A DNA stretch of 64,000 bases, taken from positions 147-64,146 of the forward strand of contig JACOUE010000034.1 of NCBI GenBank assembly GCA_016178045.1, given 5' to 3'. The notes beneath the pieces were generated by a model. It searched no databases and was not told the DNA's origin. It saw nothing but the letters and a program-made list of their open reading frames with translations. This document shows positions 1 to 64,000 of this stretch, piece after piece. The position numbers and the translations under genes are program-made. Each line of letters opens with the position of its first letter. Positions within the stretch are counted from its first letter, which is position 1. This DNA comes from Chloroflexota bacterium (GTDB taxonomy: Bacteria > Chloroflexota > Dehalococcoidia > SM23-28-2 > JACOUE01).

Positions 1-3000
1 TCGCCGTAGCGGTGGGCGTGGCCGTCTGTACGGTGACGCTGATCTTCTCCGATGGCACGCAGAGGGTGTCAGCGTCGAAGACGGTGAGGTCCTCGTCGCC
101 GAACTGGTTATGGGTGATGACGCCGGTGACGGCGAAGGGGATGATGGAGATGCGGTAGCAGACCAGGTGGTCTTCGGGGTTGAGGATAGGCGTGATGACG
201 CCGCCGGCGCTCTTGAGGGTGGGATTGCAGAAGAGGAAGGGCTCGAAGATCTGGACGCCGGGCTCGGTGTGGAACTGATCGATGAGGTCGACGATGCGAT
301 TAGCCGGATCCCCCGTGGCCCGGTAGCACTTGAAGTGGTCGAGGTTAGAGGGCGGCGGGTGAGGCTCCTTCTGGGTGGGTACAGCCAGGATGAACGGATC
401 AAAGGTGGTAATAGTCTGGAGGCCGAACTGGTTGTCGACGACGACGGAGCGGGTGGGGGCGGGCTCCGGGGGGGTGAGGATGTAGAGCTTGAGGTGGTTG
501 TTGGGGTGGGAGGGGGTGGTGATACCGGCGGCGTCCGTCTTCTTGACGGAGTTGCAGAACCGGATGGGCTCGTCAACGGTTCTGGCCTCGATGGTGCCGC
601 TCTGCGAATCGAACTGGTCTTCGAGGATCACGGGCACGCCGACGGGCACGGGGTTGGCGATCTGGTAGCACTTGAAGTGGTCCAGGGTAGGTACAACGAA
701 GTCTTCGACTTCGCCATACCTAGCCCAGCCAGTGAACTCATTCGCCTTTATGTTCATGTCGGGCCTGAACACTGGGTTCGGATCATTTGCCGATATGTCC
801 TCGCCGTAGTCCAGCCGGAAGCGAACCTGCTTGGGCGTCCCACCGGGCGCGGGAACCACAAAGCTGGAACTTATCGACACGCAGCGTTTAGGCGGGGGAA
901 AGACGGGAGCAGCTGCGGGGGCGGGAAGAACCGGGCGGAGGTTGACCGTTACATTGGGTCCCAGCTTTGGCGGGGGCGGCGGAGCCACCGGGGGAGAGAT
1001 GATGTCCTCCAGCAGAAGCTCGTCGCGCGTAAAGGCGCCAATGGGATCGAGCAAATCAAACCAGGCGTTGACGTAGATGGCGCGGTCCGGGTTACCACCC
1101 TGGTACCTGCCGCCATCGGCGTCTAGGATCTCGAGGTAGTCTGAACACACCTCGTAGTCGACCTGCACGTTTGCGCCGGGGGGCCATGCGGGCGGAGGGT
1201 CGAAGACGAAACTTCCGTTACCGGGTGCGCGGGGTTCGTCCGCGAAGTCCTGATCCGGGTTTGGAACGATATTGAGCAGAATGTCCTGGTCTGGACCAAT
1301 GTTAGCATCAACCTCGGGAGTGGCGTCGTCTCCGAAGAACTCGTTGCCGTAATCCCAGTGCAGGGCGCCCCCCTGTGACGCCACTGTATCGTATCCTGGC
1401 GGCGCATCACCCAAATCGCCGGTATACGGCCATCTCAGCCTGCCGTTGGATTTCACCTTGCCGAAGATGGTGCGGGGGTCAGTTGTCTTGACGACGTCGA
1501 CGCCCGAGAACGCCGGGGGTCCGACAGCGTCAGCGAGGATGTCGCTCTTGACGTCTAGGGCGGTCTTGGCCGGAAAGAGGGCAAAGGCAAGGGCGGCTAT
1601 GCCGGATACGTGAGGCGCGGCCATGGACGTTCCAGATAGAACGGCCGTCTTCCCAGCGAGATACAAAGAAAGTATGTTCTCCCCGGGGGCGGCCAGATCG
1701 ACGGAGACAGCACCATAGTTAGAGTCGGCCCAAAGAGTATCCCTGTTATTGGAGGCGGCGACACAGATGACGTTGGGGGTGCGCTCCGGCGAGTCACAGG
1801 GATACTCTCTGTTGGCGGCGAGGTCGAGGTCGCGTCCGGCGTTGCCGGCGATCTTGCTGAACAGGATGTCGCCGGCGTTCGTAAGACCATAGGCTGAGGC
1901 CAGGAGGTCGTTTTGGAGCATGGGCCAGCCCCAATAGCTCATGTTGATGACCCGCACGTTCTGTCCGAACACGAACTTTTGGATGACGGTGTACAGGGCC
2001 GAGAAGAAAACTCTGGAATCCAAGGTTCCAGGGTCGCCGATGCGCATGATCATCAGCCGGGCTGTCCAGCATATTCCGGCAATGTCTCTGCCGTTGTTGC
2101 CCTCGGCGCCGATGATGCCGGCAACATGGGTTCCATGTCCTCCACCCATAGCGTCCGGAAGTGTATCCTCAGGTCCGTCACCACCCGTGTCTCTGATTCC
2201 CAAGGGGATGAGGCTGAAGGCGGCCTGGGTGAAATCGAAGCCGTGGACATCATCGATGAAGAAGTTCCCGTCGTCGTCGATGCCGTTTCCGGCAACCTCG
2301 CCGGGGTTCGTCCAGAGGTTGTCGTCCAGGTCAGGATGATCGAGGTCGGCGCCTGTATCGAACACCGCCACCACGACGCCGCTACAATCTGTAAGAGGGA
2401 GGTCCCAAGCCTGCACGGCGTCAATATCCGCATCGATGGTGCCGATATTCCCCCCACGGCCAACGGTGTCCTTGGGGTCCTTCTGTCCGGCATTGAGCAG
2501 ACTCCACTGATTCCCGTCTAAGTCGTTGGGGTAGTGGTCGGAGCGGTGGTCGCCGGGAGAACCGGTGAAATTAGGCTCGGCGAATTCGACAATGTCAGGA
2601 TGATCTTGGAAGCAGGACGCCGTTTCGCGGACGCTTTTAGCCGGATCAGTGATCCCCAACCAGAAGACACTCCGTGCCAGTGAAGCGACTTCTGGGGGCA
2701 GGGAGCCCACGGCCTGAGGGGATCCTTCAGCGGCCTCTATCATTGAGGTGCTATCGAGTTTCCGCTCAGTCGCACACGCGGCAATCAGGTCATCAATCTC
2801 GCCCGAGGAGGCTTCGGGCCTAAACTTGACAGTTAGCTCGCTCGGGACGAACGGCGGCAGGGGCCACTCAGGGCAGTGGCTGATGGTGGCGTCGGGATTC
2901 TTATAGCAGAACTGCTCGGGGACGAAGCCCTGGCAGGGCTCGGGGAAGACCACCGGCGGCAGGCAGTTGACCTGGGGGTTCTGCATCAAGTCCTCGCGGG

Positions 3001-3901
3001 GCGTGAAGGTCTGTCCGCCGTCGAGGCTGAGCTCAGTGAATACGTCGAAGAAGGACTGGGCGGGGAAGAACTGGCCGCCGGTCTCCGGCGAGGTCACGGT
3101 TCCGGTGGAAGGCTGAGACGGGCTCTCGATGATTACGATGGGATCAACGCTCATGAGCTGCATGGCGACGATCTCGACGTCGATTCTGTCGGGGACGCCG
3201 CTGCTGTTGGTGTCCTGAGGGTCGCCGCGGAGAATGGCGACCGGCCCCGCCAGTTGCAGGCCGAGAGCGGTAGCGCTGGAGGGGAAGATGTCCAGGCCGG
3301 CGGGGGGCAGGGCGCCGCCGCTCTCGAACGGCGACAGCGGCGGCATGGCGCAGCCGGGGTCGATCTCGTCCACGACCCCGTCGAGGTCGTTGTCGCTTCC
3401 GTCGGCGCAGGTGTTGGGGATGGGGATGGAGGGGAACTGGGTGCTGGGCTGTACGGCCATGTGCTCCGGCGTGGAGGCGGGGTTGGACGGGTTGGAGCCC
3501 AGGGCCGACTCGATATCGTTGTACCAGCCGTCGCAGTCAGCATCGAGGGAGGGTGGGAAGCTGGGGCTGGCCGGACAGGGCGTGGGGGTGGGCGTGGTCG
3601 TCGGGGTAGGCGTGGCAGTGGGGACGGGCGTGGCGGTGGCGGTAGGAGTCGCGGTAGCCGTGGCGGTGGCGGTAGGAGTCGCGGTAGCCGTGGCCGTAGC
3701 TGTGGGTGTGGCGGTGGCCGTGGGCGTGGTTGTAGGCGAGGCAATGGCGGTAGGTGTCGCCGTGGGCGTAGCGGTGGCGGAGTCGATGGCGAGGAAGCCG
3801 CCGGGGCCGCCGGCCTGGGCCCACTGGGCGATGAGAAGCGCAGTGAAGGCCGCCGCGGCAGCGACCGGCAATAACCCCAGGGCGATGAGGCCTCTCTTCA
3901 C
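1..3901 (-). CDS. Secreted subtilisin-like (S8) serine peptidase; C-terminus runs off the window start (absent from the ORF track because it is edge-truncated)
   Basis: Hand translation of the minus strand from GTG 3901 (GGAGGAGG 8 nt upstream). VKRGLIALGLLPVAAAAAFTALL signal/anchor, T/P/A linker, then catalytic triad motifs VAVFDTGAD, GHGTHVAG, SGTSMAAPHVSG. The frame stays open to position 1. Confidence 0.9.
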   Translation of the reverse strand, partial: MKRGLIALGLLPVAAAAAFTALLIAQWAQAGGPGGFLAIDSATATPTATPTAIASPTTTPTATATPTATATATATPTATATATATPTATATPVPTATPTPTTTPTPTPCPASPSFPPSLDADCDGWYNDIESALGSNPSNPASTPEHMAVQPSTQFPSIPIPNTCADGSDNDLDGVVDEIDPGCAMPPLSPFESGGALPPAGLDIFPSSATALGLQLAGPVAILRGDPQDTNSSGVPDRIDVEIVAMQLMSVDPIVIIESPSQPSTGTVTSPETGGQFFPAQSFFDVFTELSLDGGQTFTPREDLMQNPQVNCLPPVVFPEPCQGFVPEQFCYKNPDATISHCPEWPLPPFVPSELTVKFRPEASSGEIDDLIAACATERKLDSTSMIEAAEGSPQAVGSLPPEVASLARSVFWLGITDPAKSVRETASCFQDHPDIVEFAEPNFTGSPGDHRSDHYPNDLDGNQWSLLNAGQKDPKDTVGRGGNIGTIDADIDAVQAWDLPLTDCSGVVVAVFDTGADLDHPDLDDNLWTNPGEVAGNGIDDDGNFFIDDVHGFDFTQAAFSLIPLGIRDTGGDGPEDTLPDAMGGGHGTHVAGIIGAEGNNGRDIAGICWTARLMIMRIGDPGTLDSRVFFSALYTVIQKFVFGQNVRVINMSYWGWPMLQNDLLASAYGLTNAGDILFSKIAGNAGRDLDLAANREYPCDSPERTPNVICVAASNNRDTLWADSNYGAVSVDLAAPGENILSLYLAGKTAVLSGTSMAAPHVSGIAALAFALFPAKTALDVKSDILADAVGPPAFSGVDVVKTTDPRTIFGKVKSNGRLRWPYTGDLGDAPPGYDTVASQGGALHWDYGNEFFGDDATPEVDANIGPDQDILLNIVPNPDQDFADEPRAPGNGSFVFDPPPAWPPGANVQVDYEVCSDYLEILDADGGRYQGGNPDRAIYVNAWFDLLDPIGAFTRDELLLEDIISPPVAPPPPPKLGPNVTVNLRPVLPAPAAAPVFPPPKRCVSISSSFVVPAPGGTPKQVRFRLDYGEDISANDPNPVFRPDMNIKANEFTGWARYGEVEDFVVPTLDHFKCYQIANPVPVGVPVILEDQFDSQSGTIEARTVDEPIRFCNSVKKTDAAGITTPSHPNNHLKLYILTPPEPAPTRSVVVDNQFGLQTITTFDPFILAVPTQKEPHPPPSNLDHFKCYRATGDPANRIVDLIDQFHTEPGVQIFEPFLFCNPTLKSAGGVITPILNPEDHLVCYRISIIPFAVTGVITHNQFGDEDLTVFDADTLCVPSEKISVTVQTATPTATA
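3581..3783 (-). repeat. Thr/Pro/Ala linker-coding low-complexity repeat inside the S8 gene, with a perfect 30-bp tandem duplication
   Basis: 3631-3660 and 3661-3690 are both tggcggtggcggtaggagtcgcggtagccg. Translated on the minus strand this gives [15 protein letters not shown]-type repeats. Confidence 0.9.
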
Positions 3902-4034
3902 AGAGGCCCACCTCCTCCGGCCTGCACTTGGGGGGGGGCGATTCACGAGGGACGCGGGGACATTCCCTCTGGGCTGGCTCCTGGAGACTCTGGCCGCACC
4001 CCTTCTTGCCGGCGACCCCCGTCAGGATGCAGCT

Positions 4035-4062
4035 ATTATAGTTGACTGCCAGAAGATGTCAA
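4035..4062 (-). promoter_or_regulatory. Sigma70-type promoter for the S8 peptidase gene
   Basis: Minus strand reads CTTGACAT-N16-TATAAT (-35 at 4062-4057, -10 at 4040-4035), about 130 nt upstream of GTG 3901. Confidence 0.5.
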
Positions 4063-4157
4063 GTAGTTTCGGCGCTTTAGAGTTAGTTTTTCGGAAAAAG
4101 CGCGGGAAACCTGGGCCCATGTCGCTGGCGCTGGCTTGTTCTGACTTGAGGAGGCGG

Positions 4158-4481
4158 TTAGCGGTAATCCTCGCGGGGTGGGGAAAAGACGTCGATGAAG
4201 ACGCTGCGCTCGAGGGCGGTGACCTCGTGGGGGACGCCGGAAGGGACGAGCCAGCAGTCGCCGGGGGAGAGGTCGCGCGTCTCTTCGCCGAGGCGGAAGC
4301 GGCCGCGGCCGGAGATGAGGTAGCCGGTCTGCTCGTGAGGGTGAGTGTGGAGGGGGACGACGGCGCCCCGGTCCATGGTCACCTCGATGAGCATGAGGCG
4401 CTCGCCATCGGTCATGGTGCGCCGAAAGACGCCGGGGAGCATCTCGACAGGGGTGGCGGCGTCGCGGGACGTGAGGGGCAT
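4158..4481 (-). CDS. Cupin domain protein
   Basis: 107 aa with cupin motifs (PLHTHPHEQTGYLISG ... PSGVPHEV). GGGGAGG SD 6 nt upstream of the ATG. Confidence 0.8.
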   Translation of the reverse strand: MPLTSRDAATPVEMLPGVFRRTMTDGERLMLIEVTMDRGAVVPLHTHPHEQTGYLISGRGRFRLGEETRDLSPGDCWLVPSGVPHEVTALERSVFIDVFSPPREDYR

Positions 4482-4493
4482 GGCGTACCTCCC

Positions 4494-4829
4494 CTAGGAG
4501 CGAAGGTCGATATCAACGAAGGCGACGTTGCGGGGCACGGCGTCGTGGTCGTGGGGGGTGACGAGAACGCCGTGATTGCGCTTCTCCCCCTGGATCACCC
4601 AGTCGAGCTGGTAGAAGCGCTCGACGACGGAGGGGTCGTCGGCCTCGTAGACGGTGACCAGGAGCCCGTCGCCGTCCTTCGTCACCTCATCGGAGACGAA
4701 GGAGACGACGCGGCGGAAGCCTAAGGCCTTGAGGGCCTCGCGGCCAGCCTCGAACCCCTGCTTGAGCTGCCGGGCGAACTCTTCCCGCTTTCCGGGCAGG
4801 ATCCTGGCGACGTGGACGCAGGCGACCAT
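4494..4829 (-). CDS. Hypothetical small alpha/beta protein (function unknown)
   Basis: 111-aa ORF with GC3-rich codon usage. AAAGGATGG SD upstream of the ATG; packed tightly between the cupin gene and purE. Confidence 0.65.
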   Translation of the reverse strand: MVACVHVARILPGKREEFARQLKQGFEAGREALKALGFRRVVSFVSDEVTKDGDGLLVTVYEADDPSVVERFYQLDWVIQGEKRNHGVLVTPHDHDAVPRNVAFVDIDLRS

Positions 4830-4844
4830 GGTCGACCATCCTTT

Positions 4845-5297
4845 CTACGTGCCGGCCTGTTCCTCACGATAGTTTGCGAGGGCGTCTCGGACCGGCTCGT
4901 GCTTGAGGGCGAGGACGGCGGCGGCGTAGAGGGCGGCGTTGCGGGCGCCGTTGACGGCCATGCAGGCCACAGGGACGCCCGGAGGCATCTGGGCGATGGC
5001 GAGGAGGGAGTCCAGCCCGCCCATGCCCGACTTGCCGATGGGCACGCCGATGACGGGCAGGGCGGACCAGGCGGCGACGATGCCGGGCAGGTGGGCGGCC
5101 ATGCCGGCGGCGGCGATGATCACCTCGAAGCCGCGGGAGGGGGCGTCCAGGGCGAACTGGCGCACGCTGTCGGGCGTGCGGTGGGCGGAGATGACGTGGG
5201 TCTCGTGGGAGATGCCCAGCCGCTCGAGGGTGTTGGAGCACTCCTCCATGACGTCCAGGTCAGACTTGGAGCCGAGGATGATGGCGACGAGGGGCAC
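4845..5297 (-). CDS. purE: N5-carboxyaminoimidazole ribonucleotide mutase
   Basis: VAIILGSKSDLDVM ... ISAHRTP ... IIAAAGMAAHLPG ... PVIGVP: classic PurE blocks. GTG start. Confidence 0.95.
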   Translation of the reverse strand: MPLVAIILGSKSDLDVMEECSNTLERLGISHETHVISAHRTPDSVRQFALDAPSRGFEVIIAAAGMAAHLPGIVAAWSALPVIGVPIGKSGMGGLDSLLAIAQMPPGVPVACMAVNGARNAALYAAAVLALKHEPVRDALANYREEQAGT

Positions 5298-5303
5298 GTC
5301 ACC

Positions 5304-5331
5304 ATTCTAGCGGCCGAGAGCGGGCGGTCAA
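5304..5331 (-). promoter_or_regulatory. Sigma70-type promoter placing the purE start codon at the predicted transcription start (leaderless candidate)
   Basis: Minus strand: TTGACC-N16-TAGAAT, then 6 nt (ggtgac), then GTG 5297. Confidence 0.45.
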
Positions 5332-6212
5332 GGATGGTAGCTTACGGTGATTGAGGTGCCGTTGCTGTCGCCGTCGGGGTCGTGGTTGCCGGCACTGTTG
5401 TAGGAGTATCCGGCGAGGGTGACACTGGTCACGGTGAAGGTGACGGTGGCGGTCGGGCCGAGTTTGGGGGTCCTCACGGCGCAGGAGCCGGTGGCATCGG
5501 TAGTGCAGGTGCCGGCGCCGGAGTAGCCGCCGCTCCACTGGCCGTTGACCGTGGCGCCGGCAAGGGCGCCGTGGGACGAGTCGTGGGCGAAGGCTTTGAC
5601 GTGGACCCGGTTGCCGCGCCGGGAGCCGTCCAGGTCGCCGACGTGGAGCTTGGGCTTGGGCGCGGGTGTGGCGGTTGGGGTGGCCGCGGGCTTGGGGGAT
5701 GACGCCGGGTTAACGGGAGGCGGCGTGCGGGTGGGAAGGAGTGTCGGGGTGGGTTCGGCCGCGCTCTCCGTGGTCGGCGACTGAGGCGTCTTGGTCGGTT
5801 TCGGAGTTGGGTTCGCTGTCGGGCTGGAAACAGGGGCCGCGTCCGTATCGGACCTGTCGGAGTCGCTGGAGTCGTCGGCGTCGTCGGAGTCGGACGCGTG
5901 GGTGAGCTCGTCGCCTGAGGACCCGCCGGCAGAAGCGGCGAAGGAGTCTCGACCGGGGGGGAGAAGAGGGTTATCGTCCCCGCCATCAGACAGGGTCAGC
6001 TGGGCGACCACGCCGGCGAGCAAGAACAGGAGCCCAACGAGGGCCAGAGCGGCCTGCCGCCGCCTCTGCCCTCCGGAATCAGCCGTAGCGACTTCGGGCG
6101 GCTCCTGGGCAGGATCGGTTTCCGGGTTGACTGCTTCGGAAGCGCTGGCTTCCTCTTCGGGCTTTCGGGCCCGAGAGGAACGGCTGCTGCGGCGTCGCTG
6201 TGACTTAGGCAT
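5328..6212 (-). CDS. Membrane-anchored Pro/Thr-rich protein with a C-terminal beta-rich domain (unknown function)
   Basis: Start trimmed to ATG 6212 (MPKSQRRR). One TM (ALALVGLLFLLAGVVAQLTL), a P/T/S-rich spacer, and a conserved-looking C-terminal ~110 aa. Confidence 0.7.
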   Translation of the reverse strand: MPKSQRRRSSRSSRARKPEEEASASEAVNPETDPAQEPPEVATADSGGQRRRQAALALVGLLFLLAGVVAQLTLSDGGDDNPLLPPGRDSFAASAGGSSGDELTHASDSDDADDSSDSDRSDTDAAPVSSPTANPTPKPTKTPQSPTTESAAEPTPTLLPTRTPPPVNPASSPKPAATPTATPAPKPKLHVGDLDGSRRGNRVHVKAFAHDSSHGALAGATVNGQWSGGYSGAGTCTTDATGSCAVRTPKLGPTATVTFTVTSVTLAGYSYNSAGNHDPDGDSNGTSITVSYHP

Positions 6213-6328
6213 ATCTGTAGAGTCCTGATGCGAGAAGTAAAACTTCTCTTGCGTTAAAGACTCGATAAGGGCGACAGTGTTACAAATCACTCCCGCCCGT
6301 AACTCAAAACAACCGGCGGGGCCCGATG

Positions 6329-7603
6329 TTACTGAATAGCGTTTTGGGCGGGGGCGGCGATGTCGCGGCGGTAGTGACAGCGGCTGAAGTGGATGTGCTG
6401 GACGTTGCGGTAGGCCCTGGCGCGCGCATCGGCGAGAGTGGGGGCGGTGGCGACAACGGTGAGGACGCGGCCTCCCGCGGTGGCCACCGAACCGTCATCG
6501 GCGAGGGCGGTGCCGGCGTGGAAGACGAGGACGCCGGGCTCCACGGCGGCGAGGCCGGATATGGGGAAGCCTGTCTCGTAGTCGTCGGGGTAGCCGCCGG
6601 AGGCGAGGACGACGCCCACGCAGGCGTCGGTGGACCACTCGATGGCGACGTCCCCGAGGCGGTTGTTGGCGACGGCCCAGCAGATCTCGAGAAGGTCGGA
6701 CTTGAGGCGGGGGAGGATCACTTGGGCCTCCGGGTCGCCGAAGCGGCAGTTGAACTCGAGGGCGCGGGGGCCGGCGTCGGTCACCATGAGGCCGGGGTAG
6801 AGGCAGCCGCGGAAAGGCGCGCCTTCCTGGAAGAGGGCCTGGACGGTGGCCTCCGTGATGTGCTGGTGGATGAAGCGCTCGGTGGGCTCGTCCAGCCAGG
6901 CCGGAGGGCTGTAGGCGCCCATACCGCCGGTGTTGGGGCCCTGGTCGCCGTCGCGGGCGCGCTTGTAGTCGCAGGCGAAGGGCATGGGGGCGACGGCGAC
7001 GCCGTCGGTGAAGGCGTGGGCGGACACCTCGCGGCCGGCCAGCTTTTCCTCGATCACCACGGTGCGGCCGGCGGCGCCCAGGGCCTCGTCCGCCATGAGC
7101 GTGTCGACGGCGCGGAGGGCCTCGTCGCGCGTGTCGCAGACGATGGCGCCCTTGCCCGCGGCCAGGCCGTCCGCCTTGACCACGGGGGCGTCGGCCAGAC
7201 CGAGGACGTAGTTGCGGGCGTCGAGGCGGGACATGAACGTGGCGAAGGCGGCGGTGGGGATGTTGTGCCGCCGTATGAGGTCCTTGGCGAAGGCCTTGGA
7301 CGACTCGATGCGGGCGGCGGCCTGGGCCGGCCCGAAGGCGGCGATGCCCTGCACGGCAAGGCGGTCCACAAGGCCGTCGGCCAGGGGCTGCTCCGGCCCG
7401 ACGATGACGAGGTCGACGCGGTGGTCGCGGGCGGTGCGGCAGACGCCGTCGAGGTCGGCGGCCTTGAGGTCGAGGTTGGCGGCGATGGCGGCGGTGCCGG
7501 CGTTGCCGGGGGCGACGAAGAGGCCGGTGAGCTTGGGGGACTGACGCAGCTTCCAGGCGAGGGCGTGCTCGCGGGCCCCGGAACCGACGAGGAGTACGTT
7601 CAT
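6329..7603 (-). CDS. purD: Phosphoribosylamine--glycine ligase
   Basis: MNVLLVGSGAREHALAWKL ... ATP-grasp blocks (GLAAGKG, EEKLAGREVS, FNCRFGDPE). Confidence 0.95.
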   Translation of the reverse strand: MNVLLVGSGAREHALAWKLRQSPKLTGLFVAPGNAGTAAIAANLDLKAADLDGVCRTARDHRVDLVIVGPEQPLADGLVDRLAVQGIAAFGPAQAAARIESSKAFAKDLIRRHNIPTAAFATFMSRLDARNYVLGLADAPVVKADGLAAGKGAIVCDTRDEALRAVDTLMADEALGAAGRTVVIEEKLAGREVSAHAFTDGVAVAPMPFACDYKRARDGDQGPNTGGMGAYSPPAWLDEPTERFIHQHITEATVQALFQEGAPFRGCLYPGLMVTDAGPRALEFNCRFGDPEAQVILPRLKSDLLEICWAVANNRLGDVAIEWSTDACVGVVLASGGYPDDYETGFPISGLAAVEPGVLVFHAGTALADDGSVATAGGRVLTVVATAPTLADARARAYRNVQHIHFSRCHYRRDIAAPAQNAIQ

Positions 7604-7706
7604 CAGTGGATCGCTCGGCGGGGCCGCCCCGTCGCGGCTACCTCCGCCGAACCGATTTTATACGTTGTATGGGGCCCAGTCATCCGGTCGGGGGCGGGAC
7701 CGTCGG

Positions 7707-9422
7707 CTATGCCTTGTCCAGCCAAATGTCCCAGGTGAAGATGCTGGGCAGGCCACTGGATGGATCAAAAGCGGTGGGGCTCGCGCCCTTGACGTAATCT
7801 CGTAGGGCCGAGTACGCGTACCCGCCCGTAAGAGTGATCTGGGGGCCGTGCTCCCTGATGATCTTGCGCTGAGCGTCCAGGATCAACTGCCGCCGCGCCT
7901 GCTCATCGAACTCGCGCTGCTGCCTATCGATCAACTCATCCACTTCCAGGCTGAAGCCGGCCTGATGGGAAGCGGCAAAGGTCCTGTTGAGGCCGGTCGC
8001 GTTGCCCTGGCCGGTGACGCCGTTCGTGTGGTAGAAGCTCAAAGGCCGGTCGGGCTCCGCGTACGGCAGTTGAGGGAAGAAGGCTATGTCGAAGTTGCCC
8101 GGCAGGAGCACGGTGGTCAGGAAGGCCCCCAGTTCGACGGTTCTCAACTCGACGTTTATGTTGGCAGCCGCAAGTTGCTGCTGAATCACGTTGGCCGTGT
8201 CTGCGACGACGGCCGGGCCGGGCACCAGGGGCAGCTGGAGGGTGAGGTTGAGCTGGCCGTAGCCCGCTTCTTTGAGCAGCGACTTGGCCCGTCCCGTATC
8301 GTGCGGCATGAGCTGACGCAACTCCTCCTGTGGGAGCGAAAACCTCTCCTGCCCCCACTGGACAGGACCGTTGTACTTCCCCTCCCCGTCGTTGATGCGG
8401 GCGATCAACGCCTCCCTGTCGATGGCCAGGTCCAGCGCCTCGCGGACACGGATATCGCTAAAGGGGGGCTTGGAGACCTTAAGGAGGATGACCGGGTAGA
8501 ACAGGTCGGGATACTTGTTGACCACGACACCCTGGTCTTGCTGGAGGTCTTCCGCCGTTCGCTTGTCCAAGACCGAGCCATTGATATCGTGGGCGCCGGA
8601 CCGGAAGGCCGCCAGCAGAGACGAGTTGTCCTGGATGATGATCCAGTCGTGGCCATCAAGTAGAGGGCGGTCAGGGACGAAGAAGTCGGGGTGTTTCTTC
8701 AGAGCGATACGCTCGGAACCGACGAAGCTATCGATCATGAAGGGGCCGCTCCCGAAGTCCTTGTCGCTCAAGCCGCCCCCGGGGTACTGCTCGGCGATCT
8801 GTTTGGGTATGATCCCCCAGGTGGGGTTGCCCATCTCAAGCAGCGCGGGCACGAAGGGCCGCTTGATGACGAGCTTGAAGACGTTGCCGTTCACCTCCGT
8901 CTTCTCGATAAGGGAGGAGAAGCGCTTGTCGATGGCGGTGATAGCAGTGCTGCGGCGGATGAAACTTGCCTGGACGTCTTCAGCCGTCACTTCAAGCCCG
9001 GCGATAGGCTCGATAGGATGGTACTTGACGCCGGGCCGCAGGGTGAAGATGAACGTCAGGTGGTCGGGAGTTTCCAACTTGGTGGCAAGATTGTCGAACA
9101 CGATCTTTTCATGGCCTACACGGCCCGTGCGGGTGTAAAGCCGGCTGTATATCTGAGGCAGGATGTCCAGGCCGAAGATATCGATGTGAGGGTCGAGGCC
9201 GGTCACGGGGAAAGGCCTGCCTTCCCTGAGGACGCCGCCTGCGCTAGGGGCGCCGGCCGCTGGCGAGCCGCTGACCGGCTTCCTAGCGGTGGAGGGGGTT
9301 CCTGCCTTACATCCAAGCACGGCGGCTGCGGCCAGACCTCCCCCGGCGGCCGCGGCGCTGCCCAGCAGGCGACGCCGGGTGAGCTTCCTGAGCCAAAACG
9401 TGCTCCAGTAGTCAGATCCCAT
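7707..9422 (-). CDS. ABC transporter substrate-binding protein, family 5 (peptide/nickel/oligosaccharide type), Tat/lipoprotein signal
   Basis: Start trimmed to ATG 9422 (GGAGGGGAGGA SD). RRRLLGSAAAAGGGLAAAAVLGC signal; SBP_bac_5-like body. Confidence 0.85.
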   Translation of the reverse strand: MGSDYWSTFWLRKLTRRRLLGSAAAAGGGLAAAAVLGCKAGTPSTARKPVSGSPAAGAPSAGGVLREGRPFPVTGLDPHIDIFGLDILPQIYSRLYTRTGRVGHEKIVFDNLATKLETPDHLTFIFTLRPGVKYHPIEPIAGLEVTAEDVQASFIRRSTAITAIDKRFSSLIEKTEVNGNVFKLVIKRPFVPALLEMGNPTWGIIPKQIAEQYPGGGLSDKDFGSGPFMIDSFVGSERIALKKHPDFFVPDRPLLDGHDWIIIQDNSSLLAAFRSGAHDINGSVLDKRTAEDLQQDQGVVVNKYPDLFYPVILLKVSKPPFSDIRVREALDLAIDREALIARINDGEGKYNGPVQWGQERFSLPQEELRQLMPHDTGRAKSLLKEAGYGQLNLTLQLPLVPGPAVVADTANVIQQQLAAANINVELRTVELGAFLTTVLLPGNFDIAFFPQLPYAEPDRPLSFYHTNGVTGQGNATGLNRTFAASHQAGFSLEVDELIDRQQREFDEQARRQLILDAQRKIIREHGPQITLTGGYAYSALRDYVKGASPTAFDPSSGLPSIFTWDIWLDKA

Positions 9423-9471
9423 GGTCGATCCTCCCCTCCGCTGCGGCAGGCGGCCTGCGGCTATCGGGCTA

Positions 9472-12400
9472 TCAGTCGATGGCCCCACTCGAGGTCAGGG
9501 CCTGAATCCTGTCCGCCAGCGCTTTCATCCCCAGTTCGGAGGCTGTCTGTTGAGCCTGATCGAGGAGCGCCAGCGCCTTATCCCTGTCGGCGGGCTCTCC
9601 CCTGGCGAGGAGCATGCGGGCGTAGTCGTGCTGGGTATGGGCCAGCCAGGGCCGGGCGCCCATCCGGGTGTGCATCTCCAGGGCGTCATGGAAATGGCGG
9701 GCCGCGTCTTTCCAGCGGCGCATGACTGTGGCGAGGAGGCCTAGGTAGCGACCGGCGGAGCCACAGCATACCGAACCGTAGCCCACCTGGAAGTTTCGCT
9801 TGGCATAGGGCAGTGCGAGGCCGTAAAGTATGGCCGCGCGGTGGGTATCGCCAAGATAGGCCGAGACTTCGGAAAGGCCGGCGAGGCAGGCCGTCCATAG
9901 AAAGTCCCGGGGCAGGTCAGCGAAGCGGTTCGTTGCCAGGTGTTCAAACTCAGCCCGCGCCTCCGCCTCGCGGCCAGTTTCGCAGTACATGAGGGCTGTG
10001 GCAGCCCGCACCAGGGCCATCGCGGGAAACTGCTGGGCAAAGCTCTTTTGGACCGCTTCCAGTTCCCCCAGGCGGCCCTGCTCTCGGCGCAGAAAGAATA
10101 GGACGATGGCGAAGTTCGCGGCCGCATTCTGCGCTCCCATCCGCTGTCCAATAGCCAGGGCCTCCTGGGCTAGTCGCTCGGTGTCCTCAAATCGACCCAC
10201 GAGCAAGGCGCGCATCGCCTGAAGTATGGCCGTTACCCGCAGAAAATGGGGCTGCCGCAGCTCCTGTGCCAGACTTGAATAGGCTTCAATTTCCACATCG
10301 ACCGCCTCGATATCGCCTAGCTCGAGGAGGTCTATGAGCCGCCAGTGGCGCCACTCAAGGGCCATCTCCTTATCGCCGGCATCCTCAGCCAGTTGAAAAA
10401 GCTCGGTGGCGGATTCGAGGCGTTCGTCAAGACTCTCCGGGTCCAGGTATACGAAGCGCCTGGCGTTCCACGTGTAAGCCAGGGCTGTGGGATCGCCCAC
10501 GCGTCGTGCCATATCAACCGCCTGCTGGCTGAGAGACAAGCCCCGCCCCAATGCCTCCGTCTGAAACCCAGCAGGAGCGGTAAGAGCTATGGCCAGGCGG
10601 GCCATGACCCTCGCCCGGAGGGCGCTATCGGTGTCTTCCAGAGCATCCAATGCCTCCTCGAGCAGGCCCACCTGGCCTTCTTCGTCCCTTCCGGCTACTG
10701 CGCCTGTTCTGCCAAAGTCCAAAGCAGCTCGCGCCAGAAGATTCGGCGATCCCAGTTTTCTCGCAGCCTGCGCCGCCTGCTCGCAACTCTCCATCGCTTG
10801 CCGAGTCTCGCCCGCCCTCCTTTGGGCCTCAGCGAGGGTCAGCAGGAGCTCGCAGCGCTCGGCCTCGTCCGGCTTCTCCTTGAGGTCGAGGGCCCCGAGC
10901 GCCATTGCGTAGTGGCGGCTCGCCTCCTGGTAGGCGACCTGGGAGAGGGCGCGCCGGCCGGCCCGGGCGGCGTAATCGACGGCCTTCTCCACGTCGCCGC
11001 CGGGGGCGGCCTGGCAGAAGTGGTTGGCCAGCTCCGCGACGTGTGGCTCCGGGTCGGCGGCGTAGAGGGCCTCCAGCGCCTCGGCCACGCGGCGGTGGAG
11101 TTGGCGGCGGCGGGGGGCGCTCAACCCCTGGTAGAGGGTCTCCTGGATGAGAGGATGGGCGAAGACGTAGCCGTCACCCTGCTCGCGGACGACGTGGGCC
11201 GACAGTGCCTCGTCGAGCAGGTCAAGGAGGGAGTCCTCATCCTGACCCGTCGCTGCGGCAACCTTGAGAAGGGTGAGGTCGCGCCCCAGGACGGACGAGT
11301 AGGCGAGGACGCGGTTGGCCTCTTCGCCGAGACGGTCGAGGCGGCGGGTGATGACCTGTCGCACGCCGTCGGGGATGGCCCAGCCGCCCACGTCGGCCTG
11401 CGGGTCGGCGAGGTTGCGCCCCTGCTCCTCGAGGTGGCGGACCAGCTCCTCGATGAAGAAGGGGTTACCTTCGGCGGCGGCAAAGAGCGCATCCACGATA
11501 TGCGGCACGGGAACGTGGCCGACGACGTCTTCCATGAGGGCCGCCGTCTCCTCCCGGCCGAACGGACGCAGGGTGATCTGGCCGTCGGTGCGCTGGCGGG
11601 CCATCTCGGCCAGGAGCCGGGCCATAGGGTGCTTCGCGTCGACCTCTACGTCGCGGAAGGTACCCACGGTCAAGAGCGGTCCTTCCGCCAAGCGACCGGC
11701 CAGGTGCTGGAGGAGGAGAAGGCTGGAGTCGTCGGCCCAGTGCAGGTCGTCGAGGACCAGCATGAGAGGCGTCTTGGCGGCGGCGGTGAGAAGCAGTTCG
11801 CTGACGGACTGGAACACCTGATAGCGTTCGCTTTCCGCGCTAAGAGCGGGCGGCTCCGGCGTCGCAGGCAGCATCTGCCGCAGCTCGGGAAGCAGCTTCG
11901 CCAGGTAAGCAGCGTTGCCGTTCAGCTCCGCGAGCAGCTCCTCGGGAGAGCGGCTGCGGACGTAAGGGCCCAGCGCCTGCGTGAAGGGCAGGTACGGAGG
12001 CATTCCCTCGGTGTCATAGGCGTGGCCGCTGAGGACCTGGAAGCCGCGGTCGGTGGCGTAGATCGCCAGCTCGGAGACCAGGCGCGTCTTCCCCACCCCG
12101 GGCTCGCCGGCCACGAGCACAAGACTGCCCTGCCCGCGGCCGGCCATCTCCAGGCGCTGCCGCAGCTTGGCGGCCTCCTCCTGGCGACCGACGAAGCGGG
12201 CGAGCCGGGGTCGGACGCTGACGCTGTCATGCCGGCGCGCCTCAAACAGGGGGACCGGTTCGGCGAAGCCCTTGAGCGCCCGCTCGCCGAGGGACGTGAA
12301 CTCTGTCCCGGGGGTGCCGCGGGCGAGCAGCCGCGTCACCTCCGAGACGAGGACCTGGCCGCCCTCGGCTTCAGCCTCGATGCGGGCGGCGAGGTTGACG

Positions 12401-12744
12401 TCGCTGCCGAAGAGGTCGTCTCCCTCCGCTACGGGCTCGCCGGTGTGGAGGCCGATGCGAACGCTGAGCTCGGAGTACCGCCCCTCGGCGTGCTGCGCGG
12501 CGATGGCCTGCTGGACGGCGGCGGCGCACTCCACCCCCTGCCGGGCCGATTGGAACGCGACCATGAAGCCGTCGCCCGTACCTTTGACGACCGTCCCGCT
12601 GAAGCGCTCGAACTCCTGTCGCAGGATGCGGTCGTGGGCCCGGCGGAGGGCCTGGGCCGCCTCGTCGCCGAGGCGATCGCCCAGGGCGGTCGACCCGACG
12701 AGGTCGGTGAACATGACGGTAAGAGTGCCCGAGACGGTACTCAT
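9472..12744 (-). CDS. Class III adenylate/guanylate cyclase domain fused to a AAA/STAND ATPase and a TPR-like C-terminus
   Basis: N-terminal LTVMFTDLVGSTAL...GDGFMVAF cyclase blocks; Walker A GEPGVGKTRL; about 500 aa of helical-repeat C-terminus. No HTH seen. Confidence 0.85.
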   Translation of the reverse strand: MSTVSGTLTVMFTDLVGSTALGDRLGDEAAQALRRAHDRILRQEFERFSGTVVKGTGDGFMVAFQSARQGVECAAAVQQAIAAQHAEGRYSELSVRIGLHTGEPVAEGDDLFGSDVNLAARIEAEAEGGQVLVSEVTRLLARGTPGTEFTSLGERALKGFAEPVPLFEARRHDSVSVRPRLARFVGRQEEAAKLRQRLEMAGRGQGSLVLVAGEPGVGKTRLVSELAIYATDRGFQVLSGHAYDTEGMPPYLPFTQALGPYVRSRSPEELLAELNGNAAYLAKLLPELRQMLPATPEPPALSAESERYQVFQSVSELLLTAAAKTPLMLVLDDLHWADDSSLLLLQHLAGRLAEGPLLTVGTFRDVEVDAKHPMARLLAEMARQRTDGQITLRPFGREETAALMEDVVGHVPVPHIVDALFAAAEGNPFFIEELVRHLEEQGRNLADPQADVGGWAIPDGVRQVITRRLDRLGEEANRVLAYSSVLGRDLTLLKVAAATGQDEDSLLDLLDEALSAHVVREQGDGYVFAHPLIQETLYQGLSAPRRRQLHRRVAEALEALYAADPEPHVAELANHFCQAAPGGDVEKAVDYAARAGRRALSQVAYQEASRHYAMALGALDLKEKPDEAERCELLLTLAEAQRRAGETRQAMESCEQAAQAARKLGSPNLLARAALDFGRTGAVAGRDEEGQVGLLEEALDALEDTDSALRARVMARLAIALTAPAGFQTEALGRGLSLSQQAVDMARRVGDPTALAYTWNARRFVYLDPESLDERLESATELFQLAEDAGDKEMALEWRHWRLIDLLELGDIEAVDVEIEAYSSLAQELRQPHFLRVTAILQAMRALLVGRFEDTERLAQEALAIGQRMGAQNAAANFAIVLFFLRREQGRLGELEAVQKSFAQQFPAMALVRAATALMYCETGREAEARAEFEHLATNRFADLPRDFLWTACLAGLSEVSAYLGDTHRAAILYGLALPYAKRNFQVGYGSVCCGSAGRYLGLLATVMRRWKDAARHFHDALEMHTRMGARPWLAHTQHDYARMLLARGEPADRDKALALLDQAQQTASELGMKALADRIQALTSSGAID

Positions 12745-12784
12745 GCGTAAGTCTCAGGAGCGCGGGACGAGGACTGGCCCCGTC

Positions 12785-12813
12785 ATCATAGGTTACGTCT
12801 ATTATTTGTTCAA
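12785..12813 (-). promoter_or_regulatory. Sigma70-type promoter upstream of the cyclase-STAND gene
   Basis: Minus strand: TTGAAC-N17-TATGAT, about 40 nt upstream of ATG 12744. Confidence 0.4.
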
Positions 12814-12886
12814 GTTGGCGAAAATAGCATCTAACCATGGACTTGTTGTCGGGAGGTACGGTCAGAGGGGGAACGGATACGAATCT

Positions 12887-12976
12887 TGGTGCCGGGGGTG
12901 GGGGTCGAACCCACACTCCGCCTGAGGCGGAAGCGGATTTTAAGTCCGCCGCGTCTACCGGTTCCGCCACCCCGGC
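12887..12976 (-). tRNA. tRNA-Leu (anticodon TAA), CCA encoded
   Basis: Minus strand GCCGGGGTGGCGGAACCGGTAGACGC..GCGGA-CTTAAAA-TCCGC..long variable arm..GGGTTCGACCCCCACCCCCGGCACCA. Confidence 0.9.
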
Positions 12977-13036
12977 CCGTGTCGCGCATAAGTATAACTC
13001 AGTGCGAATCGCCCTGAGTTATAGTCCGCAGCCATT

Positions 13037-13111
13037 TGGAGGCGACGGTGGGAATCGAACCCACGATCGGGGTTTTGCAGACCCCTGCCTTAACCACTTG
13101 GCTACGTCGCC
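13037..13111 (-). tRNA. tRNA-Cys (anticodon GCA), CCA encoded
   Basis: Minus strand GGCGACGTAGCCAAGTGGTTAAGGCA-GGGGT-CTGCAAA-ACCCC-..GTGGGTTCGATTCCCACCGTCGCCTCCA. Confidence 0.9.
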
Positions 13112-13118
13112 TTGACCC

Positions 13119-13205
13119 TGGTGCCGAGGAGGGGATTTGAACCCCTACGCCCTTACGGGCACCGCCCCCTCAAGACGGCGTGTCTACCTATTCCACCACC
13201 TCGGC
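13119..13205 (-). tRNA. tRNA-Leu (anticodon GAG), CCA encoded
   Basis: Minus strand GCCGAGGTGGTGGAATAGGTAGACACG-CCGTC-TTGAGGG-GGCGG-long variable arm-GGGGTTCAAATCCCCTCCTCGGCACCA. Confidence 0.9.
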
Positions 13206-13216
13206 AGCCACTAAAT

Positions 13217-13244
13217 ATATTACGGATTTCCCGGCCCTTCGCAA
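13217..13244 (-). promoter_or_regulatory. Promoter of the Leu-Cys-Leu tRNA cluster
   Basis: Minus strand: TTGCGA-N16-TAATAT, ending about 11 nt before the tRNA-Leu(GAG) 5' end. Confidence 0.5.
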
Positions 13245-13268
13245 GTAGGACGGGCCCCCCGCGGCTCA

Positions 13269-14672
13269 TCACGGCGCGCTCTGAGGCGCCTCCTCTTCGA
13301 TGGTGACGGTCTGGGGAGTGACTTGGTCCGGCAGGCTATAGCCGCGGAAGAAGATGAAGCCGATGAAGGCGGCGGCGCCGGCGACGGGGCCGGTGAGGCG
13401 GATCCCCAGCGGGTTGTCGGCGGTCTCACCGATGAGGAAGAGGCCGGCGAGAATGGCGACGGAAAGCGAGCCGACCCACTTCTCGATGGTGTTCTGGGCG
13501 CCGTAGTAGAGCGCCTCGCGGCGCACTCCGGTACGGAGGGCGTCGTAGTCGATGATGTCGGCCATGATGGCGTTGGGGAAGGCGAAGACGCCGACGATGG
13601 CGACCCCCGCGACCGCGACGAAGAGGGCGCTCTGCAGCAGGGGGTGCACGCCGGGGACGAGGCCCATGAAGAAGAGAAACGGGAAGGCGACGGCGCCGCA
13701 GAGCATGGCGGCGGAGTAGACCCAGGCCTTCCCCCGGACGGTGGCCAGCCGGTAGACCAGGGGCAGGGCGGCGATGACGGCCAGGATGGCGGCCCCGGCC
13801 AGGACGGAGCTGACGCCGCCCTCCTTCAGGCTGAAGGAGAAGCCGGGGAGATTGACCGAGAGGGACTCTTTCTGGCCAAGGATGACCGACTCGGCGAAGA
13901 AGGGGAGGGCGGCCAGCATGACGGTGACGGCCATGTTGAAGAAGACGAAGGTGGGCAGGAAGTAGAGGAACTGGTCGTTGCGGAAAGCCTCGCGCAGGGA
14001 CTGGGCGAGGCCGAACTGGACGGGCTCGACGTTGGCCCGCGCGTAGGGCCAGGCCCCGGCCACGCCGATGTAGCGGGACAGGAGGGCGATGACGGCCACT
14101 ATGGCGGCCATGGCCTGGAAGCCCATAGTGTCCTTGATGACGCCTGTCGCCACCAGCCCTACGATCGCGCCCAGGGAGCCCAAGAACACCTGCCAGACGA
14201 CGATGCTGACGCGGGAGGCGGAGGTGCGCGCTATCTCCGGCAGGAGCGCTTCCAGGGGCCCGCCGGAGAGGGTGCCCACGAAGCGCTGGACCAAGAGGAT
14301 GATGGTGATGTAGAGGGCGTTGAGCCAGACGGCGTGCCCTTCGCCGGGCGGGGTGAAGTAGAAGAAGAAGAAGAGGGCGTAGAAGGGGGTGGCGGAGACG
14401 ATGAAGGGGATGCGCCGGCCCCAGCGGGTGCGGGTGCGGTCGCTCCAGTAGCCAATGAGGGGGTCGTCGATGGCGTCCTGGATGCCGACGGCGAGGAGGA
14501 TAGCGGCCAGGGTGAAGCGAGGGATGATAGTGGGGAGGTCGGCGTCGGCGGGAGGGGCGTAGAAGAAGACGAGCCAGAGGCCGGCGGTGCGGGAGAGGAC
14601 GTTACCCCCGAAGCTGGCCGAAGCGTAGACGACGCGGTTCAGCCGGGGGATGTCGTGCAGGGCCTCTGCCAC
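13269..14672 (-). CDS. MFS transporter, glycoside-pentoside-hexuronide (GPH/MelB-like) family
   Basis: 467 aa, about 12 TM. Signature DAIDDPLIGYWSDRTRTRWGRRIPF. TATAAT box at 14710-14715. Confidence 0.85.
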   Translation of the reverse strand: MAEALHDIPRLNRVVYASASFGGNVLSRTAGLWLVFFYAPPADADLPTIIPRFTLAAILLAVGIQDAIDDPLIGYWSDRTRTRWGRRIPFIVSATPFYALFFFFYFTPPGEGHAVWLNALYITIILLVQRFVGTLSGGPLEALLPEIARTSASRVSIVVWQVFLGSLGAIVGLVATGVIKDTMGFQAMAAIVAVIALLSRYIGVAGAWPYARANVEPVQFGLAQSLREAFRNDQFLYFLPTFVFFNMAVTVMLAALPFFAESVILGQKESLSVNLPGFSFSLKEGGVSSVLAGAAILAVIAALPLVYRLATVRGKAWVYSAAMLCGAVAFPFLFFMGLVPGVHPLLQSALFVAVAGVAIVGVFAFPNAIMADIIDYDALRTGVRREALYYGAQNTIEKWVGSLSVAILAGLFLIGETADNPLGIRLTGPVAGAAAFIGFIFFRGYSLPDQVTPQTVTIEEEAPQSAP

Positions 14673-14759
14673 GATGTCGGCGCTTCCTCCGGGCTAGGCA
14701 GCCCAGACGATTATAGACCGCCCCGGCTAGGGCGGCGAGGGCGGTCTGCCTGACAAAGA

Positions 14760-14794
14760 AAACGGTCGGGAGAGGGTCTCTCTCCCGACCGTTT
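14760..14794 (-). terminator. 15-bp stem-loop followed by a T-rich run on the minus strand
   Basis: aaacggtcgggagag-ggtct-ctctcccgaccgttt. Minus-strand downstream sequence is TTCTTTGT. It sits exactly where similarity of the STAND fragment ends. Confidence 0.55.
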
Positions 14795-15495
14795 CCGGCT
14801 GCCTCTGTGAGCTGCACAATCTCGCTGGCGGTGGCGAGGCGGTCCTCGAGGTTCTCCGGCCCCCAGAGGGCCAGATGGCTGCTATATAGGGCATAGGCCA
14901 GTACCGCTGGCTCACCTAGTCGCCAGGCCATGTCAACGGCCTCTCGGCTCAGGGAGATCCTCCGTTCCTGCGGGGCGGAAAAGTAGAGGGCCCCGGCGAG
15001 GCCGCCAGCAGCCTGACACGAAGGTCACTATCGCCCTCTGCCAGGGTTGCCCAGCGCCTCCTCGAGCAGGCCCACAGCGACCTCGTTGACGGCCCCGACT
15101 TCGAACCACCTCGGTCCTGCAAAGCCTAGGGCGGCGCGGCCCCGCGCCGCCGGAGCTGGTAATTTCTTTGCCATCTCAGCTGCGCGCTGCAACGTGTCCC
15201 TGGCGTTAGGAGTATCCGCGGCCTTCGACTGTGCCTCGCCCAGCGATAGCAAGGGCTCGCATCGCTGCCCCTCGTCGGGCCTCTCCTTCAAATCGAGGGT
15301 TTGGAGGGCGCGCTGGTAGAGGCCCACCGCATCCTCAAAGGCAAGTTGCTTTTCGGCCCGCTCAGCGGCCCGCTGGGCGTAATCGACGGCCTTATCCAGT
15401 TCGCCGGCCTGGGCGGCCGCGGTCCATGTGACCGGGAGCGGGCACACCCCCGTAAGGACGACGCGGACCGCAACGTGCTCAGGGCATTGGATGGT
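14795..15495 (-). pseudogene. Decayed fragment of a cyclase-STAND-TPR paralogue (central TPR part only)
   Basis: Track ORFs 15028-15447 and 14602-14931 align by eye to the middle of the 9472-12744 protein. Examples: ELDKAVDYAQRAAERA vs DVEKAVDYAARAGRRA; DLKERPDEGQRCEPLLSLGEAQ vs DLKEKPDEAERCELLLTLAEAQ; GEPAVLAYALY..ENLEDRLATASEIVQLTEAAG vs GDPTALAYTWN..ESLDERLESATELFQLAEDAG. A frame change near 15000 is needed, and the cyclase, ATPase and distal TPR parts are absent. Confidence 0.7.
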
Positions 15496-15713
15496 AGCGA
15501 CGCGGATGTTAAAACCCTTTTACCTGCGGCGGTAGCTGGCTGCCCGACGCCAGCGTTACCTATGGGGCAACCACAGTCATCTGTGATCGTGCGGGCAGAG
15601 CGAGTGCCGGCAAGCGCAGGCAGGCGGGCGTTCGGGTCGAACTAGGCAGATACCGGAGCCGGGTGTGGATTAGGCGCCTTCTGGTCAGCGTTCGGGGCGG
15701 CCTGGAGGCCCCA

Positions 15714-16775
15714 TCAGCATGCGGTTCCAATGACGCCCGCCACCCGGGACAGGTCGGCGCCGGTGATGCTGTAGTCGCCTGCCGGGTCGGGAGCGATGTC
15801 CTTGCGGACCAGGGCCGGCGGAACCGTCTGACCGACGTCGCTGGCCACCAATGAGAGGTCGGCGCCGGTGACGGCTCTGTCGTCGTTCAGGTCAGGGGGC
15901 CGGGCGTCCGGCTCCTCGTCGCCGGGGGTGAAGGTGGCGGAGCAGAACAGAAGGGGATCTGTGCCCACGTGGCACTCCAGGCTGTCCAGGAAGGCATCGC
16001 CGTCGGTGTCGGTGGTGGTGGCACAGGCAAGTGTAGGGGTGGCGGTAGCAGTAGGAGTGGCCGTGGCGGTGGGTGTGGCCGTGGCCGTTGCGGTGGGCGT
16101 GGGCGTGGGCGTGGCCGTGGCGGCGGCAGTGGCGGTAGCGGTGGGGCTTGGGCAGCTGCCGATGCAGACGGGGACGATGAGGTGGGCTTGGTGTGCGCCG
16201 AGTTCGGGTAAATAGTCGCCGGTGACGTTGTAGGTGCCGGCGCTGGCCGGGTTGGTGAGGAGGACGCGGTCCCCCGAATCCGTGGAGATGCCGCAGCCGT
16301 TCGCCTGCTTGTCGGCATCGTTGTCCTCGGCGTAGAGTGCGTCCTGCCCTTGTCCCGGGTCCTGGTTCCTGAGGACGAAGGGGCCGTAGGTCTTGGCGAC
16401 GCCGGTGGTGCCGTCGGTGCAGTTGCCGTCGGCCTCGAGGTTGACCTGCATCGTCCCTACGGCGGTCACGAAGCCGTTGTCGGGCGGCTGGTCTTTGTCC
16501 GGGGTAAACGGGATGCTGCTGCCAGCAGTGATGCTCCAGCTGTTTCCGGGCAGGGTGAGGTTATAGGTCCCGAGTATGTGGTTTGCGGCGGGCAGGGTGG
16601 TGACGGCGGTGAGGTCAGCGTTGACGCTTACGGCCCGGTTGGCAGGGGTTACGGTAAGGGAGGGAGTGAAGTCCAGGCCGCCGTCGGCTCCAGCGGGCGC
16701 GGCGGCGTCCCACGCCACCAGCGCCACTACCGTAGCGACGACCGCCGCTGATAACCCCCAGAGCCACTTTTGCAT
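15714..16775 (-). CDS. Secreted protein with T/P/A linker and C-terminal dockerin-like calcium-binding repeat pair
   Basis: Signal peptide MQKWLWGLSAAVVATVVALVAW; linker [39 protein letters not shown]; C-terminus DTDGDAFLD.., DLNDDRAVTGADLSLV, DIAPDPAGDYSITGADLSRV. Confidence 0.8.
   Translation of the reverse strand: MQKWLWGLSAAVVATVVALVAWDAAAPAGADGGLDFTPSLTVTPANRAVSVNADLTAVTTLPAANHILGTYNLTLPGNSWSITAGSSIPFTPDKDQPPDNGFVTAVGTMQVNLEADGNCTDGTTGVAKTYGPFVLRNQDPGQGQDALYAEDNDADKQANGCGISTDSGDRVLLTNPASAGTYNVTGDYLPELGAHQAHLIVPVCIGSCPSPTATATAAATATPTPTPTATATATPTATATPTATATPTLACATTTDTDGDAFLDSLECHVGTDPLLFCSATFTPGDEEPDARPPDLNDDRAVTGADLSLVASDVGQTVPPALVRKDIAPDPAGDYSITGADLSRVAGVIGTAC
16031..16150 (-). repeat. 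Thr/Pro/Ala linker-coding low-complexity repeat
   Basis: ggcggtagc/ggcgtgggc-type degenerate 6-nt periodicity; same class as 3581-3783 and 34850-35135. Confidence 0.85.
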
Positions 16776-16812
16776 GGTCTTCCTAGATTCTCCCGACTGA
16801 CCGAGAATTATA

Positions 16813-16842
16813 GGCGGGAGAGACAGCCTTGCCTCTCCCGCC
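16813..16842 (-). terminator. 10-bp stem-loop between two minus-strand genes, abutting a TATAAT box (16807-16812)
   Basis: ggcgggagag-acagccttgc-ctctcccgcc. The minus strand continues TATAATTCT, so this is a likely terminator plus the -10 box for the 15714-16775 gene. Confidence 0.45.
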
Positions 16843-16910
16843 TACCATAACCCTCCCTAATTGCTCTCTAGCCTATCCTTCCCGTCTTTCGTTTGCCCTC
16901 CACGCTGCGG

Positions 16911-17327
16911 TCATGGGACCCGGCAGCAGGTCCGGCTGCGGCTGTTGCCCGTGTCATGCGTGTCGTCGTCGGCCAGGGCGTTGAAGCAGGCCAGACCCGG
17001 GAGGCTGCCGGTCGGGCAGGAGGGCAGGTCGTCGGCGTGGACGTCGGCCACGGCGACGATCGTCCACTTCTGCCCCGACACGGCGGACGGGTTGACACAG
17101 TCGAAGGGGAGGCCGAGGACGAAGACGTTGGCCGTCCTGCTGGCGCTGAGCGTCACGCTGGTCTGGATGATGCGGCCGTTGGGCGTGCAGCCGCTGGGGG
17201 CGGTGATGCCGGTGTAGACGCCGATGGTCTCGGTGTGGTCGCTCTGGTTCTGGATCCGGACGTGGATATCCTTCGGGTCGGGGATGGTCTGGCACTCATA
17301 CCCCCCAAGCGGCAAGATTATAGTCAA
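16911..17327 (-). CDS. Cys-rich hypothetical protein; start unresolved, possibly a 5'-truncated remnant
   Basis: The frame has genuine GC3-rich coding character (IHVRIQNQSDHTETIGVY...). It has no signal peptide, and the TTG start in the track lies inside a consensus promoter (see 17317-17344). Confidence 0.45.
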   Translation of the reverse strand: MTIILPLGGYECQTIPDPKDIHVRIQNQSDHTETIGVYTGITAPSGCTPNGRIIQTSVTLSASRTANVFVLGLPFDCVNPSAVSGQKWTIVAVADVHADDLPSCPTGSLPGLACFNALADDDTHDTGNSRSRTCCRVP

Positions 17328-17344
17328 CTCGCAGGCAATGTCAA
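17317..17344 (-). promoter_or_regulatory. Near-consensus sigma70 promoter
   Basis: Minus strand: CTTGACAT-N16-TATAAT (-35 at 17344-17339, -10 at 17322-17317). Confidence 0.5.
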
Positions 17345-17503
17345 GGGGTTTTTTCTACGAAATCGAACGGCGGGCGAAAAAATATCAATGGCCTGCGCCG
17401 GGGGGCACATTCTCGCCCGTGCTGGGTATTTCGTATCCAGAATCGTTCTTCCGGCCGGGGGGCGTCGCCCTGTCGGCGCGCCGCAGGAGCGACTGGATGT
17501 GCT

Positions 17504-17534
17504 TTGACCCTGGCGCCAAGAAGTGTGCTAGAAT
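17504..17534 (+). promoter_or_regulatory. Promoter with extended -10 for the downstream cupin gene
   Basis: TTGACC-N19-(TGc)TAGAAT. The spacer is long, but a TGn extended -10 is present. Confidence 0.35.
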
Positions 17535-17578
17535 CGACGCTGCGACCAGCGCTCTGGATTGTGGAATGGAGGTGCCCC

Positions 17579-17938
17579 GTGGCCGATGCTGCAAAGAAGA
17601 GCCTTGAGACCCCGGATGAGACGAGAAGCTTCGACAAAGGCAAGGTTCAGGTGATCAACATCGCGGGCGGCGCCGTGGGCAGGTACAAGTTCGAGCCCGG
17701 CTGGAAGTGGTCGGAGCACGTGAAGCCGATCGCCGGGACGGACCTATGCCAGGCTGCCCACTTCGCCTACCAGATCTCCGGCCGGCTCCACGTTGTCATG
17801 TCCGACGGAAGTGAAATCGAAGTCGGGCCCGGGGACGTCATGGTCGTGCCGCCGGGCCACGATGCCTGGGTGGTGGGCAACGAAGCCGTCACCGGGGTCG
17901 ACTGGGCCGGCTTGGGCGACTACGCCGTGCGCCGCTAG
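17579..17938 (+). CDS. Cupin domain protein
   Basis: Start trimmed to GTG 17579 (GGAGG 5 nt upstream). Cupin blocks GRYKFEPGWKWSEH ... VVPPGHDAWVVG. Confidence 0.75.
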   Translation: MADAAKKSLETPDETRSFDKGKVQVINIAGGAVGRYKFEPGWKWSEHVKPIAGTDLCQAAHFAYQISGRLHVVMSDGSEIEVGPGDVMVVPPGHDAWVVGNEAVTGVDWAGLGDYAVRR

Positions 17939-18008
17939 GTTACTGCGGAAGCGAGCGCCCCCACACCGCTAGCCGGGGAAAGACCGGCAGCGTCAGGAGA
18001 ATACTTCC

Positions 18009-18128
18009 GGCAGGGGCGGCAGGACTGGCCCAGACGGGTGCCCCGACGGGCCTGTGTTGGGGGCGTCGGCCCGAAGCCGCGACCCTTCGGCAGGCTCAGG
18101 GCAGGCTCTGCGGTTTTGGAGACCGCTG
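18009..18128 (-). pseudogene. Decayed copy of the 3' half of tRNA-Trp (anticodon arm to 3' end) interrupted by 45-nt and 24-nt insertions; att-like remnant
   Basis: 18009-18026 (ggcaggggcggcaggact), 18072-18084 (cgaagccgcgacc, 1 mismatch) and 18109-18128 (tgcggttttggagaccgctg) match consecutive parts of the tRNA-Trp gene at 21804-21879 in the same orientation. Confidence 0.6.
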
Positions 18129-18251
18129 AGTGTAATCGGGGCCATTGGGCGATTTTCGTATCTGAAACGATCCCTCGAGCGCCCTCGCTGTCCAGAACGC
18201 CTCGCACAAGCGAGTAACGCCACCGGCCCTGCCGCGTCATTTATCTCCGGA

Positions 18252-19334
18252 ATGCTCCATCACCCAAGCAAACATCTGCTGTTCGTGGTCGGCCTGACGG
18301 CCCTGTTAGCTGCCTGCAGCTCCGGGGGGAGCCCTCAGGTCGGGGGCGAACTGCGCATCTTCAATTGGGACGACTACTTCGCTCCAACCACGCTGGCCGA
18401 CTTTGAGAAGGAATTCGGCATCAAGGTGCATCTTGACACGTTCGATGACGAGGCGGAGCTGCTTTCGACCATAAGCTCTGACCCGTCGCGATACGACCTG
18501 TTCATTGGCTCGGACGAGCTCATCGGCGAAATGGTCGAACTGCGCCTCGTGGCCGAACTCGATCTGGACAACATCCCGAACCTTGCGAATATCGATACAG
18601 AGTTTCTCAATCTGCCGGGCAACCCGGGCAACCGGTACGGCATCCCCTACGACTGGGGCACCACAGGTGTCATGTACAACAGGACATGCATCGAGCCCCA
18701 GGTGAAGAGCTGGGCGCTGCTGCAGGATACCCGCCTTGCTGGCCAGGTGGCGATGGACACCGATCCGGCCGTCGTCATCGGCGCTACCCTGAAATACCTC
18801 GGCTATCCACTGAATAGTGACGATCCGGGCGAGTTGAACGAGGCTGTGGGAATCCTCAAGGACCAGATTAAGAAGGTGCAGCTAAGGTTTATCCCCGCCT
18901 ACGACGCCAGGCAGATGATGAAGTCCGGAGAGCTGTGTGCCACCCAGGCGTACAACGGTGACGCGGCCTACGAAATGGCAGAGAACGAAGACTTCGCGTT
19001 CTTTGTGCCGAAGGAAGGCTCAGACATCTATTTTGACATGATGGCAATACCGCGCGACGCCAAGAACAAGGCCGGGGCAGAGCTCTTCATGAACTACGTG
19101 CTGCGACCAGAAGTCCATGCGGCTATTAGCAACTATACAGGCTACGCCACACCCAACCGCGCCGCCAGGGAGCAGGGCCTAATCGATCAGGCATACCTCT
19201 CAGACCCGACGATCTATCCCGACACCGACCTCCTGGAGCCGTGGGTCATCTTCGACGGCCAGCGAAGGGCTCTGTGGAACAGAGCGTGGGCTGAAGTGCA
19301 GTCCGTGGCTCCGAAGTCCCAGGTTTCGAATTGA
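18252..19334 (+). CDS. PotD/PotF-family polyamine-binding lipoprotein (NspS-like), with no cognate permease or ATPase genes nearby
   Basis: Start trimmed to ATG 18252 (MLHHPSKHLLFVVGLTALLAACSSGG lipobox). Spermidine/putrescine SBP-like body. Confidence 0.85.
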   Translation: MLHHPSKHLLFVVGLTALLAACSSGGSPQVGGELRIFNWDDYFAPTTLADFEKEFGIKVHLDTFDDEAELLSTISSDPSRYDLFIGSDELIGEMVELRLVAELDLDNIPNLANIDTEFLNLPGNPGNRYGIPYDWGTTGVMYNRTCIEPQVKSWALLQDTRLAGQVAMDTDPAVVIGATLKYLGYPLNSDDPGELNEAVGILKDQIKKVQLRFIPAYDARQMMKSGELCATQAYNGDAAYEMAENEDFAFFVPKEGSDIYFDMMAIPRDAKNKAGAELFMNYVLRPEVHAAISNYTGYATPNRAAREQGLIDQAYLSDPTIYPDTDLLEPWVIFDGQRRALWNRAWAEVQSVAPKSQVSN

Positions 19335-21787
19335 AGAAGATTGCCTTCCGGGCCATCGGGCTGGCCGTTGGGAAGACGGTTCGGGGGAGGGTGGCGCGGA
19401 TCATCCTTGTTGTGGGCCTGTTACCCCTCCTCGGGATAGGCGCCTACCTTGCCCTGTCGCTCCGCGACACATTGGGCGGCACCGCCAACCACAGCCTCAA
19501 GAATTATTCGCTTGTCGAGGCGGCGGCAGTGGCCAACGTTGTGCGCCAAGCCGAAGCCAACATTAAACTCCTGGCCTCCAACCCCGTCCTGGAGTCATCG
19601 GCCGCCACCCGAGAGGAAAAGCGCACGCAACTTCTGGAGGCCGAGGAATTCTTCGCGGCCTTCGAGGACATCACCCTCATCGATCCGTCGGGCAGGGTTA
19701 TCGACTCAACGACTTGGGTTTTCGAGGGCAGCTGGCTGGCCAATGCCGCCTTCCAGCAGGCCCTAGCCGGGCAGTCCGGGATGTCTGAGGCTCGCGTGGC
19801 CCGATCACCGGCCCGCCTCGTCGTAGAATTCGCCGCCCCGGTGGGACAACGTAATCAGGTGGCAGCCGTAGTTGTCGGCCGGATGAACATGGAGCGCGTC
19901 TGGGAGATCCTCGACCCCGTCGCCATCGGCGAATCCGGCTTTCTGGCGGCCTTCGACAGGCATGGCAACCTGCTCGCCTACCCTGATAAGGGTTTGCTCC
20001 TCACCAGGCTGGACGGGTACCCGGACGCCGCGGCCTCGGCGGGGTTGACCTCTCTCGACGTCCGGAGCCCGGATGGGGATAGGCTCGTCGGCGAGTTAGC
20101 GCCGGTGGGGTTTCTCGGCTGGCAGGTGGCGGCGCTGCAGGAAAGATCAGAGGCATACGCAATCGCCAACGATATCGTGCAGAAGATAGGCATCCTGGCA
20201 GCGGTGGTGCTCATCCTCACGGTCTTCGCCTCGATCCTTTTCTCCCGCGCTGTAACGCAGCCCATCCGCACCCTCTCTGCCGGCATGCACAAGATCGCAG
20301 AGGGCAGCCTGGATCAGAGAGTGCCGCCGGCCGGTCTCAAGGAGATTGATGGGCTGTCAGCCGCGTTCAATTCCATGGCCGTTAACCTGGAGGCGCGAAC
20401 GGCCGAGCAGACGCGGGCGGAGGAGCAGATCAAATATCTCGCCTACCATGACCCGCTCACCGGGCTGCCCAACCGGGCGCTACTCAAGGACCGTCTGACC
20501 GTTGCGCTTGCGCAGGCCCGTCGCAAGAGGGGGATGCTGGCCGTTATGTTCGTCGATCTGGACCGATTCAAGCTGGTCAACGACACGGTGGGCCACGCGA
20601 TGGGCGATCAACTGCTGCGAAAGTTCGCGGAACGTTTGACACGAGTTGCCCGCGAAGGCGACAGCCTCGCCCGGGTGGGGGGCGACGAGTTCACAGTGTT
20701 GTTGCCGGAGATCTCCGTTTCGGAAGACGCCGATCTGGTCGCTCAGAGAATACTTGAGGCCTCACGCGCGCCGGTCCTGCTGGCGGGGCACGAGTTCAGC
20801 GTCACCGCCAGCATCGGAATCGCCGTATACCCAGGCCACGGCGAAGATGCCGTCGCCCTCCTGCGGAATGCCGATGCAGCGATGTACCGGGCAAAAGAAG
20901 AGGGCCGGAACACGTTCAAGATCTTCGAGCCCGTGATGAACGCCCGCCTGCTGGCGCGAGTGGCTCTGGAGGAAGACCTGAGGCACGCGCTGGAGCGCGC
21001 CGAGTTCCAGCTGCACTACCAGCCGCAGGTGGAGATCCAGACCGGGACTATCGTCGGTGTGGAAGCTCTGTTGCGCTGGCAACACCCGGAACGGGGATCC
21101 GTCCCGCCCGACGAGTTCATCTCACTGGCCGAAGAGACAGGCTTGATCATCCCCATTGGACAATGGGTACTGCGCACCGCTTGCGCCCAGAGCAAAGCCT
21201 GGCAGAATGCAGGTCTGGCGCCCATGTCAATGGCGGTCAACCTCTCGCCCCGTCAGTTCCAGGAGCCGGGCCTGATCAGAGGCATCGCTCGCGTCCTACA
21301 GGAGACAGGTCTTCCCGCCCAGCTGCTGGAACTAGAGATAACCGAGAGTACAGCGATGCGAGATGTCGAGTTCACCATCGCCATGGTGGAAGAGCTGCGA
21401 GCGATGGGGGTGCGCGTCTCAATCGATGATTTCGGCACCGGCTATTCTTCGCTGGGATACCTGAAGCGACTTCCTGTGGATTCGGTGAAGATTGACCGTT
21501 CATTCGTTAACGACGTGACCGCAGACGGCGATGACGCCGCCATTGTGGCGGCCATCGTCGGGCTGGCGCAGACGATGAACCTGAACACAATCGCCGAGGG
21601 AGTGGAGACCGAGGAGCAGCTCGCCTTCCTGAAGAACCTCAACTGCGACTTTGTCCAGGGATTCCTATTCAGTAAGGCGGTTCCGGCCGAGACCTTCGCG
21701 AAGATGCTGGCCGAGCAGCGGCAGCTTCAGCCCTTAGAGACGGGCGTTGGTCCAGCGCCTGCTGCCCAAACCGCGGGTGCCCTCTAG
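19331..21787 (+). CDS. Membrane sensor diguanylate cyclase/phosphodiesterase (periplasmic sensor domain-HAMP-GGDEF-EAL)
   Basis: TTG start overlaps the upstream stop (TTGA). Two TMs flank an approximately 250-aa extracytoplasmic domain. HAMP; RVGGDEFTVLL; EALLRW, DDFGTGYSS. Confidence 0.9.
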   Translation: MKKIAFRAIGLAVGKTVRGRVARIILVVGLLPLLGIGAYLALSLRDTLGGTANHSLKNYSLVEAAAVANVVRQAEANIKLLASNPVLESSAATREEKRTQLLEAEEFFAAFEDITLIDPSGRVIDSTTWVFEGSWLANAAFQQALAGQSGMSEARVARSPARLVVEFAAPVGQRNQVAAVVVGRMNMERVWEILDPVAIGESGFLAAFDRHGNLLAYPDKGLLLTRLDGYPDAAASAGLTSLDVRSPDGDRLVGELAPVGFLGWQVAALQERSEAYAIANDIVQKIGILAAVVLILTVFASILFSRAVTQPIRTLSAGMHKIAEGSLDQRVPPAGLKEIDGLSAAFNSMAVNLEARTAEQTRAEEQIKYLAYHDPLTGLPNRALLKDRLTVALAQARRKRGMLAVMFVDLDRFKLVNDTVGHAMGDQLLRKFAERLTRVAREGDSLARVGGDEFTVLLPEISVSEDADLVAQRILEASRAPVLLAGHEFSVTASIGIAVYPGHGEDAVALLRNADAAMYRAKEEGRNTFKIFEPVMNARLLARVALEEDLRHALERAEFQLHYQPQVEIQTGTIVGVEALLRWQHPERGSVPPDEFISLAEETGLIIPIGQWVLRTACAQSKAWQNAGLAPMSMAVNLSPRQFQEPGLIRGIARVLQETGLPAQLLELEITESTAMRDVEFTIAMVEELRAMGVRVSIDDFGTGYSSLGYLKRLPVDSVKIDRSFVNDVTADGDDAAIVAAIVGLAQTMNLNTIAEGVETEEQLAFLKNLNCDFVQGFLFSKAVPAETFAKMLAEQRQLQPLETGVGPAPAAQTAGAL

Positions 21788-21803
21788 GATCAAGAAATAG
21801 CTC

Positions 21804-21879
21804 TGGCAGGGGCGGCAGGACTCGAACCCGCGACCTGCGGTTTTGGAGACCGCTGCTCTACCAGCTGAGCTACGCCCCT
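21804..21879 (-). tRNA. tRNA-Trp (anticodon CCA), CCA encoded
   Basis: Minus strand AGGGGCGTAGCTCAGCTGGTAGAGCA-GCGGT-CTCCAAA-ACCGC-AGGTC-GCGGGTTCGAGTCCTGC-CGCCCCTGCCA. Confidence 0.9.
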
Positions 21880-22018
21880 GCCCGCGGCCGGCAGACCTGC
21901 CTCGGCTTACCCCATCGCAGGCTGAAGCCTGAGCTTCGCGTTGGGAGCAGGCCGGCCGGTCCGGCCGAATCCAGTATAGCAGACAGCTTTGACGCGATGA
22001 ACGGCAGGCGGGCCCCCG

Positions 22019-22750
22019 CTAGTCGAGGGCGGCCAGCGCCTTGCCAGGGTCGTTGGTGACGATGCCGTCGATCCCCAGGGCGGCGAGCCGGCGGACCTCC
22101 TCCGCCGTGTCGACGGTCCAAGCGTAGAGCGAGAGCGCGCGGCGGCGGGCGTGGCGGACCAGATCTTCGCTGATGCCCTGGTGGTAGACGCTCACGCCCT
22201 GGAGGCCGAGCTGGACTGCCAGCCGGGCCAGCGAGGGCCACGAGGCGACGCCCTCATGGCTGACAAGGAGGGCGCACGGCAGGCGCGGCTCCGCCCGCCG
22301 CATGGACGACAGCACCTGCGACAGGAACGACCACACGATGACGTCGTCCAGGGCGTCCGACTCAGCGATGACGCGGGCGACCTGCTCCTCGATGCCGGGC
22401 TCCTTGATCTCGGCGACGAGCAGCGCCTTCCCCCTGGTCAGGGCCAGCGCCCCGGCCAGGGTGGGGACGCGCTCGCCGCGGAAGGCGCCGTCGAAGGCTT
22501 TGGCGCCGGCGTCCAGCCGCTGGATCTGGTCGAGGGTGAAGGAGGAGACGGGGCCGCTGCCGTCGGTGGTGCGGTCGACGGTGGGGTCGTGGATGAGGAC
22601 GGGCACGCCGTCGGCGCTGGCGTGTACGTCGACCTCCACGGCGTCGGCGCCGAGCTCAAGGGCGGCGCGGACTCCGGCGAGGGTGTTCTCGGGGGCTAGG
22701 CCCGCGCAGGCGGCGTGGGAGATGATGAGGGACCGGGGCCGGTGGGCCAT
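22019..22750 (-). CDS. Glycerophosphodiester phosphodiesterase (cytoplasmic, UgpQ-like)
   Basis: ISHAACAGLAPENTLAG...EVDVHASADGVPVLIHD...: GDPD family blocks, no signal peptide. Confidence 0.85.
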   Translation of the reverse strand: MAHRPRSLIISHAACAGLAPENTLAGVRAALELGADAVEVDVHASADGVPVLIHDPTVDRTTDGSGPVSSFTLDQIQRLDAGAKAFDGAFRGERVPTLAGALALTRGKALLVAEIKEPGIEEQVARVIAESDALDDVIVWSFLSQVLSSMRRAEPRLPCALLVSHEGVASWPSLARLAVQLGLQGVSVYHQGISEDLVRHARRRALSLYAWTVDTAEEVRRLAALGIDGIVTNDPGKALAALD

Positions 22751-22758
22751 ATTGGGGG

Positions 22759-23391
22759 CTAGTCGGCGGAGACGGACTCGAAGGAGGGCCGAAGGCGGTC
22801 GCGCTTCTCGATCACCTCTGCGGACAGTTCGCGGGCCACGACGTGGAGCTCATAGCGAAGGGGAGAAGTCAGGCGTCGGTCGTGCTTGAGGTTGATGCGG
22901 CAGGCGATGCGGTGGAGCTGCTGCGCCATGTACCGCACGGAAACGCGCCAGTCGATGACGGGGTCGCAGACCTCGGGGATGTTGCGGTCCTGGCAGAAAG
23001 TGGCGGCGGCGCGCTCGATGTCGTCCTCCAGGCGGCAGGCGACTAGGTGGTGGGCCAGGCGGTCGGTGTCGCCGTTGTAAGGGCCGTGGCCGTTGCCCAG
23101 GAACGTGAGCACGCGGGCGAGGGTGTGGCGGAGGCCACCGTCGCCGTTGCCGTTGCGGTGGTCGAGCTCGAGGTTGAGGCGCCGCTGCTGGGCGAGGAAG
23201 AGGGTGAGGAGGTCGCGCTCCTGGTCTGCCAGGGGCAGGCCCTGGGGGAGCAGGCCGACGATCTGCCTGGCCCAGGACCGGACGCGGCTCTCCAGCTGAT
23301 CTACTCGGCGAAGGACGTAACGTAGCAAGCGCTCGTCCTCAATCTCGACGATGTCGTCGTCTGGAAACGGGTATGCGCGGTCGCCTAACAC
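22759..23391 (-). CDS. Hypothetical protein
   Basis: 210-aa ORF with coding-like composition; no recognisable motif; GTG start. Confidence 0.55.
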   Translation of the reverse strand: MLGDRAYPFPDDDIVEIEDERLLRYVLRRVDQLESRVRSWARQIVGLLPQGLPLADQERDLLTLFLAQQRRLNLELDHRNGNGDGGLRHTLARVLTFLGNGHGPYNGDTDRLAHHLVACRLEDDIERAAATFCQDRNIPEVCDPVIDWRVSVRYMAQQLHRIACRINLKHDRRLTSPLRYELHVVARELSAEVIEKRDRLRPSFESVSAD

Positions 23392-23508
23392 TAAGGGAGA
23401 GGTCCTCCATAGATAAAGAACAAAAAGGCATGGGCCCTGTTACATTGGCCGCGCCTATGGAGGAAAAATCGGTGAAAGGCGTCGTGCTACAGACGGGAAA
23501 TTGATACA

Positions 23509-24399
23509 ATGAGCGGAGCCTCCGCGCCCGTCGTTATGGTCGATAGCTTCAAGTTCCTGCCTGCCGCCCTGGCCGGCTACTACCAGAGCCTCCCGGTCCA
23601 GCGTGAGGAGCCGATCCCATGGGCCCCGCTGGCCAAGCCCCTCAGCGAGTGCCGGTTCGCTCTGGTCACCACGGCCGGGGTGTACGCTAAAGGGCTGGAG
23701 CCGCCTTTCGACACGGAGCGGGAGGAGAAGGAGCCTCTGTGGGGCGACCCGACATATCGTCGCATCCCCAGCGACATAACGCAAGACCGGGTCGGGGCTT
23801 CACACCTCCACATCAACAACCGGGACATCCTCGCCGACATCAACGTCGTGCTGCCCCTCGGCCGGTTTCTGGAGCTGGAGGAGGAGGGCGTTATCGGTTC
23901 CCTGGCGCAGACTCACTACTCGTTCATGGGGTACCAGATGGACACGCGGGCCTGGCGGGAGCAGTACGGGCCGGAGGTAGCGGGCCTCCTGAAGGACGAG
24001 GGCGCTGACTGCGTGTTCCTGACCCCGGCCTGACCGGACTGCTGCCGCACCGTGCCGGTGCTGGCGCGGACCTTCGAGGGAGCGGGCCTGAGCACCGTTC
24101 TGGTGACGATGATGCCGTACTGGGCCGACCGGGTGGGCGTGCCGCGGACGGTGGGGGTGGAGTTCCCCTACGGCCATCCCCTGGGGATGCCGGACGACCG
24201 CGAGACGCAGATGCGCGTCATACGGGAGGCGCTGACGCTGCTGGAGGAGGCGGAGGGCCCGGGCGAGAGCCGCAACCTGGACCTCGTCTGGCCGCAGGAT
24301 CCGGACACTGCGAAACGCGACTGGCAGCCGCCGGTGCCCTCGCCCATCATCCGGATGCTGCGGGAGCGGGCGCGGGGCCGGCGGGAGGCCGCGGGCTGA
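23509..24399 (+). CDS. GrdB/PrdB-family (glycine/sarcosine/betaine/D-proline reductase component B-like) selenoprotein; TGA 24031-24033 read as selenocysteine
   Basis: Track ORFs 23509-24033 and 24052-24399 share a frame. The junction reads FLTPA-U-PDCCRTVPVLARTFEGAGLSTVLV. The family block DINVVLPLGRFLELEEEGVIGSLA..YSFMGY lies upstream. Confidence 0.75.
24043..24066 (+). promoter_or_regulatory. Candidate SECIS hairpin
   Basis: tgcc-gcacc-GTGCC-ggtgc-t-ggcg: a 9-bp stem with one bulged U and a GU-containing apical loop, starting 10 nt after the TGA. Confidence 0.5.
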
Positions 24400-24420
24400 C
24401 GGCAGGAGGAGCTTCGTCAA

Positions 24421-25703
<1,283 letters not shown>

Positions 25704-25716
<13 letters not shown>

Positions 25717-27119
25717 CGCATCCGGGCGGCGTTCCGCCCGGCGATGCGGCCGAAGACGGCGCCCCGGATGACGGAGGTGGCCCCCGGGTAGTTGTCGTAG
25801 AACAACTCCCCCATCAGCTCCCCCGCCGCGAAGAGCCCGGGTATCGGCTTTCCCGATTCGTGGATGACGCGGGCCTCGCGGTCCACCTTCAGGCCGCCGA
25901 AGGTGAAGGTGATGCCGCCGGTCACCGGCAGGGCGACGAAGGGCGGCGCCTCGACGGGGAGGGCCCAGTTGCTCTTGGGCGGCGAGGCGCCCCTGGTGCT
26001 CTTGCCGTCCAGGCGGTCGAAGTCCAGCTCGCCGGGCTGGACGGCGGTGTTGAAACGGCGGACCGTCTCGGCCAGCGAGCGCGGCGGCAGGCCCAGGGCC
26101 CCGGCCAGGCCCTCGATGGTGTCGCTCATTAGCGGCGGGCCGACGGGGCGCCAGCCGCGCTGGAACTCGGGGCGGGAGTACGCCTGCTGGTCGAAGATGC
26201 AGAACGCCTTCCCGCCGGCCCGCTCGATGATCGCCCTGGCGAACTTGACGTAGGTGTGGTCGCGGAAGTCCTCGCCCTCGTCCAGGAAGCGCTGGCCCTG
26301 CGCATCGACGATGATCCCCATCTGGAAGTTGTAGAGGGCGGTGACGCCGCACTCGACCGGCAGGGAGCGGGCGTCGATGACGGCGGCGTGGTAGCCGTCC
26401 CACTGCCCGGCCGGCCGGGCGCCAACGGCGAGGGCTATGGCGATGCCGTCGCCGGTGTCGTGGCGGGAGCCGCGGAGGACGACCTCCTCGGCGGTGGGGC
26501 CGAGGTGGGCAGCGCGCATCTCGCGGCTGGCCTGGAAGCCGCCGCTGGCCAGCACCACGGCCGGGGAGCGGACCTCCACGGGGCCTTCGGGGGAGACGGC
26601 GCGGAGGCCGGCGATGCGCCCTCCGTCCACGAGCAGCTCGCGGGCGGGCGTCTCGTAGGAGACGGCGACGCCTATTCCTTCGGCGCGGCGGAAGAGGAGG
26701 TCGACCAGCCCCTGGCCCCCGGCGACGGGGGTGCGCCGATAGCCGGCGGTGTGGGGGTAGCCGCTCTCCCACTCCACGCCCAGGGCGGTCAGCCAGTCGA
26801 CGGTCTCCGCGGCGCGACCGACGAGCGCGTCCACGAGGTCGGGGCTGGCGCGGCCACCGGAGATACGGATGAGGTCGCGGCGGAACTCCTCGGGCGTGTA
26901 GGCGCGGTCGCAGTACTGGTCGGCATCGTGGGGGAAGCGGACCTGGGCGTCGGCGAAGCGGGTATTGCCGCCGCGCTCGGCGCGGGGCGCCTTCTCCAGG
27001 AGGACGGCGGAGGCGCCCTCCCCGGCGGCGGTGATGGCGGCGGCGAGGCCGGCGATGCCACCGCCCACGGCCGCTACGTCGAAGTGGAAGGCGTCGGTGG
27101 GGCCGTGCTCCGCGGTCAA
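25704..27119 (-). CDS. FAD-dependent oxidoreductase (fumarate reductase / tricarballylate dehydrogenase TcuA-like flavoprotein)
   Basis: VAAVGGGIAGLAAAITAA dinucleotide fold, ERGGNTRF, C-terminal GLFAAGE motif; 471 aa. Confidence 0.8.
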
Positions 27120-27131
27120 GCCGGGTAGTCG

Positions 27132-27401
27132 CTAGCCGTGGCCGATAGCGCGGCCGGGGGCAATGCGGTCGCGGACGGCCTCTTTGATCTCGCGGGCCTC
27201 GGGGAAGCGGCTGGCCTCCTTGTTCGAAAAGATGGTCTCGCCGTTGAGGCGGACCTCGAAGATGCCGCCGCTGCCGGGCACGAGGGCCACGGACGTCAGC
27301 TCGTTCTCGAAGGTGGCGAGCAGCTCTTGCGCGAGCCAGGCAGCGCGCAGGAGGAACTTGCACTGGGTGCAGTAGCGGATCTCGACGCGGGACTCGGCCA
27401 T
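27132..27401 (-). CDS. Rdx-family (SelW/SelT-like) thioredoxin-fold protein, Cys form (CTQC)
   Basis: VEIRYCTQCKFLLRAAWLAQELL...GGIFEV.LNGE.IFS....RFPE: typical bacterial SelW-like sequence. Confidence 0.85.
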   Translation of the reverse strand: MAESRVEIRYCTQCKFLLRAAWLAQELLATFENELTSVALVPGSGGIFEVRLNGETIFSNKEASRFPEAREIKEAVRDRIAPGRAIGHG

Positions 27402-27416
27402 GGCGGCTCCGTTCCT

Positions 27417-27444
27417 AGCATATGTGGCCGCCGGACGGTGTCAA
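27417..27444 (-). promoter_or_regulatory. Sigma70-type promoter for the Rdx/FAD-oxidoreductase pair
   Basis: Minus strand: GCTTGACACCG..N16..TATGCT, 15 nt before ATG 27401. Confidence 0.45.
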
Positions 27445-27629
27445 GCGCCGAGGAGGGGGCCGAATGGCCCCTTCCAGTCAGGAGAGGTGGCAACTGGCAG
27501 GAGCGGGAGAAGGGTATAATTTGGATTGTGGGCGGGGTGGAAAGGCGGCAAGAGCGGAGACGGCTTCTGAGGCCTTGACCAACTGCTCAGGCTAGCGCCA
27601 CCCCGCCCCAACGATAGAGGGAGGTCGCT

Positions 27630-28318
27630 ATGGTCAAGACGGTTCTTGTCCCTTTGGACGCCTCGGAGCTAGCGGAAGGGGTCCTGCCTTACGCTGAGCA
27701 CATCGCCTCGCGGACGGAGGCGGTCATCGTCCTCCTCACGTCCAACACCGGCAAGGAGACGGAGGCGGCCCGCGATTACTCGGGAGCGTCGCCGACAAGG
27801 TGCTGCACAACACGCACTGTCCCCTCCTCCTGGTGCGGCCGGACGCGACGGAGCGAGCGCCGGCCATCGAGAAGATACTGGTGCCGCTGGACGGCTCGCA
27901 ACTATCGCTGGCGGTTCTTCCGTTTATAAAGGAGACGGCGAAGGCCCTGGGAGCGTCGCTGGTGCTGTTCCACGCGGTGGCTCCCGTGGGCACCTTCCCG
28001 GGCGTGGAGATGGGCGCGGCCAGCGTGGGCCACCTGCTGCAGGGGCTGGAGGACCAGGCGCAACAGTTCCTGCGAGAGGCGGTGAAAGAGGTGAAGGAGT
28101 ACGGGGTGGACGCCAGCTACGCAGTCGTGATCGGCTTTCCGGTGGACAGCGTCATCCGGGCGGCCGAGGACACGGGGGCCGACCTGATCGCCCTGAGCAC
28201 CCACGGCCGCAGCGGGCTGGGCCGGGCGGTCATGGGGAGCGTGGCCGACGGCGTGGTGCGGAGGATCAGCCTCCCCTGCCTGATCGTGCGGCCGCCCGAG
28301 GTGGAGAAGGGCTCGTAG
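27630..28318 (+). pseudogene. Tandem universal stress protein gene whose first USP domain carries an out-of-frame internal deletion; second domain intact
   Basis: Frame 1 gives MVKTVLVPLDASELAEGVLPYAEHIASRTEAVIVLLTS..ARDY, then nonsense. The +1 frame continues GSVADKVLHNTHCPLLLVRP (USP C-terminal motif), followed by a complete second USP domain (KILVPLDGS...STHGRSGLGRAVMGSVADGVV). The central ~70 aa of domain 1 is missing. Confidence 0.55.
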
Positions 28319-28359
28319 GATGGGTAGCATCCGGCTACTCGCACGCCCCGACCCGGGGC

Positions 28360-28806
28360 ATGCTTGAGGGCACGCTCATCGAGCGGGTGCTGGAGCGGCA
28401 GGTGTACCCGGTGCGGCCGGAGGTGACCCTATCCGCCTTGGTTTCCGAGTACATCCTGGCGTACCATCAGCATTGCTACCCGGTGATGGAAGGCGGCGCC
28501 CTGGTGGGACTGATCACGCCGGCGGACCTGAAGAAGTTCCCGCGCACCCAGTGGGAGGAGCGAACGGTCTCAGAGGCGATGACGCCCCGCGAACGGCTGC
28601 ACTCGGTCAGGACGGCGGACGACCTGGCGAAAGTGGCCGAGCAGATGGCGGGGGCGGACGTCCACCAGCTGCCGGTGATGGACGGCGGCCGATTCCTGGG
28701 GTTCGTGACGCGGGCGGACATCGTACGGCTGGTGCAGGTGCGGGGGAGCTGGGCGTGCCGCCGCCGTCCGGGGGCGGTCAAGAGGAGACGGCGGCCATCT
28801 CCGTGA
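28360..28806 (+). CDS. CBS-domain pair protein
   Basis: Two CBS-like units (..YPVMEGGALVGLITPADL.. and ..LPVMDGGRFLGFVTRADIVRL..). Confidence 0.75.
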   Translation: MLEGTLIERVLERQVYPVRPEVTLSALVSEYILAYHQHCYPVMEGGALVGLITPADLKKFPRTQWEERTVSEAMTPRERLHSVRTADDLAKVAEQMAGADVHQLPVMDGGRFLGFVTRADIVRLVQVRGSWACRRRPGAVKRRRRPSP

Positions 28807-28856
28807 AGAGATCGCGCTAATCCCGCATTCACCGTTCGCTGATAAGGAGGACATCC

Positions 28857-29615
28857 ATGGGCAAGCTGGACGGTAAAGTTGCTGTCGTCACCGGTGCGGC
28901 CTCGGGCATTGGCCGGGCGACGGTTCTGCTCTTCGCCGAGGAGGGGGCGAAGGTGGTCGGCGCCGACTGGGATGAGAAAAGAGGGGCGGAGGTCGTCGAC
29001 GAGATCCGCCGGGGAGGGGGCGAGGCCGTCTTCGTGAAGGTGGACGTCTCGAGTCCGGGGGACGTTCAGCGGATGGTGGGGACGGCGGTGGAGGCCTGCG
29101 GCCGGCTCGACATAATCTTCAACAACGCGGGCATCGAGGGGGAGCAGGCGCCGACGGCGGACTGCACGCTGGAGAACTGGGACCGGGTGATCAACGTCAA
29201 CCTCAAGGGCGTGTTCCTGGGGATGAAGTACGCCATCCCGGAGATGCTGAAGAACGGCGGCGGGGTGATCATCAACAACGCGTCGGTGGCGGGCATGGTG
29301 GGGTTCCAGGGGATTCCGGCGTACTGCGCCTCGAAGGGCGGGGTCATCCAGCTGAGCCGGGTCGCCGCTCTGGAGTACGCGCGGCAGAGCATCCGCGTGA
29401 ACGCCATCTGCCCGGGCGTCATCTGGACGCCGATGGTGGAGCGGTTCGTGGCCGGGAACGAAGAGCTGCGGGAGTCGCTGACGGCGCTGGAGCCGGTGGG
29501 CCGGTTCGGGATGCCGGAGGAAGTGGCGAGGCTGGCGCTGTTCCTGGCCTGCGAGGACTCTAGCTTCTGCACGGGGTCGCCGTTCGTCGTGGACGGCGGG
29601 TTTACGGCAGCTTAA
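28857..29615 (+). CDS. Short-chain dehydrogenase/reductase (SDR)
   Basis: TGAASGIGRA, NNAG, S..Y...K (YCASK), PG..WTPM. Confidence 0.9.
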   Translation: MGKLDGKVAVVTGAASGIGRATVLLFAEEGAKVVGADWDEKRGAEVVDEIRRGGGEAVFVKVDVSSPGDVQRMVGTAVEACGRLDIIFNNAGIEGEQAPTADCTLENWDRVINVNLKGVFLGMKYAIPEMLKNGGGVIINNASVAGMVGFQGIPAYCASKGGVIQLSRVAALEYARQSIRVNAICPGVIWTPMVERFVAGNEELRESLTALEPVGRFGMPEEVARLALFLACEDSSFCTGSPFVVDGGFTAA

Positions 29616-30018
29616 CGCAGCGCGACGACCGGGCCGAGGCCAGCGCCGGAGCAGCCGCAAGCCGGCGCAAGTGGGCCAGCAGCGTCTCGAAGCCGATGCT
29701 CTTGGCCAGGCAGAACCGTCCGGCCATGCAGCGGCAGACCTCCTCCTCTTGGGAGCCCACGTAAGACGAGAAGATCACGATACCGGACGTGGGGCTGGCG
29801 CGGGCGATCAGCCCATAGGGCTCGGGCGATACGCGTTCACTCCTGCGGGGGTCGAGGAGGATGATGTCGGGCTCCCAGAAGGAGGCGATGTGGGCGGCGA
29901 TCGCGGCGTCGCCGGTCCTGCCGATGACGCTGAAATCGGGCTGGTCGTCGAGGCGGCGGGCGAGGAGCTCGCGCACCTCGGTGTGCTCGTCGACTATCAG
30001 GACCGTTATCTCTCGCAT
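29602..30018 (-). CDS. Stand-alone response-regulator receiver domain protein
   Basis: Start trimmed to ATG 30018 (MREITVLIVDEH). Acceptor Asp in IILLD, S in IFSS, K in LAKS. No output domain. Confidence 0.65.
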   Translation of the reverse strand: MREITVLIVDEHTEVRELLARRLDDQPDFSVIGRTGDAAIAAHIASFWEPDIILLDPRRSERVSPEPYGLIARASPTSGIVIFSSYVGSQEEEVCRCMAGRFCLAKSIGFETLLAHLRRLAAAPALASARSSRCVKLP

Positions 30019-30173
30019 CTCCACGTTCCCCACTTTCCTCACCTTCACCGTAAGGCACCGGGGGTACGGCACGTAGGGCCACACAGACCGACTGACCGCG
30101 TGCCAGTTGGCCCTATTTCTGCGGGACGGCAGCATCAAGGCGGCTGAAGTATAATTGCCGAGGGGGGATTCGG

Positions 30174-31544
30174 TTGAGCCTTCGTGTCCTCAGGGTCATA
30201 GCGATCGCCGGTCCGGTCGCGTTCGCCATCGGGCTCGGGTTCCTGACCGATCAGGTGCTGGAGCGGACCCTGGCGGACCATCTGGCGCACATCGTCGCCA
30301 CCGTCATCGTTGCCCTGGGCGTCACGATCTTTGCTCTCTGGATCTTCGGCCTGCTGAACGAGATGTACCGCCAGTTGGAGCAGAGGCGAGAGCTGGAGCG
30401 GCAGCGGGCCGAGGAGTGGAAGGCCCTGTTCGAGGTGGGCAAGGAAGTTACGGCGTCGCCGGATCTGCAGGGCGTGCTGCAGTCGGTGGTGGAGCGGGCG
30501 GCGCGGCTGCTCGGCTCTGATGTGGCCGCCCTCATGCTGCTGGAGCCGGACGAGAAGTACCTCCGGATGACCGCCCACGTTGGCATGCACACGGCGGGGA
30601 TGGAGCAGCTGCGCCTCCTGGCGGAGCACGGCCTCCAGGGGTACGTGCTGGAGACCGGGAAGCCGGCGGTCGTCCACGATTACCAGAGCGACCCGCGGCT
30701 GCGGAACCGTCCCGCCAGGCTGGTGGCGGAAGAAGGGATGGTCTCCGCTATCTCCGTACCGTTTTCCGTCAAGGGTAGGGTCCTGGGCACGCTCTCCGTG
30801 GGGAACCGGCAGCGCACGGAGTTCAGCGAGCGCCACGCCGAGCTGCTGGCGGCCTTCGCCAACTGGGCGGCGGTGGCGGTGGAGACCAGCGCCCTCTACG
30901 ACCAGGTCGAGAGCCTGGCGCGGCTGGAGGAGCGTGACCGCATCGCGATGGACCTCCACGACGGTATCATCCAGTCCATCTACGCCGTCGGTCTGAACCT
31001 GGAGGAGGTCGCCGAACGGGCGGGCGAGTCGCCCGACCGGGTGCGGGAGCGCCTGGACACGGCCATCGACAGCCTGAACGCGGTCATCCGGGACATCCGC
31101 AGCTACATCTTCGACCTGCGCCCCGAGGTATCCCAGGTGCCGGACCTCTCGGTCGCTCTGAATGCGCTGGTGCAAGAGGTGAGAATCAACACGCTTATGG
31201 ACGTGACGCTGGACATGGACGGCGAGGTGGAGCAGGTCAGCGAGGAGCAGGGACTGGCCCTGTATCACATCGTGCAGGAGGCGCTGAACAACGTGGCGAA
31301 GCACGCCAAGGCTTCGTCGGCAGCGGTGAGGCTGCGCTGTGCCGACGGCCACGTGCGGATAGAGGTGACCGACAACGGGGTCGGCTTCGTCACGGACGAG
31401 CAGACGGACGGGGGGAAGCAGGGGCTCCGGAATATGACGGACCGCGCGCGCAGCGTCGGTGCCCACCTCCAGATAAGGAGCGCCCCCGGACAGGGGACGC
31501 GCGTGCGAGTGGAGCTTCCCCTGACGGAGGGAGAGGGAGAATGA
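30174..31544 (+). CDS. Sensor histidine kinase, TM-GAF-HisKA_3-HATPase (NarX/DesK class)
   Basis: Two N-terminal TMs, GAF region, H-box [16 protein letters not shown]-box [16 protein letters not shown]. Confidence 0.9.
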
Positions 31545-32197
31545 GTGAGGACAAGGTGCGGATCCTCATCGTCGACGACCACGAGGTCGTGCGCATGGGC
31601 CTGCGGTCGCTGCTGGAGCGGCGGCCGGGCTTCGTGGTGATCGGCGAGGCGGGGACGGCGGCGGAGGCGGTGCGCCAGGCCGGCCAGGCCCAGCCGGACG
31701 TGATAATCATGGACATCCGCCTACCCGACGGGAACGGGGTGGACGCCTGCCGCGATATCTGGGACGCCAACCCGGATACGAAGGTCATCATGCTCACTTC
31801 CTACGCGGACGAGGAGGCTTTGTTCGGCTCTATCATGGCGGGCGCTTCAGGGTACGTGTTGAAGCAGACGCGGGGACAGACGCTGGCGGAGGCGATCGAG
31901 CGGGTAGCGGGCGGGGAGTCGCTGCTGGACCCTTCGGTGACGGCGAAGGTGCTGGAACGGATGCGGCGTCTGGCCTCCGGCGAGACGGACGAGCTGGGGG
32001 CGCTTTCGCCGCAGGAGCGGCGGATCCTGGCGCTGATCGCGGAGGGGAAGACGAACAAGGAGATCGCCCAGGAGGTGTACCTGAGCGACAAGACGGTGAA
32101 GAACTACGTCAGCAGCATCCTCAGCAAGCTGAACCTGCGCCGGCGCTCCGAGGCCGCCGCCTTCATGGCGGAGCGCCGCCCCCGGCGCCTGGAATAG
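31541..32197 (+). CDS. NarL/LuxR-family response regulator
   Basis: ATGA overlap with the kinase gene. REC ([22 protein letters not shown]) plus HTH ([35 protein letters not shown]). Confidence 0.92.
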
Positions 32198-32435
32198 TAC
32201 CCTCGGTGCCGGTCAGTTCCGAGGCGATACGCTCGAACTCCTCGCGGTTGATGGCGCCGCGGGCGTAGCGCTGACGGGCGATCTCCAGGGCGTCATTCTG
32301 TCGCCTCTCCTTTCCTCCACCGACCACCTGGGAGATGGCCCAGACGATGGCGCCGATAACGATCGCCCAGAAGAGCAGCATCCAGAGGCCGCCGAACAGC
32401 ATCCACCAGCCCATCCCTTCGTGGACTCCCCACAT
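32163..32435 (-). CDS. SHOCT-domain membrane protein
   Basis: One TM ([25 protein letters not shown]) plus a C-terminal [23 protein letters not shown] motif. Confidence 0.75.
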
Positions 32436-32478
32436 GTTGACTCCTCCTCCCTAACGCGCACGACGCGCCGTCGGCCGG

Positions 32479-33006
32479 TTAGCCCAGCGCATACTCGAGC
32501 GGGCGGACGCGCTTGACGGGCTCCCACCTCTCAATGAGGCCGTCGAGGCCGAGGATACGGCCGGCGCCCAGGGCGCCCAGCAGGGCCATGAGCAGGATGT
32601 AGACGATGTGCTCGTCCAGGAACGGGTTGAACTCGGGCCAGAGCTGGGCCAGGTAGAATAGGAACAACTGGGCCGCGCCCATGAGCAGGCCGAAGCGGGT
32701 GAAGATCCCCAGAATCAGCGAGAAGCCGATGAGGATCTGGCCGTAGACCACCAGCGGGTCGACGACGTTGATGGCGACGTTGCTCTCGCCCATGTTGACG
32801 AAGAGGTCCTTGAGGGGCCCCTTGGAGGCGTTGACGAGGAAGCCGCTGGCGGAGAAGTCGGTGATGAGCTTGTCGAAGCCGGCCCAGATGAAGATGAAGC
32901 CCATCGACAGCCGCAGCAGCAGGGCGAAGACGGGGATGACCAGGTCCACGTGCCGGTAGTGGAGATCGCGTCCCGCCACTTTGAGGGTGTGCGTTGTTTC
33001 CTGCAT
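32479..33006 (-). CDS. DoxX-family membrane protein
   Basis: Four TMs with the typical LLLRLSMGFIFIWAGFDKL N-terminal motif. Confidence 0.8.
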   Translation of the reverse strand: MQETTHTLKVAGRDLHYRHVDLVIPVFALLLRLSMGFIFIWAGFDKLITDFSASGFLVNASKGPLKDLFVNMGESNVAINVVDPLVVYGQILIGFSLILGIFTRFGLLMGAAQLFLFYLAQLWPEFNPFLDEHIVYILLMALLGALGAGRILGLDGLIERWEPVKRVRPLEYALG

Positions 33007-33062
33007 GTCCGTTCACTCCTTTCCCTCGGAACTTCGCACGATAGGTGCGATCATTCCTCGAT

Positions 33063-33248
33063 CTAAGCGACCTTGGTCGCCGTGACCGGCCGCTTCCGGG
33101 GCAGCTCCCGCAGGCTCAGGGCCAGCCGCTTTTCCTGCTCCGGCTGCAACGTGTGGCCGCACTGAATACAGGCGATGTACGACCCATAGGTGTCGGCCTG
33201 GAGAAGCAGGTCGCCCTGGCAGCGGGGGCAAGCCTTGAGCCACAGCAT
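33063..33248 (-). CDS. Small zinc-ribbon protein
   Basis: Start trimmed to ATG 33248 (AAAGGAGC SD). CPRC..(16)..CIQCG. Confidence 0.55.
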   Translation of the reverse strand: MLWLKACPRCQGDLLLQADTYGSYIACIQCGHTLQPEQEKRLALSLRELPRKRPVTATKVA

Positions 33249-33383
33249 GTTCAGCTCCTTTCCAGTGCTCTCGCTCACCCGTCGAGCCCAATCTATGCGA
33301 GGCGGGCCTGGATACGGATGAGCCGTTCGGGGGATTTTGGGGGTTACCTTCGGCCTCAGGTGGCCGTGACCTTCGGCCCGTGA

Positions 33384-33671
33384 CGGCTTCCCGCCCCGCG
33401 GCGATGGCTAGCCCACCTGTTCGCCGCGCTCAACTTCCGCAGCACCCGCCTGCCGCTGTTCCGGCTGGGCCTGCTGGGCAACCCGCACCTGCTGGCCGCC
33501 ATCGCGGTGGCGCTGGCGGTGCAGGTGCTCCCCTTCTACGTGCCCTTCCTGAACGACGTGTTCAGCGTCTCGCCGCTGTCGGCGGGAAAGTGGCTGTCGG
33601 TGGTGGCGCTGGCGAGCGTCGCCTTTTGGTCGGTGGAGATAGCGAAGGGAGTCCTGCTGAACAGGAGGTAG
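33384..33671 (+). pseudogene. C-terminal remnant of a P-type cation-transporting ATPase (last ~90 codons only)
   Basis: The frame opens after TGA 33381-33383 with no usable start codon. Translation: AHLFAALNFRSTRLPLFRLGLLGNPHLLAAIAVALAVQVLPFYVPFLNDVFSVSPLSAGKWLSVVALASVAFWSVEIAKGVLLNRR. This matches the Cation_ATPase_C pattern (N.RS...S.F..GL..N..L......L.......P.L...F...PL....W). Confidence 0.7.
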
Positions 33672-33706
33672 CAGGGATGCGGGGTGAGTGGCGGCGCGCC
33701 CGATCC

Positions 33707-34123
33707 CTAGGAGCGGTTTCGGTAGTCGAGGTATTCAACGGCGCCCTCGCCGTTGACCCCGACTACGAAGTAACCCACGCGCTGCCATCCGCCGTTGTCC
33801 TGTCTCAGGGCCAGGAGCACCTGCCTACCCTCCAGTTCCCCGGCCATAAGGTAGAAGTCGCTGCCGAGGCGGTCGAGGAGTCTCCGCAGTCCTTGCAGGA
33901 CGGCTTCGCTTCCGGAACCGGCGTAGAAGGACGAGCGAACGTTCGGTGCGAAGATCCGGGCCAGGGCCTCTTCGGCGACTGGAGAGCGCGCGTGCATCCA
34001 GTCCGTCATGCGGCGGGCGAACTGGACAAGGGCTGACGTTGCGGCTTGTACAGGCATGACATGGCCCGGGCGCTGAACCATAACGACCTCACCTACCAAC
34101 TCATAAACAATTGACGGGACCAT
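33707..34123 (-). CDS. Hypothetical protein
   Basis: 138-aa ORF, coding-like composition, no motif recognised. Confidence 0.5.
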   Translation of the reverse strand: MVPSIVYELVGEVVMVQRPGHVMPVQAATSALVQFARRMTDWMHARSPVAEEALARIFAPNVRSSFYAGSGSEAVLQGLRRLLDRLGSDFYLMAGELEGRQVLLALRQDNGGWQRVGYFVVGVNGEGAVEYLDYRNRS

Positions 34124-34260
34124 TTGTTACACATTGGTACCTCAATGGCGCTGACGGCATCGAAAAGACTAGAGGTGGGGGTATGTGGCCGCGCCCGCGT
34201 GTAGGGGACGCGGCCACATGTTTTCGAGGAGCCCGCAAGGTTAGTTTCGCCCACCGCCTA

Positions 34261-36054
34261 TTACTCCAAAATACTCTTCCGGCGGCGGCGGTCGAGTAAT
34301 GCGCGCTTGCCTGCCGGGAGCTGGCTGCGAGCGTGGCCGTCGCGCGCCCTGATGCCGGCGGCAACAACAGCGAGGCCAAGGAGGCCGCTGAGACCTGGCA
34401 TGATGGCTCCGGCCGTGTAGGGGAAGTCTCCCTGGTCCCCCGGCCAGTAGGCCCATGAGGGGAGAGAGGGGCTGGCGGGGCCGGACCCGAGCGGGCAATC
34501 GCCCTCATTGTTATCAGCGTCCAGCGCCTCGGCTAGAGTCAGCATGGTCGCGCGGTCTTCGCTGGCGAGTGCGGTATTCACATCAGCTATCACGTCGGCC
34601 GGCAGGCGCGGGTAGGTGACGTCTGGGTGGGACGCGTTCAGCAGGGCGGCGACGGCGGCCCGTAGGAGGATCTGCGCCGCGCCCAGGGCGCCCTCGCCGC
34701 CCTTGAAGGCAAGGGCGTCGAGGAGCGTCACATCGTCAAGGCCGAAGCTGTTTGGCACATCGAAGATGCTCTCAAGGGTCTGGGTCGGCGAGTAGCCGGT
34801 GGGGCCCCACTCGTCGGGGTGTGTTTTCCAGAACCCAGGCGTGCAGGCTGCCGGTGGTGGGGGTGTCGGTGTCACGGTTGGAGTGACCGTGGGTGTCACG
34901 GTCGGAGTGGCGGTGGCGGTCGCCGTAGGGGTGGGTGTGGCTGTCGCCGTCGCCGTAGCGGTAGCCGTCGCCGTCGCCGTGGGGGTGACGGTGGGGGTGG
35001 CCGTCGCTGTAGCCGTGGCCGTGGCCGTGGCCGTGGCTGTAGCCGTAGCGGTAGGGGTGACGGTGGGGGTAGCCGTCGCTGTAGCGGTCGCCGTAGCGGT
35101 GGCGGTGGGAGTAGGCGCCGGGGTGGGCGTAGGCAGAGCGCCAAGCCCCAGCATCGGCACGTCCTGGTTGCCCGAGCCGCGGCTGATCGCGTGGTCGTCG
35201 GCGTCGAGGACCCCGTCGCCGTCGTCAACGACGGCGTCGAAGAGGGCGGCGTGGAGGTTGCCCGTAGGGTTCGCCGCGAAGCAGGCGAAGCGCAGGTCGA
35301 GCCGGACGATCACCTGGTCGCTGGGGTCGAGACCCACGACCTTAACGATCGCTTGCAGTATCTCGGAGTCGGTGTTGCCGAAGCCGGAAGGAACGCTAGG
35401 ATTAGAAGCGGGCTGGAGGCTGGGCTTCTTGAGGTACCGCTGCGAAACCAGTGACACCCCCTCGTCGCTGTCGGGGTTCTTGTTGCCGTTCTCAGCCGTC
35501 TGGCTGGGTGGAGGGAAGTCAACTCGGCTAATCCCGAAGTCGACCACTTGCTTGTAACCTACGGCCTGCTGGCCGTTGTTCCGGGCGTCGAAGTGGAACG
35601 TCAGGAAGATCGTCTGGTCCGAGGCTACGCCGTCGGGCTCGTTGATGGTGACCCTGTTGAAGAAGATGATACGGTCGCCGCACTCGAAGTCGTGGGCCTC
35701 TAGCTCCTCCCGAACGTGCAAGCCCATGTCTCGGTCGTCGTACTGGAGAGCGTCGGGAAATGGCGACCCGTCGGGAAAGGTAGTTCTCTGATTACCCTCA
35801 TCGGCCCCGCGCTGGAAGTAGGTGTCTTCGTGGGCGGCAATGAAGTCGAGGCTGATGGGTTCAGACTGGGCGCCGCTCTCCCCGCTGGCTAGCCACATCA
35901 GGTAGCCGAAGGCGATGATAAGCGCGGCTAGGCCTGCGGCGAGCAGGGGGCGGCTGACTGTGGGGTTGACAATCGGCTGGCCGGAGCGCAGGCGAACCCA
36001 GTAATTGCGGCGCTGCCGGAAGGGGCTACGGCGATCCGCAGATCGCTTCCACAT
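34261..36054 (-). CDS. Cell-surface protein: N-terminal TM, globular domain, long (T/A/P) linker, Cys-containing domain, C-terminal TM anchor
   Basis: [20 protein letters not shown]; linker [47 protein letters not shown]...; [13 protein letters not shown] domain; C-terminal [18 protein letters not shown]. Confidence 0.8.
34850..35135 (-). repeat. Thr/Ala/Pro/Val linker-coding low-complexity repeat (longest in the window)
   Basis: Degenerate gccgt(g/a)gc(c/g)gt units; the reverse-strand shadow ORFs read [10 protein letters not shown]. Confidence 0.85.
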
Positions 36055-36328
36055 ATTGGCGCTCCCAACTTGCAGCCCTTCCCGCAGGTATCCGGCCTCG
36101 AACAGATGCTGGAAGGCCGCTCGCGCGTAGTAGCGCTAGCCCCTATCACAACATAAACAGCCAGACGGCCATTTTGTTACAGCCCCTGCTCCCGCTAGCG
36201 GGCATTATTGGTCAAGCGTCCATCGAATAATCTGTAACGTTCCCTGTCCCGGCGGCATCCGAACATTTGAGGCCTCTTGACTGCCGTCATTGAGGCGGTC
36301 GAAACCACCGAGGCCGGGGAGTATAAGG

Positions 36329-37390
36329 ATGACCAGGGGCATCAGATGGTGGCGGTTCATTGGCATATGGGGGTTCTTGGCCCTCCTGGCTTTCGCTGGC
36401 GGCGTGGGCCGGTGGGGCGGTGAGAGTCACGCCGCCGATTACCGAGTCAAGGTATTCTATTTTCACCCGAACGATTATCAGCCGGAGACGGCGTACATAG
36501 ATCAGATCGATCCCAGCGTAGAGACCGTCCAGCAGTGGTTCGGTTCGCAGGTAGGCAGGACGTTCGTTGTGTCGCCCGTCGTGGTGGTGAGGGGCGACCA
36601 CGACAGCGGGTGGTACAAGTGCAGCCCGCAACGGTGCGACGGGCTGGCAGTCTGGTTCAACGTGCTGACCGAGCTTCGGGACCGGGGTTATGCCGACTAC
36701 TGTCAGGACCACGCGGTGATGGTGTTCGTCGCCTCAGCCATATCCTTTAACGGCGGGGCGGCCTGCGGCGAGCCGTATACGGCTCAGGTAGGCGGCATCA
36801 GCATGAACCCGGAGACAGTGTTCGACCCGATGCTGGGTCGGTGCGATCCCTCGCACTGGTCATGCGATCCAGATGTCCAGCGGGGGCTCATTGCCCATGA
36901 GCTGGGGCACGCGTTGACGTTGCCCCACCCCAAGGACTGTGGAGTCAGCTACCCCGACTACTGTCAGCAGACCGTGATGTGGGGTTGGACGGGGTTTCCC
37001 AACGTTGGGCTGCTCGACCTCGAGTTCGCGCCGGAAAAGCAGACGCTCGCCGGGTCACCGTTCTTTGCGCAGGCGGACGGCGGCAGCCCGTCGGGCGACA
37101 CCTCCACTGCCGACACCACGCCGCCGACGGTGCAGATCCTGAGTCCGATCGACGGCTCGGCCATCGTGGGGCGCTTCCTCACGATCCAGGCCGCTGCGAT
37201 CGACAACGTCGCCGTGGCAAAGATCGCTCTCTACATCGACTCCAAGCTAGTCTACAGCGGGTCGGGAGCGACCGTGGACTACAAGTGGATGACCAACCGT
37301 AAGGTCGTCCAGGGTGCCCACAACATCACGGTCATGGCGCTGGACGGACACGGCAACTCGGGCTCCACGTCCGTGACGGTATACAAGTAG
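36329..37390 (+). CDS. Secreted zinc metallopeptidase-like protein (HExxH) with C-terminal Ig-like domain
   Basis: Start trimmed to ATG 36329 (signal WWRFIGIWGFLALLAFAGG). HELGHALTLPHP. C-terminal PPTVQILSPIDGS...ITVMALDGHGNSGSTSVTVYK. Confidence 0.75.
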   Translation: MTRGIRWWRFIGIWGFLALLAFAGGVGRWGGESHAADYRVKVFYFHPNDYQPETAYIDQIDPSVETVQQWFGSQVGRTFVVSPVVVVRGDHDSGWYKCSPQRCDGLAVWFNVLTELRDRGYADYCQDHAVMVFVASAISFNGGAACGEPYTAQVGGISMNPETVFDPMLGRCDPSHWSCDPDVQRGLIAHELGHALTLPHPKDCGVSYPDYCQQTVMWGWTGFPNVGLLDLEFAPEKQTLAGSPFFAQADGGSPSGDTSTADTTPPTVQILSPIDGSAIVGRFLTIQAAAIDNVAVAKIALYIDSKLVYSGSGATVDYKWMTNRKVVQGAHNITVMALDGHGNSGSTSVTVYK

Positions 37391-37457
37391 ACTGACCGGG
37401 CGAGCCCCCTGGCGGTTCAAGCTAAGGTTTCGCGAACCTTAGGCGAGGATGGGCGGC

Positions 37458-37534
37458 TGGGGCCCCAGGCGGGACTCGAACCCGCGACCTGCGGTTTAGG
37501 AAACCGCTGCTCTATCCAACTGAGCTACTGGGGC
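37458..37534 (-). tRNA. tRNA-Arg (anticodon CCT), CCA encoded
   Basis: Minus strand GCCCCAGTAGCTCAGTTGGATAGAGCA-GCGGT-TTCCTAA-ACCGC-AGGTC-GCGGGTTCGAGTCCCGC-CTGGGGCCCCA. Confidence 0.9.
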
Positions 37535-37547
37535 CCGAGACGATGAC

Positions 37548-37623
37548 TGGTGGAGATAGCGGGACTCGAACCCGCAACCTCGGCGATGCGAACGCCGCGC
37601 TCTCCCAATTGAGCTATATCCCC
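37548..37623 (-). tRNA. tRNA-Ala (anticodon CGC), CCA encoded
   Basis: Minus strand GGGGATATAGCTCAATTGGGAGAGCG-CGGCG-TTCGCAT-CGCCG-AGGTT-GCGGGTTCGAGTCCCGC-TATCTCCACCA. The G3:U70 Ala identity pair is present. Confidence 0.9.
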
Positions 37624-37633
37624 ACCGCCCTCG

Positions 37634-37663
37634 ATTATAGGTTTGGCCGCTCCAGGGCGTCAA
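37634..37663 (-). promoter_or_regulatory. Promoter of the tRNA-Ala/tRNA-Arg pair
   Basis: Minus strand: TTGACG-N18-TATAAT, ending about 10 nt before the tRNA-Ala 5' end. The -35 overlaps the rimM stop. Confidence 0.5.
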
Positions 37664-38226
37664 CTTAAGGGCTTCCCCTTCCGCCGGCTCGGCAGGAGCC
37701 CCGGGATCACCTCGATCACCATGACGCCCTCGTCCAGGTCTATCTTTTTCACGATCTCGTCCACGGCGGGGACGAGGATCTCGCCCATCATGCCGTGGAC
37801 GACGAAGACGTCCGTGCCGCTAGTCGAGATGATGCGGGTGACCTTGCCCAGGGGGAGGCCTTTCGTACTGCGCACCGCCAAGCCCACGAGCTGGAAGTGA
37901 TAGTACTCGCCCTCGCCCAGGGGCTGGAGGTCCGCCTCCGGTACCTCGAGGTACTGGCCGCGCCACGGCTCGACGTCGCTCGGGTCATCTATGCCGGAGA
38001 GCTTGAGGTAGGCCAGGCCCTTCTGCCAGCGGCAGCGCTCGATGATGCGGCGCTCGCCGCCGAGGTAGACGCTGCGGCCGGGGGCCAGGCGGTCCGGATG
38101 GTCGACCAGGGAGGCGACTTTGACGTCGCCGCGCACGCCCCAGGGGCCCAGGACGCGGCCGACGGCGACGAAGCCGGGGCTGACGTCAGAGGACGGTGGA
38201 CTTTCCCCGTCTTCACGGGGGGACAT
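37660..38226 (-). CDS. rimM: 16S rRNA processing protein RimM
   Basis: FVAVGRVLGPWGVRGDVKV ... PRC-barrel C-terminus; position downstream of rpsP/KH. Confidence 0.85.
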   Translation of the reverse strand: MSPREDGESPPSSDVSPGFVAVGRVLGPWGVRGDVKVASLVDHPDRLAPGRSVYLGGERRIIERCRWQKGLAYLKLSGIDDPSDVEPWRGQYLEVPEADLQPLGEGEYYHFQLVGLAVRSTKGLPLGKVTRIISTSGTDVFVVHGMMGEILVPAVDEIVKKIDLDEGVMVIEVIPGLLPSRRKGKPLS

Positions 38227-38243
38227 TTCCGGCGACGCCTGGC

Positions 38244-38471
38244 TTAGCCTATCTCCAGGATGGCCTTGGTGCCCTTACGAATAGCAGCCACCTTGAGAAG
38301 GGTGCGCATGGCGTTGGCGATGCGCCCCTGCTTGCCGATCACCTTCCCCATGTCCGATTCCGCCACCTTGAGGTGGAAAACCAGGTGGTCCCCCGCGTCC
38401 TCCTCCTCCACGACTACCTCGTCTGGGTAGTCAACAAGGGCTCGCGCCATGAATTCGATGAGTTCCTTCAT
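38244..38471 (-). CDS. KH-domain RNA-binding protein (YlqC/UPF0109)
   Basis: MKELIEFMARALVDYPDEV...GKVIGKQGRIANAMRTLLK; 75 aa; conserved position between rpsP and rimM. Confidence 0.88.
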   Translation of the reverse strand: MKELIEFMARALVDYPDEVVVEEEDAGDHLVFHLKVAESDMGKVIGKQGRIANAMRTLLKVAAIRKGTKAILEIG

Positions 38472-38476
38472 CGTGA

Positions 38477-39142
38477 TTACTCCCCGGTGTCTGCACCCTC
38501 GGCTTGGGTCTCCACAGGCTCCTGGGTGGAGGCTTCAGGCTCTGTCGACTCTGCTGGCTCGGGTTCGGTCTCGGTGGGTTCCGGCTCCTCGCTTTCCGCC
38601 GCAGGCTCTTCCGCCGCCTCTTCTGCGGCGGCCTCCGCGTCGGCCGGCTCTTCGCTCACCGCGGCCTGCGCCTCCCCGGCAGGGGCTTCCGGCGGCGCTC
38701 CGGCCTCGGCGGCCGTCTCGACGGCGGCTGCGGCTCCAGGCTCAGCGGCGGCTTCGGCGGCCGGCGCCTCCGCTTTCGCCGCGGGCGGCGCCTCCTCCGC
38801 CACGGCCACGGCGGGGGCGGCCTTCGCCTTCTTCGGCTTCGCCTTGGCGGTGCCGATCTTGTCCCGGTGCTTGGTATAGACGAAGGGCGGCCGGCCCGCT
38901 TTCTCCATGATGCTGGCCCGGGTCAGGAGCTTGGCCGCCGCCTCCGAAGGCTGGGCGCCGTTCTGGAGCCAGTGGACAGCCCGCTCCTCGTTCACGCTGA
39001 GCTGCGGCGGGTCCGTCAGGGGGTTGTAGTGGCCGATGATCTCGACGAAGGCGCCGTCACGGGGCGACCGCGAGTCGGCCACCAGAAGGCGGTAGGCGGG
39101 TTGCTTCTTCTTGCCTACCCTGGAGAGACGGATACGTAGCAA
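38477..39142 (-). CDS. rpsP: 30S ribosomal protein S16 with a long Ala/Glu/Pro-rich C-terminal extension
   Basis: TTG start with GGGAGGTG SD. (M)LRIRLSRVGKKKQPAYRLLVADSRSPRDGAFVEIIGHYNP, followed by about 130 aa of low-complexity tail. Confidence 0.9.
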   Translation of the reverse strand: MLRIRLSRVGKKKQPAYRLLVADSRSPRDGAFVEIIGHYNPLTDPPQLSVNEERAVHWLQNGAQPSEAAAKLLTRASIMEKAGRPPFVYTKHRDKIGTAKAKPKKAKAAPAVAVAEEAPPAAKAEAPAAEAAAEPGAAAAVETAAEAGAPPEAPAGEAQAAVSEEPADAEAAAEEAAEEPAAESEEPEPTETEPEPAESTEPEASTQEPVETQAEGADTGE

Positions 39143-39173
39143 TAGGCACCTCCCGTGCTCTGGCTGCTGGCTC

Positions 39174-40505
39174 TCACATCCGCAACAGCGGACTTATCTT
39201 CTGGCCGCGACCGGTGGTAAGCATCTGCATCATGCGCTTGGCTTCTCGGTACTGCTTGAGGAGACGGTTGATCTCGGCCGGCGTGGACCCGCTGCCTCGG
39301 GCGATGCGCCGACGGCGGCTGGCGTCGATGACCTCGGGGTGGCGGCGCTCGTACGGCGTCATCGAGTAGATGATAGCCTCCACCCGCTTGAAGAAGTTGT
39401 CGTCCAGCTCCTCAACGGCGAGGCGGTTCTTGATGGTGGAGAGGCCGGGTATCAGCCCGATGAGCTGGGGCATGGGGCCCATCCGCTTGACCCGCTGGAA
39501 CTGGACCAGGAAGTCCTCCAGCGTCAGCGCCCCCTTGCGCATGCGCTCCGTCAGGGACTCGACGTCTTCGTCCTCGAACTCCTCCTTCGCCTTCTCGATG
39601 AGGGTGAGGAGGTCGCCCATGCCGAGGATGCGGCTGGCGAAGCGTTCGGGGTAGAAGGGCTCGAGGGCGTCGGCCTTTTCGCCGGTGCCGACGAACTTGA
39701 CGGGGATGCCGGTGACGGCGCGGATGGAGAGGGCGGCGCCGCCGCGGGCATCGCCGTCGAGCTTGGTGAGGATGAGGCCGGTGAGGCCGACGGCGCCGTG
39801 GAAGGCCTCGGCGGCGTGGACGGCCTCCTGGCCGGTCATAGCATCCGCGACGAGGAGGACCTCCATAGGCGAGAGGGCCTTGCGGAGGGCGGCCAGCTCC
39901 GCCAGCTCCTCCTGGTCGAGGCGCAGATAGCCGACGGTATCGATCAGCACGGTCGAGGCGGAGATGCGCTTCGCCTCGGCAAGGGCGTCCTTGCACACGT
40001 CCTCCGGCTTCGCCTTGCCTTCGCGGGCGACGACCGGGATGTCGAGCTGCTTGCCCAGGGCGTCCAGCTGCTCGGCGGCGGCCACCCGCCTGGGGTCGGC
40101 CGAGGCCATGAGGGGCCGCTGGCCTTGGCGGCGGAGATGGAGGCCCAGCTTGGCGGTGGTGGTGGTCTTGCCGGAGCCTTTGAGGCCGACCAGCATGACG
40201 ATGGTGGGCGGCGCCTTCGCCTGCTCCAGGTGGGCCTGGCCGCCGCCCAGCATCTCGACCATCTCCTGGTTGACGATGTCGATGATCTGCTGGAGGGGGG
40301 TGAGGCTCTTGGTGATCTCGGCGCCGAGGGCGCGTTCCTTCAGCCGCTGGGTGAAGTCGCGCACCACCTTAAAGTGGACATCGGCCTCTAAAAGGGCGAG
40401 GCGCACCTCTCGTAGCGCCTCGTCCAGGTCCTTCTCGGTGATGGTGCCGCGACTACCGAGGCGGCGGAAGACGCCCTGGAGTTTGTCGGTGAGGGCTTCG
40501 AACAT
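39174..40505 (-). CDS. ffh: Signal recognition particle protein Ffh
   Basis: N domain, G domain (GLKGSGKTTTTAKL, DTVG, TKLDGDARGGAALS), Met-rich M domain. Confidence 0.95.
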   Translation of the reverse strand: MFEALTDKLQGVFRRLGSRGTITEKDLDEALREVRLALLEADVHFKVVRDFTQRLKERALGAEITKSLTPLQQIIDIVNQEMVEMLGGGQAHLEQAKAPPTIVMLVGLKGSGKTTTTAKLGLHLRRQGQRPLMASADPRRVAAAEQLDALGKQLDIPVVAREGKAKPEDVCKDALAEAKRISASTVLIDTVGYLRLDQEELAELAALRKALSPMEVLLVADAMTGQEAVHAAEAFHGAVGLTGLILTKLDGDARGGAALSIRAVTGIPVKFVGTGEKADALEPFYPERFASRILGMGDLLTLIEKAKEEFEDEDVESLTERMRKGALTLEDFLVQFQRVKRMGPMPQLIGLIPGLSTIKNRLAVEELDDNFFKRVEAIIYSMTPYERRHPEVIDASRRRRIARGSGSTPAEINRLLKQYREAKRMMQMLTTGRGQKISPLLRM

Positions 40506-40519
40506 AGTTACCGCAAGGG

Positions 40520-40548
40520 ATTGTATAGGGCGGCAATATACCCGTCAA
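40520..40548 (-). promoter_or_regulatory. Sigma70-type promoter giving a very short (~8 nt) ffh leader
   Basis: Minus strand: TTGACG-N17-TACAAT, then 14 nt to ATG 40505. No SD in between. Confidence 0.45.
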
Positions 40549-40589
40549 GGAAGCCGGTGAACCAGAGGGGGCGGCGGGCAGCTGCGCGG

Positions 40590-41150
40590 TCACAAGCGCT
40601 GGGACACTTCGCCATACAGCTCGTCTGTTTCCACATACATCAGGCTGCCGTTTTCCGGCGCTCCGTAGTCCTTGACCCACTTGACCAGCCCATCCTGGCC
40701 CACGAGCACAAATATGTGACCCGGCTCGCCGCCATGGGTCAGGGGAATGCCATATTTCTCTGACACCTCGCCACCGCGGTCGGAGAGATAGGTTGACAGA
40801 ATGCCAAAATCGGCCACGTCGTGGGCAAGATCGGACAAGGGATCAAGGGCGATGCTCACCAATTCGACGTCGAGGGCGTTGAACCTTTCGTCGCGCTCCA
40901 GGTCGACGACCTGTTCCTGACAGGGCGTTCAGCCGTACCCCATGCTGAAATACAGAAGAACGTTCTTGTTGCCGATAAAGTCGCTCAAAGAGACGGTTCC
41001 GCCGTCGATGGCAGGCAGGCGAAATTCGGGCGCCGGGTCACCCTCAGCTAGCGATAGCGCATCCTCCCCGGGGGCGCAGGCGACGGACAGAGTTACAGCC
41101 AGGATCCCAGCGGCGAGGACCAGAGACGATAGAACGACTGGGCGGCCCAT
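40590..41150 (-). CDS. TlpA/ResA-redoxin-like thiol:disulfide oxidoreductase lipoprotein; TGA 40929-40931 read as selenocysteine (U-T-P-C motif)
   Basis: Track ORFs 40929-41150 and 40590-40862 share a frame. Read-through gives ..NVLLYFSMGYG-U-TPCQEQVVDLERDERFNALDVELVSIALDP.., placing Sec at the first Cys of the thioredoxin-fold CxxC. Lipobox LSVAC at the N-terminus. Confidence 0.7.
40888..40913 (-). promoter_or_regulatory. Candidate SECIS region (two alternative hairpins)
   Basis: Minus strand UCGUCG-ACCUGGAGCG-CGACGA (6-bp stem, GG-containing loop) or the alternative CAGGUCG-U-CGACCUG, starting 15-22 nt after the UGA. Confidence 0.35.
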
Positions 41151-41209
41151 GATGAAATCCTATGCGGAGTTGCTCTCCCCCGCTGGCTCGCTCTGGCAGT
41201 CTCCAGAGC

Positions 41210-41431
41210 CTAGCCCTTGAGGTCCTCTTTCATGTGCAGAAACTCTTCGCGGCTGATTTCCCCGCGGGCGTAGCGCTCCTCTAGGAGACGGCTCGCGTCT
41301 CGCGAGGGGGAGAGGCGATTAATGGCCCACACGGCCAGGGCGATGATGGCCGCCCAGAAGGCCACGAAGGTGAATGACCAGAGGCCCATCATCGCCCACA
41401 TGGCGGGGTTCATTTGCATGTCCATGTGCAT
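41210..41431 (-). CDS. SHOCT-domain membrane protein
   Basis: Start trimmed to ATG 41431 (TGGAGG SD 6 nt upstream). TM, then LEERYARGEISREEFLHMKEDL. Confidence 0.75.
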   Translation of the reverse strand: MHMDMQMNPAMWAMMGLWSFTFVAFWAAIIALAVWAINRLSPSRDASRLLEERYARGEISREEFLHMKEDLKG

Positions 41432-41468
41432 GGGCGGCCTCCAAAATCGGAACGTGCGGGCAAGCATT

Positions 41469-41498
41469 AGTGTAAGCCGTCACGAATTTCCCTGTCAA
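41469..41498 (-). promoter_or_regulatory. Sigma70-type promoter for the SHOCT gene, overlapping a hairpin downstream of gap
   Basis: Minus strand: TTGACA-N18-TACACT. The -35 lies within the stem GTCAAAAC..GTTTTGAC (41494-41518). Confidence 0.4.
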
Positions 41499-41641
41499 AA
41501 CTGCTGGCCGGTTTTGACTCAGCCTTGCGACCTATCTACGCTGGTATAGAGGGTAGATCGCCGGTGGGACCGTCGGTGTATCAGTACCGGGACGGGAGAC
41601 CGGGATGCGGATTGTCGGCAGGCGCCCAGACGGGGAGACAA

Positions 41642-42652
41642 TCAGAGCCCTTTGTCCACCATGAAGGAGCAGAGGTCGGCCAGGCGGCAGGCGTAGCCCC
41701 ACTCGTTGTCGTACCAGGCGACGGCCTTCACCAGGTTGCCGATGGCCATGGTGCTGGGCCCGTCCACGATGGCACTGGCGGGGGTACCCTTGAAGTCGAC
41801 GCTGACGAGCTCCTCGTCTGTGTACTCCAGGATGCCGCGCAGGGCCTCGGAGGCGGCGTCGCGGAACGCTTGGTTTACCTCCTCCACCGTTACCGGCTTC
41901 TCCATGGTGGCGACGAAGTCGCAGACGGAGACGGTGGGGGTGGGCACGCGGAAGGCCATGCCGTCCAGGCGGCCCTTCAGCTCCGGGATGACGGTGGTGA
42001 CGGCGCGGGCGGCCCCGGTGGTAGTGGGGATGATGCTAAGAGCGGCGGCGCGGGCCCGGCGCAGGTCCTTGTGCACCGTGTCCAGGAGGGCCTGGTCGTT
42101 GGTGTAGGCGTGGATGGTGGTCATGAACCCCCGGTCGACCCGGAAGGCGTCGTGGAGGACCTTGACCACGGGGGCGATGCAGTTGGTGGTGCAGGAGGCG
42201 TTGGAGACGACGTTGTGGCGGGCAGGGTCGTACGTGTCCTCGTTCACGCCGAGGACGAGGGTGAGGTCCTCGTTCTTGGCGGGGGCGCTGATGATTACCT
42301 TCCTAGCGCCGCCCTCCATGTGCGCGGCTGCCTTCTGGCCGTCGGTGAAGATGCCGGTGGACTCGACGACGATCTGGACGTCGAAGTCGCGCCAGGGGAT
42401 CCTGGCGGGGTCGCGCTCGGCGAGGACCTGGATGCGGTGGCCGTTGACGAGGATGCTGTCGTCGGTGGCGCCGATCTCGCCGGGGAAGCGGCCGTAGTTG
42501 CTGTCGTACTTCAGGAGGTGGGCGTTGGTGGCGGGGTCGGTGAGGTCGTTGACGGCGACGACCAGGAGCTTGCCGCCGTAGAAGTCGTGGATGGCCTTGA
42601 AGACCTGCCTGCCGATCCGCCCGAACCCGTTTATGCCGATGTTGACGGGCAT
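41642..42652 (-). CDS. gap: Glyceraldehyde-3-phosphate dehydrogenase (type I)
   Basis: INGFGRIGR, active-site [17 protein letters not shown]. Confidence 0.95.
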
Positions 42653-42763
42653 GAGGGAGCCTCCTTTGCGCTGCCGGTCCTCTTCTGGAAAGCTTGTGGT
42701 CGGTCCGGGGACGGCCGTTAGGGCGCGTCGCTTCCAGTATATCCCCTGTAGCTGAAGGGCCGC

Positions 42764-42801
42764 AAAAAACGGGAGTTGCTCCGGCTAGCGGAGCAACTCC
42801 C
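42764..42801 (-). terminator. Rho-independent terminator of the tad operon
   Basis: Minus strand: GGGAGTTGCTCC-gctagcc-GGAGCAACTCCC followed by gTTTTTT. Confidence 0.8.
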
Positions 42802-42847
42802 GCGGCAGGCAGTGAGGTTGAGGTTGGCTATATTGGATGGGGTACGT

Positions 42848-43762
42848 CTATTTGGTGACCAGACTGTCGTAGACCTGAATGCCGGCCGGTCCCAGCAGGA
42901 CGATGAACAGCGAAGGGAGCAGGAACAGGACCAGCGGGAACGTCATCCAGATGGGTATTCGCTGGGCGGTCTGCTCCACGCGCTGGCGCCGCTTAATGCG
43001 GATCTGGTCCGACTGGACGCGCAGGACATCGGCGATGCTGGAGCCGGTGACCTCGGCATGGATGATAGCGTTGACGAAGGTGACGACCTCGGACACGCCG
43101 GTGCGCTCTCCCACGTCGAGCAGGGCGTCGCGGCGTGACTGGCCCATGGCCATCTCGCGCAGGGCCTGCCTCAGCTCGTCGCCGAAGGGGCCCGCCAGCT
43201 TCTCGGTCACCTTGGCGAAGGCGGCGTCCAGACCGAGGCCGGCCTCCACACAGGTGCTCACCAGGTCGAAGGCGTTGGGGAGGGACTTCAGGATTTCGTT
43301 CTGGCGCTTGCCCACGCGACGGGCGAGCCAGAAGTAGGGGAGGTAGAAGCCCAAGCCGATCAGCGCCAGGAGCACCATGAGGATGGTGGGGCTAAAGCTG
43401 GCCCCGGCCATGGCGACGAACGCCAGGAAGAAAGTAGGGAAGGCGAAGGCGCTAACTGCCATGACCATGAGGAAACCGGCCAGGGAAAACGGCTGTCCTG
43501 CCAGGGTGAGCAGGTGGCGGATCCGGGCCACGTATGCCGTCGGGAGCATCTTGGCCACGATGCTGCCCATACTTTCCAGCAAGGGCATGACGATGCGCTC
43601 CACGAACGGCTGCCCGCGGTCGATGACGACGTCATCGTCGAATGCGGAGGCGAGTCTCCTGACCCGCGCCTCCACCGGGTTCTGGCGGCTGCGGCCGGCG
43701 AAGGCCATGCAGACGCAGAACACGGCCGCGAATGTGATGAAGGCTGCTGCTCCTGCCAGCAT
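42848..43762 (-). CDS. tadC: Flp pilus assembly membrane protein TadC
   Basis: T2SSF-type polytopic protein, last gene of the operon. Confidence 0.8.
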   Translation of the reverse strand: MLAGAAAFITFAAVFCVCMAFAGRSRQNPVEARVRRLASAFDDDVVIDRGQPFVERIVMPLLESMGSIVAKMLPTAYVARIRHLLTLAGQPFSLAGFLMVMAVSAFAFPTFFLAFVAMAGASFSPTILMVLLALIGLGFYLPYFWLARRVGKRQNEILKSLPNAFDLVSTCVEAGLGLDAAFAKVTEKLAGPFGDELRQALREMAMGQSRRDALLDVGERTGVSEVVTFVNAIIHAEVTGSSIADVLRVQSDQIRIKRRQRVEQTAQRIPIWMTFPLVLFLLPSLFIVLLGPAGIQVYDSLVTK

Positions 43763-43771
43763 GATGTCCTC

Positions 43772-44719
43772 CTATACCTCGATAGCGGTAATGCGGCGCG
43801 TGATGTACAGCCCGGTTATGTTCAGCCCGGCGGCCAGAATGATGAGGAACCGGCCGACCCCGGTGGTGAAGAGGAGCCTCATGTACTCCGGGTCGGTCAG
43901 GTAGAAGAGGCCGACGACCAACAGGGGCATGAGCCCGACGATCCAACCGGACAGCCGCTTCTGGGCGGTGAGGGTGTTGATTTCGCCCTTGATGCGGATC
44001 CGCTCGCGGATGGTGTGGGCCACGTTGTCCAGCACCTCGGCCAGGTTGCTGCCGACGGCGCGCTGGATGAGGACGGCGGTGATCACCATGTCGAGATCGT
44101 AGCTGCCGACTCGCTCGCCCATGGCGATGATGGCGTCCTCGAGGGTGGCACCCATGTGGGTGTCGCGGATGAGGCGCTTGAGCTCCACGGATATGGGGGG
44201 CGGGATCTGCTCGGCCGCCAGGTCAAAGGCCTGCAAGAGGCCGAAGCCGGCTTTGAGGGAGCTGGACACCATGGTCAGCATCTCCTCGAGCTGGTCGTTG
44301 AGCTTGTTGATCTGCTGCTGGATGCGCATCCGCACGTAGAGAGGAGGCAGCATGAACCCCACGACTCCAAAGACTATGGCCAGCAGCGCGGCAAAGGCCG
44401 ACGTACCGACCAGGGCAAAGCCGACGATCATGAACGCTACCGCCATCAGGCCGCGCAGCGCCAGGTACTCGTGCAGCTTCAGGGCGACGCCGGCGCGGTC
44501 GAGGTCGCGCAGGGTCCGTTCGGCCCAAACGCTGCCCTGGCGGCGCAGGGCCAGAGGGACTCCGCCCTCAGTCTGCGCCCGCTGGCCGTAGGCCTGGAGC
44601 TGGTCCATGCGCTCCTGCGCCCGGGAACGGCCGCGCGCGGTAGCCTGGTAGAACCCGATAGTGACGAGCAGAACGGCGAGGAAAGCGCACCCCGCTGCTG
44701 CTATGTTTACCAAGTCCAT
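43772..44719 (-). CDS. tadB: Flp pilus assembly membrane protein TadB
   Basis: Start trimmed to ATG 44719 (AGGAGG SD; 4 nt after the cpaF stop). T2SSF-type. Confidence 0.8.
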   Translation of the reverse strand: MDLVNIAAAGCAFLAVLLVTIGFYQATARGRSRAQERMDQLQAYGQRAQTEGGVPLALRRQGSVWAERTLRDLDRAGVALKLHEYLALRGLMAVAFMIVGFALVGTSAFAALLAIVFGVVGFMLPPLYVRMRIQQQINKLNDQLEEMLTMVSSSLKAGFGLLQAFDLAAEQIPPPISVELKRLIRDTHMGATLEDAIIAMGERVGSYDLDMVITAVLIQRAVGSNLAEVLDNVAHTIRERIRIKGEINTLTAQKRLSGWIVGLMPLLVVGLFYLTDPEYMRLLFTTGVGRFLIILAAGLNITGLYITRRITAIEV

Positions 44720-44723
44720 GGCC

Positions 44724-46076
44724 TTACCTCCTGGCTCCGATGAATATGTCTTCGGGGAAGGTGATCCCCATCTCCTCCAGCCGCGACAGGAAGCGCGGCT
44801 GGATGCCCGTCGGCAGGGCCTCGCCCAGGACGCGGCCGTTGCTGTCGACGCCCTGATGCACGAAGCGAAAGAGCTCCTGCATGGTGACGATGGCGCCCTC
44901 CATGCCGGAGATCTCGCTGACGCTGATGATCTTGCGTGATCCATCGACGAAGCGGGCGAGCTGGATGACCAGGTGCAGGGCGGAAGCCATCTGCTCGCGG
45001 ATGGCCCGCACCGGCAGGTCGAATCCGGCCATGAGGATCATGTTCTCGGCACGCATGAGGGCGTCGCGAGGGGAGTTGGCGTGGACGGTGGTGAGGGAGC
45101 CTTCGTGGCCGGTGTTCATGGCCTGCATCATGTCGAAGGCCTCAGAGCCGCGCACCTCGCCCACGATGATGCGGTCGGGGCGCATGCGGAGGGCGTTGCG
45201 GACCAGGTCACGCTGCGTGACGTCGTGCTTGCCCTCCAGGTTCGCCGGCCTGGCCTCAAGGCTCACCACGTGAGGCTGCTGGAGCTTCAGCTCAGCCGGG
45301 TCCTCGATGGTGACGACACGCTCCGTGGGCGGGATGAACCCGGAGACGGCGTTGAGGAGTGTGGTCTTACCGGTACCGCTACCGCCGGAGATGAGGATGT
45401 TGAGGCGCCCCTTGACGCAGACGCTCAGGAACTCGCCCAGCTCCTCGCTCAGGGTGCCGGTGGCCATGAGGTCCTGGATTGTGTACTTGTCCGCGCGGAA
45501 CTTCCGGATGGTGATCGTGGGGCTCTTGGGGGCCACCGGAGGGATGATGATGTTGACCCGGGAGCCGTCGGCGAGACGGGCGTCGACGTAGGGCGAGGAC
45601 TCGTCCACGCGGCGGCCCAGCGGCGAGATGATCCGCTCGGCGACGCGCATGATGTGCCTGTGGTCGCGGAAGCGGAGGTTGCTGAGGTAGATGATGCCGT
45701 CCCGCTCGTAGTAGACGAGGTCGGGGGCGTTGACCATCACCTCGGAGAGTGAGGGGTCTCTGACCAGGCCCTCAATAGGGCCGAGGCCCAGGACCTCGTC
45801 CGCCACGTGGCCGACGATGGTGTCCCGCTCCAGCCCCACGACCTTGGGGGCCAGCTCCTGCATGATGGTGCGGGCGGCCTTCTCCACCGCCTCGCGGGCC
45901 TTGTCCGGCTCCAGCTTTTCGATGGCCGTGGCGTCCAGGTCCTCGATGAGTTTTTGGTGGATCTGGAAGACCAGTTCCCACTGGCTGTCGTCCAGGCCGT
46001 CGTTGTGCTGCTGCGGCTGGCCCTTGTCCCCGTTACCGGGGGTGTTGTCTGCGAACTTTTGCTGCCATGTAGCCAT
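44724..46076 (-). CDS. cpaF: Flp pilus assembly ATPase CpaF/TadA
   Basis: Walker [14 protein letters not shown], Asp box, Walker B (RIIVGEVRG), His box ([12 protein letters not shown]). Confidence 0.92.
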
Positions 46077-46101
46077 GACTTACCACCTTCCCTGCCGATT
46101 C

Positions 46102-47331
46102 CTACTGTCTGAAGATGAACTTCTTGAGCAGCCCCCCGCCGTTGTCTTCCACCCTGGCGGCAACGTGTTCCACGGGAACAGGCTCGTAGCCACTGAGGAC
46201 GGCGGCCAGCTCCTGGATGCTCTGGGCAGCGCGAGAGTCTGGCCGGTCGATGACGGCGGGGCTGCCGATCTGGGCGCTCTGGCCGATCTCCTCGTCGTGG
46301 GGGATGGACCAGAACACTTCCTGACGCAGGACCTTGCCGACGTCAGTATCCTTGACCGAGTTGACGTTGGTGGCGTGGTTGACCGTGAGCTTGATCTTCT
46401 CCTCGGAGTAAGATCCGTTGCTCAGCAGCTTCAGCGCCACCGTTGTGTCCTTGATGCTGGTGATGTCGAGGCTGGTGACGAGAAGGATGACCGTAGCCTT
46501 CTCCAGGGCCACGCCCACGAGGTCGGTGAAGGTGCCCGGTGTGTCGACGATGACGAAGTCGTGGGTCTGGGCTAGGAGCGAGAGGACCTTTTCCATGGAC
46601 TCCGGCGGGACGTTGCGCCAGTCCGTCGGCTCGAAGGGAGCGGGGAGGACGGCAACGCCGCAGGGGTGGTGGATCAGGTACTTGCTGATAGAATCGCGGT
46701 CCAGGTCCTCGATGTCCCGGGTGGCGTCGATGAGGCTGGTCTCCACCGGCAAGTCCATCATCATGGCGACGTCTCCGAAGATGGTGTCGCTGTCCACGAT
46801 GACGGAAGAGCCAACGCCCAGGGTCTGGAAGGCGGTGGCCAGGTTGATGGAGATAGTGGTCTTGCCGATGCCGCCCTTGGCCCCGAAGACGGTGACGATC
46901 ATGCCGCCCGTGCGCACGGGTGCCGGCTGCTCGCCGGTGAGGAGGGCGCGACGGCGCTCTTGCTGGGCCAGGCCCATCTCGACGGCCTTGATGACATCGT
47001 CGGTCTTGAGAGGCTTGGTGAGGTAGTCCCGGGCGCCGGCGATGACGGCGCGGCGGGCCGAGTCGGAGTCCGCGAGACTGGAGTAGGCTATGATCGCCGC
47101 CTCGGGGAGTATGCCCGTGAGCTGCTCGATGGTCTGAAGGGCGCGAGCAGTGGGCTCCTCGACGCAGATCAGGACCGCCTGGGGTTTGATCTCCGAGGCC
47201 AGGGAGAGCGCCTCCGCGCCATAGCCGACGCCACCGACGACGATGAATCGGCTCTTGGCCAGGCCCTTCTGGAGCTCGGCCCTGGTCTCGAAGTCCTGGT
47301 CGACTATTACGATCCTGGGGTTGCCTGCCAT
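46102..47331 (-). CDS. cpaE: CpaE/TadZ: atypical receiver domain fused to a MinD/ParA-type ATPase
   Basis: The N-terminal REC-like fold lacks the acceptor Asp (VLICVEEP). Deviant Walker A: FGAKGGIGKTT. Confidence 0.85.
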   Translation of the reverse strand: MAGNPRIVIVDQDFETRAELQKGLAKSRFIVVGGVGYGAEALSLASEIKPQAVLICVEEPTARALQTIEQLTGILPEAAIIAYSSLADSDSARRAVIAGARDYLTKPLKTDDVIKAVEMGLAQQERRRALLTGEQPAPVRTGGMIVTVFGAKGGIGKTTISINLATAFQTLGVGSSVIVDSDTIFGDVAMMMDLPVETSLIDATRDIEDLDRDSISKYLIHHPCGVAVLPAPFEPTDWRNVPPESMEKVLSLLAQTHDFVIVDTPGTFTDLVGVALEKATVILLVTSLDITSIKDTTVALKLLSNGSYSEEKIKLTVNHATNVNSVKDTDVGKVLRQEVFWSIPHDEEIGQSAQIGSPAVIDRPDSRAAQSIQELAAVLSGYEPVPVEHVAARVEDNGGGLLKKFIFRQ

Positions 47332-47367
47332 AGCTAGGTCACCTCATTCCTCTCCTGCCTTCATCAC

Positions 47368-48252
47368 CTATCGCACGTCCAGGGTCTTGTCGATGAGGGT
47401 GACGTGCCAGGGTGTGCGGACCTGCTCTTCCTCGCCGAAGGGACGAACGGTCAGGCGAAGGGCGCCGTACTGGTCAGCAAGGCTGAGGAGCTGGGCCTGC
47501 TGCGGCGTCACCTCGAGGGTGGCGGAAGCCGCGCTCGGCTCGGTGCCGGACGCAGGAGTCTCGGTCGTGCCTTCGACCGCGGCGTTCTGGTCGGTGACCG
47601 TCTGGGCCAGGCCGATGAGCCGCATGTCCTGGAACAGCGTGCCCGTCACGTTGTACACGCAGAGTTCGGTTGTGTTCGTGTCCTCGGCGAAGGTCGTGGT
47701 GGTGTTGCACGCGGGCACGTTGGCGGCGGCGCTGCCGCCGAAGGTGCTGAGGATGGAGCGCACGGAGTCAGGGCCGCCCACCTCGAAGACTGCCACTATG
47801 TCCACGTGGTCGCCCGGGCGGGCGTTGCCGCCGGTGATAACCACTTCCTGGACAGAGATGGAGACGGCGCGATGGCCCGGCTCCACGCGGAAGGCGAGGC
47901 CCTCGCCCGCTTGGTCGCTGACGACGGCGGGGCCGATGTGCTCGCCGGCCTTCACGTCCTGGGTGATCACCCGGTCGACGACCTGGCTGCGGGCGGTGAA
48001 GGCCTCAGGGTCCACCTTGTCGGTGGGCAGGAGCTGGACCTCCAGCATATCGGCGGTGACGCGGGTGTTGGCGGGGATGTCCCGCGCGGCGACTACCGTC
48101 GCCTGCTTGTCTGCGCCGCCACCGCTGCCGGCGGAGTTAACGGCGACGAAGACGAGGACGGCGGCGACGAGGCCCAGGAAGACCCCGAGATAGAGGACCA
48201 GCCGCTGCTGCCTCCCGAACGGGCGGGTCGCTGTGGTTCGACCTGCTGCCAT
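47368..48252 (-). CDS. cpaB: Flp pilus assembly protein CpaB/RcpC
   Basis: N-terminal TM (LVLYLGVFLGLVAAVLVFVAV), SAF-like region (VVAARDIPANTRVTADML), RcpC-like C-terminus. Confidence 0.75.
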   Translation of the reverse strand: MAAGRTTATRPFGRQQRLVLYLGVFLGLVAAVLVFVAVNSAGSGGGADKQATVVAARDIPANTRVTADMLEVQLLPTDKVDPEAFTARSQVVDRVITQDVKAGEHIGPAVVSDQAGEGLAFRVEPGHRAVSISVQEVVITGGNARPGDHVDIVAVFEVGGPDSVRSILSTFGGSAAANVPACNTTTTFAEDTNTTELCVYNVTGTLFQDMRLIGLAQTVTDQNAAVEGTTETPASGTEPSAASATLEVTPQQAQLLSLADQYGALRLTVRPFGEEEQVRTPWHVTLIDKTLDVR

Positions 48253-48305
48253 TTCTACCTACCTCCTTTTTGGTTTTTCTTTTGGCTGTCTTTTGGTTTG
48301 TTCGC

Positions 48306-49481
48306 TTATTCCACCAGGGCCACGATCGTCGGTCCGAAGGCGTTCTGCGGTCCTCCGACTCCCGCCACGAACTGCCAGGCGGGCGTGGCCACGAGTTCGT
48401 CCTGTATCAGGTAGCCCCAGACCATGCCGTTGTCGGGGTCACCGTCGGCGTCGCCGTCGCCCCATTTCGGCGCGCGGTCCCAGGCGGCGATGTAGAAGTT
48501 GTCGATGGCGTAGATCTCGACGTCGCCGCTGGAGCCCTGGGGCGGGAAGTCCTTGATAACGGCGATGGGAACCAGCCGGGCCGGGGCGCAGCTCCCCTTG
48601 GCCAGCTGCCGAGCCTGGTCGTAGGTGCTGGCGTCGCAGGGGGTGTAGGGGCCGGTGCCGAAGTATCGCTCGTCCCGCGCGTTGAGGGCGGTGGCGGTGT
48701 TGCGCCCCAGCTCACCGGTCTGGGCCGGGCAGCTGAGGGTCTTGCCGAACTCGACGGTCTGCGAACCCGAGTCGCATGCGTCTTGGTCCCTACTGCCGCA
48801 TTCGTTGATGATGGCGTCACGGTAGTCGTTCGTGTTGGAGCCGTAGATGCCCAGGGCGCCGAAGTTGCCGGAGCTGCCGTCTTCGCCGGCGAAGTCGCCC
48901 TTGGCGCTGAGCTGGAAGATGAAGAGCTTGCCGTCGTCGGGGGGGTCGCCCAGGACCCCGAAGTGGGTGTCGGTAGCGAAAGCGTCCTCCGTCACGGCGT
49001 CGATAGCCCAGGGCATGAGGCAGGCGCCGCTGGACCGCACCTTGGCGGCGGCGGCCGTGGCGCCGATGGAGGGATTGCCGATGTTGAACACCTGGGCGAC
49101 GAAGCTGTTGCTTTCGCGCTCAACCCTGGCGCGGATGAGGTCCATCTTGCCGTCGCCGTTGAGGTCCTCAAAGCAGAAGTCGTTGATAAGGCTGCCGCTG
49201 CAGGGCGGCGCGGTGATCTGGTCCAGGGAGACGCCGTTCTTTACGGCCCAGTCCTCAGCCTCCGTAACGGCGGCGGAGGTGTCGGGCAGTTCCTGGGCGC
49301 CGGCCAGAGCCACGGCGTCCGCCTGGTTCTGGGCCGAGCGCCGGTCACGCAGCCAGTAGGCCACGTCCGCGGTCAGCATGAGGGCGCCGAGGCCCACAAT
49401 GATAAGGAGCAGAGCCATGATCCACATCTGGCCGCGTTCGCTGCGATGAACGTCGCGGATAATTCCAAAGATTGTGTGCAT
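48306..49481 (-). CDS. tadG: TadG-like pilus-associated protein (Tad_N/TadE-G-like N-terminus)
   Basis: Start set to ATG 49481, overlapping the tadE stop (TAATG). MWIMALLLIIVGLGALMLTADVAYWL, then a large extracellular domain. Confidence 0.7.
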   Translation of the reverse strand: MHTIFGIIRDVHRSERGQMWIMALLLIIVGLGALMLTADVAYWLRDRRSAQNQADAVALAGAQELPDTSAAVTEAEDWAVKNGVSLDQITAPPCSGSLINDFCFEDLNGDGKMDLIRARVERESNSFVAQVFNIGNPSIGATAAAAKVRSSGACLMPWAIDAVTEDAFATDTHFGVLGDPPDDGKLFIFQLSAKGDFAGEDGSSGNFGALGIYGSNTNDYRDAIINECGSRDQDACDSGSQTVEFGKTLSCPAQTGELGRNTATALNARDERYFGTGPYTPCDASTYDQARQLAKGSCAPARLVPIAVIKDFPPQGSSGDVEIYAIDNFYIAAWDRAPKWGDGDADGDPDNGMVWGYLIQDELVATPAWQFVAGVGGPQNAFGPTIVALVE

Positions 49482-49972
49482 TAGTTGCACCCCCCTACCC
49501 CGTCACCACCGGTGTCTGACACCGTCAGCTCCAATCGCATGTCGCTACAGGCGTTGAAGGTTATCGCGTCGAAGGTTATAGACAGGAACACGCCCAGCGG
49601 CGTTATGAGGTTGTAGTTGTGGGAAGCGTGCACCGTCACGGAGTCGCCGCGGTCGCGGAGAGTGCTGTTGGTGTCCGGGCCGTCGGCGTAGGTGACGGTG
49701 ACCGAGGAGTCCGGGTCACCGGCAGCCAGGATGCCAGCGGAGCGGTCGTAGGCTGTGTCCTTGATCTGGGTGTAGCTAGCGCCGACAGCGCCCACACGGG
49801 CGGCTTCGCGGGCGGCGTTGGTGATGATGATCCAGCGGCTAATGCCAACCCCGAAGTCGATGACCAGGAAGAGCACGATGAGGAAGACAGGCAGGAGAAG
49901 TGCGAACTCCACCATGGACTGTCCGCGCTCGCCTTTTTGTCCCTTTCTGGCTGTCCGATTTAGCAGCTTCAT
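49481..49972 (-). CDS. tadE: TadE-like pseudopilin
   Basis: GQSMVEFALLLPVFLIVLFLVIDFG TadE motif. Confidence 0.8.
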   Translation of the reverse strand: MKLLNRTARKGQKGERGQSMVEFALLLPVFLIVLFLVIDFGVGISRWIIITNAAREAARVGAVGASYTQIKDTAYDRSAGILAAGDPDSSVTVTYADGPDTNSTLRDRGDSVTVHASHNYNLITPLGVFLSITFDAITFNACSDMRLELTVSDTGGDGVGGCN

Positions 49973-50257
49973 TGTTTACTCACCCTTCCTGGGGTTTTTC
50001 GGTAGCTGGGGCGAGTTCCCCGGGGTCCTCGCCCCAGCCACCGCTGTTTTCGCCCTAGGACGTGCCGTTCGCTTGCCTCACAAGCTTTGCGTTCCTCACA
50101 AAGCACTCGTTATCCCGGATCGTCCCGGCGCCGCCGCGGTCAGGGTTTGGGCTCTGCTGTCCCGCGCCCTGGCCCGGCACGGCCCGCCGCGAGGCTACGG
50201 CTCTTGGTCCTTCACCCCGCTCCGGTCCGCTGCGCTCGGGTGTTCCCATGCTTGTCT

Positions 50258-50440
50258 TCACAAGTAGCTCCGTATGTTGTCGCGAAGGCCGACGGCCCAC
50301 TCGCCGACGACGGAGTCGACGCCGACCGCGACCAAGACGATCGGTATGGAGATCACCATGATGATCATGGTGTACTCGACCATGTCCTGGCCTTGTTCGA
50401 TCAGCAAAAACCTGACAAGCCATTTGTAGATTCTTACCAC
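50258..50440 (-). CDS. flp: Flp-family type IVb pilin (second copy)
   Basis: 60 aa. GTG start with AAGGAG SD. EQGQDMVEYTMIIMVISIPIV Flp motif. Confidence 0.85.
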   Translation of the reverse strand: MVRIYKWLVRFLLIEQGQDMVEYTMIIMVISIPIVLVAVGVDSVVGEWAVGLRDNIRSYL

Positions 50441-50489
50441 TTGCCGGCTCCTTGGTCGGTGCGGAGGGTCCTAAGAACTCCTGCCTGGT

Positions 50490-50546
50490 GGCGGGGATGA
50501 GGGCCTGCCTGCCGGTAGGCAGGCTCTGCGGTCCCTCATCCCCGCC
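50490..50546 (-). promoter_or_regulatory. Long compound stem-loop between the two flp genes (RNA stability or attenuation element candidate)
   Basis: ggcggggatgaggg / ccctcatccccgcc (14 bp) enclosing cctgcc / ggcagg (6 bp). No T-run follows on the minus strand. Confidence 0.45.
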
Positions 50547-50559
50547 GGGCTCGAGTTCG

Positions 50560-50745
50560 TTAGAACTTGGAGAGCAGCTCGGCCTTGAGACCGTTCGCCC
50601 AGTCGCTGAAGGCGCCTTCGAGGACGCCGATGGCGGCCAGCACGATGGCCAGGCTGATGAGGACCGTGATCAGGGCGTACTCGACCATGTCCTGGCCCTG
50701 TTCCCGGCTCACCAGGTCCCTGAGCCACACAAACATTCGCAGCAT
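50560..50745 (-). CDS. flp: Flp-family type IVb pilin (first copy)
   Basis: Start trimmed to ATG 50745 (GGAGGA SD). 61 aa. EQGQDMVEYALITVLISLAIV. Confidence 0.88.
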   Translation of the reverse strand: MLRMFVWLRDLVSREQGQDMVEYALITVLISLAIVLAAIGVLEGAFSDWANGLKAELLSKF

Positions 50746-50934
50746 TTTGTTTTTTCCTCCCTTTTGTTTACTTTCGGGTTTCGCGGACTTTTTCCGCCCC
50801 CAGTTGTTGCCCCGATAGAATGGGGCTGGTATGCTAAATGGCACGGCACCGAAGGGGACATAAAGACGCCTTCTGGCCAGGGTAGGGGGCAATACCTTGG
50901 AAGCGTCGAAAGGTCCTAGCGGTGCCGGTTCTTC

Positions 50935-51183
50935 TTATTCCGCTCCTCTATATGGATCACCTCCTTTCGTTTCGGTCTGGTTCAACTGCTTCTTCAGCTC
51001 GATAAGGAATAATGGCGAAGGTCTTACGTCGCGGCGGGCGGCGCTGATGCGGACGGCCACCTCAAGGAGCGGTTCGAGCTCCTCTCGGAACTGCGGGTAC
51101 CTGTCCAAGCACTCTTCCAAAACGTCCTCACGTTCCATGGCCTCCAACGCATCAGCTAGCGCGCGACTTAGAGTAGTAGCCAA
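50935..51183 (-). CDS. Small putative anti-sigma factor (N-terminal anti-sigma-like helix only, no TM)
   Basis: Directly follows or overlaps the ECF sigma gene. EDVLEECLDRYPQFREELEPLLEVA resembles anti-sigma N-termini. An alternative start is ATG 51138. Confidence 0.4.
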   Translation of the reverse strand: MATTLSRALADALEAMEREDVLEECLDRYPQFREELEPLLEVAVRISAARRDVRPSPLFLIELKKQLNQTETKGGDPYRGAE

Positions 51184-51745
51184 GGTCCTCTCCCTCCAGC
51201 ATCCGGCGGAGCGCGGACAGCGCTCTGTACTGAATGACCCGGACGGCGCCGACGCTCTTGCCGAGCACCTGGGCGATGTCCGGATAACTCAGGCCGTCTA
51301 CGAAGCGCATCACGATGACCTGGCGCTGGTCCCCACGGAGGTGGCGTACACCCTCCCAGATGCGCTCGCCGTTGACCTTGGCCTCACAAGTTTCTTCCGG
51401 CGAATAAAAACTGCCCTCCGCGTGCACCGTTTCGGGCAGCTGGGCAGTGCCGTTGTTCTTTTGCAACTTCTTGTGGTTCATGGTGAGGTTGTAAGCGATG
51501 CGAAGGAGCCAGGCAAGGAACGGCACCCCACGCATCTCGTAGCGGTGGATAGCTTCTAGGGCGTTGAGGAAAGTCTGCGCGGTGAGATCTTCGGCGACTT
51601 GAACGTCGTTCGCGAGGTAGTAGATGTGGCGGAAGACTTTGAAGACGTACTTCTCATACAGCTGGCCGAAGGCCTCGCGGTCGCCTTCGGCAGCGAGAGC
51701 TATGAGCTGTCCCTCATCGGTCTCTTGGAGGCTAGACCGACGCAT
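51152..51745 (-). CDS. ECF-type RNA polymerase sigma-70 family factor
   Basis: Region 2 (FGQLYEKYVFKVFRHIYYL..DLTAQTFLNA) and region 4 (LSYPDIAQVLGKSVGAVRVIQYRALSALR). Confidence 0.9.
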   Translation of the reverse strand: MRRSSLQETDEGQLIALAAEGDREAFGQLYEKYVFKVFRHIYYLANDVQVAEDLTAQTFLNALEAIHRYEMRGVPFLAWLLRIAYNLTMNHKKLQKNNGTAQLPETVHAEGSFYSPEETCEAKVNGERIWEGVRHLRGDQRQVIVMRFVDGLSYPDIAQVLGKSVGAVRVIQYRALSALRRMLEGEDLGYYSKSRAS

Positions 51746-51940
51746 TCCCCTCCCCCTTGGGCTAGCACGACCCTTTTTTGTTGCCCCGCTGTTCTCCGGC
51801 TAAAGCGAACAGCTAGGCCTTTTCACTTAACTATAACAATCTAGGTTCTCAGATGTTACACGACGCCCAAGCGTGGGACAAGACCTTTTCAAGGTATTCT
51901 CTACTAAATTTTCTGGAATTAACCGTTTATTAACGTTCTG

Positions 51941-51971
51941 TTGACAAGTGGTAAGGCCAGCCTGACATAAT
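51941..51971 (+). promoter_or_regulatory. Possible promoter of the nitroreductase gene in an AT-rich divergent intergenic region
   Basis: TTGACA-N19-CATAAT (long spacer); AAGGGGG SD before GTG 52002. Confidence 0.3.
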
Positions 51972-52001
51972 GTAGCGACTGTCCGAAAGGGGGTTTTTCC
52001 C

Positions 52002-52787
52002 GTGGAGTTCAAGCAAGTGATAGGTAGGCGCCGCTCCATACGTTACTTCCAGCCCTGGCGACCGGTAGAGCGCGAGAAGATCCAGACGATCCTGGAGGCG
52101 GCGCGCCTGGCCTCCTGCGCGGTCAACGCCTCGTTCCTGCGGGCCATCGTGGTGCAGCGGGACAGCCTGCCACGGGAGACCCTGGACATGCTGAAGACGC
52201 CGGTCTCCGCCAACAACATCGAGCTGGCCCCGGTCCACATCTACTTCTACGCGGACCTGGGGGCCGTCCCCCGGAGCCGGGGCGCCACCCTCAAGCAGCT
52301 GGTGGACGCGGGCGCTCTTAATCCCAGCCACGGCTGGAGCCACGAGTTCGTGGAGACGTTCGTGTGGCCCCAGATCCTGGAGCCGATGACCAAGAGCCCG
52401 GTACAGCACTCGGTGGGGGCGGCCGCCGACTGCGGTATGGCCATCTGCCAGGCCCTCCTCTGCGCCTTCGACGAGGGGCTGGGCGCCTGCATGAGCGCCT
52501 TCAACCCCGGCATCGCCAAGCAGGCGTTCGCGGTCCCCGACGACTGGATGCCCATCTTCGTCATGCTGGTGGGTTACCCGGCGGAGTCCTGGGAGGCCGG
52601 CGGCCAGCGCCCGCGGCCGCCATTCGGGGAGCTGTACTTCGAGGGGAAGCACGGCAAGCCGTTCGAGCGGGACCCGGGCGTGGTAAAGGAGCTGGAGGCG
52701 GCGGGGATGATCCAGCGGGCGGCGCCTCTGCCGTGGCGGAAGGACGAGGTGCGGGCGGTCTCGCGGATGCTGGGGCTGCCGGAGTAG
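52002..52787 (+). CDS. Nitroreductase-family protein
   Basis: GRRRSIRYF N-terminal motif; nitroreductase fold length (261 aa). Confidence 0.8.
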   Translation: MEFKQVIGRRRSIRYFQPWRPVEREKIQTILEAARLASCAVNASFLRAIVVQRDSLPRETLDMLKTPVSANNIELAPVHIYFYADLGAVPRSRGATLKQLVDAGALNPSHGWSHEFVETFVWPQILEPMTKSPVQHSVGAAADCGMAICQALLCAFDEGLGACMSAFNPGIAKQAFAVPDDWMPIFVMLVGYPAESWEAGGQRPRPPFGELYFEGKHGKPFERDPGVVKELEAAGMIQRAAPLPWRKDEVRAVSRMLGLPE

Positions 52788-52790
52788 GGT

Positions 52791-53141
52791 ATGGCGCTGG
52801 GGAAGCCGCTAACCGAATACGAAAGTGTCAAGAAGTGGTTGGCCGGCCTCCAGAGGCAGTGGGGCGAGAACCCGGCGGACGCCGAGGAGCGGCTGCAAAC
52901 CCTCGAGAAGTTCTGCGAGTTCGTGGGGCGGGACCCCGATGCCATCATCCAGGAGTGCGTGCGGGAAGTCGAGAGCGGTAAGCGGATCAGCGTGAAGGGC
53001 CGCCGCTTTTACCACGAGAGGATCGCTGAGTTCCAGTCCTCAGCCCCGGGCGACCCACGGACGCAGGTGCAGTGGGGCAACACCGTCCGCAGCTTCCTCA
53101 TCTACAACGGCATCTTCATGCAGTCGGGCGCGCAGTTCTAG
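52791..53141 (+). CDS. Stand-alone tyrosine-recombinase N-terminal (SAM-like/core-binding) domain-like protein; possible integrase remnant
   Basis: 116 aa. Pattern ..SVKKWLAGL....E.RLQTLEKFCEFVGRDPDAII......Y...I..F........T....NTVRSFLIYNGI resembles integrase N-terminal domains. No catalytic domain follows (a convergent gene starts at 53138). Confidence 0.35.
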   Translation: MALGKPLTEYESVKKWLAGLQRQWGENPADAEERLQTLEKFCEFVGRDPDAIIQECVREVESGKRISVKGRRFYHERIAEFQSSAPGDPRTQVQWGNTVRSFLIYNGIFMQSGAQF

Positions 53142-54145
53142 GGACCCAGGCGGGCCATCTCCAGCCCGGCCAGGAGGAACAGGCCGGTGCCGAACTTCTC
53201 GGTGCCGGTGGGGATGCTCTGGTAGAACTCGAAGGGGCCGGGCGGCGTCTGCATGGACGCGCCGACCACCTTGCCCTCGGCGGTCACCTTCTCTTGGAGG
53301 CCCGCCCAGCCGCGACGGGCGTTCTCCAGATACCGGGGCTCCAGGCTGCCCTCGCGGACGCCTCTGGCGAAGACGTAGACGAACATGGCGGAGCAGGACG
53401 TCTCCAGGTAGGCGTCGGGCCGGTCGAGGACGGTCTGCCAGAGCCCTGTGCGGTCCTGGAGCGACGCCAGACACGCCGCCTGACGCGCCAGGATGGCCGA
53501 GAAGGCCTCTCTGTCGTTCGAATCGTGTCCCTGGTGTCCTATAATCTCCAGGAGGCTTATGGCGAGCCAGCCGTTGCCCCTTCCCCATAAGCAAGGCGAG
53601 CGCTGGCCGGTCTCCTCGTTCCAGACGTGGTAGAAGAGGCCGGTCGGCTCGTCGAGGAGGTGCCGGATGTGAAGCTGCAACTGGCGGACGGCCTCTTTCG
53701 TGTAGCGGGCGTCCCCCTCCAGGGCGGCGACCCGGCACAGGGCTGGCACCACGAAGAAGGGCACGTCCACCCACAGCTCGGGCCGGTCCGGGTGAGGGGT
53801 TATGCCGCCGACCCTGGTACGGGGCGCCTCGTTCATGAGCGCGTCGGCGATGCGCCTGGCCCACCGGCGGTAGCGGTCGTCGTCCGTGGCCGTGTACAGC
53901 ATGAGCGCCGGCGGGGCCAGGCCGGCCCAGAACCAGACCCAGCGGCTCGCGTCGAAGCCGTGGTCGATATAGGCGTCCATCCACCGGCGGGAGTAGTCGA
54001 GGTAGCGGGCGTAGCCGGTGGCCTCGTAGAGGGCGAGCATGCCCTGCATGAGGACGGCGTCCCCCCAGTGGCGCGTGCCCTGATCGTCCGTTTGGTCGAG
54101 CAGGGTGCGCTCGGCGACGCGGCGGACGGCTTCGTCCAGGGGCAT
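53138..54145 (-). CDS. GH88/GH105-family unsaturated glucuronyl/rhamnogalacturonyl hydrolase-like protein
   Basis: 335 aa, (alpha/alpha)6-type sequence with W..GV.. / WGRGNGW motifs typical of YteR/UGL-like enzymes. Confidence 0.7.
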   Translation of the reverse strand: MPLDEAVRRVAERTLLDQTDDQGTRHWGDAVLMQGMLALYEATGYARYLDYSRRWMDAYIDHGFDASRWVWFWAGLAPPALMLYTATDDDRYRRWARRIADALMNEAPRTRVGGITPHPDRPELWVDVPFFVVPALCRVAALEGDARYTKEAVRQLQLHIRHLLDEPTGLFYHVWNEETGQRSPCLWGRGNGWLAISLLEIIGHQGHDSNDREAFSAILARQAACLASLQDRTGLWQTVLDRPDAYLETSCSAMFVYVFARGVREGSLEPRYLENARRGWAGLQEKVTAEGKVVGASMQTPPGPFEFYQSIPTGTEKFGTGLFLLAGLEMARLGP

Positions 54146-54148
54146 CGG

Positions 54149-54670
54149 CTAGATGGGGGCGCCGCGGAGGCCCAGGAGCCCGCGGAGGTGCTGGATCTCG
54201 CCCAGGTGAGTGCAGCCGTGGGTGAGGCACATGTTCCCCAGGACGTTGCGCACCGGCATCTCGCCCAGGGGCTTGACCGTGGTCCTCTGCTCGAGGTAGG
54301 CGTCGTCGATCCCCGCCAGGAAGGAGTCCGTGGCCTGCCAGACGCCTTCCGCGTACTCCAGGAACGCCTCGGCCGAGGGCAAGCGCAGCGCCCGCGCCTC
54401 CTCCAGGGGCATGCCCGTGCCCTGGGCGATGCGGTCAAGCCCGAATTTTTCGTTCCAGCCGCCCTCCAGCCACACGGTGGGCTTGCGCTGGAGGACGTAC
54501 TGGACGACGTTGTCCTCCGTCCGGACGTAGTGCCAGGCCACGAAGGCGATGGGGACTCCCCGCTCGTTGGCGCACCAGTGAAGCTGGTCGGGAGTGAGGT
54601 CCTTGAGCATGTCGTTGTACGAGCCGTGGAGCTGGCGGAGGCCGTCGCGGATAAACTGCGCTACGCTCAT
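54149..54670 (-). CDS. DinB-family (DUF664-like) four-helix-bundle protein
   Basis: 173 aa; His-containing motifs (AWHYVRTED, LTHGCTHLGEIQHL); AAAGGAG SD. Confidence 0.75.
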   Translation of the reverse strand: MSVAQFIRDGLRQLHGSYNDMLKDLTPDQLHWCANERGVPIAFVAWHYVRTEDNVVQYVLQRKPTVWLEGGWNEKFGLDRIAQGTGMPLEEARALRLPSAEAFLEYAEGVWQATDSFLAGIDDAYLEQRTTVKPLGEMPVRNVLGNMCLTHGCTHLGEIQHLRGLLGLRGAPI

Positions 54671-54702
54671 GGGCGACTCCTTTCTCTGGCGGGGCTGTCG
54701 CT

Positions 54703-54731
54703 AATCTAGGGTGCGCCGGGAGCGGTGTCAA
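54703..54731 (-). promoter_or_regulatory. Sigma70-type promoter of the DinB/GH88 pair
   Basis: Minus strand: GCTTGACACCG..N17..TAGATT. Confidence 0.45.
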
Positions 54732-54753
54732 GCAGTCGTGCCCTGTGTGTTCC

Positions 54754-54782
54754 TTGACACGGCGACGCCGTCCAGAGAGAAT
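54754..54782 (+). promoter_or_regulatory. Divergent sigma70-type promoter of the metallophosphoesterase gene
   Basis: TTGACA-N17-GAGAAT, about 35 nt upstream of TTG 54818. Confidence 0.4.
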
Positions 54783-54817
54783 GCCCGCGAGGGGCGCGGA
54801 TTGCGAGTAGAACGCTG

Positions 54818-56623
54818 TTGGAGCTGACGCGGCGGCGGTTAACCCGCCGCCGCCTGCTGAGCGGCGGCGTTACTCTGAGCGCGGGGCTGGCCCTCTCGCT
54901 GGCGTGCAGGGGCGGCGGCAAGCAGTCCCTCCCGACGACGCTCCTAAGGACGATCGTGTTCGAACCGGACGGAGTGACTCTCACCCAGGGGCCCGGTGAG
55001 CCGTACCAGGTGCGGACGGACCTGGCGGAGGCGCAGGTGGGGAGGGAGAAGCGGCGGCGTTCGTTCCTGGTGTTCCATCACCTGACCGACGCACAGGTGG
55101 TCGACGAGGAGTCGCCGCTTCGCAGCGAGTGGTTTGACAGCTGCCCCGTTCCCGTCATTCCGACCGCCTTCCGGCCCCACGAGGCGATGAGCCTGCACCT
55201 GGCCAACTCCGCCATCCGCCAGGCGAACCGCATCACCGAGAGCCCGGTAACGGGCCGCGCCGTCGACCTCGCTGTCCACACCGGTGACGCCATCGACAAC
55301 GCCCAGATAAACGAGCTCCGCTGGTTCATTGCTCTGATGGATGGGGGCGAGGTGAACCCGGACAGCGGCGGCCCCGGCTACGAGGGCGTGCAGGAGGAAA
55401 GCCCCAGCGCCGACTTCCCGGACCTGGTGGAAGAGGCGCAGAAGCCCTTCCAGGCGACGGGGATCCGCTACCCCTGGTACAGCGTCGTCGGTAACGACGA
55501 CGTGCTGGTACAGGGGAACTTTGTGCCCGACGAAGCGTCGAGGGCCATCGCGCTGGGCGGGGAGAAGGTGGTGGACCTGGCGCCCGCCTTGAAGGAGGAG
55601 GTGTGCAGCGACCCATCCGCCCTCCTCGACCCCGACTACGCCGATCAGGTGCTGTCAGACCCTAAGACGCAGGTGGCCAGGGTCACTCCCGACCTGGGGC
55701 GGCGGCTGGTCTCCCGCAGAGAGTGGATACGGCAGCACTTCAACACGAAGGCGATCCCCGGCCCGCTGGGGCACGGCTTCACCGAGGCGAATCTGAAGGA
55801 GGGGAGCGCTTACTACGTCTTCGAACACGGTCCGATCTCGTTCGTCGGGCTGGACACGACCAGCCGGGGCGGTTTCTCGGCGGGAAGCATCGACCGGGAC
55901 CAGTTCGAGTGGTTGGAGGAGGAGCTCGTCTGGCGCAGCCGGCGCTACTTCGACGCGAAGGGGAGAGAGGTCACCGGGAAGAACGAGCCGCGGCTCATCG
56001 TCGTCCTTTCGCACCACACGCTGTCCAGCCTGAACAACCCGTTTCTGAACCTGAAGCGGCGACGACCGCCGGCGCTGGCGGAGGAGTTCGAAGCGCTGCT
56101 CCATCGCTTCCGCAACGTAGTCCTGCACATCGCCGGTCACAGCCACCAGAACCGCGTCTTGGCCCGCGCCGACCCCAGCAAGAGGACGCCGGGGTACTGG
56201 GAGGTGAACACGAGCTCCCAGCTGGACTTCCCCATGCAGTCGCGGCTGGTGGAGGTGGTAGACAACGGCGACACGACGCTGTCGATCTTCTGCACCGTGT
56301 ACGACCTGGCGGCTCCCCTCGACCCGGCGCAGGCCAAGGATCCGACGCCCGCTGATGGTGTGAACGAGGAGCAACTGGCCTCGATGGCCCGCCGCGTGGC
56401 GGCGGCGGACCCCCAGCTGAACCTGGAGGCGGGGGGACTGGCGGCGAGCGACCGGAATGTGGAGCTGATCCTTCCGGCCCCATTTGACCTCTCGAACCTG
56501 AACCCGCCGCCCCCCCACCGGGAGCTGATCGGGCAGGAGGCTAGGCGCTACCATCGCAAGGAGCTGCTGACGCTGGGGCTGGGCGCCCTTGCGAAGCTGA
56601 CCGGTGTCGCGTCCCAGACGTAG
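54818..56623 (+). CDS. Tat-exported (lipobox) calcineurin-like metallophosphoesterase
   Basis: TRRRLLSGGVTLSAGLALSLAC signal; HTGDAIDN, VVGNDD, LSHHTL, AGHSHQN metal-binding motifs. Confidence 0.85.
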   Translation: MELTRRRLTRRRLLSGGVTLSAGLALSLACRGGGKQSLPTTLLRTIVFEPDGVTLTQGPGEPYQVRTDLAEAQVGREKRRRSFLVFHHLTDAQVVDEESPLRSEWFDSCPVPVIPTAFRPHEAMSLHLANSAIRQANRITESPVTGRAVDLAVHTGDAIDNAQINELRWFIALMDGGEVNPDSGGPGYEGVQEESPSADFPDLVEEAQKPFQATGIRYPWYSVVGNDDVLVQGNFVPDEASRAIALGGEKVVDLAPALKEEVCSDPSALLDPDYADQVLSDPKTQVARVTPDLGRRLVSRREWIRQHFNTKAIPGPLGHGFTEANLKEGSAYYVFEHGPISFVGLDTTSRGGFSAGSIDRDQFEWLEEELVWRSRRYFDAKGREVTGKNEPRLIVVLSHHTLSSLNNPFLNLKRRRPPALAEEFEALLHRFRNVVLHIAGHSHQNRVLARADPSKRTPGYWEVNTSSQLDFPMQSRLVEVVDNGDTTLSIFCTVYDLAAPLDPAQAKDPTPADGVNEEQLASMARRVAAADPQLNLEAGGLAASDRNVELILPAPFDLSNLNPPPPHRELIGQEARRYHRKELLTLGLGALAKLTGVASQT

Positions 56624-56645
56624 GACCCTGCGAGGGGAAGGAGAA

Positions 56646-56669
56646 GGGGGGCGGTAACGACCGCCCCCC
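56646..56669. terminator. Bidirectional hairpin between convergent genes
   Basis: ggggggcggt-aacg-accgcccccc (10-bp GC stem). Confidence 0.55.
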
Positions 56670-56691
56670 CTGCAGTCTGCGCTGGTTCGGC

Positions 56692-57999
56692 TTACTCGAT
56701 GCCGGCCGCCGACAGCTGGAACCCCCGGGGCACGAAGGCGATCAGGGGGCCGAAGTTCACGTCGCCCGCAGGTATACCGAAGTCGACGACGTACTGCACC
56801 GGGGAGTCGGGCGCGACCGTGTCGAGGCTGATCTTGAACTCAGGGTTGAAGCCTTCGGTGCCAGCGGGCTCAGCGCCTCCGGTGGGCGGGGAAGCGTCTT
56901 CGCCGATCTCTACGTCCTGGGTCAGGAGCACCTCGGGTGCCTTGCCCTGGGCGTCGGCGTCGTTCGGGTCAGGGTCGCAGGCGTCGCCGACGCCGTCGAA
57001 GTCGCTGTCCGTCTGGTTGCCGGCCTCGGCGTCCTTCTGCTCCTCGCCGTTGGCTATCACTGCGCAGTTGTCCTGGCGGTTGTGGTAGCCGTCGCCGTCC
57101 TCGTCGCCCACGGCATTGTTGTCGTCGGGGTCGCAAGTGGAGGGGAGGCCGTCGCCGTCGTTATCGCCGGGACCGACGGGGGTGCTGGCACGGGGGTCCC
57201 AGTCGGGGTCGGGGTCGAGGGGACAGGGGTCAAGCATGTTCTCGTGGCCGTCGCCGTCGGCGTCGCGCTGGCCGCGGGCGAAGAGGCTGAAGGTGTAGGT
57301 ACCGGCCTCCTTGGGGGTCCGGGCAAGGACAGTCCCGTCCTCAGCGGTGGCAAAGGTGGTGACGGTGCTGGTCAGCGGCGAGCAGAAGTCGGTGATCGGG
57401 CCGGGCGCCGGCTCGACCTCAGGGTCGCCGATGTTCTGGAGGAGGGTGACGGACGGGTAACCCAGATCCGCGTTGGTCTCCTCGGCTCCCAGCGGCGTGT
57501 CGAAGGTGGTGCCGGGCTCGAACAGGAGGAACTGAAGGAGGACGTCAACACCACCGACGTTGGTGATACCGGCCGTCCTCACCAGCGGCTGAACGTCACC
57601 CAGGACGCGGTCGATGAACGCGGGCCACTTGGTGACGGCGGCCGCCTGGGCGAGATTTTCGGGGGGAGCGCGCTCGCCGGTCTCGTCCTCGAAGGCTTCG
57701 CCGACGGCGTTGGGGTCGTCGTCGTCGTTACCGGCGATGCCGTCCGGCCCTTCGGGCGGATCGTCAGGGAATGCCACCGTCTCCGTCTTGTCGACGGTGG
57801 CGTTGAGCATGTCGAAGGAGACGGGAAGGGGGTTGTTGCAGGGATTGCCGAAAAGTCCCAGCTGGGCCAGGGCTTCCACCTTCTGGAGCAGCGTGCCCAG
57901 GGGCACTTCTCCTCCTCCTCCGCCTCCTCCACCGCCACTACACGCGATGAATATGAAGCCGAGGGCGCCAATTGCGGCAGCGAAAAGCTTGGTCCTCAC
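56692..57999 (-). CDS. Lipoprotein with thrombospondin type-3-like calcium-binding repeats (paralogue of 60330-61976)
   Basis: GTG start with AAGGAGGG SD; lipobox FIFIACSGGG. DADGDGHENMLDPCP, DNDGDGLPSTCDPDD, DEDGDGYHNRQDNC, DSDFDGVGDACDPDP. Confidence 0.85.
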   Translation of the reverse strand: MRTKLFAAAIGALGFIFIACSGGGGGGGGGEVPLGTLLQKVEALAQLGLFGNPCNNPLPVSFDMLNATVDKTETVAFPDDPPEGPDGIAGNDDDDPNAVGEAFEDETGERAPPENLAQAAAVTKWPAFIDRVLGDVQPLVRTAGITNVGGVDVLLQFLLFEPGTTFDTPLGAEETNADLGYPSVTLLQNIGDPEVEPAPGPITDFCSPLTSTVTTFATAEDGTVLARTPKEAGTYTFSLFARGQRDADGDGHENMLDPCPLDPDPDWDPRASTPVGPGDNDGDGLPSTCDPDDNNAVGDEDGDGYHNRQDNCAVIANGEEQKDAEAGNQTDSDFDGVGDACDPDPNDADAQGKAPEVLLTQDVEIGEDASPPTGGAEPAGTEGFNPEFKISLDTVAPDSPVQYVVDFGIPAGDVNFGPLIAFVPRGFQLSAAGIE

Positions 58000-58196
58000 G
58001 GCTTTACCCTCCTTTTCCGGGGGATCAAAACAAGGCTGCTCCGCGGCCTAGAGAAGATCAGCGCGAGCATTGAGCCGGGTGCGGAACTGAAGTCGCACTT
58101 TAGGTAACACAAGCGCGGCTCTTGTGTCAATACATCGCGTTGCTCTTACGACCGGCATGAACATACGATGGAGCATGATCTTGCACGGAGAACGAT

Positions 58197-58811
58197 ATGG
58201 ATGATAAGTCTGAGGAGCCGCGACCGCCGGTAAGACGGCGGCCGCGGCGGCGGGGCAGCCCCGGCAAGCCCCGCGCCCCGGCCAAAGCTGACGCCTCCGC
58301 CCGACGCGCCCTCGCAACGCTGGCGCTGCTGGTCCTGCCGCTGGCCGCGGGCGGGCTGGCGGTCGGCATCGCGCTGGCTGTTATCGGCGGCGGCGGGGAG
58401 AGCGGTGAGAAGGCGGACGTGCGGGAACTGGGGCAGCAGCTTGTCGACCTGCCCGTGAACCGCGACTGGCCAGCGCTCTACGCCCTGTTCAACGACGACT
58501 ACAAGGCGAGATGCCGCTTCGGCGAGTTCCGGAAGGTCTGGGAGGACGCGGTCGCTGCACTGAGCCCGAACCAGGCGAACTACAGGGTGAAGTCGGTGGA
58601 GGACATAAAGATAGAGGGCGACGAGGCGTCGGCGACGCTGGTGACAACCACGGGCGAGGTGGAGGACCGGTTCCGCTACGAGATGGTGCGGCAGGGCGGG
58701 GCGTGGCGGTTCGCGCCGGCCGCCGGCACCACTAAGTGTGACGCCTTCCTGAGGGAGACTCAGGCCCAGCCGACGGGCCCTCAGCCCACCGGCGTCCAAC
58801 CGACCCCCTGA
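58197..58811 (+). CDS. Membrane-anchored hypothetical protein (basic N-terminus, one TM, small extracytoplasmic domain)
   Basis: RRRPRRRG.., TM LATLALLVLPLAAGGLAVGIALAVI, ~120-aa domain, PTG-repeat tail. Confidence 0.65.
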   Translation: MDDKSEEPRPPVRRRPRRRGSPGKPRAPAKADASARRALATLALLVLPLAAGGLAVGIALAVIGGGGESGEKADVRELGQQLVDLPVNRDWPALYALFNDDYKARCRFGEFRKVWEDAVAALSPNQANYRVKSVEDIKIEGDEASATLVTTTGEVEDRFRYEMVRQGGAWRFAPAAGTTKCDAFLRETQAQPTGPQPTGVQPTP

Positions 58812-58957
58812 TCATCGGCAGCTAGCGAAAAGGACGACCCGCCCCCCCGTTCTCTGCCTCGACCTCGCACCTTCATGGAACACCGGCTATAATGGGTCCG
58901 CAAAACATAACACGAAAGTGTCTGCTCAGCGGGGGGAGCCCTAGAGAAATTAATCCT

Positions 58958-60196
58958 ATGGTCGTTCGCAGGGCGCTTGTGCTGTTTGTCATTGCGGGCC
59001 TGTGGCTCGCCTGGGGCCTCTTGGAGGCCGGAGCGAGCAAGCCTTTCAACCCGACTTTCGACATGGTAGACGTCTCCCCGCCCACCCTTTCGCCGGCTCA
59101 CGGCGACGTCATCAGGCGGGTGCAGGTCCCGGTCGGCAACCACCTGCCGGCCATCGAGTCGCTGTCCGTACCAGCGGACTGGGCTATCGCCGGCGACTCC
59201 GCCGTCCCGAACAATGACATCGTGGCCGGGGGTCAGATATCCGTGGACCAGGCTTGCGACGGTGAGTTGGAGACCTATCCGTTCAACGTGCTCGACAAAG
59301 CGGCCGACGCCGACGAGAAGGCGCACTGGCGGGCGATCATAACCCTGGACGTTGACATCCGGTTCCCTGTGGACACTCTGGTCTTTGACTTTGCCGTGAC
59401 TGGCAGCGCAGCGGCCGGCCACACCATCCGGGCCCGGATGTTTTATGATCCCTCCGTTCAGGGGCCCTTCTGCGCTCCCCTGGATCTAGTGATCGTTCAC
59501 AAGGGCGTCTCCAGTCCCCACCTCAACGACGTCCTCACCAACCCGTCGGCTCAGGGCTGGTACACCTGGTCCGCCACTTATACCGCGGGCCCGCTGCCGT
59601 CGGCCCATCCCGATGTGACCCTCAGCGATAAGGTCGCCATCGGTGATGACGCCGACGGCGACTACGTAGCTGATTTCGTGGACAACTGCCCGGGCGTCTA
59701 TAACCCTCCACCTGCGCCCGGCATAGAACAAATCGACTCAGACGGCGACGGCCTGGGCGACGCCTGTGACGGCACATCGCTCGTCGTTTGCGATGGGCTG
59801 GCGGCGACGAAGCTCGGGACGGCTGGTAACGACATTCTCGTCGGCACGCCACTTCAAGATGTCATACTCGGCCGCGACGGCAACGATTCTATCGACCTCC
59901 TCGGCGGGAACGATAGGGGCTGTGGAGGCGCGGGCAGCGATACGATATACGGTCGAACCGGCGAGGACAGGCTGCTTGGCCAGCGCGGCAAAGACCTGCT
60001 GAAGGGGGGGCCAGACGACGATACGGAGCAAGGGGGCCCAGGCGACGATAGGATTTTTGGCGGCGACGGTAACGACACGCTTTCGGGTGGCAGGGCGGAC
60101 GATATTTTGTATGGGGGGGCCGGCACGGACGTCTGCGATGGCGGTACCGGCACCGACGCCGCCTTCGGTTGTGAGCAGGTACTGAATGTTCCCTGA
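58958..60196 (+). CDS. Secreted protein with TSP3-like repeats and RTX (hemolysin-type) calcium-binding nonapeptide repeats
   Basis: Start trimmed to ATG 58958 (signal VLFVIAGLWLAWGLLEAGA). DADGDYVADFVDNCP, DSDGDGLGDACDG. Then GTAGNDILVG, GRDGNDSI, GGAGSDTIYG, GGDGNDTLSGGRADDILYGGAGTD. Confidence 0.85.
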   Translation: MVVRRALVLFVIAGLWLAWGLLEAGASKPFNPTFDMVDVSPPTLSPAHGDVIRRVQVPVGNHLPAIESLSVPADWAIAGDSAVPNNDIVAGGQISVDQACDGELETYPFNVLDKAADADEKAHWRAIITLDVDIRFPVDTLVFDFAVTGSAAAGHTIRARMFYDPSVQGPFCAPLDLVIVHKGVSSPHLNDVLTNPSAQGWYTWSATYTAGPLPSAHPDVTLSDKVAIGDDADGDYVADFVDNCPGVYNPPPAPGIEQIDSDGDGLGDACDGTSLVVCDGLAATKLGTAGNDILVGTPLQDVILGRDGNDSIDLLGGNDRGCGGAGSDTIYGRTGEDRLLGQRGKDLLKGGPDDDTEQGGPGDDRIFGGDGNDTLSGGRADDILYGGAGTDVCDGGTGTDAAFGCEQVLNVP

Positions 60197-60269
60197 AGGC
60201 AGCCGTCGGTTCCCGAATCTCCAGAGCCGTACGCTATGCCGGCGTTGCTGACCGGCGAGCGCTGCTGTA

Positions 60270-60313
60270 AAACATGTGCATGGGCCTGCGTTCGCAGGCC
60301 CATGCACATGTTT
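60270..60313. terminator. Perfect 21-bp inverted repeat between convergent genes (bidirectional terminator)
   Basis: aaacatgtgcatgggcctgcg-tt-cgcaggcccatgcacatgttt, with A-run and T-run at the two ends. Confidence 0.75.
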
Positions 60314-60329
60314 CGACGATCGGTGGCCG

Positions 60330-61976
60330 TTATCGCCGTCGCCTGAAGAGTCCGGCGATGGCGCTGGCGGCGAGGCTAAGCAGGCCGGTGCCGCCCAGAC
60401 CGGTGGCGATGGCGCCCCAGGCCGGGATGCTGGCCACGGCGGGGGCCAGAGCGCCGACGCCGGTGCCGGGACCGCCGGCAGCGCCGGGTTCGCCAGGGTT
60501 CTGCTCTCCCAATACGGTGGGGACAGGTGTCGCGGTTGTGCCCGGAGGGGGCGTTTCGCCGCCGGGCGGAGGTGTCTCGCCGCCGGGCGGAGGCGTTTGC
60601 TCGCCGGCGGCGGTGCCCAGGGGGGCGTCGGGGTCACAGGGGCGCACTGCCAGCGGGTCGATAGCCGGGGTGCCGCCCGCCCCTACGTTAACCTGCTTGA
60701 CCTTGCACACGGCGTGGAAGTGGCCGTCGGGAGAATTGGGGTTCTTGTCGCAGACGTCGCCGATCTGGTCAGACCGCGAACCGCCGTCGGGGACGGTACC
60801 GCCCTCGGGGATGTCGTCATCGGCCTGATTGACGTTGGCCTTCAGGGGGCAGTTGTCGCCCCGGTTGAGCCAGCCGTCACCATCGCAGTCGAGGGACTGG
60901 CCCTCCCCGCCGGGGGCGCCCGGCCAGCAGGCGACGCCGGGGTCGGGGTCACAGGCGCTGTCGATTCCGTCGAGGTCGGGGTTGCTGGCTGGGTTACGGG
61001 GGTCGCCGTCCTTGTTGGGTTGGAAGGGGCAGGTGTCGAAGAAGTTTTCGTAGCCGTCATTGTCGGCATCGCGCTGGCTGGTCGCGAAGGTGACGAAGTT
61101 GAGGGTGGCGTTGCCGTTGGGGTTCTTGCGCACCGTCGCTCCCGCTTCATTGGCGCTTGTGATTTGGTTATCCTTGCTAACGCCGTAGGTTGTACTTGCA
61201 GATAGAAGCGGGGAGCAGAAATCGGTAACGGGGGTCTTGGTCGCCGCCGCCGACGGGTCGAGCAGGACCGAAACAGTCGGGTAGCCTAGCCGGGGATCAA
61301 AGTCGTACGAGGGGCTGAGCTTGGTGCCCGGCTCAAATATGAGCGTTTGCAGGACCACCGTTAGGCTGACATCGCTGCGGTAGGGGGATGGACTGGTGTA
61401 GCCCATATAACGGGCCCGCGGCTTTATGGGATTGCCGTTGGCGTCCTGGAACAGATTATTGAGGAAGGAAGGGTATTTCTCGATCCCATCGCGAACGCCG
61501 TTACCGTTGGCGTCGGAGGCCAGTATGGCCAGGCGGTCGGGGGTCGGCTCGCCAGTATTAGGGTCGATCACGGGCGGGGGCTTGATGGTGTCTCCTGTAT
61601 TGGTGCTGGCGTTGAAGAAGTCGAATGTGAACTGCAGGCTAGTGGAGCACGGACCGTTGAGGATTCCCAGGGTGGCAGTGGCAGTGAGGTCGCCCACGCG
61701 GGCGGCCAGGGGCACGTCCTCGAACTTGGGCACCGTCAGCTCCGGCGGGCTGAAGCCGCCGGCAGCGCCGAAGTTGGAGTCGCCCTTGGGCAGGTTGAAC
61801 TCGGTAATGATGTCGGATTTGGCCCCCGGGGCAGGATTGGCAAGCTTGGCTTTCTGCTCGGGGTTAAAGCTGCTGGCCTTGCCGTTTTCCGGGAGCGCGA
61901 ACAAGAGCGCCGTAACAAATAGGAGCAGCAGGATGCCGGCGCTGGGGCCTAGAAACAGGATGACCTTCCTTGACAC
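60330..61976 (-). CDS. Surface protein with TSP3-like calcium-binding repeats and a C-terminal Gly-rich/TM/Arg-tail sorting-signal-like anchor
   Basis: GTG start with GAGGGAGGG SD; signal peptide. DADNDGYENFFDTCP, DLDGIDSACDPDP, DCDGDGWLNRGDNCP. C-terminus GLGGTGLLSLAASAIAGLFRRRR. Confidence 0.85.
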   Translation of the reverse strand: MSRKVILFLGPSAGILLLLFVTALLFALPENGKASSFNPEQKAKLANPAPGAKSDIITEFNLPKGDSNFGAAGGFSPPELTVPKFEDVPLAARVGDLTATATLGILNGPCSTSLQFTFDFFNASTNTGDTIKPPPVIDPNTGEPTPDRLAILASDANGNGVRDGIEKYPSFLNNLFQDANGNPIKPRARYMGYTSPSPYRSDVSLTVVLQTLIFEPGTKLSPSYDFDPRLGYPTVSVLLDPSAAATKTPVTDFCSPLLSASTTYGVSKDNQITSANEAGATVRKNPNGNATLNFVTFATSQRDADNDGYENFFDTCPFQPNKDGDPRNPASNPDLDGIDSACDPDPGVACWPGAPGGEGQSLDCDGDGWLNRGDNCPLKANVNQADDDIPEGGTVPDGGSRSDQIGDVCDKNPNSPDGHFHAVCKVKQVNVGAGGTPAIDPLAVRPCDPDAPLGTAAGEQTPPPGGETPPPGGETPPPGTTATPVPTVLGEQNPGEPGAAGGPGTGVGALAPAVASIPAWGAIATGLGGTGLLSLAASAIAGLFRRRR

Positions 61977-62007
61977 CGTAACCCTCCCTCGATCTTAGTA
62001 GGTCTAT

Positions 62008-62037
62008 AATATATATCTGATTCCGGTAAGATGTCAA
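62008..62037 (-). promoter_or_regulatory. Sigma70-type promoter of the 60330-61976 gene
   Basis: Minus strand: CTTGACAT-N18-TATATT, about 30 nt upstream of GTG 61976. Confidence 0.45.
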
Positions 62038-62223
62038 GGCGGGGAACAGCGACGGCGAATCTGCGCCCTAGCGCCGAGAGGCTGCCGTATTATGTTGAGC
62101 CGAGACGAGAGGGGCCAAGTTTGCGAAGGGCTTGTTCATATGAGGGGGCCTTTTGATATTATAGAAGCTGACGTTCGCGGGAACGTCGCCACTTGCTTTT
62201 ACACTAGACTTGGGGGAGGTGTC

Positions 62224-63000
62224 ATGATAGGGGTGCGGAGAGCCGGGATTGCCGGCGGACTGATCCTGATGGTGGGGCTGTTGTGGCTTGCCTGCGGCGG
62301 TGGTCCCCAGGGCGGGCCGAAGGCTAGCCCGAAGGTGCTTCAAGCCAGTTGCGGGCCGGTTGGCGAATTCGAACGGTTTCGCTACACCTATTCTTACCTG
62401 CTGGACTCGCCCAAGCCCAAGCGGCCGGTGGACGACGAACTTGTGGGCAGCCCCCCCTTCGCGGTGCCTCCCAATAGCGAAGACTTCCGCCTTAAGCAGG
62501 TTTACGATGGCTCTTTCGTGGCTCCGGACGGCTACCTCATCAACGTGGAATCTCCCAGCGAGGAGAAGGCGGGGTCGCTCCAACTCTTGTACCTGGGAGA
62601 CCAGGCCCTGGCCAATTACGGCACGGGCTGGGTTACGGGCCAGGTCCCCAACGCCTTTCCTCCCATGCACGTCTGTGAATCGTTAGTGGGCGGCCTCGAT
62701 GTGAAGGGAATGCCCTATTTAGAGGAAGAGGTGAACGGCGAGAAAACGCTTCACTATACGATACGGGGGGCCAAGCTCCAGGCGGCGACACGCCTGTTCG
62801 GGCCCCAAAGTGACATGGGTCGCCTCCTGAAAAGATATGACGTTGAAACCTGGCTGGCGGAGGACGGCGGCTGGCCGGTGAAGACGGTGGCTCGGTCTGA
62901 AGCCGCCTACCCCAGCGGACGGAAGCTGAGGATGGAATTGACCCTGGAGATCAAAGATATTAACTCTAGCGACATAAAGATTGAGCTGCCCGAAGAGTAG
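62224..63000 (+). CDS. Hypothetical lipoprotein
   Basis: Start trimmed to ATG 62224 (GGGGGAGGTG SD). LILMVGLLWLACGGG lipobox. No motif recognised. Confidence 0.65.
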   Translation: MIGVRRAGIAGGLILMVGLLWLACGGGPQGGPKASPKVLQASCGPVGEFERFRYTYSYLLDSPKPKRPVDDELVGSPPFAVPPNSEDFRLKQVYDGSFVAPDGYLINVESPSEEKAGSLQLLYLGDQALANYGTGWVTGQVPNAFPPMHVCESLVGGLDVKGMPYLEEEVNGEKTLHYTIRGAKLQAATRLFGPQSDMGRLLKRYDVETWLAEDGGWPVKTVARSEAAYPSGRKLRMELTLEIKDINSSDIKIELPEE

Positions 63001-63022
63001 CCTGGCCGTCAATGGCGCGAGA

Positions 63023-63050
63023 GCGGGGGCCGCCTCCAGGCGGCCCCCGC
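63023..63050. terminator. Bidirectional hairpin between convergent genes
   Basis: gcgggggccgcc-tcca-ggcggcccccgc (12-bp stem). Confidence 0.6.
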
Positions 63051-63060
63051 TGGCCTTTAG

Positions 63061-64000
63061 CTAGCCCTGGCCGCGCCGCCAGCGCCAGACGGCGATGGCG
63101 GTGGCCAAGGCCAGGAGGGGCACGCCTGCGAAAAGGGGGATCTGCCAGGCGGCGTCGCTGATACCGTCCCCGTCCTCTTCGCCAGACACAGCCGTGCCCT
63201 CCCCGGTAGACGGGGATTCCTCCCCCGGCGAGGCGCCGGGAGGGCCGGGAGACTCTCCGTCTTCACCGGCTACGGGGGTGGAGGTGGTCCCCGGCTCGGC
63301 GGTGGTTCCCGGAGCGGGGCTCTCGCCTTCCTCGCCCGGTGTGGCTGCCCCCGGTGGGACCGTAGCGCCCGCCGGGCTTCCGCCTCCGGGGGAAGCGCCG
63401 TCGGAGGTGGGTGGAGCTTCGGCGCAGGTGGCGGGGGCGACGGCGATGGCGCCATCGATGAGGTTGGACTCGGGGACGGCGACGACTTCATCGATCTTGG
63501 AGGATGAATCGTAGGAGCCGTAGTCGTTTGCCGGCGTGACTGAGTTGGTGAGGTTGAACCTCACTACGCGGCCGGCGGCGGCGTCCTTCAGGACAATCGT
63601 GAGCCTGACCAGGGGCACACCGCCGACCGCCGCGCGGTACGGTCTGGTGGGCTCATCTGCGGCAGTGTGGGGGACATCGGGGGCGTCCCGGGTGTTGCGG
63701 GTGCCGACCCAGGTATTCGCCATGAAGGCGTTGCCTTTAGTGTTATCGATGTTGCTGGCCTGAATGTTCTGCTTGCGGGAGACGTTCTGGCTGTTCCAGG
63801 GAAGGTTGATGAAGCCCACCTCAGCATCGCGGTTATCGAGGAAGGGAGTGTGGTCGGCGGCGGCGATGGCGACGAGCTTGGCGTTATAGAGGAAGCGGAT
63901 ATCGTAGAAGGTGGTGTCAAGCATGTTTTTCCCCACGACGTTGATGCTCCTCTTGCCTGTACCGCTGACTTTGATACAGAAGTTTATCTTGCCCGCAGCC
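63061..64000 (-). CDS. Surface protein, N-terminus outside the window: cohesin-like beta domain (tentative), acidic G/P/E/S-rich spacer, C-terminal TM plus basic tail
   Basis: The frame is open from position 64000 (..KINFCIKVSGTGKRSINVVGKNMLDTTFYDIRFLYNAKLVAI..). C-terminus IPLFAGVPLLALATAIAVWRWRRGQG. Confidence 0.7.
   Translation of the reverse strand, partial: AAGKINFCIKVSGTGKRSINVVGKNMLDTTFYDIRFLYNAKLVAIAAADHTPFLDNRDAEVGFINLPWNSQNVSRKQNIQASNIDNTKGNAFMANTWVGTRNTRDAPDVPHTAADEPTRPYRAAVGGVPLVRLTIVLKDAAAGRVVRFNLTNSVTPANDYGSYDSSSKIDEVVAVPESNLIDGAIAVAPATCAEAPPTSDGASPGGGSPAGATVPPGAATPGEEGESPAPGTTAEPGTTSTPVAGEDGESPGPPGASPGEESPSTGEGTAVSGEEDGDGISDAAWQIPLFAGVPLLALATAIAVWRWRRGQG

What the first reader, a model, noticed from the sequence alone, without database searches (positions are those of the whole stretch)
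23509..24399. In-frame TGA joins two track ORFs into a short GrdB/PrdB-family selenoprotein with no reductase partners nearby
ORFs 23509-24033 and 24052-24399 are in the same frame, separated only by TGA (24031-24033) and six sense codons.

Read through, the junction is ..DCVFLTPA-U-PDCCRTVPVLARTFEGAGLSTVLV... This resembles the Sec-containing active-site segment of glycine/sarcosine/betaine/D-proline reductase component B proteins (..LT..-U-..C.. followed by a hydrophobic strand). The upstream half carries the family-like block DINVVLPLGRFLELEEEGVIGSLA..YSFMGY.

Ten nt after the TGA there is a 9-bp stem with a bulged U and a GUGCC loop (24043-24066), which is the right place for a bacterial SECIS.

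The predicted protein (about 296 aa) is much shorter than canonical GrdB. No grdA/C/D/E or prdA genes are in the window, and it sits 21 nt upstream of a GH1 beta-glucosidase. Its substrate and partners are therefore unknown.
Basis: partly seen in the sequence, partly recalled or inferred. Interest (0 to 1): 0.72.

Follow-up and report, generated by a model that had tools for sequence, protein, structure and literature searches.

The report
PrdB-like selenoprotein gene split by UGA
The two adjacent reading frames are one gene for a selenocysteine-containing protein of the GrdB/PrdB reductase family; this stand-alone form is common in Chloroflexota, is routinely annotated as two genes, and its family is known although its substrate is not.

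Summary
ORFs 23509-24033 and 24052-24399 are in one frame, joined by TGA 24031-24033.

**Evidence that the TGA encodes selenocysteine**
- All 80 related loci fetched from species-representative genomes have TGA at this exact column, never TAA or TAG. Nearly all are Chloroflexota.
- The protein sequence continues in frame and stays conserved after the TGA (U-P-[D/E]-C...VPVLAR).
- In more distant full-length relatives the column is Cys in 47 of 66, in a C-P-x-C motif.
- A hairpin 16-17 nt after the UGA (window 24050-24069) forms in 77 of 80 sequences. It shows compensatory changes and constrained synonymous sites, as expected of a bacterial SECIS.

It forms completely only in the window.

**Family placement**
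- The protein passes Pfam GRDB.
- It falls below the NCBIfam cut-offs for PrdB (163 vs 300 bits) and for GrdB.
- No prdA, grdA/E or other conserved partner lies in the window or beside the 79 relatives whose flanks were scanned.

It is therefore PrdB-like, not demonstrably D-proline reductase. "PrdB" selenoproteins with a UxxC motif have been catalogued since 2005. I call this a new member of a known kind with unknown substrate. Sec machinery could not be checked beyond the window.

The parts
23509..24399 (+). Complete read-through coding sequence of the PrdB-like selenoprotein: 296 residues, Sec at residue 175. The start may instead be ATG 23536, which matches homologue N-termini (M-x-VDSFK).
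   Evidence: Translation. Pfam GRDB 46.3 bits vs cut-off 22. TIGR04483 PrdB 162.9 bits over residues 37-254. tblastn matches in 80 loci span query residues ~9-296, across the TGA.
24031..24033 (+). In-frame TGA read as selenocysteine (U175), first residue of the U-P-D-C motif.
   Evidence: TGA at this column in the window and all 80 related loci, while true terminators of the same genes are TAG 41, TGA 28, TAA 11. The column is Cys in 47 of 66 full-length relatives.
24040..24042 (+). Codon for Cys178, the conserved partner cysteine of the UxxC motif. Cys179, which follows, is variable in relatives (C/A/S/T).
   Evidence: U-P-[D/E]-C is conserved across the loci. C-P-x-C occurs in Cys-form relatives. 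In the AlphaFold model of the Cys homologue P0002 the two positions lie between strand 160-164 and helix 170-183.
24050..24069 (+). SECIS-like hairpin. In the window it is an 8-bp stem (24050-24057 with 24062-24069) and a GUGC loop. The family-wide core is a 6-bp stem (24051-24056 with 24063-24068) and a CGUGCU loop, starting 17 nt after the UGA.
   Evidence: Minimum-free-energy fold. RNAalifold consensus. The core forms in 77 of 80 sequences. Pair 23:36 is UA 45, UG 19, CG 16, CA 0; pair 21:38 is CG 72, UA 6. Covariation score 0.183 vs 0.120 +/- 0.009 in shuffles, 0 of 500 as high. The Ala codon in the 3' arm is GCA in 45 of 80 vs 11% elsewhere in these genes, and never GCC or GCT.
24397..24399 (+). 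True terminator (TGA) of the selenoprotein gene.
   Evidence: Homology to relatives ends here. UGA is an ordinary stop in this genome: predicted window genes end in TAG 24, TGA 18, TAA 12.
24421..25716 (+). Context only: GH1 beta-glucosidase gene 21 nt downstream on the same strand. It is probably co-transcribed in this clade, but it is not a family-wide partner.
   Evidence: Pfam Glyco_hydro_1 1.1e-96. The same order is seen in close relatives, but GH1 is the immediate neighbour in only 6 of 134 neighbour ORFs scanned, drawn from 79 loci.

Best explanation
Region 23509-24399 is a single gene for a selenocysteine-containing, stand-alone member of the GrdB/PrdB (Pfam GRDB) family.

**Shown here.** The in-frame UGA sits at the family's conserved redox Cys column and is universally conserved among close relatives. 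It is followed by a conserved hairpin with compensatory changes.

**Inferred from the established bacterial Sec pathway.** During translation, SelB carrying Sec-tRNA(Sec) binds this hairpin as it lies 16-17 nt downstream of the UGA in the A site. It inserts Sec175 instead of terminating.

**Inferred from the motif, the model and the chemistry of PrdB/GrdB.** The protein is an alpha/beta enzyme whose U175-P-D-C178 motif sits at the end of a beta-strand and the start of a helix.
- The selenolate of Sec175 is the attacking nucleophile on the substrate.
- Cys178 resolves the adduct to a selenenylsulfide.
- An external dithiol donor, such as thioredoxin, regenerates the active site.

No pyruvoyl-subunit gene (prdA or grdE) accompanies it in the window or beside any relative examined. 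It most likely does not act as classical D-proline reductase. It more likely acts as a self-contained selenol/thiol reductase on an unidentified substrate.
For: - **Frame and junction:**
- **Family:** Pfam GRDB 4.7e-12, above its cut-off. The best NCBIfam model is PrdB TIGR04483, 8.1e-48, covering residues 37-254 against 19-227 of 238 model positions.
- **Distribution:** 283 species-representative genomes encode a relative. The 80 best loci are almost all Chloroflexota: Dehalococcoidia and Anaerolineae.
- **Stop codon identity:** TGA in all of them at the same column, whereas true terminators are mixed.
- **Downstream coding:** the downstream ORF is conserved as protein at 65-80% identity. It is called as a separate 103-123-aa ORF throughout public data. 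The upstream halves are called as ~166-aa ORFs.
- **Cys forms:** full-length Cys forms exist. P0002 reads TPG-C-PDCC, and the column is Cys in 47 of 66 representatives.
- **SECIS:**
- **Code:** UGA is otherwise a normal stop here.
- **Structure:** the model of P0002 has pLDDT 92.6 and pTM 0.92, with the CxxC between a strand and a helix.
- **Partners:** no conserved partner and no prd or grd genes in the window.
- **Literature:** Dehalococcoidia are among the most selenoprotein-rich bacteria in BSepDB (PMC13326102). UxxC is the recorded motif of PrdB and GrdB selenoproteins (PMC13188914, PMC1088965).
Against: - **Sec machinery:** no selA, selB, selD or tRNA-Sec in the window or within 10 kb of the homologues. 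Sec-decoding capacity of this particular genome is therefore unverified.
- **Hairpin stability:** the hairpin's folding energy is not exceptional for this G+C-rich sequence (z = -0.48). The support comes from conservation and covariation, and the stem also encodes conserved amino acids (N-V-P-V-L-A-R).
- **Catalytic cycle:** it is inferred by analogy. No substrate, reductant or structure of any family member is available: no PDB sequence hit and no Foldseek hit at E <= 1e-3.
- **Non-redox variants:** some relatives carry Asp, Ser or Gly at the Sec column (P0004). Not every family member is a redox enzyme.
- **Unlinked partner:** a partner encoded elsewhere in the genome cannot be excluded.
Confidence: 0.85

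Rival explanations
1. It is the selenoprotein subunit of a genuine D-proline reductase, or another amino-acid reductase. It would work with a PrdA/GrdE-like pyruvoyl subunit and electron-transfer proteins encoded elsewhere in the genome.
For: The best NCBIfam hit is the PrdB equivalog model, 8.1e-48. JGI pipelines name many fragments 'D-proline reductase (dithiol) PrdB'. The UxxC motif is shared with PrdB (PMC13188914).
Against: The score of 162.9 bits is far below the equivalog cut-off of 300. No GrdE/PrdA, GRDA or PrdC family appears among about 50 window ORFs. None appears among the 25 commonest families of 134 immediate neighbours drawn from 79 loci; those neighbours are heterogeneous, with 93 families in all. 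Known prd and grd genes are organised as operons (PMC13188914).
Confidence: 0.1
2. The TGA is a real stop. The locus is then two separate small genes, or a gene inactivated by a nonsense mutation.
For: Every public gene caller splits it into a ~166-174-aa ORF and a ~103-123-aa ORF. No Sec machinery is visible in the window.
Against: The stop is TGA in 80 of 80 loci, never TAA or TAG, at one exact column, across lineages whose proteins are only 53-70% identical to the window's. The six codons between the TGA and the first possible start of ORF2 are conserved as protein, including the CxxC-type Cys. Full-length homologues carry Cys there. A covarying hairpin follows.
Confidence: 0.03
3. UGA is decoded as a standard amino acid, either through a reassigned genetic code (Trp or Gly) or through near-cognate read-through (Cys or Trp), not as Sec.
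For: None specific. It would equally restore the reading frame.
Against: UGA terminates 18 of 54 predicted window genes, including this gene itself, and 28 of 80 homologues. No other coding-like in-frame TGA exists in the window. The position is the redox Cys column, and a conserved local hairpin is present, which global reassignment would not need.
Confidence: 0.02

Closest known systems
D-proline reductase selenoprotein PrdB (TIGR04483; Clostridium sticklandii / C. difficile type)
   Same: It is the best-scoring family model, aligned over almost its full length (residues 37-254 to model positions 19-227 of 238). The size class is similar. Sec is the first residue of a UxxC motif (PMC13188914). 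UGA is followed by a coding-region SECIS.
   Different: The score is 162.9 bits against an equivalog cut-off of 300. It has about 35-residue N-terminal and about 40-residue C-terminal extensions. No prdA, prdC or other prd genes lie nearby in any of the loci examined. The host is Chloroflexota rather than amino-acid-fermenting Clostridia.
Glycine/sarcosine/betaine reductase protein B selenoproteins (GrdB, GrdF, GrdH; Pfam PF07355, TIGR01917/01918)
   Same: It passes the Pfam GRDB gathering score. The Sec column is homologous. A redox UxxC is present.
   Different: Only the C-terminal part of the Pfam model is matched (positions 202-345 of 347). The ~200-residue N-terminal half of GrdB is absent. 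Scores of 40-57 bits are far below the cut-offs of 65-800. The motif is U-P-D-C-C, not UxxCxxC (PMC13188914). No grdA, grdE, grdC or grdD was found.
'Proline reductase PrdB' UxxC selenoproteins of selenoproteome surveys (Sargasso Sea, GOS; Anaeromyxobacter, Geobacter uraniireducens)
   Same: It is a PrdB-homologous UxxC selenoprotein found outside proline-fermenting organisms. That class is abundant in environmental data: 42 genes in the Sargasso Sea (PMC1088965) and 235 in GOS (PMC2398784). It also occurs in Deltaproteobacteria (PMC1794560).
   Different: I could not retrieve those sequences to test whether they are the same subfamily. Those papers give no function beyond the PrdB label.

Membership tests
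Bacterial selenoprotein gene (Sec-UGA with coding-region SECIS) | The in-frame UGA aligns with Cys in non-Sec homologues. | tested here: met
   The column is Cys in 47 of 66 full-length representatives, in a C-P-x-C motif. P0002 reads TPG-C-PDCC.
Bacterial selenoprotein gene (Sec-UGA with coding-region SECIS) | The UGA, not other stop codons, is conserved in orthologues, and conserved coding sequence continues in frame. | tested here: met
   TGA in 80 of 80 loci plus the window. True terminators are TAG 41, TGA 28, TAA 11. The downstream half is 65-80% identical as protein.
Bacterial selenoprotein gene (Sec-UGA with coding-region SECIS) | A stem-loop lies immediately downstream of the UGA, with a small apical loop containing G (PMC1088965). 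| tested here: met
   A 6-8-bp stem starts 16-17 nt after the UGA, with loop CGUGCU (GUGC in the window). The core stem forms completely in 77 of 80 sequences and shows compensatory changes. Covariation is 0.183 vs 0.120 +/- 0.009, with 0 of 500 shuffles as high. No dedicated bacterial SECIS predictor was available.
Bacterial selenoprotein gene (Sec-UGA with coding-region SECIS) | The genome encodes selA, selB, selC (tRNA-Sec) and selD. | not testable with these tools
   None is in the 64-kb window or within 10 kb of the 80 homologues. The rest of the genome is not available. Indirect support: Dehalococcoidia are listed among selenoprotein-rich bacteria (PMC13326102).
GrdB/PrdB superfamily (Pfam PF07355 GRDB) | The score is above the Pfam gathering threshold. 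| tested here: met
   46.3 bits vs 22, E = 4.7e-12.
D-proline reductase PrdB (NCBIfam TIGR04483, equivalog) | The score is above the curated equivalog cut-off. | tested here: not met
   162.9 bits vs 300.
D-proline reductase PrdB (NCBIfam TIGR04483, equivalog) | It is encoded with prdA (pyruvoyl proprotein) and other prd genes. | tested here: not met
   No such family is in the window. No conserved neighbour was found in 80 loci. Immediate neighbours fall in 93 different Pfam families, the commonest being Nitroreductase in 8 of 134 ORFs. An unlinked prdA cannot be excluded.
D-proline reductase PrdB (NCBIfam TIGR04483, equivalog) | Sec is in a UxxC motif. | tested here: met
   U175-P-D-C178. 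The motif is given for the family in PMC13188914.
Glycine/sarcosine/betaine reductase protein B (GrdB/GrdF/GrdH) | Full-length (~430 aa) architecture and a score above the cut-offs. | tested here: not met
   Only the C-terminal ~145 positions of the Pfam model are matched. TIGR01917 scores 40 vs 602, TIGR01918 47 vs 65, GrdH 57 vs 775 and GrdF 55 vs 800.
Glycine/sarcosine/betaine reductase protein B (GrdB/GrdF/GrdH) | It is encoded with grdA and grdE (and grdC/D). | tested here: not met
   These genes are absent from the window and from conserved neighbourhoods.

The most novel reading that the evidence does not exclude
The Chloroflexota clade of PrdB-like proteins may be a functionally distinct, self-contained selenoenzyme. 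It would use the PrdB scaffold and a UxxC selenol/thiol pair on a substrate other than D-proline, without any pyruvoyl partner. Its fold has no solved structural relative. The clade occurs in at least 283 species-representative genomes, is essentially always Sec-containing, and is always mis-split by annotation.
Probability: 0.5. Interest if true: 0.5.

Novelty: new member of a known kind. Interest (0 to 1): 0.3.

Why it matters
**Annotation.** The gene is mis-annotated essentially everywhere. Public gene calls give a ~166-aa GRDB-domain ORF followed by a ~103-123-aa 'hypothetical' ORF. The conserved TGA and hairpin described here would allow it to be merged and named correctly across Chloroflexota MAGs.

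**Biology.** The case shows a PrdB-type selenoprotein that is strongly retained as Sec in a phylum not known for Stickland fermentation, and that has no reductase partner nearby. The common label 'D-proline reductase PrdB' is therefore probably a functional over-call. What these orphan PrdB-like selenoproteins reduce is an open question of moderate size. Surveys have listed such proteins among the more abundant environmental selenoprotein families since 2005.

Tried and rejected
Rejected as the SECIS. All nine pairs form in 1 of 80 homologues and mean pairing is 50%.
- **Thermodynamic significance of the local fold.** Uninformative in this G+C-rich sequence (z = -0.48).
- **Rfam.** Only tRNAs were found in the window. 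That scan gave no match at the hairpin.
- **PDB by sequence.** Only chance-level hits, E >= 0.24.
- **Foldseek of a confident model against the PDB.** Nothing at E <= 1e-3. The best TM-scores were 0.2-0.36, to ferrochelatase and dihydroxy-acid dehydratase, which I do not interpret.
- **tblastn of E. coli SelA, SelB and SelD.** No hits against the window and all loci.
- **tRNA-Sec search.** None.
- **Other in-frame TGA selenoprotein candidates in the window.** None.
- **Neighbourhood clustering for a conserved partner.** None in more than 19 of 80 loci. The commonest are clade-level synteny: GDPD, an unknown ~200-aa ORF and GH1.
- **Contexts of more distant Cys- and Asp-form relatives.** No common theme.
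- **Literature searches for a function of orphan PrdB/GrdB-like proteins.** Nothing found. One cited paper (PMC12013261) was not held.

Full report
**Observation**

- An ATG-started ORF runs from 23509 to TGA 24031-24033.
- Six sense codons follow. A GTG-started ORF (24052-24399) continues in the same frame.
- Read through, the product has 296 residues with the junction ...DCVFLTPA-U-PDCCRTVPVLAR...
- A GH1 beta-glucosidase gene starts 21 nt after the terminator.
- Homologues start at M-x-VDSFK, so the real start may be ATG 23536.

**Family**

With Cys substituted for the stop, the protein passes Pfam GRDB (PF07355): 46.3 bits against a cut-off of 22. Only the C-terminal part of that model is matched, positions 202-345 of 347.

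In NCBIfam the best model is D-proline reductase PrdB (TIGR04483): 8.1e-48, residues 37-254 on model positions 19-227 of 238. However, 162.9 bits is far below the equivalog cut-off of 300. The GrdB, GrdF, GrdH and 'various selenoprotein B' models also fall below their cut-offs.

The protein therefore covers nearly the whole PrdB model, with short extensions at both ends. It is short only in comparison with GrdB.

**Is the TGA a selenocysteine codon?**

*Public protein calls.* A search of public proteins gave 686 relatives. Of the best 120, 115 are ~166-aa ORFs that end at exactly this column; the rest are the window's own 174-aa ORF and four full-length forms. A search with the C-terminal 121 residues gave 239 relatives. 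All of the best 120 are 102-123-aa ORFs, 65-80% identical to the query. So the gene is split in two by gene callers throughout public data.

*Genome loci.* A scan of one genome per species found relatives in 283 genomes.
- The 80 best loci are almost all Chloroflexota MAGs: Dehalococcoidia, Anaerolineae and 'Chloroflexia'. One is Binatia and one is Myxococcales.
- tblastn matches run across the stop, covering query residues ~9-296.
- In all 80 loci the codon at the aligned column is TGA. The genes' real terminators are TAG 41, TGA 28 and TAA 11.
- The residues that follow are strongly conserved: U-P-[D/E]-C-x-x-x-[V/A]-P-V-L-A-[R/Q].

*Sec/Cys column.* Full-length relatives with a sense codon exist. 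P0002 (52% identical) reads TPG-C-PDCC. An exhaustive phmmer search with P0002 against 1.84 billion cluster representatives found 1358 relatives at E <= 1e-3 and 515 at E <= 1e-10. In an alignment of 66 full-length ones the Sec column is Cys in 47, mostly as C-P-x-C. The rest are Ser, Gly, Asp and other residues.

*Genetic code.* UGA is otherwise an ordinary stop in this genome: 18 of 54 predicted genes end in it, including this gene. No other coding-like in-frame TGA occurs in the window.

**SECIS**

*Position.* The minimum-free-energy fold of 24031-24090 contains an 8-bp hairpin, 24050-24057 paired with 24062-24069, with loop GUGC. Its energy is not unusual for this composition (z = -0.48).

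*Conservation.* RNAalifold on 80 ungapped homologous segments returns the same helix. The 6-bp core is at positions 21-26 and 33-38, counted from the U of UGA. It forms in 77 of 80 sequences. The loop is CGUGCU in 62 and CGUGUU in 16.

*Covariation.*
- Pair 23:36 is U-A in 45 sequences, U-G in 19, C-G in 16 and never C-A.
- Pair 21:38 is C-G in 72 and U-A in 6.
- Fisher tests give p ~1.5e-7 for each pair. These ignore phylogeny.
- These changes couple an amino-acid change on one arm (Val/Ala, Arg/Gln/His) to a synonymous change on the other.

*Synonymous constraint.* The Ala codon in the 3' arm is GCA in 45 of 80 sequences, against 11% of Ala codons elsewhere in the same genes. It is never GCC or GCT, which make up half of Ala codons elsewhere.

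*Pair-counting tool.* It gives 91.4% paired cells, against 13-53% for slid partners. It finds 27 double-change cells against 10.8 +/- 2.3 expected. The covariation score is 0.183 against 0.120 +/- 0.009, with 0 of 500 shuffles as high.

*Comparison with known SECIS.* A small G-containing apical loop just downstream of the UGA is the feature the selenoproteome literature uses for bacterial SECIS (PMC1088965). From my own recollection of the bSECISearch model, a spacing of about 23 nt from the UGA to the loop is inside its accepted range.

All nine pairs form only in the window sequence.

**Context and partners**

Pfam scans of about 50 window ORFs found no GrdA, GrdE/PrdA, PrdC, SelA, SelB or SelD. 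tblastn with E. coli SelA, SelB and SelD found nothing in the window or in any locus. No tRNA-Sec is present.

The local gene order in the window is:
- GGDEF-EAL sensor (19331-21787)
- tRNA-Trp
- GDPD (22019-22750, minus strand)
- an unknown 210-aa ORF (22759-23391, minus strand)
- the selenoprotein gene
- GH1 (24421-25716)
- an FAD-binding oxidoreductase (25704-27119, minus strand)

The same order recurs in close relatives, but only at clade level. Across 80 loci no neighbour family occurs in more than 19. The 134 immediate-neighbour ORFs, drawn from 79 loci, fall into 93 Pfam families. The commonest are nitroreductase (8), Amidohydro_2 (7), GH1 (6) and alpha/beta hydrolase (5). Contexts of more distant Cys- and Asp-form relatives are equally varied.

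**Structure**

AlphaFold2 on the Cys homologue P0002, with a 55-row alignment, gives a confident alpha/beta model with pLDDT 92.6 and pTM 0.92. Cys166 (the Sec position) and Cys169 lie between strand 160-164 and helix 170-183. From general knowledge, this is the usual placement of a redox CxxC.

Foldseek against the PDB finds nothing at E <= 1e-3, and sequence search of the PDB finds nothing. On these searches the family has no solved structure.

**Mechanism (inferred)**

*Decoding.* SelB carrying Sec-tRNA(Sec) would bind the hairpin and decode UGA 24031 as Sec175.

*Catalysis.* By analogy with PrdB and GrdB and other UxxC selenoproteins:
- Sec175 is the nucleophile.
- Cys178 resolves the adduct to a selenenylsulfide.
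- A dithiol donor regenerates the site.

*Function.* No pyruvoyl partner gene accompanies the gene anywhere, and the PrdB equivalog threshold is missed by a wide margin. Classical D-proline reductase function is therefore unlikely, though an unlinked partner cannot be excluded.

**Comparison with what is known**

PrdB-type UxxC selenoproteins are long catalogued:
- 42 genes in the Sargasso Sea (PMC1088965).
- 235 genes in GOS, with 110 Cys homologues (PMC2398784).
- Members in Anaeromyxobacter and Geobacter (PMC1794560).
- 'D-proline reductase, TIGR04483, UxxC' in current reviews (PMC9312934, PMC13188914).

Dehalococcoidia appear among the most selenoprotein-rich bacteria in BSepDB (PMC13326102). 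I found no paper that addresses the function of partner-less PrdB-like proteins.

**Verdict**

It is a new member of a known kind, not a new kind.

The useful additions here are:
- the correct SECIS;
- the demonstration that the Sec form is universal in a large Chloroflexota clade;
- the evidence that the 'D-proline reductase' label is probably an over-call.

Sec-decoding capacity of this genome and the enzyme's substrate remain untested.

Noticed in passing
window 22759-23391 (-): A 210-aa ORF with strong coding signal (GC3 0.88) is divergently oriented 117 nt upstream of the selenoprotein gene. It has no Pfam match. It is conserved at the same position in 12 related loci as a ~200-aa ORF, and is also called with no Pfam hit in L086 and L087.
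   Followed up: partly
window 21804-25716; L001, L004-L006, L008-L010, L012-L015, L017, L086-L088: Clade-level synteny: tRNA-Trp(-), GDPD(-), unknown ~200-aa ORF(-), PrdB-like(+), GH1(+), often followed by an alpha/beta hydrolase. In relatives GH1 starts 4-22 nt after the selenoprotein stop, which suggests co-transcription. The link is absent in Anaerolineae relatives.
   Followed up: partly
window 24397-24423: The selenoprotein's terminator TGA and the GH1 ORF are in the same frame, seven codons apart. A naive scan for in-frame TGA flags this junction too. Homology ends at the TGA and the spacing differs in relatives, so it looks coincidental.
   Followed up: yes
alignment A4 columns 27-33 (window 24057-24063): Synonymous sites in the hairpin loop are nearly frozen across 80 genomes. 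The Val codon third base G30 and the Leu third base G33 are invariant, and the Pro third base is C27 in 78 of 80. The window is an exception at position 27 (G), which adds a G-U pair and shrinks the loop to GUGC.
   Followed up: partly
P0004 (loci L091-L093); P0003, P0068: A full-length relative carries Asp at the Sec column (TPV-D-ANCC), and this is confirmed in its DNA. Two other 'full-length' database proteins lack 10-25 residues around the Sec site. I did not determine whether those are real deletions or gene-model artefacts.
   Followed up: partly
L030, L043, L047, L052, L063, L074 and similar loci: In one Dehalococcoidia/'Chloroflexia' subclade the selenoprotein gene is flanked, on the same strand and with gaps of under 30 nt, by an Amidohydro_2 gene upstream and a ~170-aa nitroreductase-family gene downstream. 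This is a possible operon that could hint at a substrate.
   Followed up: partly
window 42848-49972 (-): A Tad/Flp-type pilus cluster: two T2SSF genes, a T2SSE ATPase, a response-regulator/ParA-like protein, and TadE/TadG-like proteins.
   Followed up: no
window 9472-12744 (-) and 19331-21787 (+): Two large signalling proteins: a 1090-aa adenylate/guanylate cyclase with an AAA_16 domain, and an 818-aa dCache-HAMP-GGDEF-EAL protein.
   Followed up: no
window 110-4724: Several long ORFs at the 5' end of the window (110-1126, 1913-2521, 2876-3874, 3234-4724) have no Pfam match. Which of the overlapping frames is real was not resolved.
   Followed up: no

Follow-up and report, generated by a model that had tools for sequence, protein, structure and literature searches.

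Positions 40590-41150 of the window (the whole stretch of 64,000 nucleotides of Chloroflexota DNA analysed here) appear to hold, on the minus strand, a single gene whose product is an exported redox protein of the thioredoxin fold with a TGA-encoded selenocysteine (Sec) at its active site, a reading to which we give a probability of about 0.85. The gene has 186 codons followed by a terminal TGA stop at 40590-40592, and is free of stops and frameshifts other than the TGA of codon 74. It shows up as two minus-strand ORFs, 40929-41150 (73 aa, ATG) and 40590-40862 (90 aa, TTG), in a common frame; between them lie the TGA at 40929-40931 and then 22 sense codons (40863-40928), and on this arrangement our coordinates and translation agree with those of an earlier, sequence-only reading. 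Read through the TGA, the gene gives ...LLYFSMGYG-U-TPCQEQVVDLERDE..., and its features and surroundings are as follows.

40590..41150, minus strand: proposed complete selenoprotein gene for an AhpC/TSA-fold redoxin lipoprotein with U74-x-x-C77 (frame, Pfam, 80/80 loci of like architecture)
41076..41150, minus strand: predicted signal peptide and lipobox, MGRPVVLSSLVLAAGILAVTLSVA-C25, with the Cys25 codon TGC at 41076-41078 (sequence pattern only)
40677..41042, minus strand: AhpC/TSA (thioredoxin-fold) domain, residues 37-158 (PF00578, PF08534, AF2 model of P0001, Foldseek)
40929..40931, minus strand: UGA codon 74, putatively read as Sec, at the N-terminal Cys position of CxxC (TGA in 80/80 loci and in L081, L085 and L166; Cys in P0102-P0165)
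40920..40922, minus strand: Cys77 codon TGT, predicted resolving partner in U-T-P-C (sequence)
40899..40913, minus strand: SECIS-type hairpin CAGGUC-GUC-GACCUG, six pairs, loop GUC (covariation, fold)
40716..40718, minus strand: His145 codon, part of the invariant motif G-E-P-G-H-[TI]-F and a candidate for the third active-site residue (alignment)
41210..41467, minus strand: small membrane protein with a SHOCT domain and an N-terminus rich in Met and His (MHMDMQM...), upstream of the redoxin (Pfam SHOCT 2.8e-07)
41469..41498, minus strand: sigma-70-like promoter match TTGACA-18-TACACT before the SHOCT-redoxin pair (consensus match only)

A continuous redoxin frame and its conserved TGA

When the stop is replaced, the Pfam AhpC-TSA model (PF00578) matches residues 37-158 unbroken across codon 74 (E 1.5e-18; 67.4 bits against a cut-off of 26), and Redoxin (PF08534) matches the same product at E 5.7e-14. 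The part past the TGA, whose relation to redoxins the sequence-only reading had left to be checked, shows homology to the AhpC/TSA fold's C-terminal half. The lipoprotein signal proposed earlier is likewise present in the window and conserved in relatives: the pattern of a hydrophobic stretch, two small residues before a Cys and small residues after it was recognized by eye in nearly all of 81 N-termini, 48 of which also satisfied a strict regular expression. The lipobox leads us to expect an exported lipoprotein that is tethered to the membrane on its outer face.

The homologous codon was TGA in 80 of the 80 related genome loci examined, which come from Chloroflexota and Actinomycetota MAGs, and also in three loci fetched separately (L081, L085 and L166); TAA, TAG or a Cys codon was never found there. 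The look for TGC or TGT in relatives that had been suggested was run on the gene family and returned a Cys codon in 0/80 loci, and none of them carried two separate genes or a frameshifted pseudogene instead. Coding sequence is conserved on either side, with tblastn matches that span residues 1-40 through 178-186, and such conservation of a TGA with coding on both flanks is far beyond chance. Three codons after the Sec TGA, the 68 tabulated loci have TGC (57), TGT (9) or TGA (2); the motif is UxxC in 78/80 genome loci and UxxU in 2/80, and UxxU occurs also in L085 (the UxxU loci being L003, L006 and L085). Within Chloroflexota and Actinomycetota the clade occurs in ~200 species-level genomes, and the best redoxin match to the window protein among genome representatives stood at 54%.

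In full-length homologues that are more distant (P0102, P0103, P0107, P0112 and others), CxxC fills the UxxC columns, with Cys standing at the Sec position throughout P0102-P0165. The alignment with P0103, 43% identical over 182 aa and with Cys opposite the TGA, bears out the claim that the TGA sits on the first Cys of a CxxC motif. These Cys homologues are single chains, and on the L166 contig a Sec form and a Cys form, 52% identical, lie in tandem.

Selenoproteins of this kind are already known from bacteria, but almost everywhere gene callers cut the genes of the present subfamily in two. That automated calling would miss the gene had been anticipated: in 88 of 90 homologues from databases only the sequence past the motif is covered, and the part before it is lacking. 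Nearly all public records, those of NCBI, JGI and ENA included, have either a split gene or a 113-114 residue "peroxiredoxin family protein", and some annotate the two halves separately. On the read-through product no NCBIfam model reaches its cut-off. One apparent 'Trp homologue', P0001, was rejected as a code-4 translation artefact of its JGI record, since the true stop TGA is also read as W there.

The hairpin and the probable use of selenocysteine

Relatives share a conserved hairpin, 15-17 nt long and starting 14-15 nt past the TGA, with the consensus GCAG[A/G]UC-GUN-GA[U/C]CUGC and a GU in the loop of every one of them. In the window it occupies 40899-40913, with 15 nt from UGA to stem and 21 nt from UGA to loop, 6 bp (7 in most relatives) and -8.3 kcal/mol. 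Two of its pairs are compensated: one is A-U or G-C in 51 and 30 sequences with 0 broken, the other G-C or A-U in 77 and 4, again with 0 broken, which makes 34 double changes over the two pairs. The covarying sites are partly synonymous (Gln CAG/CAA with Leu CUG/UUG; Asp GAU/GAC with Ile/Val A/G). Over the alignment 93.6% of cells are paired, against 17-38% when the structure is slid, a level reached by 0/500 shuffles. Since the hairpin, itself short, overlaps the codons for QQ[IV]VDL, a strongly conserved peptide, constraint on the protein accounts for some of the conservation of the hairpin; the Cys paralogue P0103 likewise encodes QQIVDL, yet its covarying pair is broken (A-C), and the Cys homologue P0141 is still compatible with the hairpin. 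The published bSECIS model describes a loop of 3-9 nt with G in its first two positions and G[G/U] in the loop, a stem of 4-16 bp, a UGA-loop spacing of 16-37 nt and a minimum free energy of at most -7.5 kcal/mol (PMC13188914), and the hairpin of the family falls within it (C-GUN-G loop, 21 nt, 6-7 bp, -8.3 kcal/mol).

The sequence-only reading had placed hairpins 15-22 nt downstream of the TGA. What survives of this is the second, smaller one at 15 nt, which is conserved and covaries; the one that the 76-nt minimum-energy fold places immediately after the TGA was rejected as a SECIS because it is not conserved in relatives. The single-sequence fold of the 76 nt past the TGA was no better than shuffles (z = -0.24), and Rfam, searched over the whole window at gathering scores and over 40500-41250 at E <= 10, returned tRNAs only, with no match in the redoxin region.

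A second gene of the window, 23509-24399, of the PrdB/GrdB family, also has an in-frame TGA. The PrdB model TIGR04483 matches it at 162.9 bits across the stop, as the earlier claim of a real GrdB-like gene with a TGA would have it, and a GUGC-loop hairpin lies 24 nt downstream of its own TGA. Two TGA-containing genes of selenoprotein families in 64 kb indicate that the organism uses selenocysteine. No selA, selB, selD or tRNA-Sec was found within the 64 kb window (Pfam on the 29 ORFs outside the two selenoprotein genes, ARAGORN for the tRNA), and tblastn with an approximate E. coli SelD query had no match either in the window or across 834 kb of sequence from related loci, a weak negative. The Ffh of the window is closest to that of Dehalococcoidia-type Chloroflexota; in its relatives (64-76% identity) the order is gap-ffh-rpsP, and the redoxin and SHOCT genes are absent from the locus. 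Dehalococcoidia have been reported to include selenoprotein-rich genomes (PMC13326102).

Other accounts of the TGA have to be set against this evidence. A pseudogene, in which a Cys codon (TGC or TGT) has mutated to TGA and left the redoxin dead or decaying, would fit the single base that separates TGA from a Cys codon and the Sec machinery not being seen within the window; the 80/80 loci that share the TGA span different species and two phyla, their frames are intact and the flanking residues are conserved, which together with a covarying hairpin and no further stops or frameshifts makes decay exceedingly improbable. The databases imply instead a 73-residue lipopeptide and an independent C-terminal protein, with the two halves annotated separately and with many homologues having an ATG right past CxxC (C-M-Q-Q) that gene callers use. 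In the window, however, Gln and not Met follows Cys77 and the first start comes 22 codons on, inside the fold, while Leu, Ile, Val or Asn takes that position in ~35-40% of tabulated loci; the junction lies inside a single Pfam domain and a single predicted fold, each half amounts to half a thioredoxin fold, and the Cys homologues are single-chain, which leaves two separate products a very faint prospect. As for read-through that inserts, for example, Trp, Cys or Gly, whether through an altered code or a suppressor tRNA, the Trp at the TGA in the JGI translation of P0001 would speak for it were the record not an artefact in which the true stop is W too. TGA is an ordinary stop in the window (ffh, gap, GH1, MFS, SBP and histidine kinase genes), where at least seven Pfam-verified genes end in it, and the in-frame TGA stands only at the catalytic Cys position with a SECIS-type hairpin next to it. 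Known TGA-recoding lineages are unlike a genome of 66% G+C, and we consider decoding as anything other than Sec highly unlikely.

Fold, family and gene neighbours

The structure was modelled with AF2 on P0001, a homologue 59% identical to the window protein, and the model (pLDDT 85.6) has one predicted fold that spans the TGA junction. The best Foldseek matches of the P0001 model were BCP/PrxQ and AhpE peroxiredoxins (E 1e-10 to 1e-8), with target-normalised TM of 0.75-0.80 against BCP/PrxQ, AhpE and ResA. A PDB profile search, limited to the C-terminal 114 columns, did not tell Prx, ResA and Sco apart (BsSco E 0.27). Among NCBIfam models the best match was thiol peroxidase, at 40.6 bits against a cut-off of 140, and ResA (NF002854) scored 34.6 against 170 and PrxU 25.4 against 270; Pfam PF02630 (SCO1-SenC) gave no match at E <= 0.01. 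In an alignment with 2-Cys Prx, the Thr stands opposite U74, the peroxidatic Cys opposite C77, and the conserved Arg of peroxiredoxins opposite H145, which is invariant in the family alignment.

Prx-like thiol:disulfide oxidoreductase selenoproteins are defined by PF00578 plus UxxC or UxxU at the CxxC position (PMC9312934), and the family is credited to Kryukov & Gladyshev 2004 (listed in PMC13188914 and PMC9312934). By this domain-plus-motif convention the predicted product would count as a "Prx-like thiol:disulfide oxidoreductase" selenoprotein, sharing with the family the AhpC/TSA domain, Sec as the first residue of UxxC, an occasional UxxU, a SECIS directly 3' of the UGA and the predicted function. 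The family representative, WP_010940744.1, we take to be a Geobacter protein; HEU0032618.1 and MBA3499694.1 are named beside it in the literature as representing the 'Prx-like' and 'Redoxin family' selenoproteins. Compared with these selenoproteins, the present clade consists of predicted lipoproteins of Chloroflexota and Actinomycetota with the signature GEPGH[TI]F, DYGAP and MYV, has almost no close Cys orthologues and often forms a pair with a SHOCT membrane protein.

With ResA, TlpA and CcmG the product would share export and membrane anchoring and the thioredoxin fold with the dyad at a helix N-terminus (target-normalised TM about 0.8 for ResA structures against the P0001 model), and CcdA lies nearby in 9/81 loci; the product differs in having no W before the dyad, Sec for Cys and no ResB/ResC linkage, and we know of no counterpart of His145 in ResA. 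The label TlpA-like given to it earlier thus holds as a functional analogy and fails as a family assignment, the ResA model scoring 34.6 bits against 170. BCP/PrxQ and AhpE belong to the same Pfam family and are the best Foldseek matches, but the product lacks their PxxxTxxC plus Arg signature (U for Thr, H for Arg) and stays below the NCBIfam cut-offs. Sco1/SenC proteins resemble it in the peroxiredoxin-like thioredoxin fold, predicted to lie on the outer face of the membrane, in copper-related neighbours and, by motif comparison, perhaps in two chalcogen ligands near a helix N-terminus and a His just before the central strand, whereas the product has UxxC instead of CxxxC and no PF02630 match. 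From a motif comparison with L085:4385-4990, His145 may be the equivalent of the copper-ligand His of Sco.

The SHOCT and redoxin genes are probably co-transcribed, and the true start of the SHOCT gene may be the ATG at 41431. Promoter matches in the region number 2 against 0.4 expected, the second, at 40520-40548, preceding ffh. A SHOCT homologue lies within 4.5 kb of the redoxin gene in 32 of 81 loci, and in 11 of the 81 it is on the same strand and ends at most 1.5 kb upstream of the TGA (mostly ~200-300 nt). Within the same 4.5 kb, the 81 loci hold CcdA (9) and copper-themed neighbours, the latter in 27 loci: CsoR (11), CopC/CopD (8), Met-rich cytochromes c (8) and CopZ (3); the 64 kb window has no CcdA. 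Neighbourhoods are heterogeneous, each single neighbour occurring in at most 40% of loci. Some homologues have a C-terminal cytochrome c domain, as in L085, where the fusion is flanked by TlpA-like and Sco-like genes, and the genes on either side of one Cys homologue encode two cupredoxins and a YHS protein. Taken as genomic context, the SHOCT, CsoR, CopC/D, CcdA and Sco-like neighbours hint at copper or redox handling in the cell envelope.

Possible chemistry and role of the product

In the mechanism that we propose, the ribosome would decode the UGA at 40929-40931 as selenocysteine, and the hairpin 15 nt downstream, with its GU apical loop, would recruit SelB with Sec-tRNA(Sec), as the conserved and covarying structure suggests. 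On the outer face of the membrane, where the lipobox would anchor the lipoprotein, Sec74 is expected to be the exposed nucleophile at the first position of CxxC and Cys77 the resolving residue. The likeliest chemistry, given the AhpC/TSA fold, a nucleophilic Sec74 and a resolving Cys77, would be selenol/thiol-disulfide exchange through a Se-S bond, as in a TlpA/ResA-type envelope reductase with Sec for Cys. His145 probably lies beside the active site, and re-reduction would probably come from a membrane electron carrier of the CcdA/DsbD type, encoded near the gene in some relatives. The redoxin and SHOCT membrane protein genes would form a two-gene unit, and the copper and metal neighbours of relatives suggest a role in envelope redox or copper-stress handling, which is the least certain step.

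Two other functions deserve weighing against thiol-disulfide exchange. As an envelope selenol peroxidase, the protein would attack peroxide with Sec74 and resolve with Cys77, the fused forms drawing electrons from their cytochrome c domain; the nearest solved folds (BCP/PrxQ and AhpE), thiol peroxidase as the best NCBIfam match and the C-terminal cytochrome c domain of some homologues all lean this way. The peroxiredoxin signature, however, is lacking (Sec for Thr, His for Arg), the thiol peroxidase and PrxU scores stay far under their cut-offs (40.6 against 140 bits and 25.4 against 270) and ResA fits the fold equally well, so that we regard a peroxidase as rather unlikely. Alternatively, Sec74, Cys77 and His145 might form a Cu(I)/Cu(II) site like that of Sco, and the protein would act with the Met/His-rich SHOCT protein as a chaperone or in the repair of copper-damaged thiols. 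Copper-themed neighbours in 27/81 loci, the Cys homologue between two cupredoxins and a YHS protein, the cytochrome c fusion between TlpA-like and Sco-like genes and the invariant His in ...GHTFVLVD.DG..., like the ...HT....ID..G... of Sco, are in its favour, but the Pfam SCO1-SenC model finds no match, the motif is UxxC and not CxxxC, copper genes are absent near the redoxin in the window, most loci have no copper neighbour and the equivalence of the His is a motif argument; we regard a metal role as rather unlikely too. The broader proposal, in which envelope lipoprotein redoxins form a clade of their own, use Sec almost without exception, are missed by current models and have a site that acts on copper with a SHOCT partner, is in our view speculative.

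If the copper reading were true, the family would provide a selenium-dependent component of copper homeostasis, and the recurrent association with SHOCT and copper genes is a testable lead on the function of this class of selenoproteins. The family would also be an unusually clean natural case in which compensatory changes at synonymous sites preserve a minimal SECIS of 17 nt. A dedicated model for it would mend hundreds of annotations and raise selenoproteome counts in Chloroflexota and Actinomycetota.

A single reading frame across an in-frame TGA

On the minus strand, two ORFs of 73 aa (40929-41150, ATG start) and 90 aa (40590-40862, TTG start) lie in the same frame, separated by a TGA at 40929-40931 followed by 22 sense codons; the ORF and sequence check bore out this arrangement, described in the sequence-only reading, and the product read through the TGA, ...NVLLYFSMGYG-U-TPCQEQVVDLERDE..., agreed with the version given there. 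With the stop replaced by Cys, the Pfam AhpC-TSA domain spanned residues 37-158 unbroken across codon 74 (E 1.5e-18), and Pfam Redoxin matched the same read-through protein at 5.7e-14. The window has a G+C content of 65.8% and uses the standard genetic code, since TGA is the ordinary stop of several of its Pfam-verified genes, including ffh, gap, and those for a GH1 glucosidase, an MFS transporter, a solute-binding protein, and a GAF histidine kinase. The redoxin locus is, as judged from sequence, one genuine selenoprotein gene, as first proposed.

Of 90 homologues found in a protein search (E <= 1e-5), 88 had only the part after the motif (at most 58% of the query), in line with the prediction that gene callers miss this gene. 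The 24 post-motif fragments that were aligned begin, without exception, no more than a few residues past the CxxC position, as happens when gene callers are halted by a conserved upstream TGA. The two hits that seemed to be full length turned out to be no Cys forms. P0001 (L081:380-964) had appeared as a "Trp" homologue; its DNA reads TGA both there and at the true stop, and the JGI record translates TGA as Trp, true stop included, giving a false 17-residue C-terminal extension. In P0002 (L082:968-1528) an in-frame 9-nt deletion removes TGA-x-x, leaving GPG-CMQQ with a single Cys and the hairpin sequence kept; the variant may have lost Sec naturally or have arisen in assembly.

We then scanned species-representative genomes and found 195 related stretches, the best 80 of which were fetched; these come from MAGs that are assigned by label to Chloroflexota, chiefly Anaerolineales, and to Actinomycetota, apart from a few with odd labels. 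In these best 80 loci the tblastn matches extend from the N-terminal region over codon 74 to the C-terminus, and the homologous codon is TGA in 80/80, with TAA, TAG, TGC, and TGT in none, so that the TGC or TGT codons sought among relatives were not found. The codon three positions after the TGA is TGC in 57, TGT in 9, and TGA in 2 of the 68 loci tabulated, and the remaining 12 have Cys there by translation. Loci L003 and L006, as well as L085, carry TGA at both dyad positions (UxxU), and the two Sec, three residues apart, would share one downstream hairpin.

Some of these assemblies deserve comment. Identical gene copies in opposite orientation (L032 and L033) lie on one 39.8 kb contig, DASWJQ010000060.1 (4898-17353 and 22470-34925), which would be explained by a large inverted duplication or else by an artefact of assembly. 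The contigs labelled "Methanosarcinales archaeon" (L008, JAIWHF010000120.1, coverage 0.35) and "Rhizobiaceae bacterium" (L109, JAJFMR010000348.1) hold genes resembling those of Anaerolineales/Chloroflexota and are probably binning contaminants.

Predicted selenocysteine decoding and the SECIS-type hairpin

No tRNA-Sec was found in the 64 kb window, no SelA, SelB, or SelD domains among the 29 window ORFs scanned outside the two selenoprotein genes, and no match to SelD by tblastn with a rough query. The second of these genes, referred to as GrdB-like in the sequence-only reading, held up as such:

23509-24399, plus strand, PrdB/GrdB-family gene, in-frame TGA at 24031-24033 (...VFLTPA-U-PDCC...)

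TIGR04483 (D-proline reductase PrdB) scores 162.9 bits across its TGA, short of the cut-off of 300, Pfam GRDB gives an E-value of 4.7e-12, and 24 nt past the UGA there is a hairpin whose loop is GUGC. This gene lends indirect support to predicted Sec decoding in this organism. A GH1 beta-glucosidase gene (24400-25716) comes next in the same frame. The window Ffh is closest to those of Chloroflexota/Dehalococcoidia MAGs (64-74% identity), and genomes carrying 46-49 selenoprotein genes have been reported from Dehalococcoidia (PMC13326102).

The 81 sequences (the window and L001-L080) align gap-free around the TGA, and positions 17-33, counted from the U of UGA as 0, read GCAG[A/G]UC-GUN-GA[U/C]CUGC. 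Pair 21-29 is A-U in 51 sequences and G-C in 30, pair 20-30 is G-C in 77 and A-U in 4, neither is broken in any of the 81, and the loop always keeps its G and U. Of the paired positions, 29 (third base of an Asp codon) and 20 and 30 (in Gln and Leu codons) are synonymous sites, so that constraint on the protein cannot by itself account for these compensations. Pairing was found in 93.6% of hairpin cells, as against 17-38% with the 3' arm slid, neither the pairing nor the covariation score was equalled in any of 500 shuffles, and RNAalifold independently predicted the inner five pairs. The window hairpin, CAGGUC-GUC-GACCUG (40899-40913, minus strand, -8.3 kcal/mol), starts its stem 15 nt and its loop 21 nt from the UGA, and agrees throughout with the published bacterial SECIS model (loop 3-9 nt, stem 4-16 bp, G[G/U] at the loop start, spacing 16-37 nt, MFE <= -7.5; PMC13188914); the SECIS-like hairpin expected downstream of the TGA is thus present and covaries. 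Around the redoxin gene there was no Rfam match, and single-sequence folding after the TGA was not significant in this G+C-rich context.

Homologues with Cys served as a control. P0103 encodes the same QQIVDL peptide with AUC and GAC, giving an A-C mismatch absent from the 81 Sec forms; on its contig (L166), the adjoining Sec copy keeps the hairpin whereas P0103 breaks the covarying pair. The other, P0141, keeps a hairpin-compatible sequence, so that the control, with two homologues examined, is suggestive only.

Cys homologues, fold, and family

When 1.84 billion representative proteins were searched exhaustively with a profile, 632 matched at E <= 1e-3. The top eleven are all fragments lacking everything up to the motif (ten begin directly behind it, and one is even shorter), and full-length proteins of 190-280 residues appear from ~104 bits downward, with G-[IL]-x-C-x-x-C-[WL]-x-Q at the UxxC columns and a related motif, ...PGHTF.... 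Over 182 residues, P0103 and the window protein share 43% identity. On the metagenomic contig L166 (1283-2525) a Sec paralogue (U-P-P-C, TGA at 1577) directly precedes P0103 (C-Q-A-C), the two being 52% identical. Cys stands opposite the TGA in P0103 and other full-length homologues, which places the TGA at the first Cys of the CxxC redox motif, as had been claimed.

The redoxin is predicted to be an exported lipoprotein, since it begins with a signal peptide that carries a lipobox, MGRPVVLSSLVLAAGILAVTLSVA-C25-APGE; on visual inspection, almost all of the 81 N-terminal sequences show a hydrophobic stretch, then small-small-Cys and a Gly/Ser-rich sequence. The AlphaFold model of the homologue P0001 was confident (pLDDT 85.6, pTM 0.81) and resembled BCP/PrxQ, AhpE, and ResA structures about equally (target-normalised TM 0.75-0.80). 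The peroxiredoxin signature is absent: in the sequence alignment with 2-Cys peroxiredoxins, U74 stands at the column of the conserved Thr, C77 at that of the peroxidatic Cys, and the invariant H145 where those enzymes have their conserved Arg. The dyad is of the thioredoxin/ResA CxxC type, with Sec at the exposed first position. No NCBIfam model reached its cut-off: thiol peroxidase scored 40.6 (cut-off 140), SelL-related 34.6 (120), ResA 34.6 (170), and PrxU 25.4 (270).

Selenoproteins of the AhpC/TSA fold that carry UxxC or UxxU have long been known as a predicted family, named "Prx-like thiol:disulfide oxidoreductase" (PF00578), in a scheme that classifies selenoproteins by domain and Sec motif (PMC9312934, PMC13188914), and Prx-like subfamilies have been described (PMC2398784). 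By that definition of domain and motif, the redoxin gene is a member. What seems specific to this clade is the near-universal Sec, the lipoprotein anchor, its own conserved residues (GEPGH[TI]F, W158, DYGAP, MYV), the SHOCT partner, and the copper-related neighbours; we found no paper tying SHOCT proteins or copper to a selenoprotein of the Prx-like kind.

Genomic context and possible activity

The redoxin gene is preceded by:

41210-41467, minus strand, SHOCT-domain membrane protein of 85 residues with a Met/His-rich N-terminus

Consensus matches to a sigma-70-like promoter occur in front of the SHOCT gene and before ffh. Relatives with 64-76% Ffh identity, like the set L087, L088, L091, and L096-L098 (56-69% for Ffh, 58-76% for GAPDH), keep the order gap, ffh, rpsP, with gap and ffh nearly adjacent in most of those where gap was located, and neither a SHOCT nor a redoxin gene was found at this locus in them. 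The pair (40590-41498, minus strand) therefore seems to have been inserted between gap and ffh in this lineage as a self-contained unit of two genes, with its own promoter-like site. Nearby, rpsP (ribosomal protein S16; 38477-39142, minus strand) has an Ala-, Glu-, and Pro-rich C-terminal tail of ~130 residues, and a Tad/Flp-type pilus cluster occupies 42848-49975 on the minus strand (T2SSF, T2SSE ATPase, ParA-like response regulator, RcpC/CpaB, and TadE/G-like by Pfam).

Genes within 4.5 kb were clustered over the 81 loci and checked with Pfam.

Neighbours of the redoxin gene (loci out of 81)
SHOCT protein: 32 (11 on the same strand and ending <=1.5 kb upstream of the TGA)
Hybrid histidine kinase / response regulator: 28
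CsoR-type metal repressor: 11
ABC exporter: 11
CcdA/DsbD membrane electron carrier: 9
CopC/CopD: 8
Met-rich cytochromes c: 8
Cation diffusion facilitator: 5
ArsR: 4
Cytochrome oxidase subunit I: 4
CopZ: 3

At least one copper-themed neighbour was present in 27/81 loci. Two more findings lean the same way, one on fusions and one on a Cys homologue. A cytochrome c domain is present at the C-terminus of some homologues (the L085 product, P0023, P0026, P0035, and P0091). That of L085 (3360-4316) is a lipoprotein selenoredoxin with U-P-P-U, encoded with two TGAs, fused to a domain with CQSCH, and it lies between a TlpA-like thioredoxin-fold gene upstream (2731-3339) and a Sco-like gene downstream (4385-4990, CTDVCP plus HT). 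The Cys homologue P0141 (L167:872-5071) is located between two cupredoxin genes, near a YHS-domain gene and with a two-component system close by.

Sequence and comparison across the loci showed a single gene whose UGA, at the position of the catalytic Cys, is shared by all relatives examined, together with a SECIS-type hairpin that covaries and a thioredoxin-fold domain, predicted to be exported, with U-x-x-C. Sec would be inserted at the UGA via SelB; Sec74 would act as nucleophile and form a selenenylsulfide with Cys77, the redoxin might be re-reduced by a CcdA-type carrier, and it may cooperate with the SHOCT protein. We rank disulfide or selenenylsulfide exchange first as its activity. A peroxidase acting on peroxide, to which the fold akin to BCP/PrxQ and AhpE lends itself and which the absent peroxiredoxin signature disfavors, is a live alternative, as is Sco-like copper handling, in keeping with the copper-themed neighbourhoods and disfavored by a UxxC in place of the CxxxC motif. 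The genomic context, though heterogeneous, points to the cell envelope, copper/metal handling, and respiratory-chain maturation, and the practical value of the finding lies in annotation, together with a modest functional lead.
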